Positions 1 to 64,000 of a stretch of 64,000 nt of DNA are shown in pieces (the stretch's first letter is position 1; each line of letters starts with the position of its first letter). This DNA is from Mobula hypostoma (taxonomy: Eukaryota), in assembly GCF_963921235.1 (NCBI RefSeq), contig NC_086108.1, forward strand, positions 53,136,001 through 53,200,000, in the 5' to 3' direction. A program made the position numbers and the translations under genes. The notes under the pieces were generated by a model. That model was not told where the DNA came from. It worked only from the letters and a program-made list of their open reading frames with translations, and did no database searches.

Positions 1-2186
1 AAGGCCAAATTTGAAGAAATGAGAAAGGATCTAAAAAGTGTGGATTGGGACAGGTTGTTCTCTGGCAAAGATGTGATTGGTAGGTGGGAAGCCTTCAAAG
101 GGGAAATTTTGAGAGTGCAGAGTTTGTATGTTCCTGTCAGGATTAAAGGCAAATTGAATAGGAATAAGGAACCTTGGTTCTCAAGGGATATTGCAACTCT
201 GATAAAGAAGAAGAGGGAATTGTATGAAATGTATAGGAAAAAGGGGGTAAATCAGGTGCTTGAGGAGTATAAGAAGTGCAAGAAAATACTTAAGAAAGAA
301 ATCAGGAGGGCTAAAAGAAGACATGAGGTTGCCTTGGCAGTCAAAGTGAAGGAGAATCCAAAGAGCTTTTACAAGTATATTAAGAGCAAAAGGATTGTAA
401 GGGATAAAATTGGTCCTCTTGAAGATCAGAGTGGTCGGCTTTGTGCGGAACCAAAGGAAATGGGGGAGATCTTAAATAGGTTTTTTGCGTCTGTATTTAC
501 TAAGGAAGCTGGCATGAAATCTATGGAATTGAGGGAATCAAGTAGTGAGACCATGGAAACTGTACAGATTGAAAAGGAGGAGGTGCTTGCTGTCTTGAGG
601 AAAATTAAAGTGGATAAATCCCCGGGACCTGACAGAGTGTTCCCTCGGACCTTGAAGGAGACTAGTGTTGAAATTGCGGGGGCGCTGGCAGAAATATTTT
701 AAATGTCGCTGTCTACGGGTGAAGTGCCGGAGGATTGGAGAGTGGCTCATGTTGTTCCGTTGTTTAAAAAAGGATCGAAAAGTAATCCGGGAAATTATAG
801 GCCGGTGAGTTTAACGTCAGTAGTAGGTAAGTTATTGGAGGGAGTACTAAGAGACAGAATCTACAAGCATTTGGATAGACAGGGGCTTATTAGGGAGAGT
901 CAACATGGCTTTGTGCATGGTAGGTCATGTTTGACCAATCTGTTGGAGTTTTTCGAGGAGGTTACCAGGAAAGTGGATGAAGGGAAGGCAGTGGATATTG
1001 TCTACATGGACTTCAGTAAGGCCTTTGACAAGGTCCCGCATGAGAGGTTAGTTAGGAAAATTCAGTCGCTAGGTACACATGGAAAGGTGGTAAATTGGAT
1101 TAGACATTGGCTCGTTGGAAGAAGCCAGAGAGTGGTGGTAGAGAATTGCTTCTCTGAGTGGAGGCCTGTGACTAGTGGTGTGCCACAGGGATCAGTGCTG
1201 GGTCCATTGTTATTTGTCATCTATATCAATGATCTGGATGATAATGTGGTAAATTGGATCAGCAAGTTTGCTGATGATACAAAGATTGGAGGTTTTGTAG
1301 ACAGTGAGGAAGGTTTACAGAGCCTGCAGAGGGACTTGGACCAGCTGGAAAAATGGGCTGAAAAATGGCAGATGGAGTTTAATACTGACAAGTGTGAGGT
1401 ATTGCACGTTGGAAGGACAAACCAACGTAGAACATACAGGGTTAATGGTAAGGCACTGAGGAGTGCAGTGGAACAGAGGGATCTGGGAATACAGATACAA
1501 AATTCCCTAAAAGTGTCGTCACAGGTAGATAGGGTCGTAAAGAGAGCTTTTGGTACATTGGCCTTTATTAATCGAAGTATTGAGTATAAGAGCTGGAATG
1601 TTATGATGAGGTTGTATAAGGCATTGGTGAGGCCGAATCTGGAGTATTGTGTTCAGTTTTGGTCACCAAATTACAGGAAGGATATCAATAAGGTTGAAAG
1701 AGTGCAGAGAAGGTTTACAAGGATGTTGCCGGGACTTGAGAAACTCAGTTACAGAGAAAGGTTGAATAGGTTAGGACTTTATTCCCTAGAGTGTAGAAGA
1801 ATGAGGGGAGATTTGATAGAGGTATATAAAATTATGATGGGTATAGATAGAGTGAATGCAAGCAGGCTCTTTCCACTGAGGCAAGGGGAGAAAAAAACCA
1901 GAGGACATGGGTTAAGGGTGAGGGGGGAAAAGTTTAAAGGGAACATTAGGGGGGGCTTCTTCACACAGAGAGTGGTGGGAGTATGGAATGAGCTGCCAGA
2001 CGAGGTGGTAAATGCCGGTTCTTTTTTAACATTTAAGAATAAATTGGACAGATACATGGATGGGAGGTGTATGGAGGGATATGGTCCGTGTGCAGGTCAG
2101 TGGGACTAGGCAGAAAATGGTTCAGCACAGCCAAGAAGGGCCAAAGGGCCTGTTTCTGTGCTGTAGTTTCTATGGTTTCTATGGTT
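1..2186 (+). mobile_element. CR1-clade non-LTR retrotransposon, ORF2 RT region and 3' tail (runs off the window start); one in-frame stop
   Basis: ORFs 19-702 and 703-2109 are in the same frame, separated only by TAA at 700-702. RT motifs NYRPVSLTS, YMDFSKAFDKV, GVPQGSVLGPLLF and FADD; CR1-type C-terminus TRGH...FFTQRVV..WNELP; 3' tail GGCCTGTTTCTGTGCTGTA followed by (TTTCTATGG)2. Confidence 0.95.
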
Positions 2187-5100
2187 AATTCAATATAGAT
2201 CTCCTTGTTATCCTACTTTCCTCAAAAAAGGATTTTTGCTGGAGTCACGTTGTAGACATTGGTACCCCTCTGATTCAGATGGCCGTTCCTTATCAGTAAA
2301 CCCAAATTCTGGCTATCAGTAGATTATGCAGAGAAGAACCTTATCCTGTCCTCATTTGACTTTCACACACATTTATACATTTCAGTAAGAACTTCTGGAT
2401 AAAATTCAGCAATTGAAGCCCCAATATTTTTTTCTGCAGCATAACCCTCGGCTGTTGAAGCCATTTGCAGTGACCACGCTCCCAATCTACTGAGAATCTG
2501 AAATATATTAATAATGAAACATTGAATACTTCATATCTGCACACCCCAGCCTTCAGGGTAGCTCAGTGTAACAGCTTTTAATCAATTGATTTGTTTACAA
2601 CACATTAAAGAAAGCCTCATCCATTTTTACAGAAGCAGGAAACAACCCAACTGAGCACTAACACTCCGGCAAATGCACTTCAGTCCCCACTGTCCTCAGC
2701 AATTTCCTGAATGCAATAAAATAATGGAATAATTACATTCAAGCAAGGACTGTGTGATCTTTTTAATTATTCCAAACCTCATCTTAGATCACACTCTTCA
2801 AACCTACCATTATAACTGATTGTCTTAAATCAGTCAACTAATCTTTGAGATCGTAAATAATCCAGCTATTAAAGACAAAGAAATGCTAAATATTAAATTG
2901 TAACCTTTATTATTCAGAAAATTAACCTCAGGATAATAGGATAGTATCCTCTTCAGAGAACGAGAAAGTGAATTTGTTTTCTTGTGATTCCTTGCGTATT
3001 ATAAAATGGAAATTTTTTTGAATGTCAGTCTCTGAAATGGAAATAGGTTGGGAACATTTTATTGTTCTATAAGGTCATTACACTGAATTCTGTAATTATG
3101 GAAATGATCTGTCCAGTTTCTAGCCAATGTTTTCTCCCATCCATAAGGTAAAGGAATGTTCAATCATGCATCTCCTGGGAAAGTAAGGTCATAACTGTAA
3201 GAATCAGCAGAATCAAATTAAGCAAAGAAATTTCATTAGTGTTTAGCCAGAAGGCATCTGTAAAAGAAAAGTACAGGGCAAAGAACTTACATGGGAGTTG
3301 AAAAGGAAAAAGAAAATGGTTTGGTGACAGAGTTGGTGACAGAGTTCTTGAAAGAATGCTACTTTCGCACAGAGACCTATCAGTTGTACATGGAGGTAAG
3401 AGGAGAGGTAAAGCCATGAAATATTGAACTTGTCTGTCATTTTAGACTGCACACATTTTCATCATTTTTGAAGGTAGAACATAAAATGAAGCCTTATATG
3501 TTGTTGAATAAAAACTGGTGTTAAGAAATAATTTTGTCCTTCTGATTTCTTTTTTTCTTTATAAGGGTGTTAACTCAAAACTGAGAGCCCATTCTTTATG
3601 AAGAGTCCCAGAAACTCCACTTTGGCAGGCTTATTGCTCAAATGGAAAGCCATAGGTGAGTCCAGTCTTTTTCATACTCAACTGCCTAGCAAAGTCCTTT
3701 TCAGCAGAGTCCTTAGGCAATAGAAAAATATCCCCTACTCTACACTGAGGCCAATAATATCACTCCTATCAATACAATAGCAACATATACTAATGATTAA
3801 ACCTGGAGAATTTTCTTTTTCACTAGAAGAAAAATAAATTTATATAACTTATCACTTTATATCTGATGAGAAGAATATGGTAGCCACATTGTACACAGCA
3901 AGGTCACAAAATCAGCAAAGAAGAGATAAATGAAGAAGAAGTTAACCTGCTTTCAGTTCTGTTGGCTACTGGATGAGCATTGGCACAGACAAAATTCAAA
4001 TGCATATACTTGTTGGGGCAGTGAGTACCTTTCGAAATAATACGTTTTTGAAAATTACTGCAAGTGTTTAATAATAACTTTAAAATGTTTAATCTCTTTT
4101 CAATATTTAACTCTGTTTTGAATGGATTAATCTAGTTATAAAGTCTTCAGGGTGTATAGTCTTGCATGTTTTGCCAAAAAAAAGAATTTGCAGAAATGAG
4201 TAGAAAGACTTTATGCCGGGTTTAATGGTGGGAATGGACAATTTAGCAGCCAGCAGCATTACTAACAGAAGTGGATGGCGATTTTAATCTCAACAGGAGT
4301 CACAAGGGCCAAAGTATTTTGTTTTTGGATCCCTGTTGGTAGGGTACAATGCCAGCCTGACAAGAGCAAAGTGATTAAGGGTTTTAATAAAAGGGTGCTA
4401 ACTCTAAATAAATACTTTCTGTTAATCAAAAGCCATACTGAGAGAAATTTTGCAGGACACTTAAAAGTAGACTAAGAATAAAACATAACATAAAGTCTGA
4501 TAGATTGTTAAGTAGAAGGCTTTTTAAAAATTGAATTTAATTTACTGTGATATGATAGGTATTTATGCCTCAATAAGCATGTGCAGATTGAGTTCAAGGG
4601 TCAGCTTCAATGCTTATTTGACAAGCAATGCATAATGGGACAAAAAATGAATGACAGTTGCCTTTCCCAGAAATAGAGGTTTATTAACCTGTATTTTCTC
4701 TCGTTTTTCACAGCACAGTACCTCAGGGAGGCATTTCCAATGCAAATAAGCCAAACTGTGATCTGTGTTCACACCATGAGCTCTTTCCTCTGAATCACTT
4801 TCTACATAAAGTCAAAAAACCAAAGAAAATGGAAAAGACTAAATTGTTTAGTCTCAGAGATGATAAAATTAAATGTGGTTAAAGCGCTCATGTGAGCCCA
4901 ATATCCTCTCATTTCTGACAAAAACTGTGAAATCGTTTGCTGTGAGCTCAAAAAGATTCACTGAAGTGGTAAAGTAATTCGCCAATATTATGACCTGAGT
5001 TTCCTATTCCATCTAACTTAATAGTCATTTTTATATTAACATAGTTTACTCATGTCTGCATTTCGAGAGTGAATCTAGGGTCACATTGTTTGAGGTAAAT

Positions 5101-5679
5101 TTGTATTTAAAACATATTACAGCAGGAAACTATTAAACGCAAACTGCCTGCACAGACAGATTTTACACATTGAGTGTGTAATGCATTTAGGAATAAGGGC
5201 TATTATTACATGTTAGATCATTCAGCACATGCTGTATATCTATACTGAAAAGCATTTTTTTCTCCTTGCAAATGTTCTTGTATTTTTTTTGTGATTAACC
5301 CTTCTATCAATATGCATGTCCTTCATGGGAGGAAATCTGTCATTCTACCCTGAATGCCATTGCACATCTCCCAATTCACAAGTGTGGTTGATTCATAAGT
5401 GCCCTCTGAAATGGCTTAGTAAGCCTCCCAGTTATCTCACAACTGGTATGTTGAAGCAACAAAAAAAAAACAGATGGGTCAGCTAGCATTGATCTAAGCA
5501 TAGGATTCAGACATGACAAAGTCACTTTTAGTCCATATTGCTCCTTATAAATGTCTGGGGATTGATGTCTGATTGGGAGATCAACCCTATTGACTGCTGA
5601 AGCGAAATCCTGACAGAATTGTCTTCACAGAATCAGACTTTGGACACAATGTATTAGACTCCTCCATCAGAGCCCCAGA

Positions 5680-6290
5680 GTAAATTGGTAAATTGGTTTA
5701 TAGGTATAGTGAAAAACTTTGTTTTTTTGCATGCCATCCACATCAATCATTTCCTCACATCAGTCCACTGCAGTAGTACAAAGGAAAATCAGTAAGAGTG
5801 CAGAAAAAAATGTTACAGTTGCGGAGAAAGTGCAGTGCAGACAGACAACAAGGTGCAAAGCCATTAGGAAGTAGATTGCGAGGCCAGAAGTCCATCTTAT
5901 TGTAAAATGGGACCAGTCTATTGTCTCGTATCTGAAGGATAGAAGCTGTGCTTGAGCCTAGTGTTATGTGCTCTCAGGTTTGTTCCCAATAGGAGAGGGC
6001 AAAAGAGAGAATATCCAGGCTGGGTGGGGTCTTCGATTACGTTGGCTGTTTTACCATGGACTGAGGAGACGGAGTCTGTGAAGCGAAAGCTGGTTTTCAT
6101 GGTGTGTTGAGCTGTGTCCATGACTCTCTGTGGTTTATTGTGGTCACACGCAATGCAGTTGCTATACCAAGCCATGATGCATCCAGATAGGATGCTTTCT
6201 ATGGCGCATCTATAGAAATGGCTGAAGGTCAACAGGGAAATGCCTCCTGAGGAAGCAGAGGTGCTGGAGTGCTTCCTAGGCCACGGTATC
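5680..6290 (-). mobile_element. Degenerate Rex1/Babar-like LINE 3' fragment
   Basis: ORF 5918-6379(-) contains FYRCAIESILSGCIMAWY...QRVMDTAQH...DPTQPGYSLF, a Rex1-type ORF C-terminus. Confidence 0.75.
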
Positions 6291-6394
6291 GGCCTACATT
6301 TTGTTCCCCCAGCAGGAATCAGTTTATAAATCCAGGCTCTTCCACGATAAGCAATAAGCATTGAAAGTGAGCACTTCACAGACCATTATAAAAA

Positions 6395-6542
6395 GTGACA
6401 CACACAAAATGCTGGAGGAACTCAGCAGGTCAGGCAGCATCTATGGAAAAGAGTAAACAATTGACGTCTTGGGCTGAGACCCTTCGTCAGGTTTTCTTAT
6501 GTTTGTGGAATTCCAGCATATGCAGCTTTTCTCATGTTTGTG
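6395..6542. mobile_element. Short Penelope-tail derivative with internal inversion and 10-bp TSD
   Basis: Minus-oriented tail with a degenerate hammerhead (6458-6491) joined to a plus-oriented terminal piece; ATTATAAAAA at 6385-6394 and 6543-6552. Confidence 0.75.
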
Positions 6543-6875
6543 ATTATAAAAAATGGCTTGGTGATACCAAGACTGATTGAGCTGGGTGATTCCTGACTGC
6601 CAGACTGAGAATGATGAGTGAATCAACTGAAGGATAAAGCAATTTGATCCCATTCTCACTAGTCTACCAATAACAGCTGTCCATGATATCACTTACAGAG
6701 GTGACCTTGTACCAAGATGATCCATTTGGAGAAGAAATCCTGTTGTCATACCAAGGATCCCCTTTATTGTATGTGTGACACAACAGTTGTGCTAAATGGA
6801 TCAGTCTCAGAACAGATCTAGCCACCCAAAACTGTGTATCCATGAAGCACTGTGGATCATCAGCAGCTCCCATCA

Positions 6876-7745
6876 TAAGACCATAAGACCATAAGATATA
6901 GGAGCAGAATTAGGCCATTCGCCCATCAATTTAGAGCTTAGGAAAATAGAGGGCTGTGTGCTAGGAAAATTCTAGGCAGTTTCTAGAGTAGGCTACATGG
7001 TCGGCACAACATTGTGGGCCGAAGAGCCTGTAATATGCTGTAAATTTCTATGTTCTATGTAATTTCATTATGGCTGAATTACTATCCCTCTCAGCTTCAT
7101 TCTCAATGAGATGTAGAACTGAGAGCTTTCATCTGAACCACATAATGATCCACTGGTCCTTCTCCCCATTACCTTTGAAGCCTTTACTATTCAAGAGCCT
7201 ATCAACCTCCACCAAATCATAATCTTTAACCCCATGGCCCAAAATATCCATCAGTTTGCTACTAGCATCAAGCTCTGGAATCATGGCTTGGCTTCGCGAA
7301 CGAAGATTTAGGAAGGGGGCTGCCCACGTCTTCTGCAGGCTTGCTGGTGGCTGACGAGGCCAATACGGGACAGACAGGTCCAGCCGCAGCAGCTGCAAGG
7401 GAAATTCTGAGGATGGTTGTAGATGTGGGCGTATCCTTCGGCCTGCGCAATGGTATTTTAGGTGGAGTGCAGTGTGCGTGGTACTGGCCCCACCCTTTAC
7501 ACCCGGGGTTCATCTGCCATAGCCTAGTAAGCTGGGACGGTGACAGCGAGATCCTCGGGTCGTAGGAATTATTTAAGGCAGAAGTTGATAGATTCTCTTA
7601 ATTGGTCAGGGCATGAAGGGATACAGGGAGAATGCAGGAGATTGGGACTGAGAAGAAAGCTGGATCAGCCATGATGAAATGGCGGAACAGACTCAATGGG
7701 ACAAATAGCCTAATTCTGCTCCTAAGTCTCATCGTCTCATGGCTC
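6876..7745. mobile_element. Cluster of nested CR1 3'-end fragments in both orientations
   Basis: Minus tail (ATAAGACC)n at 6876; plus tail GGTCGGCACAACATTGTGGGCCGAAG...(TTCTATG)n at about 6999-7060; plus CR1 end at about 7565-7745. Confidence 0.65.
7281..7565 (-). mobile_element. RTE-clade derived element (ORF C-terminus and 3' tail, joined to a non-coding segment)
   Basis: The minus strand reads FPCSCCGWTCLSRIGLVSHQQACRRRGQPPS*, the RTE C-terminal Cys/His motif, then ATCTTCGTTCGCGAAGCCAAGCC. CpG-rich compared with the flanks. Confidence 0.7.
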
Positions 7746-7799
7746 AATTATAAAAATAATCATAGTAGTTAGGCTAAAGATGGAATTGGAAAGGAATAT

Positions 7800-8700
7800 C
7801 ATGTTCGATCAACCTGCTGGAGTTTTTGCTACCAACCCAACAGGCATTTGATGGTGTGCCACAGGGATTGATGATGGGTCTTCACTATTTTACAATTTAT
7901 ATAAATAAGTTTGATGAAGACATCAAAGATAGGGTTGATAATTTTTCCGATTAAGTAGAAATGGGCAGTACAGTAAGATGTGAAGAGGATGTGAAGACAA
8001 TACAGTGAAATATAGACTGGTTAACTGGGCAGACAAAGATCAGACAAATATGTGTAATGTGAGAAAATGTGATATTCATTTCAGCAGGAAATGCTGAAAG
8101 ATTGCAGAGCTCTGAGATGCAATGGGAGCTATGTGTCTCAGTAACTAATTCACATAAGTTCAGGTACAGAAAGTAAGGGAGAAGGTTGAAAGGCTGAAAT
8201 TGTTTATTGCTAGTGAATTGTTTAACAAAAGCAAGGAGGTAATTCCTTAACTATGAAATTGGTGAGACCACATCTGGTGTGAAGGTCTGATCTCCATATT
8301 TATGGATGGATATTAGTGCATTGGAAGTAATTTAAAGAAAGTCTCCTTAACTAATACCTTGAATGACTGAGTTTTATTATAAGGAAGGATTGTACAAGTT
8401 CAGCTTTTCTGTGCTGGAGTTAAGAGGAGCAAGAGGGAACTTGACTGAATCATATAAAATTCTGAGGTGACTTCACAAATTAATAAGATGTTTCTGCTTG
8501 CTGGAGAATCCAGAACTAGCAGTCACTGTTTAAAATTAAGGGGGTGGCCATAGAAGACAAAGATAACCTGAAATTCTTGATTCAGTCAATTGTCCTTGGA
8601 CTGTTTTTCCTTAAGCAGTGGTGTAATCAGAGGCATATACATGTTAAGCAAGAGTTGAAATGTTACTCTGGGTGCACAGGAATACCGAGATGAGGCAATA
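7800..8700 (+). mobile_element. Highly decayed CR1-like RT fragment
   Basis: Remnants GGTGTGCCACAGGGAT (GVPQG) and TTGGTGAGACCACATCTGG (LVRPHL) in the expected order. Confidence 0.6.
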
Positions 8701-8741
8701 GGTTGCTCAAGCCTCAGAAGTGTGCAGGAGGGCTGTGATCA

Positions 8742-9230
8742 CTGCTGTCCATGGCCTCCTCTACTTGCAGGCTGGAGAAGCAACACCTCATACTCTGTCT
8801 AGGTAACCTCTAGCCAGATGGCATGAACATCAATTACTCGCACTTTGAGTAATTTCTCTCCCCTCCCTCTTCCCTCTTCCTTTAATTTCCCACTCTGTCC
8901 TCTTGCCTCTTCTCCTCACCTGCCTATCACCTCCCCTGATGCCCCTCCTCTTTCCTCTCTTATCAGTTTCTTTTTTCTCCAGCTCTTTGTCTTTTCCACC
9001 TATCACCTCCTGGCTTCTTACTTCATCCACCCTCCCCCACCCACCTGCCTTCCCCTATCACTTTCTAGCTTATTCCCAGATTCTCATTCTGACATCTTCC
9101 CCCTTTCTTTCCGGTCCTGATGAAGGGTCTCAGCCTATTTCCATAATTGCTGCCTGACCTGCTGAGTTCCTCCAGCATTTTTTGTCTGTTGCTCTGGATT
9201 TCCAGCATCTGCTGAATCTCTTGTGTTTAT
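8742..9230 (+). mobile_element. Penelope-like element 3' fragment
   Basis: ORF end (LEKQHLIL...DGMNI), pyrimidine-rich UTR, CTGATGAAGGGTCTCAGCC at 9117, tail GCTGCCTGACCTGCTGAGTTCCTCCAGCATTTT. Confidence 0.75.
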
Positions 9231-12200
9231 GACTAGAATGCCCAGATAGGGGAAACATTATAAAACATTAAGCATTAACAGAGCACTGTATGAACTTTAA
9301 CTGTTTTAATAAGAAAATGGGGTCAAGGGTTTTTCTGAGTTTAAAAAAAACATTTATGGTGGTTGAAACTGCACATTATATTTCTATTCAATTCTGGTAA
9401 AGATCACGTTCAATCCAAATTATGATTCAGTGTGCACCTACTGGGAGCAAGTGATGACTTTCTCTACGGAAGATAGCAGGGAGATTCTGTGTAGTCAATG
9501 CAACGGAACTTATCTTCTTTCACAGCTCCAGACACCCAAATCATTAGTCATTGATCACTATAAGACACTGGAAAGGTGCTGCATAAAAAGCTTTTGTTAT
9601 GCTATTGACTTTGAATCCTGGAATTTGCAGCTTAATATTTCTGGTATAGTGGGGCAAAGGAAAAGACCAAAACCAGCTCAGGCTTTATTGCTGAATCAAT
9701 GGATTTCCGTCTTTCTAATAGTGAGGGTGCAACAGCAGTCCTCAGTGCACCCAAATAGAAGCAGAAAGTTCCAGCAAAGTTTGCTGTTTCTGATTACTGT
9801 CTAGTGACCACTATTGAAAAGCGCATGATTATCTGACCTGTCAACACTCATTAATCTTACACATTCAACCTGAAACATTACGTCTGTTTATCCTCCCACA
9901 GATGCAGCCTGACTCACTAAGTATTTCCAGCATTTTCTGTCTTTATTTTAGATCTTAGTTTTTTGGATGCTCACACACGATAGTAGTCACTTGGATGATC
10001 TCTGTCATGTGTGAATGTCCAAACAATCACTAACAGCTCAACTCAGTCAGTATGAATAAGGTGGTAGGAGAAAGGTCTATCACTGATAATAACTACATAC
10101 ATGCAGCTGGAGGCCAGGTGAGACACATTACCTCATATGCTAGGCTTTTGGCAATTAAGGTACATAAACCTGGTGGACATTATTCTGTCAGTGGGTCTGC
10201 CTTTCCAATTAATATTTCAGAAAGATATCTGGCCTTTAATATAAATTCATATGTCTACTTCTGCAGTGATATCCAGGCAACAGTTCCACAACTAGACACA
10301 CAGATAATGTTTCCACACCAGTGCAATGCTACCTTCTAATGGAGAACTAATTTTCAGTTGACCATTTGATGCAGGTGATAACTCTTAGTCAACACGTGGA
10401 ACTGATCAACTTATTCTCTAGTTCATCATAAAAGATTCAGGATTTCGATCAAAGGAGGGAGTTGTTATACAGTTATACTAAAAGGCTTTTGATATCATAG
10501 CAGTCCAAATGAAAATGGCTGCTGTGTGATAATAGAAGGGGGGAAAGAAGTGAATACAGTAATTTAAGAACATTCATAGCCAAGTAAAAATAAATACTTA
10601 CTCCATACCATTTAAACACAATTAAAAATGGACTTTAGACAAAAATGGGCCTATTTGTCTATTACTTCAATGCTCAGATTAAATATTCTCAAAGCAGACA
10701 TTTGAACACATTGGAGAAAGTCAAGACATTGTGATGTGAACAGAAGTTTCTTCATCAGTCATATGAACTATAAATCAGAAATGCAATGCACGTTGCTGGT
10801 TTAGGTTATTGAGCCCTGTGCTGGATTTCAGGGGAGTTTACATCTGAAAACACAAACTATCCCTCCAGAATATTTTTTTTCTTGTTGCTTTTTCATGACT
10901 ACAGTTGTTTCACTACTGATACAGTAATGACAATTGACTTGCTCATGTCTTGCTGAGAATTGCCGCCTTCAGAGAGATTAGACAAATTAACAAACTTTGT
11001 TTCAATCAAACAGGCAACAGGAGCTGAAATTTACTACAGCCATTGCCCTTACAGGACTGTCAAGTCATGGTTGAGGTCAAGGTTAGTGAATGACATTTCA
11101 AAGACAGCAGAATTGGAATGAAGTGGGTGAAATCTCAATGTAAGATGCGTCTTACAGTTTACATTAAAACAGAGTAATGACTTTTTTTGCCTTCTCTAGC
11201 TGAGGTCAATGCAGAGAGAGAGTTTACTGTAGTAAGTACTTGAAAACCATACCTCCTGACAATGTTCTGTCCATTCTTTTGCAAATTTTTCCATCATGCT
11301 GTCACAAAGCACAAGACAAAGTGTTGGATTTTCTTCAGAATTGCTACCCATTAGTGGCTTTGTTTGTGGATTAGGCAACAATGCCCTCAGCTTCAAAACT
11401 CCTTGTGTCATATTGTACCACAGCATTCCCATGAAAAGGCAAAAACACTGAGCATAAAGAACAAAGGAAGATTAAAAAAAACAATTACAAAGGTAAAAAG
11501 GAATTACGGAATTAAATTACCAAGGAACATAAATCAGCTTTTAAAATATTCTATGGGAACATAAATTTAGCAAGGGGAAGTCAAGATGGGAATTGAGCCC
11601 TAAATAATGGACAAGATATAATCACAGCAGGAAATTATTTTTTCTTTGCTATTTACCAAGGAGATGGATCAAAATGATGTAATGTCAAAAAAATAAAATT
11701 AGAAGTAACATTTACAATAAGACTAATAATGTTAGCCTTGTAGGATTTTGTTGGCACTCTTGAAGGGAACTGCTAGTATTTACCCTAATGAGATTACCTT
11801 ATAAAGGTTAGTAAATTCAGACTCCAGCATGAATGCTGAAGTTACAGGCCAGAAACCACCAGCACTTTCCATTCTATGTTCCACTGCTGAATATCACATA
11901 CAGTTCAATGGTGAAGCAGGACCCTGCCTTAATTCCCCAGCGTTAATACTGCACAACATATTCAAAGGTTCATTGCCAGATTGGACCTGATGCAGTATCC
12001 CCAAATCCATTTGTTTCGGTTAAGATTATTATACATACATCTGAGAGGAAGGAAGGTACAAATAAGCAAAGTTGCACTTATTTTTATCATTTAAGTTTGT
12101 AACAATTTTCTTACTTATAAAAATAATTTTAATGTCTATACGTTTTCTGATATCACACCATTTTGATAATTTCTCTGTTAAATATTCATGAAAAATACTG

Positions 12201-12329
12201 TTTTTGTATTGGTTAGTATTTTATTGATTGCTTCATTTTTCTCTTTAATAGTTTTCAGATTACTGTCTTCAATGTGGACAATGTCAGTCTGTAATATTAA
12301 CTTTCTGTAAAGAGAGTACAGCAAAGATT

Positions 12330-12700
12330 CACCAAGCCTAGTGAGTTTTACAGTGTAAAGAGAAACTGAGTAGATTAGGCCTGTCTTCTCACTGACTCTC
12401 AAAATTCTTACTGTACTTAACAGTCTTGACTCAGGGAAGATGTTTCCCTTTGATTTGTAGTCTAGAAGCAGGTGTCCCAGACTCAGAGTTCAGAAGACAT
12501 ATTTTGGACTGAGATGAAGACATATTTCTTCATGTAGAGAATGACAAATCTTTGCCATTCTCTACCCCAGAAGACTTTGGAGCCTTAGTCATTGATGAAT
12601 TTCTAGATAATAAGGGAATCGGCAGATAAGAGGAGAGCGCAGGAAAATTACTTACAAGTGGGTATTTGTCCATAGCCTACTCCTGTTCCTCATGTTAATG
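12330..12700 (+). mobile_element. Decayed CR1 3' fragment
   Basis: GTACAGCAAAGATTCACCAAG (VQ.RFT) and CATTCTCTACCCCAG remnants. Confidence 0.55.
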
Positions 12701-12829
12701 TAGTTTAGTGGTGATTCATGCTCTGTAAACTCCAGACTATTAAATAACTAATGTGAGCTTGACCAGTGTACAACCCCTTGTCTGAAAATGCTGCATCTAT
12801 AATTTCTAAAAGAATCAAACTAAGAACAA

Positions 12830-13295
12830 GTCCAGGTAGCTAACCTGATGGCATGAACATTGATTTCTCTGACTTCCTTTAATTTCCCCCCTTCCCCTTT
12901 TCCTCTTCTTCTATTCCCCATTCTGGCCCCTTCTTGCTTCTTCTCTTCTCTCATCTCCCTATCACCGCCCCCCTAGTGCCCCTTCTCTTTCCTTTTCACA
13001 CATGGTCGGTTCTCCTCTCCTATCAGTTTCCTTCTTCTCCAACCTTTTCCACCTGTCTCTTCCCAGCTTCTCACTTCACCGGTCCCCCTCCCCTCACCCA
13101 CCTGGCTTCACTTCTAATTTATCACCTTCTAACAAGTACTCCTTCCCCTCTCCCTACCTCCTTCTTCTGGCCCTATCCCCCTTCTTTTTCAGTTCTGATG
13201 AAGAGCTACGGCAAAAAACGTCGACTGTTCATTCATTTCCATAGATGTGCTTGACCTGCTGAGGTCCTCCAGAACTTTGTGTGTGTTGCTCTCAA
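12830..13295 (+). mobile_element. Penelope-like element 3' fragment with degenerate hammerhead
   Basis: CCTGATGGCATGAACATTGATTTC ORF end, CT-rich UTR, CAGTT-CTGATGA...AAACGTC-GACTG at 13190-13227, shared tail. Confidence 0.75.
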
Positions 13296-14224
13296 TTTTT
13301 CCACACATGGAGAGTCCAATGAATTATGTTTTGTCCTTAGGTCCATTCTGACGAGGCGAGAGTTGGCAAGTAGTCCTCAAGCAAACCATGACTGAGGACC
13401 AAGCTCCAGAACACTCTGGGAAGTTGCTGTTGTCAAAAACCATTGAACAGTTCTTCAAATATTTGTGATATTCATCATTATCTAAAGGTTATCCAGAACA
13501 ATTTAATTGTATTTTAAATAAAAAAGCATTTAAAAATGTATAAAAAACCCAAAAAGCGCAGTAAAGCATTAACATTTAAAACTTTCAATGAAGTAAAACA
13601 CATTTTCCACAGGATCAGTGGCGACATGGAAATGAACTGAGTTCCCATGCATATGCTTTCCAGTTTCACACAAAGTTTGTGGTGAAGTTGCAGCTGTTAA
13701 ATACAGTAAGTCTGCGTTTCCTCTCTTCAGCAAGTCAGAACTCCTGCTACTTGACTCAGTAGTGATTCCACTGGTGGAGCAGAGGTCAGATGCTCCTGCG
13801 TTTTGGCTTCAGGGCATTATGGATTTCTGAGCTTACCCTGTACAGTGAATAGCTGATAGCAGCACATTCCTTGTGCAATCACCACTGCAGGTACAATCCA
13901 TCACAATGATTTACATTCTTAATTCAAAATTATAAACTCTCAATTTGTGGGCACCAGCAAATTAGGATGAACAATCAACTCAAAGAAGACATAAACAAAT
14001 CTGAAGTTCAGGTAGATAATGAATTTCAACATATGAGGAAAATTACGATAAGGAAAATAAATGTTCTTTGTTAGAAAATCTGTGTCTTAATGGTGTAGGG
14101 GATACAAGAATCGAGTAGCTCACATACAAAAAAAATCAATGAAGTTCGCAAAGCAGTACTTAATGTAAAATTTAGCAATTTCAGATAACCTGCCTTTCCA
14201 GTCTATGTCATTCACTTTGTTTAG

Positions 14225-14540
14225 ACATAGAACGTAGAACAGTATAGCACAGGAACAAGGCTCTTCAGCTCATGATGCTGTGCTGAACTAATTAATCTAG
14301 TAATTCAAAGCCTACTAAACGAGTTCCCTCTGTATATGCAAGTCCATATCCCTCCATACTCCGCATATTCATGTTCCTATCTAAGAGCCTCTTAAATGTC
14401 TCTGGCGAATTTGCCTCCACCAGCACCCAAGACAGCACCTTCCTGGTACCCACCACTCTTCTTTGAACTCAGCCGCACTCATTTTAAATGCATGCCCTCT
14501 AGTATTAGATATTTCAACCCTGGGAAAAGGATACCTACTA
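14225..14540 (-). mobile_element. CR1 3' fragment
   Basis: Tail ACATAGAACGTAGAACAG; ORF 14381-14578(-) contains FPRVEISNTRGHAFK. Confidence 0.7.
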
Positions 14541-14544
14541 GAAG

Positions 14545-15011
14545 GCCAGGCAGTCTTCTGTTGGTTGGGGTCAAGCACAGATGTTACATACTAGCTGTCA
14601 AAGTCAATATGCAAGCCAGGGCAGTATGATTTGGTGAGCAAGCTGTTGCCCATACAGCAGGCTCCCCCTCTCCATGCAACTAAGGAACGGCAGAGACCAA
14701 TACAGTTTGGCACCAGTGGCATTGCAGGAATTGTCAGTTTTGAACTCAACATCGGACTGCCGTAGGAATTCCTGCTCTAGATTTTTCCTCAGGGTTTACT
14801 CCTGAAGCCAAAGTGGATATGGCCGCAAGGCAGTGAAGGTATGAGATCAGGGTTTCCCTTCTCCTAGATGAGCTGCCAACCACAGCTGACGAGGCTCATC
14901 TGCCTGAAGCAAATGGATTTAAGGCACCAGTAACCCACCTTTGCCTTCTCCTGTCAGTAGGAACAGTTCTGCCAGGCTTAGTAAATAAGCCACACATGAA
15001 GAGCAGGAGCC
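14545..15011. repeat. Interspersed repeat of uncertain class (resembles an RTE-type 5' UTR or SINE)
   Basis: Abrupt shift to GC-richer sequence next to a CR1 fragment; class assigned from recall only. Confidence 0.35.
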
Positions 15012-15994
15012 TTCTCTATCAGCAGCCTACTCTATCTTTGCCCCTCATTATCTGATAAACTATCAGTTTGTTCCCTGGCTACCACAGCTCCACAGAAAAC
15101 AGCCCAGCGTTTGTCCAACTTATCCTCATAATATTTAGTTCTGCATTGAAACTGCCTGAGTTCTAGAGTATTTCCAGCCATATCTAGTAGTATTTCAAAC
15201 TGACAACATCTTTCGAGCTTTTCTTCTCCACTTTGTATCCTACAGTTCCAGCAATGGTTCCTCCCCACCCCTTCACTATCCTCTCTTTCATTCATCTCAT
15301 TTTATTTCCACTTCCTGTAAACTGATCATCTGCAATTAATTAACAAGCCTTAAGACTGACACTACTCTCCTCATTCAGTCTCCCTTGGGCTCTACCCTAG
15401 GGTAAACCTTCCCTCTGTGAAACTTCAAACATTTGAAATTTCTAACTTTTCTCACTTCCAATATCAGGTCATTGACCCAAAATGTTACTTCAATATTTTC
15501 CCCCACAGCTACTGCCTCAATTGCTGAGTATTTTCAGCCTTCTCTGCTTTCATTTGTGATTTCTCTGTAATTTAGTGTTAGTAAAGGGCCATGCATAAAA
15601 AATTAGTGTTGACATAATCTTAATTCTTACATGAAACGTTGAGAGGTGGCACTTGGGTGAAACTTCTAAACTTGGGATTGGGTTACAGAGATCTCAGACC
15701 TTCAGCTTTTTCTCAGATATTACGATAACATGCTGAATGCCATCTGATTGTGTAGTTGAGGTCAGTAAACTCAAAAGAGAGCAAGGTTAAATCTGGTGGT
15801 CACAAGAACTCAGTAACATAACAGGCAATTTTCTGTTCATACTAAGGCATTAGGTAACCAGCATTCAGCAGTGTACTAATATTTCTTCCAGTGTAATCTA
15901 TACAATTGTGTAGTTTTCTCCGATGAATTTTTTGTAGAAAGCAAGGTTAAATATTTTTCTTTCATGCTAGCAGGTATATATAACCTTGTTCTCA

Positions 15995-16645
15995 AGCAGG
16001 GCCTTGAAAAGTGTTGTGGAACAAAGACGCTTTGGAGCACATGTACATAGTTCCCTGAAAGTGGTATCACATGTAGGCAGGGTAGTATACAGAAGGCACT
16101 TAGCATTCTTGCCTTCATCAGAGACGGCACTGAGTTTAAGAGATGAGAGATAACTTTACAGCTGTACATGTTGTTGATAAGACTGCACTTGGAATATTTT
16201 GTGCAGTTCTGGTTACCGAGCTACAGAAAGGACCTCATTGAGCTGGAAAGGGCACAGAAAAGTTACAAAACGATGTTAGTGGGGCTGAAAGACTTGAGTT
16301 ATAAGAAGAGACTGGGTAGAATATTTCTCCCCTGGAAGCTCAGGGATGACCTTAAAGAGCTATATAATATCATGAGGAGCATTGGTAGGTCACAACTTGC
16401 GGGAACTTGAGGGCAAGTATTCACAGAGAGGGTGGAGGGTATATGGAGCGAGCTACCAGAAGAAGTAGTAGAGGCAAGTACAATTACAACATTTAAACAC
16501 ATTTAGGTGCATGGATGGGAAAGGTTTATGGAGATTTGGGCTAGATGCAGCCAAATGTGTCTAGCTCAGATAGGCAAGATGGTCAATATGGATAAGTTGT
16601 GTTGAAGGGCTTATGTCCATTCTGTCCACCTTATAATTCTGTGAC
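15995..16645 (+). mobile_element. CR1 3' fragment
   Basis: ORF 16168-16410: LIRLHLEYFVQFWLPSYRKDLIELERAQK; tail ends TAATTCTGTGACTGTGAC. Confidence 0.8.
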
Positions 16646-16714
16646 TGTGACTTCAGCCAGTCAGATTCCCAGTAGTAAGCCACTTTCAGCAGTCTCAAAG
16701 TGGTCTTCCCAGTA

Positions 16715-17973
16715 TGTCATGGTCCGATCCGTGAAGTCCACATTCCGGTTCACAGTCCAGTCCATTGTTCCTTATTCCAGGTTTTCCGGTTTTCCCTTGT
16801 CCTGTTGTGTGTCTTAATTGAGGCACATAATTCTCATTTTGGGCTGGCTACATAAACAGCTCCTTGGTTCAGCTTCAGTTGCTGGACTGTTCCCTCTCCT
16901 TCCTCTTCCTTCTGAAGCCTCGCCTGCTACCTTCACCTGAAGCCTCGCCTGCTACCTTCATCTGTGTCCTCACCTGTAATGCTGTCAGATTCAACTGCCA
17001 GGGCAAGACCGGGGCTTTTCTGTGTCTAGATAAGGAACTGTCTTTTATTGCTTGGAACTGTCTCTTTGTGTGCTCGCCTTCACTGGGTAGGTCTGGCCAT
17101 TTGCCGCTACTTGATTTGGGAACTGTCTCTGTGGCCACACCTTCGCTAGGTAGGTCCAGCCACTTGCTACTACCTTGAGTTGAGAACTGTCTCTGTGTCC
17201 ACGCCTTCGCTAGGTAGGTCTGGCCGTTCGCCATTACCTTGTGTTAGGAACTGTCTCTTGGTGCCCTCGCCTCCACTGGGTAGGTTCGGCCGTTTGCCAC
17301 TGCCTTGAGTGGAGATCTGTCTCTCAGTGTTCTGAGTATGAGTCCTGGCCCCTACATCCTGTTTGCTAGGAGGGGTCCTGACTGTGTAGGGCCATGGCCC
17401 CAATCCTGTTCCCAAGGAGGGGTCCCGGCTCTGCATTCCATGTTCCTGTTCTCCCTCAACCAAGGCTCTGAGTTCCTGTTCTCCCTCAACCAAGGCTCTG
17501 CGTCCTGTTTTCCCTCGACCAAGTCAAGGCTTCGTGTTCTTGTCCTGTCCATGTGCCTCTCCCAGCTCAGGAGTACCTCGCCCAGCCCAGTGCTGGGGTT
17601 CCTCGTCCTGTGCTGGGGTTCCATCGTCCTGTCCAAGAGTCTCACGTCCAGTCCTTTTGCCACTCCTCGTCCTGTAGCCATGTCCTGTCCTCGCCTAGAT
17701 CCGGGGTCTGAGCCCCAGGTTCTGGGTCCTTGTCCAGTCTCTGGCTCAGAGTCCCTGTCCAGGTTTCAAGTTCCTAGTTCCTCGTCCAGGCCCCACTTTC
17801 TTAGTCTAGTCCGAGCCCAGGCCCTGTATCCTAGCCTCGTCCAGGGCCTGTGTCTTGTCCAGCGTCATTTCTTTCCCACTTCCCTTCCTTGCTTGACACA
17901 CTTAGTCCTGTTCCTAGTACTTCATTGTCTGTGTCTTGCATTTGGGTCCACTCCCAGCACCCCCGCTATGACA
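16715..17973 (+). mobile_element. Solo LTR (1259 bp) of an LTR retrotransposon, probably Gypsy-type
   Basis: Starts TGTCATGG and ends CTATGACA (TG...CA, 7/8 inverted termini); exact 5-bp TSD CAGTA at 16710-16714 and 17974-17978; no gag/pol. Strand is tentative. Confidence 0.85.
17054..17325 (+). repeat. About 65-bp tandem repeat, four units plus a partial, inside the solo LTR
   Basis: Units start at 17054, 17119, 17183, 17247 and 17313 with RGAACTGTCTCT...GGTAGGT..GCC. Confidence 0.9.
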
Positions 17974-18160
17974 CAGTAGTTCAATGGCTTCCCACTGTTC
18001 CAGTGTCTGATCAAAACAGGAAAGCTCCAGTCTCTGTCAACATAAGATGGTTAAGAACCAATTGTCCTTAATACCGTGGACATCAAGGAGTGCTGGGAAA
18101 AGAGTATTTATTATAGTTACTCTTTGTTGTCCAGTGAGTATTCCTGAAAATTATGCAAGT

Positions 18161-18294
18161 AGGATGAAGGTAGGATCCCGTTCATGAAATATATATTGGG
18201 TTAATATCTATAGAGCTGTTTCTCACCAGGATGAGGGTAGAATCCAGTTCATGAAATATACACTGGGATAATACCTATAGAGTTGTGTCTCACC
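18161..18294 (+). repeat. 67-bp tandem duplication (2 copies)
   Basis: AGGATGARGGTAGRATCCMGTTCATGAAATATA...TCTCACC at 18161-18227 and 18228-18294. Confidence 0.9.
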
Positions 18295-18937
18295 AGAGGT
18301 TGAAAGGAGAAATAATTAAAGATCATTTGCTTGACTTTCCTTCCAGGAGAGTGAATAAAGACAATGATTAATTTTGTCCTCTTACACAAGATTTAGCTCC
18401 CTTGGAATGAAAATCATCTATTGATCTTGCGCAGGACAGTGACCATGCTTCAGCAAGAGAAGTGGCTGTATAAATAGGTGAACCATTTAATGATGTCAGT
18501 TCACAACTTTAATAAAACTCCAGATAATAGTAGGTCAGGACATTGGAAAAGTAAGTAGCAACAAGGCATTACTACTTTAATATTTGCTCAAGGATTTTGG
18601 ATCACTGAAACAAAGCCAAGACAAAGCAGAATACTACAGGTCCAGAAATCTGCAGAAATGCTGGAAATACTCAGCAAGTCAGGCATCTTCTTTGGAGAGA
18701 GAAAGAGAATTAATATTTCAAACAAAAAGCCCTTTATCACATCAGCTTTCCAAGCTACTCTTGAGAGCAAATTGGAACATGATTTCTTTAATACTGTTGG
18801 GATTTGTGTGTACATCCCACAGTGTTTCCTAAAAATTATCCAAATCCAACTAAATTAAATCATTGAGGAGATCTTAACTACATCCACCCTACAAAATATA
18901 TGGTGGAATACCTTAAATTGGAGCATTCATCATTTTT

Positions 18938-19010
18938 TGGCCTGCTGCATTCCACCAGCATTTTGTGTGCGTTGCTTGAATTTCCAGCATCTGCAGATTT
19001 TCTCGTGCTT
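18938..19010 (+). mobile_element. 73-bp Penelope-tail insert with 15-bp TSD
   Basis: GCATTCATCATTTTT at 18923-18937 and 19011-19025 flanks the tail sequence. Confidence 0.85.
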
Positions 19011-20399
19011 GCATTCATCATTTTTGTCTTGTTTCTACCGGAATCTTGTGAGCTACCATTTGAAGTGCTCATTTACTTTCAGATGGAGGTAGGTAAGAAC
19101 ATTGTATGTACATGTATGTCAAAATCTGACAATGTCAAGAAGATTTAAGCAGGGCCTGAGCTTTCCTGTCGGGATGCTAAAGAATCCCAAGGTTAATCAA
19201 AATCTTTCCTGTGTGAGACCCAAGGGAACTTACTAAAGAAAGTAACTGGTTAAGGGAAAAATCTGGAATGTACAGTACAATTGTAGATTAGGTACATATT
19301 CTTGAAGTTTTATTTAGGAAGCAGGGTCAAATTCTCCTGAACTTTCCCCTAGGAGATTAAATGGGTTGAGTTGAAGACATGATGGCACAAATAGTGCATG
19401 GTGTGCAGAAGAAGTAATTGGCTAATTCCTTTTCTTGTCACACGTCATTAAATAAGTGCTGTTGTTATATGCAGTTAATTGACAGGAACGGTATACCACC
19501 ATGATACAGAAAAAGCAGCTGATTCTCTTGAAACATGCTTTGCGAAGAAAATGTTACTTATCACTGTGACCCAAAGATAAATGAGAGAAATGCCCTTTAT
19601 ATGGTAACAGAAAATGTGATAGAGCAAAGATTATCATGGCAAGGTATGACCTAATATTCCTAAAGGTCATGTGCTCAGCAAGTACTTAGGAGATGCCAAC
19701 ACGGAAAGACAAGTGGAAGCCAAATTCGAAATGGCAAGAGCATTCACATTAATCAGAGACAAAAGGCGAACAGCTTTGAGAGCTAAAAGAGAAGGATAGT
19801 AAAGTTATGAAAGCAAAATACTGCAGGTTCTAGAAATCTAAAATTTATAAAAAAGGAACTACTGGAAATACACAGATGGTCAGGCAGCATCTGTAGAAAG
19901 AGGACGAGTTTCAAATAAAAGCTCTTTTATCAGAAATTATTATTTTGTTTCATTATTCATGTGTGGTACACAGCCGTTACCTCCTGGATGTATTGTAGAA
20001 GTGGAAGGAAAGCGATAAGAGAAATTCCAAAATCACAACCCATTTGTTTATCTTCTGAAGACAAATCTAGCACATCGCTCCTCATGCTAATTTACCATCT
20101 CCCATGGTACGAATTTCAAAAATGAATCAGCAGTGTTTGTTGAAGGTGGCTATGAGGGAGTTATTACTCTCCAAAAAAAGGGCGAGTGATAGCTAAACAG
20201 ATGGTGATTAGTTGAAGAGGAGAGAGACAGGCAATGTTCATGAAAGAAAGATTTTAAATATCTCATCTATTACATGTGCCTTTGATGCAAATGTACCTGA
20301 CTCCATTCCATGGCACTTGATCTGGTCAAATCTCATCCTCAACCCAGATGGACAAGAGATCAAAAAATATATACCACATGAAAAAACAGCACGCCTTCA

Positions 20400-20947
20400 C
20401 AGAATGACCATCAGTTTCATTACTGACATATGCCGTGAATTTGCTTGTTTGTGGCAGCAGCGTTGCAATATAAGTTACAATAAGACATATATATTTAAAA
20501 TAAATATCAGTGCAAAAAGAGAGCAAACTAGTGAGGTAGAGTTCATGGGTTCATGGACTGGGCAGAATTCTGACAGTAGAGGGGAGGAAACTGTTCCTAA
20601 AAATATTGAGTGTGCTTCGTCATGCTCCTGTCCTTGATGGCGGTGATGAAAAGAGGGCATGACCTGGATGTCGAGGGTCCTTCAAGATGGATGCTACTTT
20701 ACTGAGGCACTACTCTCTGAAGATACCCTTGGTGGACTGGAGGCTAATTCCCATGATAGAGCTGGCCGAATCTACAACCTTCTGTATTTTACCTTAATCC
20801 TCTGCACATGTGCCTCCTTACAAGATAGTGATGCAACTAGTTAGAATGCTTGCCACCATAAATCCATAGAAATTTGCTGGAGTCTTTGATGAATAATTCT
20901 CTTCATATTCCAAATGAAGTATAACCGCTAGTGTGCCTTCCTCATGA
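20400..20947 (-). mobile_element. Rex1/Babar-like LINE 3' fragment
   Basis: Reverse-complement similarity to the 28500-29070 part of the Rex1 copy in this window. Confidence 0.6.
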
Positions 20948-20959
20948 TTACATCTTCAT

Positions 20960-22214
20960 ACTTCCTGATACCTATCTTGCAAGCGGAACAAGTCCCTGCC
21001 CTTACACCTCCTCCCTCACTACCATTCAGGGCCCTGAATAGCCCTTCCAGGTGAGGTACACTGCACCTATGAGTCTGCTGGGGTCACCTACTGCGCCCAT
21101 AGCACCGAGACCACTCCTGGTATGGTCTCCTGTATATCGGTGAGACCCGAAGGAGATTGGGAGACCACTTTGCCAAGCACTTACACTAAGTCCATCAGAA
21201 AAAGCAGGATTTCCCAGTGGCCACCCATATAACCATAGAACAATTACAGCACGGAAACAGGCCATGTCGGCCCTTCTAGTCTGTGCCAAACTCCTACTCT
21301 CACCTAGTCCCACCAACCTGCACTCAGCCCATAACCCTCCATTCCTTTCCTGTCCATATATCTATCCAATTTAACTTTAAACGACAACATCGAACCTGCC
21401 TCAACCACTTCTACTGGAAGCTCGTTCCACACAGCCACAACTCTCTGAGTAAAGAAGTTCCCCCTCATGTTACCCCTAAACTTTTGCCCTCTAACTCTCT
21501 ACTCATGTCCTCTTGTTTGAATCTCCCCCACTCTCAATGGAAAAAGCCTATCCACGTCAACACTATCAATCCCCTTCATAATTGTAAACACCTCTATCAA
21601 GTCCCCTCTCAACCTTCTACGCTCCAAAGAATAAAGACCTAACTTGTTCAACCTCTACACTCCAAAGAATAAAGACCTAACTTGTTCATTTTAATTCTAC
21701 TTCCCATTCCCATTCCAACATGTCAGTCCATGGCCTCCTCTACTGCCGCAATGAGAGCACACTTTGGTTGGAGGAGCAACACCTTATATTCCATCTGGTT
21801 AGCCTCCAACCTGATGGCGTGAACATCAATTCCTCAAACTTCTGGTAATGCTCCCCACCTTCACCATTCCCATTCTCGTTTCCCTCTCTCACCTTATCTC
21901 CGTATCTACCCATCACCTCCTTCCCTTTCTTCCATGGCCTTCTGTCCTCTCCTATCAGATTCCCCCTTCTCCAGTCCTTTCTCTCTTTCACCAATCAACT
22001 TCCTAGCTCTTTACTTTACCCCTTTCCCCTCACACGATTTCACCTATCACCTACCACCTTGTACTTCTTCCTCACCTCCCCCCATCTTCTTACTCCGACT
22101 TCTTTTTCTTTCCAGTCCTGATTAAGCGTCGCCACCCAAAATGTTGACTGTTTACTCTTTTCCACAGAAGCTGCTTGGCCTATTGATTTCTTCCAGTAAT
22201 TCGTGCGTGTTGCT
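20960..22214 (+). mobile_element. 5'-truncated Penelope-like element (GIY-YIG endonuclease region and tail) with 12-bp TSD, interrupted by a CR1 fragment
   Basis: From 21124 reads GLLYIGETRRRLGDHFAKHL (GIY-YIG second motif), then FPVATH|FNSTSHSH...LEEQHLIFHL..LQPDG across the insert; TTACATCTTCAT at 20948-20959 and 22215-22226. Confidence 0.88.
21228..21688 (-). mobile_element. CR1 3' fragment nested in the Penelope element
   Basis: Reverse complement of the same CR1 tail seen at 63520-63580; it splits the Penelope codons ATH|FNS. Confidence 0.88.
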
Positions 22215-22909
22215 TTACATCTTCATGATTACACTCTGGAGCAAAATGTGCTCCTGATGAATTTCTAAGTCCCAGAGAGCTACCAACACAGAAACCAGTC
22301 TCCAACCAATTTCATTTATTCCACATAATACCAAGAATTAGCTGGGAGCACTGTACGCAGCAAAGACTATGGAACCAGACAACACCCCAGCTATAATATT
22401 CTTCTAGTATATTTGTAATACTGGCATTTACTCAATAATGTGAAGAATTTCCCAAATACATCTCACCAGCATAAAGCAGGACAAATCCAATTGGGCTAAT
22501 TACAATCAGTCTACTCTGAAACGTAAACAAAGTTTTGAAAGCTGCTGTCAACACTGTAATCAAGCAGCAGTTGTTCACTGCCATCCTGCTCACAAATGCC
22601 CAATATGGGTTTTGTCAGGACCACATGGCTCCAAATTTCATTATGGCCTCGCTTGAACATAGGTTAAAAATCTGAATTCTGGAGGCGAGGAGAGAGTGAC
22701 TGTCCTTGAAGTCAAAAGAGTATTTGACCAAGAATGGAGTCAAAGAGCTCTGGTTAAATTGCAAGCAGTTGACTCCAAAAGGAAAATACTCCAATGGTTG
22801 GAGTGTTATCTTTCAAAAAGTTAATAGATGTGGTTACTGGATGTCAGTCACCCCAACTCCAAGATATTACTGCAGGAGTGCCTCAAGGCAGTGTTGTGGA
22901 CTCATAAAA

Positions 22910-23270
22910 CCAGAAGACATATGAGCAGAATTAGGCCATTCAGCCCAATGAGTTTTCATCATGGTTGATTTATTATCCCTGTCAACCCCATTCTCTGCCT
23001 TCTCCTTTTAACCTTTGATATCCTTACTAATCCAGAACCTATCTAACTCCTCTTTAAATATAAACAATAACTTTGCCTCCACAGCTATCTGTGGCAATGA
23101 AATCCACAGATTCACCATCCTCAGGTTAAAGAAATTCTTCCTCATCTCTGTCTAGAGGGACATTCTTGTATTCTGAGGCTGTGCCCTCTGGTCCTAGACT
23201 CCCTCACTACAGGAAATATTCTCTTTACATGCACTCTATAAGTTTCAATGAGATCGCCCCTCATTGTACT
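22910..23270 (-). mobile_element. CR1 3' fragment
   Basis: AGAATTAGGCCATTCAGCCC, CCACAGATTCACCATCCTC and GCTGTGCCCTCTGGTCCTAGAC (TRGHSL on the minus strand). Confidence 0.75.
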
Positions 23271-23299
23271 ATAAAAATAAATTCATAAATTGGTTTATT

Positions 23300-24680
23300 A
23301 TTTTTTAGAAGTTTGTAAAAATTCGGCAAGTCATCTAAAACTTTGTCAAACATCTACAGATATGTGCTGGAGAGGATATTGACTGGTTGCATCATGGCCT
23401 GGTATGGAAACACCAATGTCATTAAAAGAAAAAGGCTACAAAAACTAGTGGATACAGCCCAGCCCTTCGTGGGTAAAGCCCTTCCCACCATTGAACACAT
23501 CTACAAAGAGCACTGTCACAGGAAAACAGCAAGAAAGTGAATCTCAGGGCTGTATATGGTGACATATATAGTGTATATTTTGATAATAAATTTACTTTGA
23601 ACATGTACCAAGATACAATGAAAATCTTGTCTTGCATACCACTCACACAGATCAATTCATTACAACAGAATATTCAGGTAGGACAAGATAAAATATAGAA
23701 TAAAGTGTTACAGTTACAGAGAAAATGCAGTGTGTGTATACAGTAAGCTTGAAGGTCATAAGGAGATAGATTCTGAGGTTTGGAGTCCACCTTATCGTAT
23801 TAGGGAACCATTCAGTATTGCTATAATAGCGGGTTAGAAGCTGTCCTTGATCCTGATTCTACATGCCTTCAGGCTTTTGTTTCTGCTGACTGATGCGAGG
23901 GGGAAAAGACAAAATGTCCTGGCTTGGTTGGGTCTGTGATTACGCTGGCTGTTTTCCCAAGGTAGCAAGGTGCAGAAAAAGTCCATGGAGGGAAGGCTGG
24001 TTTCTGTGATGTGCTGAGCTAATGTCCACAATTCCCTGTAGTTTCGTGCAGACATAGGCAGAGTAGTTGTCATATGAAGCATCTGGATATCTATGGTGCA
24101 TCAATAAAAATTGGTAAGAGTCAAAGAGCACCTGCACTGATGAGTTTTCTTCGCCTTAGTCTCAACATGCTTGGACCAAAGCAGGCCATTGGTGATGTCC
24201 ACTCCAAGGAACTTGAAGCTTACAAACTCTCGACCTCAGTACTATTGATGTAAAAGGAGCATGTGAGCAAACACCATCCCCCCCCCACCCTTCCTGAAGC
24301 TGACGACAAGCTCTTTCATTTTGCTGTCATATAGAATAAGATTGTTGTCTTGATACCATGTCCTACCTGTACTCTGACTCATCGTTATTTGAGATACGGC
24401 CCACTACAGTGGTATTACTTGCAAACTTGTGGATGGAGTTAGAGCAGGCTATGCCTAGATAGTCACACATGAGTAGAGCAGGGGAATGAAGGCACAGTCT
24501 TCTGGGGTATCAGTGTTGAGGATAATTGTAGCAGAGGTGTTCCTGCCTATCCTTACTGATTGTTGTCTGTTGGTCTGAGAGCCAAGGATCCAGTTGCAAA
24601 GGGAGATGTTGAGTCTTCGTCTAGGAGTTTGGAGATAAATTTGCTTAGAATTATGGCATTATGGACTGAACAGTAGTCAA
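23300..24680. mobile_element. Rex1/Babar-like fragments (plus at about 23300-23600, minus at about 23600-24680)
   Basis: ORF 23343-23540: YRYVLERILTGCIMAWYGN...LQKLVDTAQ; minus ORF 23834-24082 ends ACRIRIKDSF. Confidence 0.7.
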
Positions 24681-24684
24681 TAAT

Positions 24685-25003
24685 AATGCCCTCACCCTTT
24701 CCTCCCTCCACCCCACCAGGGATGGGTTCCTCTTGTCCTCACCTACCAACCCGTCAGCCTCCGCATCCAGCACATAATTCTCCATAACTTCTGCCATCTC
24801 CAACGGGATCCCACCACCAAGCACATATTTCCCTTCCCCCCACTTTCTGCTTTCTGCAGGGATCGATCCCTATGTGACTCCCTTGTCCATTTGTCCTTCC
24901 TGGTACTTATCCTTGCAAGCAGACTACTTGCTACACCTACCCCTACACCTCCTCCCTCACTACCATTCAGGACCACAAACAGCCCTTTCAGGTGAGGCAA
25001 CTT
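24685..25003 (+). mobile_element. Penelope-like internal fragment (RT-endonuclease linker)
   Basis: Reads VPLVLTYQPVSLRIQHIILHNFCHLQRDPTTKHIFP; its end overlaps in sequence with the 20960-21060 Penelope piece. Confidence 0.75.
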
Positions 25004-25432
25004 GAACTTTAAGTGTGGCAATCATGCAAATGTATGTACCCTTATCATCCTGGAGACCAACATTGCTGTTCCAAGAGGGTACCTCCAAACCGGTGAAGAC
25101 ACCTGAGGCACGAATCAGCCAATCAATTTACAAACGTCTCAGCCCGAAACAGCGACTGTACTTTTTTCCATAGATGCTGCCTGGCCTTCTGAATTCCACC
25201 AGCACTTTGTGTGTGCATTGCTCAGCCAATAAATTGTTCAATTTCACGCTGTTGTCATTTTGAAGTCCTTGTTGGATTCTGTGGATGTCTTAAGAAGCAA
25301 GTTGTTGACTTAGGGCAGGCAGCTAGCGTATCTGCTTTGAGGTACAACTGGCTGGCAAGATACAGAGGAATGACAAAAAAATGGCAATAACAGTAGGAAA
25401 AGTAAATTGGAGTATAGATATAAAAATTTAAG
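25004..25432 (+). repeat. Copy 1 of a roughly 320-bp duplicated segment (copy 2 at 29973-30292), carrying a 98-bp insert
   Basis: Aligned by eye from GAACTTTAAGTGTGGCAATCATGCAA to GGAGTATA.ATATAAAAA; insert at 25124-25221. Confidence 0.9.
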
Positions 25433-25800
25433 GCGACACATCAGCTGTGAGTCTGTTAGTATCACCGTAAATCTGCTTCAACGTAAGTAGATTGAAGAGG
25501 GTCACGGTTGTCTGGGAGGCTGAATTTACAATTGTGCGTGCAATGGCCAACCTTGCAAAGCAATTACTGATGGTAGCTGTCAGAGCCACTGGCCAGTAGT
25601 CATTAAGGCACATCACCTTGTTTTTCTTAGGTACAGGGATGACAGAGGTCTCTTTAAAGCAGCTGGGAACTTCAGACTGGAGCAGGGAGACGTTTAAAAT
25701 GTCTTCAAGTAACCCTGCCAATTGATCTGCACAGGAGCTAAGGATGCAGCCAGGGACTCCATCCAGGTCAGATGCTTTCCACAGGTTCACTCTTTGAAAG
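25433..25800 (-). mobile_element. Rex1/Babar-like RT fragment
   Basis: ORF 25428-25790(-): KASDLDGVPG...CADQLAG...VPSCFKETSVIPVPKK...LNDYWPVALT. Confidence 0.85.
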
Positions 25801-27479
25801 GCTGGGCATATTGAACACTCTCAATAGTAAGTATGGGTTTGGTGAAAGCAGACACAACTACAAGATTTTACACACTATTAGAGAGACACTTGAAGAGGCA
25901 AGACATAAGAGAATATGTAGCTAATGTGGACAAATGGGATAAGCACAGATCGGTATAGCACTCAGCATCGTCTTCTCTGTGAATGCTGAAGGAATCAATC
26001 ACAAATGTTATTGGTTGTACAACTCAAGCATTTTTTTTAGCTTAAAAAGGAGAAAGACACATAGAAAGAAATTGAAATGTTCTGTGTAAAATGCAAAGAA
26101 TTATTTGATGTTTTGGATGGATTTGTACAAATTTTTACAGTGACATTTGATAAAGTAATGGAAATCTTATGAGTCATGAATTAAGTTGCATTTAATTGAA
26201 ACACTACCCTCGTAAGTAACTTGAGTGATTCTGAAATAATTAATATTAACTCTCTTAAAAGTAATAACAGTATCTCCCTCAGAGGTTGTGTTGTTAAGTG
26301 TCTCACCTACAGTGAATTTCAGTCATACAACCAGTGAAGTCTCAGGTTCAGGAGCTGGTCCGAAATACCTGATTTCAAATTCAGCAGCAGCTCTAGTGCT
26401 TCAACAGGTCTTAGATCCCCAAGGCTAGAAAATGAAAGGTTCCTCAATCTCATTTCCATTTACTGAACTTTTTTAGGGAAAAGCATGTGGATTAATGTAA
26501 GATGGGAGCTTCATCAGGCTTTGCAATGATACCCTCCATGTTCAAATATATCACTATTACCTAGGCAAATCTTTTAGAAAATGGCAACTTAAAGAGATGC
26601 TAAAACATACTTAGTACAAAATACAACCCACAGAGACAAAAAAAAAGCAGTGAGAAAATGCTTATTTGAAGAAAGGTTAATAATTCTGAGAAAGAAAACA
26701 ATGCTTCAATAGACCCCAAATGATTCTGAAAATTAGCAACTCTACTGCTTCAGAATAAAAAAAAGTACTTTCTCCATGTTCATTCTCTCGAGAATACACT
26801 TACAGACAGAAATTATTATTGATTTTCTTTGATTAGTTTGTATTTCCAAGCAAAATTTGCTCCTCTACAGAAAGTTAATTTCAGCGACAGGCATATTCAA
26901 CTTACTTTTGACAAAAACTTTTTTTCCTGGTCAGTTTATATGAAGCATCTTATTGACTATTTGTTTGGTGGTGTAACTTAAAAGACAAACTCAACCAAAG
27001 ATCCGCTCACAAACTGAAAAAAATGCTACTGTGGTAAAAAAGTGCAAAAATAATAAATTAAAAATTTTAAAGAATTATAATACTCTTAACTTCAGCAATA
27101 CTTACTGTGGAATACTTACCATCATAGCATCATGGAATGCTTTGTGAAAGTTTTTGCTCCAAAACTTTACATGTTCATACATCAGTGAAGATTGTTAACA
27201 AAAGTCTTTGCATATTTTTTCATATTTAAAAGGTATAGGACTTGAATCAAGGAGCAACTATCGATGGAAATTGTACCACAATGTAAAATATGGGAGTAAA
27301 TTACAGAAGTCAATAGATAAGAGATTAGTAATCCACAAATCATAGAAAATTTTAGACCTTTAATCAATTTGTAATGGCTTCTCCACATCAGGGGGGCTGA
27401 AATCTAAGTTGACTTTGCTCTGTACATAATATGATGGTTGAACAAAAGGTAGACTAGAAATCTGGAGGTCTGAGCAAAA

Positions 27480-29078
27480 CTACACCCGTGCAAATCCCTG
27501 CAGCATCCGGTGACCCTGTGACCTCTGTCTCAGAGGATGACATCAGAACATCTTTCAAGAGGATGAACCCTCGAAAGGCTTCAGTCCCTGATGGTGTACC
27601 TGGGAGGGCTCTGAAAACCTGAGCCAACCAATCTGTGGGGAGTGTTCACGGACATCTTCAATCTCTCACTGCTGCAGTCGGAGGTTCTCACCTGCTTCAA
27701 AATGTTGATAATCATATCAGTGCCCAAGAAGAGCAGGCTGAGCTGCTTCAAAGACTATCGCCCAGTTGCGCTCATATCTGCTGTACTTTGCGAGGTTGGT
27801 CAGGCCAGAATCACCTCCTGCCTAAGCAAGGACCTGGACCCGCTGCCATTTGCCCATCGCTGCAGTAGGTACAGAGGATACAATTTCACTGACTCTCCAC
27901 TCAGCTTTGGATCACCTGGACCATAGCAATACCAACATCAGGCTGCTGTTTATTGATCTTAGCTCAGCGTTCAACACAATCATACTTTCAGTTCCGTTCA
28001 TCAAGCTCCAAAACTTGGGCCCTGCACCTCCCTCTGCAACAGGATCCTTGACTTCCTCACCAGGAGACCACAGTCTGTGCAGATCGGAAATAACGTTACA
28101 CCTTGCTGACAATCAACACTGGTGCACCTCAAGTAGGAGTGCTTAGCGCACTGCTCTACTCTCTCTACACTCATGACTGCGTGGCTAGGCACAGCTCAAA
28201 TGCCATCTATAAATTTCATGGTGTCACAATTATTGTTGCCAGAATTTCAGAGGCATACGGGAATAAGTTAGATCAGCTAGTTGAATGGTGGGTTGCAGCA
28301 GCAACCTTGCACTCAATATCAGTAAGACCAAGGAATTGATTGTTGACTTCAGGAAGGGAAAGTCAAGGGAACATGAGGAATCTCATCATTGAGGGATCAG
28401 AAGTGGAAAGAATGAGCAGTTTCAAGTTCATATGTGTCAACATCTCGGAGGGTCTACCCTGGGACCAATATATTGAGGTAATTCCAATCAAGGCATGACA
28501 GCGTCTGAATTTCATTAGGAGTTTGAGGAGAATTTGTATATCACCAAAGTCACTCTCAAATTTCTACAGATGTACCCTGGGGAGCATTCTAACTGGTTAC
28601 GTTACTGTCTGGTATGGAGGGACCACTGTACGTGATCAGAAATAGCTGCTGAAAGATCTAAACTCAGCCAGCTCTATCATGGGCACTTGCCTGCCTGGCA
28701 TTCAGGACACCTTCAAAAGGCAATGCTTCAAAAAGATGGCATCCGTCATTAAAGACCCCCATTACCCAGGACTTTCCTTCTTCTCATTGCTTCAATCAAG
28801 AAGGAGTACAGGAGCCTAAAGACACACACTCAATGTTTCAGTAACTGATTTTACTCCTCTGCCATCAGATTTCTGAATGGACAATGAACCCATGAGCACT
28901 ACCTCGGTATTTTCCCTCTCTCATTGCACTACTTATTTAGTTTAATTTTTTTAAATATATTTCTCTTATTGTAATTTTTTAGGTTCATTATTATTATGTA
29001 TTGCTATGTATTACTACTGCAAAACAACAAATTTCACAACATATGACAGTAATATTAAACTTGATTCTGATATTCTGA
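27480..29078 (+). mobile_element. Rex1/Babar-like LINE, 5'-truncated and frameshifted
   Basis: FTDIFNLSLLQSEV..CFK...PKK...[42 protein letters not shown]; tail ATTAAACTTGATTCTGATATTCTGA. Confidence 0.88.
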
Positions 29079-29702
29079 ACTAACAACCTGAAGACCCGAG
29101 TTCAAATCCAAGCATGGGACTTAAAGTCTGTAAATAAGGAGTTTAATTAAAAGTAATCAGAAGTAATGATAACCACAAAACTATTGGATCTGGCGTATGA
29201 TTGTATCTAGCTGTATATGACTCCAAACTTGCAACATTGTGCTCAGTCTTTAACCGTCCGCTGAATGGCCCAGCATGCCACTCGGTTACAGTACGTGATC
29301 ATTTCTACATTTAAATAAAGAACTGCATGCATCTCCTGATTCAGACATTACAAAGTCATTCCAGCTCAGTCAACCTTGCGGAGTGCTCCTCACAAACATC
29401 TGGGGACTAATATCCCAGTTGTGAGAATTGCCTCAGAAACTGGTCAAGTAACAACCTCACCACAAAGAATCATACCTTTCAGATAACGAACCAGATTCCT
29501 CCTTACAATTCCCACCACAGAAAGGAGCAGCAGGAGCAAGCTGTCATGATTGTGGATTAAATACTAAAAATGGTTAAATGGTCCAATCAGATTGGATAAG
29601 ATGAGCAATCAAACATTCTGGTAAGTGAGTTTTATCGAAGCTATCCATTCGATCTCCAAAATATCACTGCTTACACAATCCACCTTGCAAATACATCATC
29701 CC

Positions 29703-29809
29703 ATAAACAAGAGATTCTGCAGGTGCTGAAAATGCAGAGCAACATACACAAAATACTGGAGGGACTCATTAGGTCAGGAGTATCAATAGAAAGGAATAAA
29801 CAGTTACGG
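29703..29809 (-). mobile_element. Short Penelope-tail insert with 11-bp TSD
   Basis: TACATCATCCC at 29692-29702 and 29810-29820. Confidence 0.8.
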
Positions 29810-29972
29810 TACATCATCCCTCTTTGTCTACATGATTCTGGATAAACAGCCTACAAAGTGCAGCCCAACTACATGATGAAACTTTGCAAAAAGATACAAA
29901 GAAGTACAAATAGCATGATACTTGTAAACTTCTGTAATGTTTCCTTCAACTGAAAAGATGGTCATCTGCATG

Positions 29973-30292
29973 GAACTTTAAGTGTGGCAATCATGCAAGT
30001 GTATGTATCATTGTCATCTTGGAGACCAACAATGGTGTTATAAGAGAGTGTCTCCAAGCCTGTGAAGGCTCTTGAAGCACAACTCAACCAATAAGTTATT
30101 CAATTTCACACTGTTGTCATTTTGAAGTCCCTATTGGATTCCATGGATCTCATAAGAAACAAGCTGTTGACTTAGGGCAGCCAGCTAGCGTATCTGTTTT
30201 GAGGTACAACTGCCTGGCAAGATGCAGAGTAACGACAAAAATGGCAATGACTGTAGGAAAAGTCAAATGGAGTATACATATAAAAAATTAAG
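29973..30292 (+). repeat. Copy 2 of the duplicated segment (empty-site version)
   Basis: Matches 25004-25432 without the insert; single TCAACCAAT at 30084-30092. Confidence 0.9.
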
Positions 30293-32569
30293 CAAAAGGT
30301 CAAATGAAATGTGTAAATTACAAGAAAGTCAATCATGGTAGTGAGAAGCTCCAAGATACAGAGCACAAATTAACATGTATCACACAAAAATATTAGCTAT
30401 CTCAAAAAAAACAAAGAAACTTTTGCCAAAACAAATCACAAAAACAATTACAAAAATTAAGGTAAAAAGATTTCCTTGAACTTGAAGAGGAAATGGAAGC
30501 TATAAACAAACTGAAAAAATGGAAAGGCACGGGGAGTGATAAAACAGTTACTAGCAATCCCAGAAAATACAGTTACCATTAATAGGATTAGTGAAGCTGT
30601 ACATAAGATAATAAAGGAAAGAAAATGGATTTAGAAATGAAAGGCTGTGCATTAATAGGACCTTTATGTTACATGGAATCACTGAGAAAGTTTTGAATAA
30701 ACAAGATGACAGCTTCATCATTTGGGTCAATGATTTTTGAAAGGAGCTTTGGTACTCAAAATAGTGGTACTTAAAACTGTTATGGATTTTCTTGTGTATA
30801 TAGTTAAGAAGCAATGATGAAATTGAATATTACAGTAATTTAAAATGACAAATAAAACAATAGAGTGGTTCAAAATAAAATTAATGTATGACAAACATGT
30901 TTTATGGATTGCCAATATATCTCAATGTAAATAGTGCATCAGGAGGAAATCTGGACTCAGACAGACAAAATACAAAACAAGAAATCACTGATGGTATCAC
31001 ACTTTAGACAGGAAAGAAGAAATGCAAAGAAAAGTAAACCTTTTGAACAAAATTGAGTGAGGTCAGAAGAAAAATTACTCAACAAAGCATGAGTTGACAT
31101 AAAGCTCAGAACAGTATAAAAGGTTGTTCATCAGTTTTGTAGTATAATATGCTGCATGCTCACGTTGGACTCCTGTTAGTAGATACAGTTGGGAAAACAG
31201 CAAAGGCATTTAACAAATTCAGCACCTATGACAGAAATAGCCAACTATCAAAAAAGTCATATCAAATGGCAGTAATCAGCATTAAAAGTTGGCCAAAAGC
31301 TGGAGAATGAACTATTGCTTTTGCCATCAGTTGTTTTCATTAGATACTCAACTTATATTAGGCAGAAAATGTGACAAATAATGTAAAAGAAAAAGGCAGT
31401 AATGATTATAAAACACAGGTTGGGTAGTGCGATGAATGTGAAATTACAAAATAGTAAACTAAACATTGAAAGGTATTTGAAGAAGAGAAATGTGGAAGTC
31501 CAAGCACTCTGAGAACAGTCCCTACAAAAGCAAGGAAGTGGTATAGCTGGTAGCTAAGATCATGTAGAAAATTAGTACACTGTAGAACCAATAAATGGTA
31601 TGCAACCAACAAGCTATATAGTAATTAACTGTGAGTTGGTCATAGGATTTCTAGCTGCTAATGGAAATGCCAGTGGTTGCAATTCATGGTAAGCAACATA
31701 AAGCAAAATGGTTTGGATTCATTATTTACTGTCAATTTTTTTAGAATGCATGACAGAGGAAAGGAAGTTCATGTGAATGTTTGAAGCTTGAAATTCACAG
31801 TTTCTGGAAGCAATCACCTTCAAAGCTATAGATCTCCAGATCAAATTATGTGTCTTCACCAGAGCAATTAGATTTCCTTCCTTTGCAACTCTCTTTACTT
31901 CTTCATGTAGTATTGTTCAAGGAGCGCTATCAATTCTACTTCACCTTGCCCAAATGTATATTGACCTTTGGTTTTGATTTTTGAACCCCCTTTTCCTCAT
32001 TCAACTAAAGACCAAGCTGGTGCACTATTGACATGGAGAATTTCCTTAAAGTTGTTAATTTTTGTTGAGAGAGGTGCCCTCTGATACAGAAAGAGGTTCA
32101 CATTTTCCAGAGTCCTGCTGTGGACATTTACTGTTCAGGAGGAATGTTACACAACTGGAGAAGGTTGGTAGAAGACCTTTACTTTGTATATGTTTTGTGT
32201 AAAGCCCATTTTCTCCCTTATGCTTCTTTGAATAAGTTGACAATGATATGGAACTCAGCCCCAGCACATGCACATTTACAAGTACCAATGCTTACTGACT
32301 GAGGCTGGAGTGACCCTGGTCCTGAATTGGAGATTGAACAGCTTCTCACTCGTCCTGTCCATTAGCGTCACTACTGAGAGGAGCCATGTTAGGATGAAAG
32401 AGATGGGGAAAGGTACTGGAGTGATCACACAGCCTTGCTTGATCATAGTTTTCAATGGGATAGCGTCTATGATGCACCCATTGGTTAGAGCCCTGGCCTG
32501 CATGTCTTCCTGGCAGCATGGCAACACAAAAACACCACACGTAGTCTCAAAGTTATAATGGCCTACGCT

Positions 32570-32860
32570 TAAGTCTTCTGTCCTCAGGTGCTGTCTATAT
32601 GAACTTTGCATGACCTTTCTGTGACTCTGTGGGTTTCACCTGGGTCTTTGGTTTCCTTTCACATTGCAAAGATGTACTTGTTGTCAGATTTATTGGCTAA
32701 TTTAAATTTCCCCAGGTGTAGATAGATCGCAAAAGAATCAGTGGGCTATTCATGGACATGTGTGAAAGAATAGATGGTGGGCACATAAGTGGGGGAGTGA
32801 GACTGATAGAATTGCTCTCTAAGAGTGGACTTTGATACAGTGGGCCAATTTATAACTGCT
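32570..32860 (+). mobile_element. Decayed V-SINE / HE1-like SINE
   Basis: GTGGGTTTCACCTGGGTCTTTGGTTTCCTTTCACATTGCAAAGATGT...ATTGGCTAATTTAAATTTCCCC resembles the V-SINE central domain (from recall). Confidence 0.55.
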
Positions 32861-35800
32861 AAGTGTTGAGGAAGCAGGGAGTCTGCAGAAGGATTTAGAC
32901 AGATTAGGATAATGGGCAAAGAAGTGGCAGACGGAAGTGTATAGACATGCACTTTGGCAGTAGGAATAAAGGTGTAGACTATTTGTAATCAGGAAGCAAA
33001 TTCTGAAAGATGAAAATAGATGGTAGAATGCTGGAATGGGAAGTGAAATTCAATGCTGAGAAATTGATAGTGTTGTTAAGAAGGGAGATGATGTATTAGT
33101 CTTCATTAGTCAGGGAACTGAGTTCAAGAGTCGCAAGGTAATGCTGCAGCCCTATAAAACTCTGGTTAGGACAAAGTATGTGACTTTGGGGCAAAGAGCT
33201 GATGGTGCTGTTTCCTTGTACCTGTTGCCCTCGTCCAGCAGGAGCAGTTACAAGATGCTGCTGAAGTAAGATAGTGAGTAGCCTTCCAATATAACAAATA
33301 TAACTAGCCTATGAAGCATAATCATTTAGATGAAGATTTGGAAGATGGCCACCCCCACAGGTTTTGCAGTGGTGAGTAATTAGCTTAGGAGAAGAATTAG
33401 GATGCACAGTCACTAAAATCTGAACAATAGAGTAAGGATAAGAAATGGAATAAAGATTTTTGCCTTTGACCCTTGAGTTATCCAATGCACCAGCTCTTGG
33501 ATTAAAGTAGATTCAGTTTTAATGTGAATCGTACAATCCTAGATCTGTGGAACTTGCAGAAATTGCTGCAATTCCTCAGAAATTGAATTCCTCAAATATA
33601 ATTGAAATTATATTCAGATCGTGTCTGAAATAAGCAGTATCATGGATGATGGAAAAGCTAATTGATCTTCATTGTGAAAGCAAACAGCGCAAACCAACTG
33701 GTCTGAGTAAAGGGAATAAATGGAAGTGCAATAGTGTTCAGTGACAAGAAAGTAATTGCACTGCAGTTCCTAATTATTTAATAAGTGACCTTTATTGGTT
33801 CCACAAACACAATGACAATGCAGTGGAATTCCTTTTTCCCTCCTCCGATTTTCTCCCTTTCCCCTTGAAGAATCAGAATGACTCTTGAGTACAGAACGCT
33901 GGAGCTAGGAATGTATCAACACCCTCACTCCAGTACCCAGTCTCCATCTGTTGTCTTTGGTTCCTTGACTGATAATTCTTCAGTTATTCAATGATGAGAG
34001 TGCAGTTTAACCTGATACTCTGTGTATCCAATATCCTTACTTCCCTGCAAAAAAAACTTTCCATTTTAACAATAGAAACCCTGAAGTAAATATTAATACA
34101 ACATTATGTTTGCTGCTATGATCCGGCCCTAACTTCCACCTCCAAATTATCAGCACAGTTTATACCCATGGATTGCTTTCACTACTCATTGATTAACTGC
34201 GACAAATGAGACAGAGAGCCCCAATTTTATTCCTAAGCTGGTTACTCTCGGCTGCAAAACTTATGAGGATGCTATAATTAGTCTCAAACCTCAGTACAAG
34301 GTAGAACGATCTGGACTCCTGCTGAAGATGTATGCAGATATGAATGTCAAGTCCAGACAGGATCCTGCTTGGTTTTAATTTACTCCAATGTCAAATCTCT
34401 AGTTCATAGCATCAATGGAAGGAAAATTTACTGGTTTATGCTATAAAATTGTGAGCCATCATCCCAGAATTTTCTTGCTATGCTCTAACCCCTGGCAGGG
34501 CATGGCAATTTGGCTGTAAATATTAAAATCTACCATAATGCCATCAAAAGAGATGGGTGGAAATGGAAAAGAAAAAAACAATGGGTATAAAATAGTGGCT
34601 GTCAGTGTTGATCTGCATATTCTCTTCAGGTCACCAGCTACATTATCTTAAACTCTAGAAAAAAAACCAATAAATTATAACTACAGGAAAAAATGGTCCA
34701 TTATAACTTGCAATTAAAAAGTAATTTCATGCAACCTTGGGAATGACAATGTCAATTCATGCAGATGCTGCTGATGTTGAATTCTTCAAACACAGGCTGC
34801 AAAGTTAGGCCAAGATTATTATTATTATCATCATTACCTAAATTAGCTTATCTAGTTTAACATGAACAAAATACTCATTGTCATTCTGGGCAGAAAAAGA
34901 ACCCTATAATATGAACATTTAGAAAAAATATTTGTGTTTTTTAAAACCTTTTCCTCACTGTTGATGGCACGAGTGCAATCCCCCCAGGATTAGAGGCTCC
35001 TGTAGCTTGTCTAGTAAGCCATTCATATTTAAACCCTGAAGTTGACTAGTTTTTCAATCATGGTAGGGTTACAGGAAATCTATTTCAGACCTTCATCAAA
35101 ATCCAAATGTATTTGTCTCTATCAGCAATCACTGGATATTGATCAGGAACTATATGCTTGCTAAAAAATTTCCTCCAATTCGCTGGTACCTCTGTTGTCA
35201 CTGATCAATTTACTCAATGCAGGCTGGTAATTCAGCAAGAGAACTTCATAGTTTTCAAAATTCTACACTTAAAGTACAGTTACTCAGCGAGCCAACCTGG
35301 AAATATTCTTGAATGTTTTCTTTCATGGCGCTTCCCTTTCAGCTCCATCATCCAAAATAATTAATTTCAGGATCTTTTAGCCTGATTTTGCAGATTTTCT
35401 CTGATATGTACAAAGACTTCCATTTATTTATTAACTTGTCATATCTCTTGGGAACCCTAAAGTCCTTATATATAATAAACTGCTTTACTGAGGTGTGTTA
35501 CAGATCAACAAATGCAGTGTATAACAGAGGATGCCAATCGTATGAGAAATAATTTAACATCCTGCACACCGTCTGCCTGCTGCACTCAGCTGTCAATCTG
35601 CAGTGAGTGCTGAGAGCAACATTTATAATCAGTGGAGGTGACATAAATTTGAATCCAATTTAAACATATGAAACTGTATTTAATTTAAGACATGTATCAA
35701 CATACAGTATATCTGTTATCCATAAAGTAAAATTGGGGGTTCCTCTGTTACCTGCTCTTATTCAGTTTTAATACAATAAGATCACGATTTTCGTTCTTAG

Positions 35801-35907
35801 AAAAGGGGATAAAATGATGGCTGTCTGTGATCATTTTCCAAAAGCTCAAACTTGATAAAAAGCCTTAATTGTTCAGATCAATAATTGGGAATTAAAGGAA
35901 TTTGGGA

Positions 35908-36890
35908 CATAAGAACATAAAAAGTAGGAGCAGGAGTAGGCCATCTGGCCCATCGAGCCTGCTCTGCTGTTCAATAAGATCATGACTGATCTGGCTACGG
36001 ACTCATCTCCATCTCCTGCCTTTTCCCCATAACCCTTAATTCCCCATAACCCTTAATTCCCCTACTATGCATAAACCTATCGAAATTTGTCTTAAATACA
36101 TTTACTGAGATAGCCTCCACTGCTTCACACAGAGAATTCCATAGATTCACCACCCTCTGGGAAAAGCAGTTCCTCCTCATCTCATCCTAAATCTACTCCC
36201 CCGAATCTTGAGGCTATGTCCCCTAGTTCTAGTGTTACCTATCAGTGAAAACAACTTTCCTGTTCCTATCTTATCTATCCCTTTCATAATTTTATATGTT
36301 TCTATAATATCTCCTCTCATTCTTATGAATTCCAGCGAGTATAGTCCCAGGCAACTCAATCTCTCCTCATTGTCTAATCCCTCATCTCTAGGAATAAACC
36401 TGGTGAACCTTCTCTGCACAGCCTCCAAAGCCAGTATATCCTTCTTCAAGTAAGGAGACCAGAACTGCTTGCAATACTCCAGGTGCGGCCTCACCAGTAC
36501 CCTCTACAGTTGCAGCATAACCTCCCTGCTCTTAAATTCAATCCCTCTAGCAATGAAGGCCAACATTCCATTTGCCTTCTTGATAGTCTGCTGCACCTGC
36601 AAACCAACCTTTTGTGATTTATGCACAAGCACTCCCATGTCCCTCTGCACAGCAGCATGCTGCAATTTTTTACCATTTAAATAATAAACTGCTCTTTCAT
36701 TTTTCCTTCCAAGTGCATGATCTCCTTTTTACCAACATTGTACTCCATCTGCCAGACCCTTGCCCACTCACTTACCTATCTATATCTCTCTGCAGACTCT
36801 CTGTATCTTCTGCACAGTTTGCTTTTCCACTCAATTTGGTATCATCAGCAAACTTAGATTCACTACACTCGGTCCCCTCTTCCAGATCGA
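35908..36890 (-). mobile_element. CR1 3' portion
   Basis: ORF 36177-36494(-): RPHLEYCKQFWSPYLKKDILALEAVQRRFTR...TRGHSLKIRG; FADD at about 36840; tail ACATAAGAACATAA. Confidence 0.92.
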
Positions 36891-36939
36891 CAGGGGACAT
36901 TTAACTCTTTGAGTGTGACCCACCCACCATTCATTTCAA

Positions 36940-37810
36940 TATAATATTACTGCTTTCCAGACCTTTTGACACCATTCAAGTCTAGAAATGCATCTGTCCC
37001 ATTCTTAAATGTATTTTGTGGTAGAGAATTCCACAGGTTTCTTTCTTTGAGTAAGAAATTTCTCTGCATCATAGTCCTAAATCTCTTGGTTTTTTTAACT
37101 TGAATTTGTAACCTGTGTTCTGGACACACCAGTTAAGGGATACATCCAGCTTAAATCCAGTTTATCTCACCTTGTCAGATCTTTCTATGTTTCAATTAGA
37201 TCCCTTTTTATTCTTCTGAGCATCAGTACATACAAACCAAGTTGACTTAATTCCTCCTTATATGGCTGCCCCACCATTTTAGGAATCAGTTGTTATACTC
37301 CCTCTATTGGAAATACCCATATATTCTTTCTACAGTAAGGAAACCAAAATTGCACCACAATATTCCAAGTGTGGCTCACCAAGGCCTCATAAACCATCTT
37401 TGCTCTTGTCCCAGCATGCCTTTGCTTTAAAAGTCCACATACCATTTGCCGTCTTACCTGCTTGCTCCATGTGCATATTTTCTTCAGTGACTGGTGTACA
37501 TGTAAATCCCAACACTTTTAGAATAAAATGGTGCCTTTTTGTTTCCTTTCTACCAAACTGGATATCTTCACATTTATCCAGGTTATACAGCATTTCCTTT
37601 CTTTTTGTCCCCTCATACCGCTCACTGATTTCTGCTGGACTCCATGAGTTACCATCTGTAACCCTTTAAAAGTCCTATTTATTTCTGTCAATAAGTTTTC
37701 AGACCATGCCAATACATTACCCTAGATCTTTCATTTTATACACTGAGCTTTTCAATGGGACATTGTTAAAGGCTTTCTGAAAATCTGAATATACCTCATC
37801 CACTGGTTTT
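36940..37810 (-). mobile_element. Older decayed CR1 fragment
   Basis: Minus ORFs with NLWNSLPQ and LYNLDKCEDIQFGRK. Confidence 0.7.
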
Positions 37811-38269
37811 CATAGTTCACACGACTTATAACCATTTAAGTTAATGGACAGAAAGTCATGGAGAACTCATCCATGGTTTCCCAATATTTCTTCTGAAAGG
37901 TACATCAAGAAATCAACAGGTTAACACTGCAAGCTCAATGGCAGAGAGAAAATATGATAAGAAGGCGTGAAGTAGATAACAACAATGCTGATAGTGTTTC
38001 TAGATGAATATATTTGTATCACTTATCCAGTGTTGACAGTTCTCTTATGGTCACTCCCAAAGACTTTAGTTGGTATTAGAAGCTCCATTTGTAAATACTT
38101 TTTTTTTGACAGCACCACAAAGAAAAAAAAATACCTACTTTATTTATTCATTTTTCAGGATCAAGTTCTTACTGAAAATGGAAGCATTTATTGCCCATCC
38201 TTGGTTGTCTTTGAGAAAGTGATGGCAAACCAATTTCAAGAACCGTTCATTTTGGTAAAAATGCTTCCA

Positions 38270-38830
38270 AGTCAAAATCAATTTTATTGTCATGTGCACA
38301 AGTGCAACGAAAAACTTACTTGCAGGCGCACATAGCATCATATAAGCAGTAGTTGCAAGAAAAACATAAATTAACTTAAACTATACACAATTTTTACAAG
38401 ATGGAACACAATTACAACAACTTACAAAAAACAAAGTCAATTTTCATGCAATTTGATTGGAATGGTCATGGTGTTGCTTAACTGTAGTGATTATTGCTGT
38501 GCTGTTTGGTTCAATTCAGACTGAATGGTTGAAGGGAAATAGTCGCTCTTGAATCTGGTGGTGTGGGACTTCAGGCTTCTGTATTTCCTTTCTGATGGTA
38601 GCTGTGAGAAGACAACACAGTCCATTTGCTGGGGATCTTTGATAATGGACGTAGCCTGTCTGATGCTGTGCCTCTTGTAGATACTATTGATGGTGGGAAG
38701 AGATGTGCCCGTAAAGGATTGGTGACTCCATTGCTTTCTACAGCTTCTTGGATTCCTGTGCATTTGAGTTGCCAAACCAGACCCTGATGCAACTGATTAG
38801 GATATTTTCATCAGTATACCTACAGAAGTA
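38270..38830 (-). mobile_element. Rex1/Babar-like 3' fragment
   Basis: ORF 38491-38775(-): ATSIIKDP...FSQLPSERKYRSLKSHTTRFKSDYFP. Confidence 0.8.
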
Positions 38831-40298
38831 CTTTAGAAAAGGATTGCAGGATTTAGACTCTGCAACAACGAAGAAATTGTGATATACTTTAAATTCAGCA
38901 TAGAGATACTGCATGCAGTAGTGTTCTTGTGCATCTGAAGCCCTTGTCTTTTCTGGAAGATAGAGGTGGTAGGTTTAGAAGGCACTTTCAGAGTACATTG
39001 GTTTTTACAGCTAATATGCACTTCAGCTAGAGGAGGAGGGAATGAGTGTTTAGGGTAGAGGATAGGATACATGGTACTGAGATGGAGCTGCAGAAAATTA
39101 AAGTGTATTCCATTACATTCCTTACTTGTGCTTTGTAGGTGATCAAAAGGTTTTGGAATGTCAGGAGGTGAGCCACTCGTCACAAGATATCCAATTTCTG
39201 ATCTGCTCTTGTATGACAGTATTTATGTGACTGGTCCAGTTGAGTTTCTAGACAGCGCTGACACAGAATATTGATGGTGTATGACTCACTTGTGATAGTG
39301 TTATTGACTGTCAGGGTTAGTTGGTTAAACTCTGACTTGTTTGATATGATTATTGGCAGGCACTTTTGGTGGCATCTCTGCTTCTTGCCTCTTATCAACT
39401 CATATCTCAGTCTTGTCTTCCTGCATGGAAGTGGGCTGCTTCGTTTGCTGAGAAGTTACAAATTGTATTGAACCTGGTGCAATTATCAGTGAACATCCCA
39501 ATTACTGATGTCTGATAGAGGAAAGGGCAACTTGACACCACCAACTGTCAAGTGCTCAACATTGTACGTTATCATTATTTTTATAACAGTAGCATTGTAT
39601 CAGATTACGGGTTTCTTTCAGTCATCTAAATCTCAGAACCACAGCCCATTTCTCTTTACTCAATCTTTTATACAACAAATTCCAATAGACTACTACCTCT
39701 AATGATCTTTTGAACAAAGTTCTAGAATCAGGATAGAATGAATAAAGACGAAAACTACCTTATAAAAACCAATAAGGTCTGTAAGCAATACTTAAATGAA
39801 GTATTGTGCTGAAAAGTTGCTGGTAACATAAATATTGCCTTTAGTTTGTGTTTATATGGAACAGAAAGCGGTCTGCATCCTACCATTAATCCCCAGTATC
39901 AGAGGATTTTGCAGAGCATAAGACCATAGAAGATTAATTTTATGGCTTATCTGATTATGGGGGAAATGTTTATGGAAAAGAAATACTTTTAATTTCAGCT
40001 AATAACATTATAATAACGAAACTCATTAACTTGAATTCCGCTTACTAATTTGACGTAATCAAACGCCTAAAGGAACTGCATAATGTTACAAACCAAACTT
40101 GTACATAAGGAGGTATTGGGAAAAGTAACCAAAATTGAGGCAAAGATGAACAATTTAAGGAACACATTAGAAGTTGAGTGTCCCAGATAGAGAATCTAAC
40201 GTGGATCGTATGTTTAAGGTTGTGGCAGCTGAAGACCACGGGTGGAGGAATGAAAATCAAAGAACTGTAATAGCCCAGAATGAAGGGAAGGAGAACCT

Positions 40299-40433
40299 CA
40301 ACACAAGAGATTTTGCAGATGCTGGAGCTCTTGAACACACACAAAATGCTGGAATAACTCAGGATGTTAGGCAGTATCTATGGAGGGAAATAAATAGTCA
40401 ACACTTTGGGCTGAGATGCTTCATCAGGACTGG
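40299..40433 (-). mobile_element. Penelope tail with degenerate hammerhead
   Basis: Minus strand CAGTC-CTGATGA-AGCATCTCAGCCC-AAAGTGTT-GACTA at 40395-40432. Confidence 0.75.
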
Positions 40434-41236
40434 TTATTTCATTCAATTATTTTTTCTCCTTTACACTTGTGTAATGGAAATAACATCAAACAATCCTGAA
40501 TCTTCAATCATGAAAGGAGAAACTCAAAGGGTTAGAGAGCTGCAGAAGATTAGAGATGAGGAGGGACAAGGCTATGGAGAGATTTTAAATCAAGGGTGAG
40601 AAATTCAAAATGGAAGCTTGCTTTTAACTAGGAGTCAATGTTCAAGATAATGATTGAGCAGAACTTAATATGAGTGAGGGTCCAAGCAGCAAATCTTTGG
40701 AATTGTATACTTACTATGGAGAGAGGGTATAAGTGTGGATGCTAACCAGGAGAGCATTGGACAAGTCAATCCCAGAGTTAAAGAAGGTAATGCACAACAT
40801 TTCCACAAAGATGTCCATCCATTTCCCCCCACCCCCCCATTACCTAAGATCATTACCCTCCCCTAGCTGGTTCCCTCTGCCCAACATTACTCCCTTATTT
40901 TGTTCCACCTTTCGCTTATCAGTCTCTTTCTCAGCAGTCCCCCTTCCCCTTCCCTCACCTGTCCATTAACCACCCCTGCAATCTCGTTCCACTTATCATC
41001 TACTAGCCTCAGTCTCATCCCACTCCCTCAATTCCATATACTGGCTATCAACTCTCAAAAACCCCTGTGTCCCCATTCCTCCACAAATGCTGTTTGACTC
41101 ACGTAGTTCTTCCAACAGTTTTTGTTTTGCTCCAGATTCCAGATTCATCTGTCCCTTTCCTTAAAGGACCACATTCAGCTGAATGCATTCTCTGAAAATT
41201 ACTTGAGGGCACCAATCAGAGAAGAGCTTGAAAAAC

Positions 41237-41338
41237 TGCTGGAGGAACTCAGCAGGTCAGGCAGCACTTGTTGAGGGTTTATTTCTTCTCTTCATTCCTT
41301 TCCAAAGATGCTGCCCGACCTGCTGAGTTCCTCCAGCA
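41237..41338. repeat. 30-bp inverted repeat (29/30) made of two Penelope tails, 42-nt spacer
   Basis: TGCTGGAGGAACTCAGCAGGTCAGGCAGCA at 41237-41266; its reverse complement at 41309-41338. Confidence 0.92.
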
Positions 41339-44300
41339 TTTTGAGTGAGCTGAGGGTATCCTGTGTCTCTAGAGAAAAATTTACTTTAGTGAAGAAAATG
41401 TCAGAGAGAAGTATGTTTTTACTGAAAATTGAATTGTTCTCATTTCCTTTATAACACTGGTGAACTCACAGCCAGTCTGATGATCTTAAAAACAACAACT
41501 GCTTACCCCTTGCTCAGCCCTTTAAGCGGTTTAGTTCCTGTGTCCATGGATGTCAGGGTATTCCCTCATTCCGGCATAAAATGAGGCTGACAAGAGGTGG
41601 CTACATAATCTCCTCCAGGTATGAGAATCCCCACACAACGCATAATGCACAAATAAGTTTCATGTCCTCACAAAATACGTAAGGATAAACAGCAACTCAC
41701 TGTAGCAATCCATTTCAATTATTGGATCACTGATTTTTTTTTACGTTTTATAATCATTGGAGATGAAGCTGAAAAGCAGCAAGTGAGGAACCACTATGTC
41801 ATCTGAGCTCCCTTACCTGATTATTACTGTGTGATATTGTTGTTAACCACTGGAGTGTCGTGAGGGTCACTTGACTTTATTTGAAGATTATCATTTTCTG
41901 GACTTATTGTCCCTCTGTCAAATCCTTTATATCCATGCCATCACCTCCTGGTTCTCCTGCTCATCTGCACGATGAGCGAGTGGATGCAGAGTGGGTTAAA
42001 CCCGAGCTAGACTTCTTCCTCCTACTCCTATTGCTCCTGTTACCTTCAGGATACCTTGTGGCTCTTGCGTTCTGGGTCTCTTTGCCACTCACCCTCTGGC
42101 ATCAGTTTGTTACACTGTGCAGTGCACAGCACAAAATAATAAAGTCATCACATTTGCTCCAGGCAACAGAAGCTCGTCTTTACCACTCCTTTGGCACTTT
42201 CCACCGTTATTCTTCCTACCTGATGACTCTCCCAGTCACTGCATTCAGTTGTTTTAGTTGGAGGGCACATTGGTGTAATGAGCCTTATAGACTTTGTCCC
42301 CCAGGATTTATGCCAACTACTGAGGATGTCTGGCACTGTGCATGTATTGAATATTGGGATTTATTTTTACATTGATCCACAGTATTCTGCACAGTGAGGG
42401 AGCAGAAACCTTTCCTATTCATAGACATATCAGGATACTAAAGGGATCCCTTAGAGCATACGAATGCGGTTAATGGCTATTTACATTCATGGAAAGCCAC
42501 ATCTTAGTTTCCAAGATGCCACTTCATCCTAGCTGAAATCCAAGTAGATGAAATCATTTATGAATGCAGGAGTCTGGATCTTCTCTCTGATTCTGACATG
42601 GCAGCAATCTGTTGCTACCATTTTTGAGGGCTCCTGTAGGGAGGGAGTTCAGGGTCAATAAGATCTTGACCTCTACGCAGCTTGTAGACCATATATGGGA
42701 GCACTGTCAAATGTCCTCATGGTTGAACGGCCAACTCAAGGTGACATGTACCTCAGTAATGACAGCCTGGAAAACTTGAGCATGTTAATACAGTATTCTT
42801 CAGGAGGATGTGGTAATTATGCAAACTAAATGTGGGGAGGCTGTTCATTAAAGAGTCAACCATTGCCTTGTGATCCAAATTGCCTGACCCATCCTAAGTA
42901 GGTAGCGATAGCCATTTAATAATGGAGCTCTATAGTAGTGACATTCCTGAATTCCCATTGCATGAATGTGTTGACAACCAAATGTGGGAAAAAATACTGC
43001 TTGTTAGTTGCAGTACACTCTATAAAGCTGCCCAGTGAGGTCTCCTAGTGTCAGCAGACTGTCTCTCTAAAAGCCAGAAATGCAACAAACTAGTGTATAT
43101 GCTCTTTGTTATAATAACTTTTTCAGCCTCGGACATGGGTTGCATTTTAGTTTATGTCTAGAAAGGCAGAAAAGGGCATTATACCAAGGGTATATCATTA
43201 AGTGTGAGTCTGGTGCCTGAAAGAAGGTCAGAGGATGACAAACATTCCCATTTCATCCCAAAATGGTCACTTTCAGACTACATTCTGTTTGAAATATATT
43301 TTCATGTCTTTAGCTCCTAAAAAATGGATGCAAATTGATCCAGTTTGTGGTTTAGGAATCCAAAAGTTGCTGCAATGATAACATGCTCTTTCATGGACTG
43401 CTCTGTTGTAGTCTTTATGAAAGCAATCAACATGAATCCGTAATTTGATGTGAATTTCATTTTTTATCACTGCCCTTATAGTAAATTCACTGAAAATATT
43501 AAGACATTAACATGAAAACATTAAACGTGGTTAACATGAGATTTTGATGGTGTGCTGGACATAATTGCTACATAATAGCATCTCTAGCCCTAAAATTAGA
43601 ATTTCTTTCCATAGCATGTTTAAAAAATTAAATTAGTATTGTAAACTCCTGGTTTGCTTTCTGTGAGAATTTTTTCAATCTGTTTAGCTAATGAGTCTCT
43701 TGACAACACTGATAGTGGTTATATCAGATTTCCAATAGAATGCAACTCATATTGATAATTTGGAGTCCTTGCCACATAGCCTGTTTAACCATGTGATCAG
43801 TTTTCTTTAAGATCAGTTAAACACAGCAGTCTTTTATTACCGACCACCAAACCTCAGACATCGTGTTCCGTGATAATGTTAGTTATATTGGTCTCCTAGA
43901 TAGGCAAGCAGGAAGAACCACTGTAAAATAATCCAACGTGCCTTGTATTGAAGAGCAGTCACTTTTTAATATGGGTAAGCACGGTAATCGGCACCTATTA
44001 AAAGCGAAGGATAAATAGCATAATAATTCGCTTAGGTGGGAATAGAAGGGGTCTGGGTAGGCAGGATCCCTCATGATGCGCTCCCGTCTGCTTCCCAGTA
44101 GCATAGCATTGACCATCAGGGAGTTATTGAGATGACCCGCTTTGAGGGAGCCATTGCATCACCGTGATCTTCGTAAAAGTCCCAAAGAACCTCTTAAGAT
44201 CCGAATAAATTACGAAAAGAGGTAAATCGTGTAACCACGCATCCAGTAGCCTCAGCATCTCGCTGAAATATCGAAGTGCTTTATGACTCCAGAGGCGGAA

Positions 44301-44650
44301 GTAATCTGAACTAAATACGTATATCTTCCATTAAAGCATTCAACTCATCACTTAAGGAGTGCGTTTATCATCCTTACTTCACGTGGATAATCTTCTATAT
44401 GTTGACAATATAATACAATATTTGTTTTTATTACTTCAAGGTTCATGCCGGGTCAAGGCTCAACGCAGAACACCAGTAGTTCCAATACACAAGCGAACAC
44501 GGAATTGAAAAGAATTCAGAAGTGGCTTGTAACGACAAGCTTGAGACATAAATGTCTACATCTAAAGTGGCGGAAAAATTATAAAAGGTAAGAAGTTGCA
44601 CCTCTCTTAACTGTTATTTAACTGTTCCAGAAAAATGGTTGAAATTGAAT

Positions 44651-44732
44651 ATGCTGTAGGAACTCAGCAGGCCAGGCAGCTTCCATAGAAAAAAAGTGCA
44701 GTCGACGTTTCGGGCCGAAACCCTTTGGAAGG
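44651..44732 (-). mobile_element. Penelope tail with intact hammerhead 3' half
   Basis: Minus strand ...AGGGT-TTCG-GCCC-GAAACGTC-GACTG; the 5' core reads CTTCCAA instead of CTGATGA. Confidence 0.75.
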
Positions 44733-44836
44733 CCTCTTTAATGTATATTCGTTTAAACAGAAAACAGAAGGCACCTGTTGAATGCTTTATGCAATACGGT
44801 TGAACAAATATGGTACAGGTGGTTGTTCTTTGAACG

Positions 44837-45053
44837 AAACACAAAGATTCTGCTGATGCTCGAAACGTAGAGCAACATATAAAAAGTGCTGGAGGAACTC
44901 AGCAAGTCAGGCAGCACCTATGGACGGAAAAAAACCGTCGACATTTCGGGCCAGTCCTGATAGAGGGTCTTGGCCCGAAACGTCGACTGTTTATTCCCCT
45001 CCGTATAAGCTACCTGACTTGATGAATCCCTCCAGCACTTTATGTGTGTTATC
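44837..45053. mobile_element. Fold-back Penelope-tail element with arms of about 80 bp
   Basis: 44873-44953 is the reverse complement of 44971-45050 with scattered mismatches; flanks CTTTGAACG (44828-44836) and CTTTGAGCG (45054-45062). Confidence 0.85.
44952..44989 (+). ncRNA. Minimal type-I hammerhead ribozyme motif (best copy in the window; core variant)
   Basis: Stem I CAGUC/GACUG; core CUGAUAG (canonical CUGAUGA); stem II GGGUC-UU-GGCCC; GAAA; palindromic ACGU in place of helix III; GUC cleavage triplet ending at 44984. Confidence 0.7.
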
Positions 45054-48000
45054 CTTTGAGCGGATTTTTTTTCGAATATAGCGAAATGTCTCCTGTAACG
45101 TATTTGACCATAAAAAGTGATGGCGACAATTTCAAACAGATAAATCCTTAAGAACGTAGAAAACTTGCGATCTTAAAATTGTAGATTTCAACGTGGAATT
45201 CCCAAATAAGGCCACATATATTAAAAGAGCTGATCGGAAAGCTGTCCATTTTGTGTTATTAAAAGGTTAAAACTTTCACTGTCAGTGGGGTGAGCAGATC
45301 AAGCCACCCAACCATTCTGCGCAGACCTCTGCGTTACTTCGGTCGAGAGCGGCGCAGCGGTAAGCAGTGAAAGTGCTCGTCACTTCCAATTTTCATAAGT
45401 AATTACAACCTGATATTGCCCTAAGAAGGCAAGTTCTATATTCTGTTGTCCCCGGGACAAAGGACCAAAGTGATCGCTTTTGATTTCTTCGGGGATTCCA
45501 AAATACAGTACAGTAATCCGGAAGTCGGAAAACTCAGAAGTTTCTGTTAGTTTTGGTTTGCGTGTCTTTCCTTCTGGAATTTAATCATTATGCAATATAA
45601 TAGCAATGCAATTTAAGGAGAAGACACGTCGATCTGTTTGTGAACGAGATGTTATATCCACACGGTTTATGTCTCGTACACATTCATACAAATTTGTTTT
45701 CAGCAACGTGCGTTTGAACTTGAGGCATAATTACTTCCTCCGACCTGTCTCAAAACTTTACTTTTAAGATATAAATCTACCTTATTCCCCTCAGATGAAA
45801 ATCGCAATCCATTTTTCTCTATAGATGCTGCCCGACCTGCCAAATATTTCCGTTATTTTCCGTTTTTATTTCAGATTTCCAACATGTTAAACCAAAAAAA
45901 AGAATTGTTGCATTTTGAAATCTAGTTGTTCTGTTTTCGCTGGAGCATTTTAAGTTGGAATAAAACAGTAAACCGATCACGCATGAAAATCTGACAGACA
46001 CATCATACTACAAAAACTTCAGGTAATTGTGTATTTAATAATCAATGGGCAATGAGATGACATTTTAAAATAATTGTAAATAATCCAAGCTGGAGTTATT
46101 TTTTTCAAAGAGAGCTTCGTGGAGCAAATAATTTGAACAACACGTGAATTTGAACTCAAACACAACAGAGTAAAACTAAGATGTAATATAAAGCACAACT
46201 CCTGTAAGAGAATAGCTGTTTAAAAAAAAACTAACTGTCTCCGAAGCCCAAACTGTACCATGCTACCCTATTTTTCTGGGCTGGCATCCGTCTGTCCAAA
46301 TTACAGACTCGGGTTAATTCTGCTTAAGTCAGTTCTCAGTCGGTGACCCGTTCCTGGAATCTTGTCACCTTCACGAATCTCTCTTCAGGACCTTATTGAC
46401 TCCTCTGGAGCTCATTCGGAGGCAACTGAGAAACAAACGGAAAAATGATGACACGTTAGGAATACGCGTGAAACTATCGCACAATTTAAAAAAGGAGGCC
46501 ATAAGGTTTAGATTGATTATAATATGCATTGCTATTTAAAATTATTTATGACTTCATTTTATGGACGCAGGTAATGCTGAGAGAAGACGCTGGAACCATA
46601 TTTCAATATTGCTAAAATGGCACGCGTAGCCGTATTAATACACAAATCTATACAATTGGATGAAATTGCGAGTAACTGGAGGAATGGCATTTAAATTATT
46701 GGTGGGGGGGGGGAAGAAGATTTTTGCCTGGTCGATCTTTCCCCCTCTTAATTGTAAGTGGAACGCTGTTAGGTACACTCGGAGCCGTGCCTGGATATTA
46801 AAATCTGCCTTGACGCTTTGTGAGCGAACCTTGAGAACACACTGACAGTACCATTGAATATCTCTTTTGTTCCGACCACTTCTCCCTGGATTTGAAAGCA
46901 GGGCTGCACGCATCGTATTTGCAAAAAAATATCAATAGATAAAAATGAGCAACTTCATGTTGTTTGACAGAGAGTTACACGTTGATGGAGTAGGTTCCTA
47001 AAGGGGGTGATAATGGCGAATCCAGCCCTTTTAGGAGCTAGAGCCGCAGGCTGCACGTGATTTGACCGTACAAAACCAAATTAAACATTTCTTTCAATAA
47101 AAAGTCATTTTTTATGTCTTTAAACAATAAACCCGCATGATGTAGAATCTCACATCGCGAGATAAAAGAAGTGTCTGCAGAACGATACATTTTGATTAAA
47201 CCTGACATGCTGATAACTTCATGCTAATGTAAAATAATTAACATAATAACTATAATTAAGAGTGCGCCAACAATGCCATTAATTCATCACGAATTTTATT
47301 CGCATTCTAAATGCTGTCCAAATGCTGTATCCGATTTCTTTGAACCTTTAATTAAACGAGTTGCCTTTTTATTAAGCACTGTTTGATTTGTATAAATTGG
47401 AGTTATCCCACTTTTTACTATCCATTATCACCGAAGTTTGTATCCCTCCCCCTAAGTGTCTCAACTGGTTAAGTTACATCATATAAATACATGAAAGATT
47501 CTGTTTCACTATTTCTCTATATTATTGTAGTTAATTAGAGATTAGGATAAATTTAAAGATTTTTTTTTAAATTGCCGAAGGAGTTAACCGGTTAATGAGG
47601 AGGTTGCATGAAATATCACCGTCGCGTTATTTGGATCCAAACGTTGTGAAAATTACAGCATAAACATCTACTGTTAACCAGAAATTGATTATTTCAAAAC
47701 AGAAAATATTTATTTTAAAAAATTCAATCAGTCGTCGCGGAGATGTTCTCTTTCCCCCTCTCCTAATAGCGCAGAGAAGTACCGGTGAAAGTGTTCTAAA
47801 CGGCGTGGGGATTATTTTAATACAGACACTCAGACACGGTACACGGTGGGTAAAAAGGTTTGGTGCTGTTACTGATTTCAGTTAGACGGCTAGAAAATGT
47901 ATTGATTTTACTGGATGCGCAAGCTTTGGAATGAGTATATGCCACAGGTAAGAATCTGCTGTTTGTCAGATATTTTCTGTGGTTGATGGTATTACCGTTA

Positions 48001-51000
48001 ACATTACAATAATAAATCTGGAGTAGCTATCTTGTATGAATGCAAAATATATTCGTTTTATTCGTCACTGCTGCTCCGTTTTGTGCTGCCGAAGTTTGGA
48101 GTCAGCCCACACGTCGGAAGCTGAAAAAGAAGATTTCCCCACAACTCACGTTCCCTCCTTGCAACGCACATCATAATGGGATTTCTCTTTTAATAATCCG
48201 AGTATGGCGAGATTTTACATAATTCATCGTAGAGGCTAATAGGGTTTTAAGAGGGAAAATAGGACGTATTTGATACTCTTCCTGCGTTGCATTGAAAGCG
48301 ACTGGATTCTGACAAGTGTATTTCGCGAGGCCACAGCCTTAGGGTTGCCGAGCCCGAATAATATCTGATCGCGACCGCGTCAGATGGGTCCAAATCTCAA
48401 CTATATTTAACAGAGCAATTGGAAAACACTAATAAATGTATTTTGGTCGAATTTATGTCGCTCCTTGTGCATGAGAGGGATCAAGATCAAACAATAATTA
48501 TTGCTTGAAAATATTTCCATTACTCTCTCGCTCTTCTGTAATTTCAGAAATAAGAATTTTCTATTTTTCTATTCGTCCCTCCCCCGCATGTCTTTTCATT
48601 CCTTTAACATTTATAGCTCTCTCTATTCCCCCTTTCATTCCTTCTTTCTCCTTCTTCCTCCATCCCAGTGCACCATCTTGACTGGATTAGGTGCCGGTTC
48701 CCATTAGGAAGATTCGCTCAGGATCTGTTATTATTTTGAAAGGGATCGGTGACGCCCAGCGTTGCTCGGCGATTTGCTCCTACTCATTAGCAGCATGATG
48801 TTAAATTAGATTATGAACGGTGCAAAAGAGAAGTCAGGTCGCTCTGTGGAAGAGAGGAGTTGCAGTTCTCTTTTTAATTATAATGTTCTGCGCCGTGTTG
48901 AAGTTTCACATAAAAGTAGCTGACTTTTAAAGTTTACTGATTTTGCCGAATAGTTTCCAATTCTGTTTGCATGTTTCCGTGTGCCCCTTTAATGATAACC
49001 TGTGTAAACCTGAAAATCTCGTTTATTTCCTAACATTACACTTCACTATTTAAACGGTGGCAATGATGCCCAGATCATTATTTTTTCCTAAATATGCCTG
49101 ATTAAGATTTGCTAAATTGATCCAGAAAGCCTTTCTGTAGAAATCATTGTAGAACAGACAGATCTCTGAGTCAACACGGGGATTAGCACAATAGATCCCT
49201 AATCGAGGGGAAACAATCCTTTTCACGCTAAGGGTCATAATTAATGGTATGATTTAATTAATTTGACTTTTATTGTGTTTAAGAAATACGCATCAAAGGG
49301 ACGTGCGTCCTGTAGTTGTTTTTTTAATTCTCTGCTAAACTCCTCTGAGAGTTAAGAAGATCATCGGAAATAAATAGGATGATGCTTTTGGAACAAAGAC
49401 GGCATTTTATGCTTCTCTTAACGATGCTCTTCCGACTACGAAGCTGATCGCCATTGAAAGCAACACCCCAGATGGTTGCATATAATAGTTTATTTTAATC
49501 AAACAGTGCTCAAAAATGAAATCATTGATCTTATTCTGCAGCTACATTCCAAGTTCTGTGTGCATTTTAATTTCTCTCGAAGCCAAACAAAGAAACTAAT
49601 TTTACAATATGGAACTTTTTGAACCTGGTTTCAAACAGGGAAAAAATGGACGCATTGGAAGAAAATGAGGAAAAAAAGAGAGACTTTGTGTGGAGAATTG
49701 TGGTTGCCAATATCTGTTAGTCTACAAGGCAGCCTATTTTAAATGATGAGTGATTATGGAACCCCTAGTTACAGTAACCTCTACTGCTCTCATATTACAC
49801 TAATTCAGTATTTTTCTTCAATAATTGAAGTCCCATCAGTTTCAGCCGCAGAATATACATAATTTTCGTCAAATGTAATGCACTGGACGTTAATCGCGTA
49901 ATTGTAACGAATAAAATCGAAAATCCTTAAAATGTATATGTATAGAAGCGAGTTTCTGATCTATTTTGTCCAAAAATGGATTTGGCTAAAAGGCTGTAGA
50001 ATCAATTCATGTTTTTCTTTAAAAAAAAACAAAACGCAAGTAGCAGCCCGCCCAGGAACAAGTAAGCAAGTACAAAAACGAAGTGCTTTGTAAACTGAGA
50101 TGTTCTGCCGTATTTACACAAATGAAAACAACAACCAACAAACACTCATTTATAACCAATTTACAACCGCATCGCGAGGTCCCCCCTACCCACCCACCCA
50201 CCCTCTCCCCTCCAGGCTTGATTCATTTTTTCCTCTTGTCCTCGATGATTGCTTAACATATCTTCATTCGCTTGGATTCTGCACTTGTTAAAAGAAAAAA
50301 AGAACACATATCTATATATCTCAATTGAAGTTCATTAATTGAAGTAAACAGTGGTCTAATTTCAACAAAATGTAAGGCCAGATGCCTTCACGAAATATTA
50401 CCGTTCTGTTTATAAACTAGTTTGATAATACTAATAGTCAATAATCAATGTTGAGAAAATTTAAATGATAATGTAAAACAGCAAGCAAGCAAAAAAAAAC
50501 GAAGTGAAAATTTAATGCTGACTAAACCGTGCTTAGCTCTGTGGGGAAAACGCTTACAGTTTATAATATCATTTTGTGTCACAGGGAAGCCCTGTCAGGT
50601 TTAAATGGTTATTCATTCCTCCCATCGAAAACATGTCGTAAACCCATTCACATGGTTTTGTTAGTCTTAATAGGAGGGTGGAAAGAATAATTGATTCTTT
50701 TGTCACTTAAAGATATTCTGATTTGAGTAGGAGGAATTGGGAGAACAAATCAATTCGATTTTAACCAAACAGCAAAACGGAAAAAAATATTAAAGCCAGT
50801 TCTTAGATATACAACTTTAGTGGTGCATAAAGATAATGCTTTTGGGAAGGGATTATTGCGCTGAAATAAGGCCTTTGTTTAAAAGCCGGTGTCAGTTCCT
50901 GTTAAACTTATTTGGAAAAGTATAGTTTTCACTCTGTAGTTTAAAAACCTTTCCTGAGAACTGTATTGAGACAAACGCTTACCTTCAGCACTGTGAATAG

Positions 51001-51749
51001 CTTGTTCACATTCACCCACACTCTCCCATTTCCTAGTTTTTCATATGCTAACGCACAGGATGATTAGCTCGTTAACACCTCTGCACATCCTGGTCCAAAT
51101 TTCTTTATTTGAGGCTTCTCTATTGTTACCGCATGTCTCCCCCAATAGCTACCACCCCCTCCCCATCCCTGCCCTTTTCATCCCCTCTTCACTAAAGCTA
51201 ATAGATTAATCAATAACCATTTTGCTGTATGTGCGGCAACCTATCTGATGCAGTTATAATACGTCTTTCTTACAAAAAAAATGTCCTTTAGACGCTGGTG
51301 CCTGACTGTAAGACAATGTATATCAAATAAAATAAACCGATCATTGTCTATAAAGAAAGCGAGTAACACGTCAATCTGCATAAAAATCCAAACTAAATAA
51401 GTAGCGTCACATTCATTAAAATAGTTATATTAAGGTTTAATATCTAATTAACATTATTTTGATTGAGTGGCCAGAATGCCCTGGAATAAAACAAAATTAA
51501 TAAATAAACAAAATATTTTGTATGTCCTATTTCAGCATTTTGGTCAAAAAGTGAAATTGCGAAGTAGAACATTCCAATTAAATGATTTGAGATCCAGTCT
51601 TGCTCCACCCTGCGAGCAAGTTTATTGATAAAGAATGCTTTGATCGCCTTAGTGAAATGGTACTTGTAGGAATGAGTGGTGCTACTGTTGTCTTGGCCGG
51701 ATCTATGTTGACGATTACATGAAATAACTCGAGTTTTGCATGGCTTAAC

Positions 51750-51845
51750 AGAGGGAAGTCTGACGTTAGTCCCTCACGTGACAACCCCGAGAGTATATCT
51801 TTAACTGAAACAATCACCAGTCTTTTTATATATATATAAAGGAGG
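51750..51845 (+). promoter_or_regulatory. Probable FOXD3 core/proximal promoter
   Basis: GGAAGT (ETS-like); TGACGTTA (CRE-like, 51761-51768); TCACGTGAC (E-box, 51774-51782); AACAAT (SOX, 51809-51814); (TA)n ending in TATAAA at 51835-51840, about 335 bp upstream of the ATG. Confidence 0.65.
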
Positions 51846-52058
51846 CATAAAAGCTAAAGAGCTGCGTACCTGAAAACGCTTTAAAAATATTGCGAGAAAT
51901 TATAGGAAAAGTTGCAATGTGCAAGTTGAAATAGGCTGTCAAAAAGTTAAAGGTAATTGTTATTGACAGCCCCTTGACCTGCATTAAAAAAGCGTTGTCA
52001 TCTGATCTGCAAGGGACTGCCAGCTGAGACAGTGTGTATGTGAGAGAGTCGAGAGACT

Positions 52059-52061
<3 letters not shown>

Positions 52062-52097
<36 letters not shown>

Positions 52098-52098
52098 G
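52062..52098 (+). repeat. (GA)n microsatellite in the FOXD3 5' region
   Basis: Visible GA run interrupted once by GG. Confidence 0.95.
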
Positions 52099-52172
52099 GG
52101 GGAAAAGAAGTTTCTGCAGAAAAGAAGCCAAGCTCTTACCTTTTTTTTGGTGATTTGCGAAAGGGAAGCGTG

Positions 52173-53306
52173 ATGACCCTGTCAGGCAGCGGCAGCGCGA
52201 GCGACATGTCAGGGCACACAGTCCTCACAGCAGAGGATGTCGATATTGATGTGGTAGGAGAAGGAGACGAGGGCATGGGAAAGGACAGCGACTCTGAGAG
52301 CCACGCCACCCACGATCAGGGAGAAGAGGTGGAGGAGATCGGGGCAAGGGAAATTGCGGAAAGTCCTACCGCTATCTGCCAGCCTTCCTCGGAGGGAGAA
52401 ATCGCCAAATCGGAAACTCAGGAAAGTGGCTCCTCGAACGGCAACAACGTTTCCAAACCCAAGAACAGTTTGGTGAAGCCACCTTACTCGTACATTGCTC
52501 TCATCACCATGTCTATCTTGCAAAGTCCCCAGAAAAAGTTAACCCTTAGTGGGATCTGTGAGTTCATCAGCAACCGTTTCCCTTATTACAGGGAGAAATT
52601 TCCAGCCTGGCAGAACTCTATCAGGCACAACTTGTCCCTGAATGACTGCTTTGTGAAGATTCCCAGGGAGCCTGGTAATCCGGGTAAAGGGAACTACTGG
52701 ACGCTGGATCCACAGTCTGAAGATATGTTTGACAATGGGAGCTTTCTCCGTCGGCGGAAAAGGTTCAAGAGGCAGCCGACAGACCATCTGAGAGAGCAGA
52801 CTGCCCTCATGATGCAGAGTTTTGGAGCTTATAGCCTGAGCGGTCCTTACGGGCGTCCCTATGCGCTGCCTCCTGCCTCTTACTCTCATCCCGCCGCTCT
52901 TCAATATTCCTACATTCCCCCCGTGGGTCCTATGCTACCCCCAGTCGTCCCACTCATCCCATCCAGTGAACTCAACAGGAAAGCCTTTAATTCCCAGCTC
53001 AGTCCCAATCTTCAGCTCCAACTCAGCAGCCTGAGCTCCACATCCATCGTCAAATCGGAGCCCACCAGCAGACCTTCTTTCAGCATCGAGAATATTATCG
53101 GAGTGACAAGCACGTCAGGCAGCTCACAAACTTTCATGCGGCCGCCAATAACCGCTCAGTCGGCTTTGGTCAGTCCTCAGCCCTTGTCCTTAGTGAGAAC
53201 CACGGCTGCAATCACCCCAATCCTCAGTGTCCCCACGAACATAATTTCCGGACAATTCTTACAATCAGCAGCTTCGGCCGCCGGAGTGACCAAATGGCCA
53301 TCTTAA
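52173..53306 (+). CDS. FOXD3: Forkhead box protein D3, single coding exon, 377 aa
   Basis: N-terminus [32 protein letters not shown] is characteristic of FoxD3; forkhead domain [12 protein letters not shown]...[13 protein letters not shown]...[20 protein letters not shown] from 52476; eh1 Groucho-binding motif FSIENIIG at 53079-53102; ALG6 lies downstream. The ORF-track start at 52155 is a TTG; the first ATG is 52173. Confidence 0.98.
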
Positions 53307-53761
53307 TACCTTCTCTGCTTCCAATCGCTCACTCACCATACCATTTTTCCTATGGTAGTGAGTTGCACTGAACTTGACTGCAAATTATAGACTATAATCT
53401 TATCTTATATAAAAAAGGAATGCTTTCTGTACAGGTAAATACATTTGTAAATATTTATATAAAGAACCTATCGGTTGATAGTCATTGAGTTTTATTTTTT
53501 AATTAGACAGTTTCACAGTTGTAGTATAGAGCTATGGGCTTTCTCTCTTAATGTCTTTTTGAAAAGTTCATTGCCGGTAGTTTATTGATGAACATGTACA
53601 GATATTATTGACGACTGAATCATTCTAAAGAATTAATCCAACGGGGAAAAACGGTCAATATTGTATACGACTACAAAAGCTTAAAGCCCTTTATATGAAT
53701 TAAATATATGTATTCTATGTAGCGCCGCCGTCGTGTTGTACAATGGGAATTAAACTTTATA

Positions 53762-53767
53762 AATAAA
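53762..53767 (+). terminator. Candidate FOXD3 polyadenylation signal
   Basis: AATAAA about 455 nt after the stop, with TGTA elements upstream and GT-rich TGTTCTTGTT downstream. Confidence 0.6.
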
Positions 53768-56227
53768 TTTTACAAATTGCAAACATTCATGTTCTTGTTC
53801 ATTTATAAAAAAATATATGCTATCAGCTGATAGATAATTTTAAAGTTTTTTTCTCTATCATAATTGTATTATGCGCGAAAGGATTACCACCCCACTGTTC
53901 AAATACATTACCATGACAATAATCTCCAAAAGAAACGATAATATGACAGCTCGGCACATAATTATATTAAAAAAATCTCCAGTTGCGACGGCATTGAGGT
54001 CATTGCCTTTTTAAATTAAAAGCCATTTAATCAGCGGACATTTTGCGATAGATATAGGGACGAAATTTGAGCTGACAGCACTTACTGTATAACTTCATGG
54101 AAGAGAGGTTCACAAGGGCAAACTGAATCGGGCTCGATTGAAATCTTTTTTTCATTTTAGTAATGTAGAGAAATATTTTCATTGGGACATTTGTCATTTT
54201 AAAAGGCCGTGCTTAATAAAATCTCTAAACAAAGCGCTTTACCATGAGACTCATGTTACGCATATAATACACGTAATTCGGATTGTACGTGTTTTTTTTG
54301 CATGGGATCGCAGGAGATTGCATTACTTATATAGATAGGAAAGCATTAACTGCCATCACTCTAAACTGGTTAAAGAGGTGCGTTCGAGCAGATTTTGTTT
54401 TCTGGGAAGAACCCGCTTTGACGGCCTACCAGGAGTTACAGTTTAGATTTCTTAGCATAATTTTTCTCGTAGAGTCATAAGGTACAAGTTAAAATAAGAT
54501 GCAGGGGCGCACCAGCAATATGGTATCTACAAGTTTCCTAAAACAATGAGAAGAATACGGATGAAATAAAACAGGAACAGTGCGTGGATCGTATGTGAAA
54601 TAATATTAAACATTCAAAGGAATTAGCGCTCTGAGACGCAGATCTAAACGTTCTGCGAAGCTTCACCGTTCCCGGAGTTGCTCAGCTGCAAGCAGACTTA
54701 GAAATGTTGCATCTGAACGAATGTTCAATACGTACTAAACATTTGCTATTTAAATACATTCAGAATTTTTTTCCAATCAATTGTACAAATTCTGAAGCTG
54801 AACTCTCTAGAATGGAATAAAATGTCATGGAAATGGGAAGCGTGGTTCTTCCAAGCTGTGTAATATGAATTCAAACAAATAGAAGCCCACCACGCTGACT
54901 TCACTTTCAGTTCTTGGAAAGAAGGAAATATGATGTTCAGAAAGAATTCCGGCTTTAACTAATTTTTGTTTTAAAATATTGTATGGGGGTGGGGGGGGGG
55001 GGAGAGAATTGCCTAAGAAGACAATTTTCGTTTTCAATGTTAAATATTTTGCTAATAATCTCGGGCAACGAGGTTGTGTTCGCATCGCCAGCTCTTCTCT
55101 CTCGGCTGTTTGTCTATGTGTCGAGGCTTCAAGTGTCATTGCTGGTATTGAATTTCCTTATTTACTTCACACTCTGTGCTTAAAGAGAGTTGCGAGATGA
55201 CTGACCCCGTCCAATATGAACAACATTTGCGCCCCGGCCAAGACACGATTTCTTTCTATAACCGTAAATATTATTTTACATGAGCAAACATTTATACCTC
55301 AGTATAAAAACACCAAATGAAGTGAGCCTCCCTGCTCGTCGGGGTGTGGTCTGAGTACTGGGATATACAGTATATTTGATAATCATTTGACACGGGTAGA
55401 AACGTCCACCTCCAACTTTATTTGAAGGGCAACATAATAACAGCAGATCCTTTCCCTAAATTGAATCTCCCCAAGTAATCCTTTTACAAGGAAACTGAAA
55501 CTGATCTAAAAATGTATTGCCTCTTGTTTCTATAAACGTAACAAGATGTTAAGCATTTGCGACCCTACTTATGAGTCGCGTTTACACAAATCTAGCAAAT
55601 GGCGGATGGTTAGTGAAATATGACCGTTAGTTCTATATTTAACTGATACCCCTGGGAAAGTAGAAGGCGACTCCTAAAGTCAGTGTCCGGCTCGCAAACT
55701 TGCCGATATAACCATTCCTAAATGACAACGCTCATTCCAACACTGATCCTTTGTTGCCTCCAACTTTTACTGAATCGTATTTATCCCCATTTGTAAACTT
55801 TGAGTCGCCTTCCAGTCAAATGTAATCTTAAAGTGATTTATGATTCTTGAATTTTCGCTCAACGAGACGACATAAAAATAAACTTCACAATCTTCTGCAT
55901 TAACGGAGAATAGATGAAAACCACCAGTTTTAACCCCACCTGTTCAAAATGATTTTTTTTTTTAAATTAAGGAACTCTCGTCTGGAGCAAACTGCTTAAT
56001 GTCACTCCAACCCAGAGGAGAAGGTACAAGTCCCGATTGACTAATTGACAACCATGAGACGAGAATTGGTAACCATAATCTTGGTCCTCGTTATAGTCAG
56101 AGTTTAGATCTCAGCGCTGTGTTGATAATGATGTGAGCAACATCATAATAATTATTTCAGCTTAACCAAATCTCGTTCCGTTTGGAAGATCGGGGTTTTC
56201 TTTGGACGGCTGTGCGATACCGGAACG

Positions 56228-56246
56228 GAGCACTAGATGGCACTTA
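56228..56246 (+). promoter_or_regulatory. CTCF-like motif between FOXD3 and ALG6
   Basis: GAGCACTAGATGGCACT versus consensus CCACYAGRKGGCRS (one mismatch at the first C). Confidence 0.55.
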
Positions 56247-58231
56247 TGGAATGTGCTTGAAATGTCTACAATGTTAACAACTGTCTGACAGGTACTTTCA
56301 ACACAAGAGCAAATTAGAGAAAAGTTTAACCCTTACCAATTTTTACCAATAAAACATGCGGACATATCATAAATGTATGCACGCGACCGTGTTGGAATTA
56401 CGCACCTGACCTTCCGAGGAAGTGATCATGTTTATAAAATATTAAAATGTAATTTACTGGATTTTACCGGAGCCTATTTTCGGACTGAATCCTGGTAAAG
56501 GTGATGCCTCTGTTTTTGTTCTTCGGGAACCCAACTATTTTTGCATTTAATACGTAAATGAAACCTTCCCTCACCGAGGTCCAGGACCACAAGGTTTCAG
56601 CGTGAGAAATGAGAAGGGATTTTGTTTCGGAAAACCGCTGGCCCTGTACCGGGTCATGGGATTGAAAGAGGAGGCGTCCCTGTTGCTAGAGACGGATCAC
56701 ACACACACTGCTCGTCTACCTAGCACGCAAGGTGGTACACTAATTACAAAATTCATTCCCGATTCTTGTCCAGTGGGAGTGGTGTCCAATTCATTTCAAC
56801 CTAAAATGTTATCTTTAGTAGATGTATCAGCGACCCTTTCTTAAACTAAATAAATCATTATTTGTTTTTTTTTGCCGTGACTTTTACTCACACGTTATTT
56901 GTGCTCTTACCTGCGACCAAACAGCCAAGTCAATTAAACATTTGATCCGTGATTATGTATTTCAAATATTGTATTATTTTAAAATAATCTGATCAAGTTC
57001 AGCTGTAAACAAGCAGCGGTACGATTCACACCGACCAGTCCGAGTTCAAGTCTGCTGTTTACTGCCAATCGATTCTCAGACACGCAGCCACTGAGTACCA
57101 TGGCATATTTTCTACGCTTTTAAATGCACTTCGAGAGTACCGTTTACAAATATTTCACAGCGGTGGGTTTAAACGGCGTATTTTTAAAATGTAGTAAGTA
57201 AATTCAGCAACCTGGGATTATTTTGTCTGATAGATTCTACTTGGTTGGCTAAATTCTGTGGTCGTGCAGACGTTGTCCGAATTAAGCCGGTTTCCCGAGC
57301 GATTTTTCTCCTGATAATGAATTGAAATGAACAATTTCTATGTATAAATACACACAGTAAGCGTAGGAAATAACACGATTACTATGATAACTAGACCATT
57401 AGCAAGTATTTTCCGGTTATTGAATAGATAAATATATCATTCGACTTGGCGTAGCTGACAACATTGAAATATAAATAACAATATGAGCTGTTCGAAATTG
57501 ACATTAATATCCAATGGAATATCCAAAGTAACAGTTACATTTTGCTTTTAGATTCTAAGCTTTAGACATTCGGGCAAGCACACAAACGAACTTGTTGGTC
57601 ACAAAGGAATATGAGCATTTTCATTAAATTATTATTTTAAAAACTTTTAATAATTGACTAAAATCTACAAATCTGTTACTTTGTGCGCTTAAATAATTCC
57701 TTACAAGAGGAATTATCGTAAGAGGAAAAGACGAAAAGTATTTAGCAACCAAAGTTTCTCAGAATGAATGAAAACGAATCCAATTAAATTGTTCTACTTT
57801 TGTATTAAAACTAGGATATTCAATTAAATACCATTCTCAAATCTTGTCACTATCCAGATCAACTTAAATATATTCGAGGTTATGTATGAGACATCTAATT
57901 AGATAAAACTAATTGGCTCAACTGGTTCCATTATAATGTATGATGACAAATGAGGTTAAAATAATATTAATTTTGGCAGCAATATAAGGGAGCATAGCAG
58001 AAAGTTTAAAAACTGTCTGATGGTAGACATTGACATAAACGATTTTATAAAAACACGATCGCCCAAACCATTCGTTTGACGTTATCGCGAGGTGAACTCG
58101 TATGAGCATAAGCAAATTTCCCCTCACGGTTTCCTGAACTGTTTGACCCTATTACACCCTTATTAATAAATGATTGAAACACATGTAGTTCCATAACAGG
58201 TGTGGGTCATTCTATCCTCTATTCCTAAACA

Positions 58232-58291
58232 GTCGGCACAACATTGTGGGCCGAAGGGCCTGTACTGTGCTGTTCTATGTTCTATGTTCTA
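58232..58291 (+). mobile_element. 60-bp CR1 3' tail
   Basis: GTCGGCACAACATTGTGGGCCGAAGGGCCTGTACTGTGCTG(TTCTATG)n, nearly identical to 7000-7060. Confidence 0.8.
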
Positions 58292-58740
58292 AATCTTAAT
58301 TCTAAGTTTTCTACGTCCTGCTCTGTATCAGTATTAGCAGCCAATAACACACCTTTATGTGCAAAGGATAACATACAATTATAGCACCAATCCATATATA
58401 TAAAATCAGGAATGAAATGTCAGTCCAGATATCTTACATTTGTCTATATCAGTTCTACTGTAAGTTTCGCTAAAATACGTCAAATTGAAATACAACCCAA
58501 ATACGAATTTAAAATGTGGGTACTGTAGTTAGAATTGAAACAGCTTCTGAAATGGTTGTAGGTATCCAATGAACATTAACTTAAGTAGTTTTATAAAATG
58601 TATATATTGCAGTTATTCAATGAGAAGTTAAACCATTTTAAAGTTTATCTTTAAAAGTGACACTTAGAGTTTTCTCTGGAACTTAACTCAAACAAGCTTG
58701 CCGTAACTGAAAGTAAATTACTCACTGTCAATACACAACA

Positions 58741-58860
58741 CTGCGCCTGATTTGGCTCTGTTAGAGTGCTTACGTCATCAGGAGGCGCCGGCGGAGTTGG
58801 ATTGAGTTGAAGCGCATGCGCGGACTTCAGGAAGTGCCGGGCGGAGTAAAGGCGGACGAG
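58741..58860 (+). promoter_or_regulatory. TATA-less CpG-rich ALG6 promoter
   Basis: TTACGTCA (CRE/ATF, 58770-58777); GCGCATGCGC (NRF1, 58812-58821); CAGGAAGTG (ETS, 58828-58836); GGGCGGAG (GC box, 58839-58846). Confidence 0.8.
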
Positions 58861-58910
58861 AAGAAACTAGAGAAGGAATTGGTTTGGGGAAGAAAGTTGC
58901 TGCTCTCGAC

Positions 58911-58992
58911 ATGGAGCGATGGAGTCTCATTGCTGTAGTACTCATTGTCAATTTAACAGTTCGTTGGGCGGTGTCCCTGAACCCTTACTCAG
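58911..58992 (+). CDS. ALG6: ALG6 alpha-1,3-glucosyltransferase, coding exon 1 (82 nt)
   Basis: MERWSLIAVVLIVNLTVRWAVSLNPYS(G) resembles human [28 protein letters not shown]; donor AG|GTCTGT. Confidence 0.93.
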
Positions 58993-60343
58993 GTCTGTAT
59001 TGCTGTTGTTCAGCCCTCAAGATGGTAAAACGTACCCTCCCCTCAAGCCAGACTCTTGTGGTGCTTGTGCACAGAGTGGAAAGGTCAACAGTTGCCTCTA
59101 CCATTCACCTGAATTGTTGTCGTTTCGGCTCGAGAGCCTTTATCAAATCTTGAACATCCTTCTGCATCCACATGTGTTTCTTGGCCCGCTGAATTCTTCC
59201 AGTTGATTTTCGCTCCAGATTACTACATCTGCAATCTCTCATTTTTTGAATGATATTTTGCTCATTAATGATTAAAGTCTATACAACTGTGATATAGTTT
59301 AAAAGTTCAGCTGAAATCACTTGCATGTGTGACATAGTCCTGCGAATATGAATGCATGAATTTTGTGCAACTTTCTCAATACTTCTTAAAATGTTTCATA
59401 AATAGTTTTCAAAGCATGAAGTCGCTGTCAAGCTCGCCTTTTATTTGGTTTCTGATTCTCCTGCTGCTGAGGCTGCCTTGATATGATCCCCAACCCACCC
59501 TCAAAGCTTTGTCTATTGACAATATCTTTTCATTTGTCCCACAATTCCTGGTTGTGGCTCCAACTGCAGTTTTATTGTCCTTTGAATTCCATGCCAGTGA
59601 GTCTATTTCACATCTTGTGCATTTTTTCTTTTTCCTTTTTAATTGTTTTATGAATGATTTTTTTGCGTAGCTGATTAGTCTTCAATAAGAAATTTCTGCT
59701 TTAAATTGACCATTTCTATTTTTATGCTATTTTAATTTTATTATTATCACAATATTGTTGCTGCAACAGAGCTTTCTTACCACTGCCACCTTTCTTACTC
59801 ATTTTACATGGTCCATAGTTTGAAAATTCATCACTAGTAGTTTATTGCTTCCTTAATAGTTTGGGTTGTTGCCATTTGAGAATCTAGACAACATTCTTAG
59901 TCACTTTTTAAAACTGTTCTGTCAAGTTATAATCAGGGTTTGAGCCCACATTTCCTCACATTAAAATGCTTGTTGATTATTGGTCTTGAAAAAGCATGTT
60001 GTCATCAACAACTTTGTACAAAAGGCATTTTGAGGAGATAGGAGAATGTATCTTACTAAAGAACCTAGTCTTCTCACTTTATAGAATACTGTGTAGTCTG
60101 TTCTATGGTCTGTATCAAGAGTCAAGAAGCTTGGATAGTACTTTCTCACTACTGAAATGATACTCCTCACTAGCTGTACTGCTGCAGCAGGCAGGCAGTC
60201 AATTAACCTCAGAATGGGATTCTTTTTCTACTTTTTTTCCACTCTGCACATAGAGGCAATGCAGTTGCTCTCAGAAGCGTAACTTTCACTAAGAATGCTC
60301 TTTGATGTTATCTCTACAGCTGCTTTTTTTTCTGTGTTATCAG

Positions 60344-60428
60344 GTGCTAGTAAGCCACCGATGTATGGAGACTATGAAGCTCAGAGACACTGGCAGGAGA
60401 TTACGCTCAATTTACCCATCCATCAATG
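60344..60428 (+). CDS. ALG6: ALG6 coding exon 2 (85 nt)
   Basis: T-rich tract and CAG acceptor; [28 protein letters not shown](W) carries the conserved GDYEAQRHW motif; phase fits exons 1 and 3; donor TG|GTTTGT. Confidence 0.96.
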
Positions 60429-60674
60429 GTTTGTGATTTTGCAGTGCAATTAACTAACTAACTAAGTAACTAACTAAGGTGTGTTTAAGTAAGGAGATAA
60501 GGACGTCTCTATTAATTTTTTTCTAGAATGTGATTGAAGAAAAAAATCTGTTTCTTTCCTCCAACCCTTTCTCTTCCATACTACTGCAGCAATGATTTGA
60601 TTCTGACACTTTTGCAATAGTTGTATTAAGTTCTTTGTATGTGAGATGGGAAAAGGTAAACAGAGAGTAAGAGG

Positions 60675-63577
60675 TGGAAAATTTCTTAAATGCATTTATT
60701 TTAATGCTGGGAGCATTATAAGAAAGGTGGATGAGCTTAAAGCATGGATTGATACCTGGAAGTATGATGTGGTAACTATTTGTGAAACATGGTTACAGGA
60801 GGGGTGTGATTGACAATTAAATATTCCTGGATTTAATTGCTTCAGGTGTGATAGAATCGGAGGGACAAGAAGGGGAGGTGTTGCATTGCTTGTCAGAGAA
60901 AATATTACAGCGGTGCTCTGGCAGGATAGATTAGAGGGCTTGCCTAGGGAGGCTATTTGGGTGGAATTGAGGAATGGGAAAGGTGTAGTAACACTTATGG
61001 GGGTGTATTATAGACCACCAAATGGGGAGCGAGAATTGGAGGAGCAAATTTGTAAGGAGATAGCAGATATTTGTTGTAAGCACAAGGTTGTGATTGTGAG
61101 AGATTTTAATTTTCCACACATAGTCTGGGAAGCCCATACTGTAAAAGGGCTGGATGGTTTGGAGTTTGTAAAATGTGTGCAGGATAGTTTTTTGCAGCAA
61201 TACATAGAGGTACCAACGAGAGAAGGGGCAGTGTTGGATCTCCTGTTAGGGAATGAGATAGATCTGGTGACGGAGGTTTGTGTTGGGGAGCACTTCAGGT
61301 CCAGTGATCACAATGCTATTAGTTTCAATATAATTATGGAGAAGGATAGGTCTGGACCCAAGGTTGAGATTTTTGATTGGAGAAAGGCTAACCTTGAGGA
61401 GATGCGAAAGGATTTAGAAGGAGTAGATTGGGACAATTTGTTTTATGGGAAGAATGTAATAGAGAAATGGAGGTCATTTAAAGGTGAAATTTTGAGGGGG
61501 AAGATACAGAATCTTTATGTTCCTGTTCCTATTAGGTTGAAAGGAAAGGTTAAAAGTTTGAGAGAGCCATGGTTTTCAAGGGATATTGGAAATTTGGCTC
61601 GGAAAAAGAGAGAGATCTACAATAAATATAGGCAGCATGGAGTATATGAGGTGCTCGAGGAATATAAAGAATGTAAAAAGAATCTTAAGAAAGAAATTAG
61701 AAAAGCTAAAAGAAGATATGAGGTTGCTTTGGCAAGTAAGGTGAAAATAAATCCCAAGGGTTTCTACAGTTATATTAATAGCAAAAGGATAGAGAGGGAT
61801 AAAATTGGTCCCTTAGAGAATCAGAGTGGACAGCTATGTGTGGAGCCAAAAGAGATGGGGTAGATTCTGAACAATTTCTTTTCTTCGGTATTCACTAAGG
61901 AGAAGGATGTTGAATTGTGTAAGATAAGAGAAACAGGTAGGGAAGTTATGGAAGCTATGATGATTAAAGAAGAGGGAGTACTGGCGCTTTTAAGGAATAT
62001 AAAAGTGGATAAGTCTCTGGGTCCTGACAGGATATTCCCCAGGACCTTGAGGGTAGTTAGTGTGGAAATAGCAGGGGTTTTGACAGAAACATTTCAAATG
62101 TCATTAGAAACGGGAATGGTGCCGGAGGATTGGCGTATTGCTCATGTTGTTCCATTGTTTAAAAAGGGTTCTAAGAGTAAACCTAACAATTATCGGCCTA
62201 TGAGTTTGACGTCAGTGGTGGGTAAATTGATGGAAAGTATTCTTAGAGATGGTATATATAATTATCTGGATAGACGGGGTCTGATTAGGAACAGTCAACA
62301 TGGATTTGTGCGTGTAGGTCATGTTTGACAAATCTTATTGAATTTTTTGAAGAGGTTACTAGGAAAGTTGATGAGGGTAAAGTGATGGATGTTGTCAATA
62401 TGGACTTCGGTAAGGCCCTTGACAAGGTTCCACACAGAAGGTTAGTTAGGAAGGTTCAATTGTTAGGTATTAATATTGAAGTAGTAAAATGGATTCAGCA
62501 GTGGCTGGATGGGAGACGCCAGAGAGTGGTGGTGGATAACTGTTTGTCAGCGTGGAAGGCGGTGACTAGTGGTGTGCCTCAGCGATCTGTACTGTGTCCA
62601 ATGTTGTTTGTCATATACATTAATGATCTGGATGATGGGGTGGTAAATTGGATGAGTAAATATGCAGATGATACTAAGATAGGTGGAGTTGTGGATAATG
62701 AAGTAGGTTTTCAAAGCTTGCAGTGAGATTTAGGCCAGTTGGAAGAGTGGGCTGAAGGATGGCAGAGGGAGTTTAATGCTGATAAATGTGAGGTGCTACA
62801 TTTTGGTAGGATTAATCAAAATAGGCAATACATGATAAATGGTAGGGCACTGAAGATTGCAGTAGAAAAGAGGGATCTAGGAATAATGGTGCATAGTTCC
62901 CTGAAGGTGAAAGTTCATGTGGATAGGGTGGTGAAGAAAGCTTTTGGTATGCTGGCCTTTATAAATCAAAGCATTGAGTATAGGAGTTGGGATATAATGT
63001 TGAAATTGTACAAGGCATTGGTGAGGCCAAATTTGGAGTATTGTGTACAGCTTTGGTGACCGAATTATAGGAAAGATGTCAGCAAAATAGAGTACAGAGA
63101 AGATTTACTAGAATGTTACCTGGGTTTCATCACCTAAGTTACAGAGAAAGGTTGAACAAGTTGGGTCTTTATTCTTTGGAACATAGAAGGTTGAGGGGGT
63201 TATTGATAGAGGTATTTAAAATTATGAGGGGGATAGATAGAGTTGACGTTGATAGGCTTTTTCCATTGAGAGTGGGGGAGATTCAAACATGAGGACATGA
63301 GTTGAGAGTTAAAGGGCAAAAGTTTTGGGGCAACATGAGGGGGAACTTCTTTACTCAGAGAGTGGTAGCTGTATGGAACGAGCTTCCAGCAGAAGTGGTT
63401 GAGGCAGGTTCCATGTTGTCATTTAAAGTTAAATTAGACAGCTATATGGACAGGAAAGGAATGGAGGGTTATGGGCTGAGTGCAGGTCGGTGGGACTAGG
63501 TGAGAGTAAGAGTTCGGCATGAACTAGAAGGGCCGAGATGACCTGTTTCTGTGCTGTAATTATTATATGGTTATATG
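60675..63577 (+). mobile_element. CR1-clade LINE covering nearly all of ORF2 (APE endonuclease and RT), disabled, in ALG6 intron 2
   Basis: LKCIYFNAGSI...ETW, GGVA, GVYYRPP, DFNFP, LDLLL and SDH (APE motifs); RT motifs including YADD; stops at about 60811, 61861, 62724 and 63057 plus frameshifts; tail (TTATATGG)2; GTAAGAGG direct repeats at both ends. Confidence 0.95.
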
Positions 63578-63910
63578 GTAAGAGGCTATTCAACCATTTC
63601 AGAAACATTAGGATCATAATCTCATTTAGCATCTTTCTAGAAAGAGGCATTAGATACTGATCATACATGCAATGTCCAACTCTCTGCCTCTTTACTCAAC
63701 TGCGTGTGCCCTGCTGAGAATAGCTGACTCATCTCAAACCTTTTCCTGAATCTGAGAGAGTCATGATTCTTTATCATGCAGCACAATTACCTCTGGGAGG
63801 GCATTGCTAAAAACAGCATCGTTTAATAAATAAACTTCTTATGAAATGTGCATTATAAACAACCCAAGATCCAGCAATCTCTGAATGTATTGTTAATTTA
63901 TTTCCCTCAG

Positions 63911-64000
63911 GTACTTCAATACAAGCAACAATGATCTCAAGTATTGGGGACTTGATTATCCACCTTTAACTGCTTACCACAGTCTGCTTTGTGCATATGT
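63911..64000 (+). CDS. ALG6: ALG6 coding exon 3 (90 nt visible; reaches the window end, donor not visible)
   Basis: Acceptor TTTCCCTCAG; (W)[29 protein letters not shown](V) carries the WGLDYPP motif. Confidence 0.96.

What the first reader, a model, noticed from the sequence alone, without database searches (positions are those of the whole stretch)
44952..44989. Penelope-family tail encodes a minimal, probably dimer-dependent hammerhead ribozyme, seen in at least 8 places
Seen: copies at 6458-6491(-), 9113-9135, 13190-13227, 22113-22150, about 25136-25158, 40395-40432(-), 44699-44732(-) and 44952-44989 give the consensus CAGUC CUGAUGA A GGGUCUCGGCCC GAAAC GUC GACUG. That is stem I, the hammerhead core with one extra A, stem II, and only palindromic ACGU for helix III. 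It lies downstream of a GIY-YIG ORF (20960-22214). Established: Penelope-like elements carry minimal type-I hammerheads proposed to cleave as dimers. Inference: this is a high-copy ribozyme-bearing family in this genome. No single copy here is perfect, so these copies may be inactive.
Basis: partly seen in the sequence, partly recalled or inferred. Interest (0 to 1): 0.8.

Follow-up and report, generated by a model that had tools for sequence, protein, structure and literature searches.

The report
Dead Penelope hammerhead stubs in ray
These repeats are broken end pieces of a Penelope-type jumping gene in a ray-like fish: the family's majority sequence has the shape of a tiny self-cutting RNA already known from such elements, which likely cuts only in pairs or with the element's protein, while every copy in this stretch is mutated and likely inactive, so the finding is real but ordinary.

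Summary
Real but ordinary. All 8 listed copies exist, plus a ninth at 44935-44953(-). The tail family gives 21 window hits against 0 in 10 shuffles. The titled copy has lost G8 and A9, which 88% and 97% of genome-wide contig depth restores, and it sits in a fold-back predicted to bury the motif. The 'GIY-YIG ORF' is a broken relic split by a LINE fragment. Its relatives are RT plus GIY-YIG Penelope-like proteins, nearest from rays. Target-site duplications, an optional ~36-nt tail and an inverted stub match known PLE insertions. Stems covary across 48 outside sequences, not within this family. This is the minimal hammerhead of Cervera and De la Pena 2014. Dimer dependence is inferred; protein assistance is a published alternative. 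Copies run 60-100 nt past the cut site, so uncut RNA was likely the template. The scan found this before on other DNA (76 notes, at least 22 genomes).

The parts
44952..44989 (+). Titled minimal-hammerhead relic: stem I 44952-56/44985-89, core 44957-63, extra A 44964, stem II 44965-68/44973-76, G12 44977, ACGU 44980-83, predicted cut after 44984. G8 and A9 are lost (44962-63).
   Evidence: best hit of outside-built model R1, 25.1 bits, E 1e-4; family majority restores both positions
44951..45053 (+). Whole + stub: motif plus ~65-nt downstream end, without the optional tail
44837..44953 (-). Inverted, more truncated stub: starts in the 3' arm of stem II, carries the ~36-nt optional tail, overlaps the + stub by 2-3 bases
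   Evidence: the pair folds as one hairpin, -108.4 kcal/mol, z -11.25; flanking duplication weak, within the null range
44649..44732 (-). Separate stub; 3' half of the motif intact, G5, A6, G8 and the 5' arm of stem I lost
20960..22214 (+). 5'-truncated PLE relic: linker end, broken GIY-YIG coding (to ~21848), UTR, decayed motif at 22113-22150; 12/12 target-site duplication at 20948-59 and 22215-26
21225..21654 (-). LINE 3' end inserted into the GIY-YIG relic (75% to the end of the RT ORF at 703-2109; 91% to 63149-63578). The name CR1 is recalled, not from a call.
8763..9230 (+). Endonuclease end, UTR, 5' half of the motif (3' half deleted), downstream end with tail
12840..13300 (+). Endonuclease end, UTR and decayed motif at 13190-13227 (G12 lost, stem II 2 of 4 pairs)
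6392..6491 (-). Stub starting at the last base of stem I's 5' arm; G12 and A14 lost
40297..40433 (-). Stub starting at the 5' edge of stem I, with tail; G12 and A15.1 lost
25129..25221 (+). Stub starting in stem II, inserted in another repeat; 13/14 duplication at 25115-28 and 25222-35; the empty site is seen in the sister repeat at 29973-30292
29703..29809 (-). Stub starting a few bases before the cut site, with tail; 11/11 duplication
18938..19010 (+). Short stub without the motif, with tail; 15/15 duplication
41232..41349 (.). Second head-to-head inverted pair of stubs, lacking the motif
24711..25000 (+). Isolated relic of the RT-endonuclease linker of the same family, not joined to the 25136 stub

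Best explanation
These are 5'-truncated, decayed end pieces of a very abundant endonuclease-bearing Penelope-like retroelement (likely Neptune type) in a ray-like genome; the family majority has the layout of a minimal type-I hammerhead that likely cuts only in the parent RNA, as a pair or with the element's protein, and every copy in this window has lost core bases and is likely inactive. Steps: (1) Shown: the motif lies ~265 nt after the GIY-YIG coding end and 60-100 nt before the element's 3' end. (2) Inferred: the RT-endonuclease protein nicks AT-rich DNA with an 11-15-nt stagger and copies RNA from one of two start points ~36 nt apart, which gives the optional tail. (3) Inferred: most copying stops early, and priming on both strands joins two stubs head to head, as at 44837-45053. 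(4) Inferred from the sequence: the template was uncut or re-joined RNA, because copies run through the cut site. (5) Shown: after insertion the motif decays like neutral DNA, fastest at four CpGs that include G12, the ACGU palindrome and the cut site. (6) Inferred from the literature: in the parent transcript two ACGU palindromes would form helix III between two motifs, or the protein would chaperone folding; cleavage would trim or circularise the RNA and need not be required for insertion.
For: Nearest proteins to the relic are from Mobula and Hypanus, 71-77% identity; they carry the RT YIDD motif (2 of 3), a CX4CxxC linker (3 of 3) and GIY-YIG (2 of 3, below Pfam's cut-off); longer relatives carry RVT_1 plus GIY-YIG. 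Target duplications of 11-15 nt in 4 of 11 elements tested, scores 10.5-15 against a null maximum of 6.5. Tail in 5 of 14 copies, one being the query. Inverted stub and tail are described PLE traits (PMC8557442, passages); two RT start sites and uncut template in PMC11167929 (parts 1-2 of 4). Genome-wide contigs restore G8 (83,880 of 95,671 depth) and A9 (92,594 of 95,921) in run X1, and 88%/97% in X5. 3,535-6,604 contigs lie on the 52-bp motif in each of 4 organisms. In 48 outside sequences chosen by core pattern, 79.6% of stem cells pair against 54.6% shuffled, 0 of 500 shuffles, and every slid register is lower; position 17 is C or U in 57 of 63 de-duplicated rows. 22 of 121 outside loci hit P0001; in 18 of 22 the motif is downstream on the same strand. 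CpG columns mutated 18 of 65 against 27 of 220, p=0.006; core 9 of 74 against non-core 18 of 146 outside CpGs.
Against: No cleavage was or could be tested. No compensatory change within this family: of 10 altered stem cells, 7 break the pair and 3 keep it by a one-sided change. G12 is tied in the window, and loose-end consensuses from 2,230 (X1) and 2,535 (X5) contigs show the G12-to-A form, though that subset is enriched for mismatches to the reference. No intact element or pLTR-ORF-pLTR unit is in the window and no genome is held, so two motifs on one transcript were not seen for this family. The outside search pattern was designed from this consensus, so core agreement is by construction. 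Neptune placement rests on the linker motif, which Nematis shares; no tree was built.
Confidence: 0.88

Rival explanations
1. The motif is kept for a role other than cutting, as promoter or protein-binding structure at the start of the element's RNA; cleavage is vestigial in this family.
For: PLE hammerheads cleave weakly in vitro (PMC4209133). In the anole element, core mutants insert normally and no RNA ends were found at the cut site (PMC11167929). Penelope has an internal promoter with a downstream element containing ACGT (PMC2377424, passages). The naked majority monomer is predicted to prefer a core-burying fold (-12.7 against -10.5 kcal/mol; hammerhead fold 2%).
Against: Stems I and II covary and position 17 avoids G across outside families, as a cleaving hammerhead requires (established knowledge). 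The anole motif does cleave, with C3/G8 rescue, when protein is added.
Confidence: 0.2
2. The short stubs are a separate non-autonomous family (SINE- or retrozyme-like) that uses the ribozyme to release and spread its own RNA.
For: 6 of 9 motif-bearing copies lack the UTR; several have their own duplications. A 2026 preprint derives animal retrozymes from PLE pLTRs and reports them in its one chondrichthyan genome (10.64898/2026.07.22.740005, part 1 and passages).
Against: No tandem array of the motif among 12 TRF rows. The 5' ends are scattered from stem I to past the cut site, none exactly at the cut. Stubs share the 3' ends and tail of the endonuclease-linked copies. 0 of 9 cores are intact.
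Confidence: 0.08
3. The titled copy is itself a working variant ribozyme with one base inserted between positions 7 and 8 and the extra A lost.
For: It keeps 5 of 5 stem I and 4 of 4 stem II pairs, G12-A15.1, ACGU and C17; its isolated MFE is the hammerhead fold. The change can be read as a one-base shift.
Against: Family contigs show G8/A9 at 88-97%, so this is a private change. On the + strand the upstream inverted stub is predicted to pair with its 3' half. No partner motif with an intact 5' core lies on the same strand nearby.
Confidence: 0.03
4. The hammerhead likeness is chance in an ordinary repeat tail.
For: No Rfam hammerhead match; no covariation within the family.
Against: The same core with covarying stems occurs downstream of related endonucleases in unrelated loci, and a model built only from those ranks 44950-44991 and 13188-13229 first and second in the window.
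Confidence: 0.02

Closest known systems
Minimal hammerheads (min-HHR) in pLTRs of metazoan PLEs, Cervera and De la Pena 2014 (PMC4209133; read parts 1-2 of 4; supplement file 2 searched, file 1 not available)
   Same: Type I, helix I of 5 bp, unpaired base between 9 and 10.1, G10.1-C11.1, palindromic 15.2-16.2 with no loop 3, thousands of mostly single dispersed copies, some as close pairs on opposite strands; reported in Xena, Poseidon and Neptune elements of fishes.
   Different: Host is a ray-like fish; cartilaginous fishes were not named in the parts read, and the terms searched were absent from supplement file 2. Helix II is 4 bp, against 7-8 bp in the Schistosoma families.
Poseidon element of the green anole, PAc (PMC11167929; read parts 1-2 of 4)
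   Same: Hammerhead near the pLTR end, copies extending beyond the cut site, optional tail between two RT start points, AT-rich targets.
   Different: PAc is Penelope/Poseidon clade with its ORF starting inside stem II; this family has a CX4CxxC linker (Neptune/Nematis type). Where its ORF starts was not determined.
Small PLE hammerheads that cleave as dimers, Lunse, Weinberg and Breaker 2016/17 (PMC5785218; not held; seen only as a title and as summarised in PMC6765202)
   Same: Very short palindromic stem III, dimer model.
   Different: Could not check whether a ray or shark variant, or a variant with ACGU only, was assayed.
Neptune/Nematis endonuclease-positive PLEs (PMC8557442, passages)
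   Same: RT followed by CX2-5CxxC linker and C-terminal GIY-YIG; 5' truncation, adjacent inverted copy, 30-40-bp tail.
   Different: No full-length or tandem unit seen here; 11-15-nt duplications are clear in 4 of 11 cases; clade not tested by tree.
Non-LTR retrozymes (10.64898/2026.07.22.740005; part 1 of 5 and passages)
   Same: Type I hammerhead, PLE origin, no protein.
   Different: Retrozymes are tandem arrays with at least two complete motifs; these are dispersed single or inverted stubs with broken cores.

Membership tests
Minimal type-I hammerhead of PLEs (family majority) | Core CUGANGA, GAAA, UH | tested here: met
   Window majority has all positions but G12 is tied 4:4; G8 88% and A9 97% of contig depth; no row for G12 is shown among the 40 listed rows, 15 rows hidden
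Minimal type-I hammerhead of PLEs (each window copy) | Core CUGANGA, GAAA, UH intact in the copy | tested here: not met
   0 of 9 copies; descriptor finds 0 core matches
Minimal type-I hammerhead of PLEs (family majority) | Helix I of 4-5 bp, helix II closed by G10.1-C11.1, one unpaired base after A9 | tested here: met
   Extra A in 7 of 7, G10.1 in 7 of 7, C11.1 in 7 of 8; stems 5 and 4 bp
Minimal type-I hammerhead of PLEs (family majority) | Palindromic 15.2-16.2 without helix III loop | tested here: met
   C in 5 of 8 and G in 7 of 8; departures are CpG-type
Minimal type-I hammerhead of PLEs | Stem covariation within this family | tested here: not met
   0 compensatory changes among 10 altered stem cells in 9 copies; small sample of dead copies
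Minimal type-I hammerhead of PLEs | Stem covariation across families with the same core | tested here: met
   130 cells changed on both sides against 54.1 shuffled, 0 of 500; 48 of 124 matches used; dropped: 61 near-duplicates, 5 from GC-rich loci, 10 more by hand, mostly poorly paired rows, which favours the result; the unpruned 63-row tally also exceeds its shuffles at 4 of 8 pairs
Minimal type-I hammerhead of PLEs | Self-cleavage as dimer or with protein | not testable with these tools
   Needs in vitro assay
Endonuclease-positive PLE | RT followed by C-terminal GIY-YIG in one ORF | tested here: met
   Met in relatives; the window holds only broken linker and endonuclease relics
Endonuclease-positive PLE | Optional 30-40-bp tail and adjacent inverted 5'-truncated copy | tested here: met
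   Tail in 5 of 14 copies; inverted pairs at 44837-45053 and 41232-41349
Endonuclease-positive PLE | Partial tandem pLTR-ORF-pLTR unit | tested here: inconclusive
   None in the window; no genome held
Neptune clade | CX2-5CxxC linker between RT and endonuclease | tested here: met
   Present in P0001-P0003, 3 of 3; decayed in the window relic at 24899-25000; shared with Nematis
Neptune clade | Placement by RT phylogeny | not tested
   No named reference elements were fetched
Non-LTR retrozyme | Tandem units with at least two complete hammerheads | tested here: not met
   No such array among 12 TRF rows; window only
Rfam hammerhead families | Match to a curated covariance model | tested here: not met
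   None among 5 matches at E<=1

The most novel reading that the evidence does not exclude
The 5' arm of stem I doubles as the element's transcription start, so the ribozyme is the first 34 nucleotides of the capped RNA and works as a switch: uncut capped RNA is translated and copied into the genome, leaving stubs that begin at the motif's edge with a cap-derived G, while cutting would uncap or circularise it. Hint from my calls: contigs that leave the family just before 44953 have unrelated flanks (agreement 0.33-0.35, 160-204 contigs per run) whose consensus ends in ATTG in 4 of 4 organisms, and 44951-57 fits a pyrimidine-A-N-W-pyrimidine initiator (motif recalled). Against: the 2 window stubs that start at stem I begin two bases earlier with no extra G, the initiator match partly overlaps the fixed core, and outside families show no clear initiator peak (12 of 96 at -3, inflated by the pattern). 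The idea came from earlier scan notes.
Probability: 0.3. Interest if true: 0.5.

Novelty: new member of a known kind. Interest (0 to 1): 0.2.

Why it matters
It adds rays to the hosts of a motif class known since 2014; I found no paper naming it in rays or sharks (searches; the one hit for 'shark' was seen as a listing only, and supplements I could not see may list one). The copies here look dead and evolve neutrally, so nothing points to a host function. The modest value is as material for an open question, what PLE hammerheads do: a family this abundant records thousands of insertion ends, enough to test whether uncut, capped RNA is the template. CpGs at G12, the palindrome and the cut site also explain why descriptor and Rfam searches undercount the motif in methylated genomes.

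Tried and rejected
Whole-genome consensus: no genome is held; contigs of public runs were used instead. Rfam: no hammerhead. Pfam on the stop-free relic pieces: 0 families for 4 of 4 relic pieces; identity came from homologues. RNA evidence: no RNA holder listed; two runs guessed as RNA hold family contigs, but contigs show no strand, ends or level, and one is probably DNA, so no claim on expression or on RNA ends at 44984. One search gave no table of other letters on the 52-bp stretch, so no per-position comparison between organisms. Summed depth over the motif is ~28,000 times the flanks in X1, but the tool says this is no copy number; I use it only as 'very many'. One search used a structure string with stem I off by one column (37.9% paired); one search is the corrected count. 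One search had the 9113 copy off by one and took A at G12, giving a non-significant CpG test (p=0.35); one search corrects the register and resolves two tied columns to G, and the p=0.006 depends on that choice. Target duplications: 7 of 11 elements, the titled one included, gave scores within the null range. An A-to-G editing scar in the fold-back (lead from note e1-9141068) was looked for by eye in the table and not seen. Initiator enrichment in outside families: not supported. Lunse et al. not held. A look-up of earlier notes by this sequence found nothing.

Full report
Observation. All 8 listed places hold family sequence. An HMM from six tails finds 21 hits in the window and none in 10 shuffles; they cover 1,481 bases. 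Nine copies hold part of the 38-nt motif, the ninth being 44935-44953(-). Rfam shows no hammerhead at E<=1.

The 'ORF'. 20960-22214 is not among the open frames. Translation shows linker, GIY-YIG and C-terminal pieces in different frames with stops. A 430-bp inverted LINE end sits inside it at 21225-21654. A 12/12 duplication flanks the relic, so it is one 5'-truncated insertion. Its last coding piece finds 4 proteins among 5 candidates; three are named, from Mobula hypostoma and Hypanus sabinus, at 71-77% identity. These have a CX4CxxC linker (3 of 3) and the RT YIDD motif (2 of 3); 2 of 3 hit GIY-YIG below the curated cut-off. Longer relatives carry RVT_1 and GIY-YIG. By PMC8557442 (passages) this is an endonuclease-positive PLE of Neptune or Nematis type. 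The host is inferred to be a ray; the runs name it only as organism A.

Anatomy of the stubs. The order is endonuclease end, ~265 nt of pyrimidine-rich UTR, motif, ~65 nt, then an optional ~36-nt tail. Three copies reach the UTR. The tail is present in 5 of 14 copies tested, one being the query; scores 21-36 against a null 99th percentile of 11. Duplications of 11-15 nt flank 4 of 11 elements tested, against a null maximum score of 6.5; the other 7, the titled one included, are within the null range. For the 25136 stub a sister repeat shows the empty site. The titled copy is half of a head-to-head pair: a tail-bearing stub on the minus strand (44837-44953) overlaps it by 2-3 bases. Such inverted truncated copies and one-ended tails are standard PLE traits, and PMC11167929 ties the tail to two RT start sites and priming on both strands. 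Transcribed whole, the pair is predicted to fold as a hairpin of -108.4 kcal/mol (z -11.25) that pairs the motif's 3' half with the inverted copy. Contigs of organism B run from each unique flank into the neighbouring stub with 2-3 differences (records 25 and 32), so these insertions likely predate that split.

Family majority beyond the window. No genome is held. Laid at 80% likeness on 44500-45300, 33,876 contigs of run X1 and 37,505 of X5 align. At the titled copy's two core changes the contigs read G8 in 88% and A9 in 97% of depth in both runs. C-to-T is seen at the palindrome (19% in X1) and at position 17 (12%). No row for G12 is shown, but 15 rows are hidden and alignment favours contigs like the reference. 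Loose-end consensuses from contigs that stop matching there show the G12-to-A form in X1, X5 and X22 and intact G12 in X21. So G12 is the likely ancestral base but is often lost. On the 52-bp motif alone, 3,535-6,604 contigs align in each of four organisms.

Decay. With the two ties resolved to G, four CpGs fall in loop II, at 11.1/G12, in ACGU and at the cut site. They are mutated in 18 of 65 cells, 16 as transitions, against 27 of 220 elsewhere (p=0.006; without that resolution p=0.35). Outside CpGs the core (9 of 74) and non-core (18 of 146) rates are equal, so there is no sign of selection after insertion. No stem change is compensatory.

Is the layout a real hammerhead? A core-plus-stem-base pattern gave 121 metagenome loci from a partial scan, 124 usable matches. 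Stem I of 4 or more pairs occurs in 61 of 124 against a swapped mean of 6, maximum 15. After de-duplication to 63 rows, the two inner stem I pairs and the two free stem II pairs exceed all 2,000 shuffles; the four outer stem I pairs do not. Position 17, not set by the pattern, is C or U in 57 of 63. On 48 aligned rows (I dropped 5 from GC-rich loci and 10 more by hand, mostly poorly paired, which favours the result) 79.6% of cells pair, 0 of 500 shuffles, and slid registers score lower. 22 of 121 loci hit P0001, and in 18 of 22 the motif lies downstream on the same strand. A model from these rows ranks 44950-44991 first (E 1e-4) and 13188-13229 second, and finds 5 of the 8 listed copies at E<=0.15, with two unrelated places in that range. 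The core match is by construction; the stems and the linkage are not.

Mechanism. Shown: position, structure, decay. Inferred: target-primed copying from two start points, early stops, head-to-head joining. Because copies continue 60-100 nt past position 17, the template was uncut or re-joined RNA. With only ACGU between A15.1 and U16.1, a monomer cannot close helix III (established hammerhead anatomy), and the naked majority monomer is predicted to prefer a core-burying fold. PMC4209133 found no monomer cleavage and low dimer cleavage for a Schistosoma motif. PMC11167929 found protein-assisted cleavage, dispensable for insertion in vitro, and no RNA ends at the cut site. I put dimer-with-helper cleavage in the parent RNA first; a non-cutting role has about 0.2.

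Comparison and novelty. The features match the min-HHR definition point by point, reported from fish Neptune, Poseidon and Xena elements, coelacanth, frog and reptiles. It works like, and its majority sequence files as, a PLE minimal hammerhead; the individual window copies fail membership. It is not a retrozyme array. I found no paper on this motif in rays, but a 2026 preprint reports retrozymes in one chondrichthyan, Lunse et al. was not available, and one supplement file of PMC4209133 and all preprint supplements were unseen. Earlier notes of this scan describe the same thing in at least 22 genomes; they are leads, not support.

Boldest reading left open. Prompted by those notes, I checked whether stem I marks the transcription start. 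One search gives a hint (unrelated flanks ending in ATTG before 44953 in 4 of 4 runs); the two window stubs that start there show no extra G, and outside families give no clear support. Probability 0.3.

Verdict: observation partly confirmed, interpretation partly supported, new member of a known kind, interest 0.2.

Noticed in passing
window 52044-53306 (+): Intact single-frame forkhead gene; best solved match is Genesis (E 1e-66), which I recall as FoxD3. The titled locus lies ~7 kb upstream.
   Followed up: partly
window 9868-9941, 15140-15178, 15470-15543, 18655-18739(-), 19856-19899(-), possibly 45808-45857: A second, more decayed subfamily of the same kind of tail with a different downstream signature and a different stem II remnant.
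   Followed up: partly
window 703-2109 (+) and 60814-63579 (+): Two LINE copies (74% alike); the first has a 468-aa open RT frame (RVT_1, E 6e-38), the second is broken. The 3' end of the second is 91% like the fragment inside the GIY-YIG relic.
   Followed up: partly
window 41232-41349: Head-to-head stub pair forming a long hairpin that draws spurious Rfam miRNA and plastid matches below their gathering scores; such pairs could be miscalled as microRNAs.
   Followed up: partly
window 25004-25432 and 29973-30292: Two copies of another repeat, one holding a stub insertion and one empty, giving a clean filled/empty comparison.
   Followed up: yes
window 59112-59153 (-): Weak match to model R1 (14.8 bits, E 0.11) with stem II but no stem I, next to a tail hit on the + strand at 59165-59203; may be a very old inverted pair.
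   Followed up: no
L007:1061-1087 (-) and L008:1-1527 (+), one contig: An outside PLE with at least 456 open codons (RT, linker, GIY-YIG), an intact motif 138 nt downstream and an inverted intact motif upstream; a cleaner substrate for assays than the window copies.
   Followed up: partly
window 17055-17632: Degenerate 64-, 30- and 20-bp tandem repeats in a GC-rich patch of unknown origin.
   Followed up: no
window 45300-45400: Short CpG-rich stretch just right of the titled locus, possibly regulatory DNA of the forkhead gene region.
   Followed up: no
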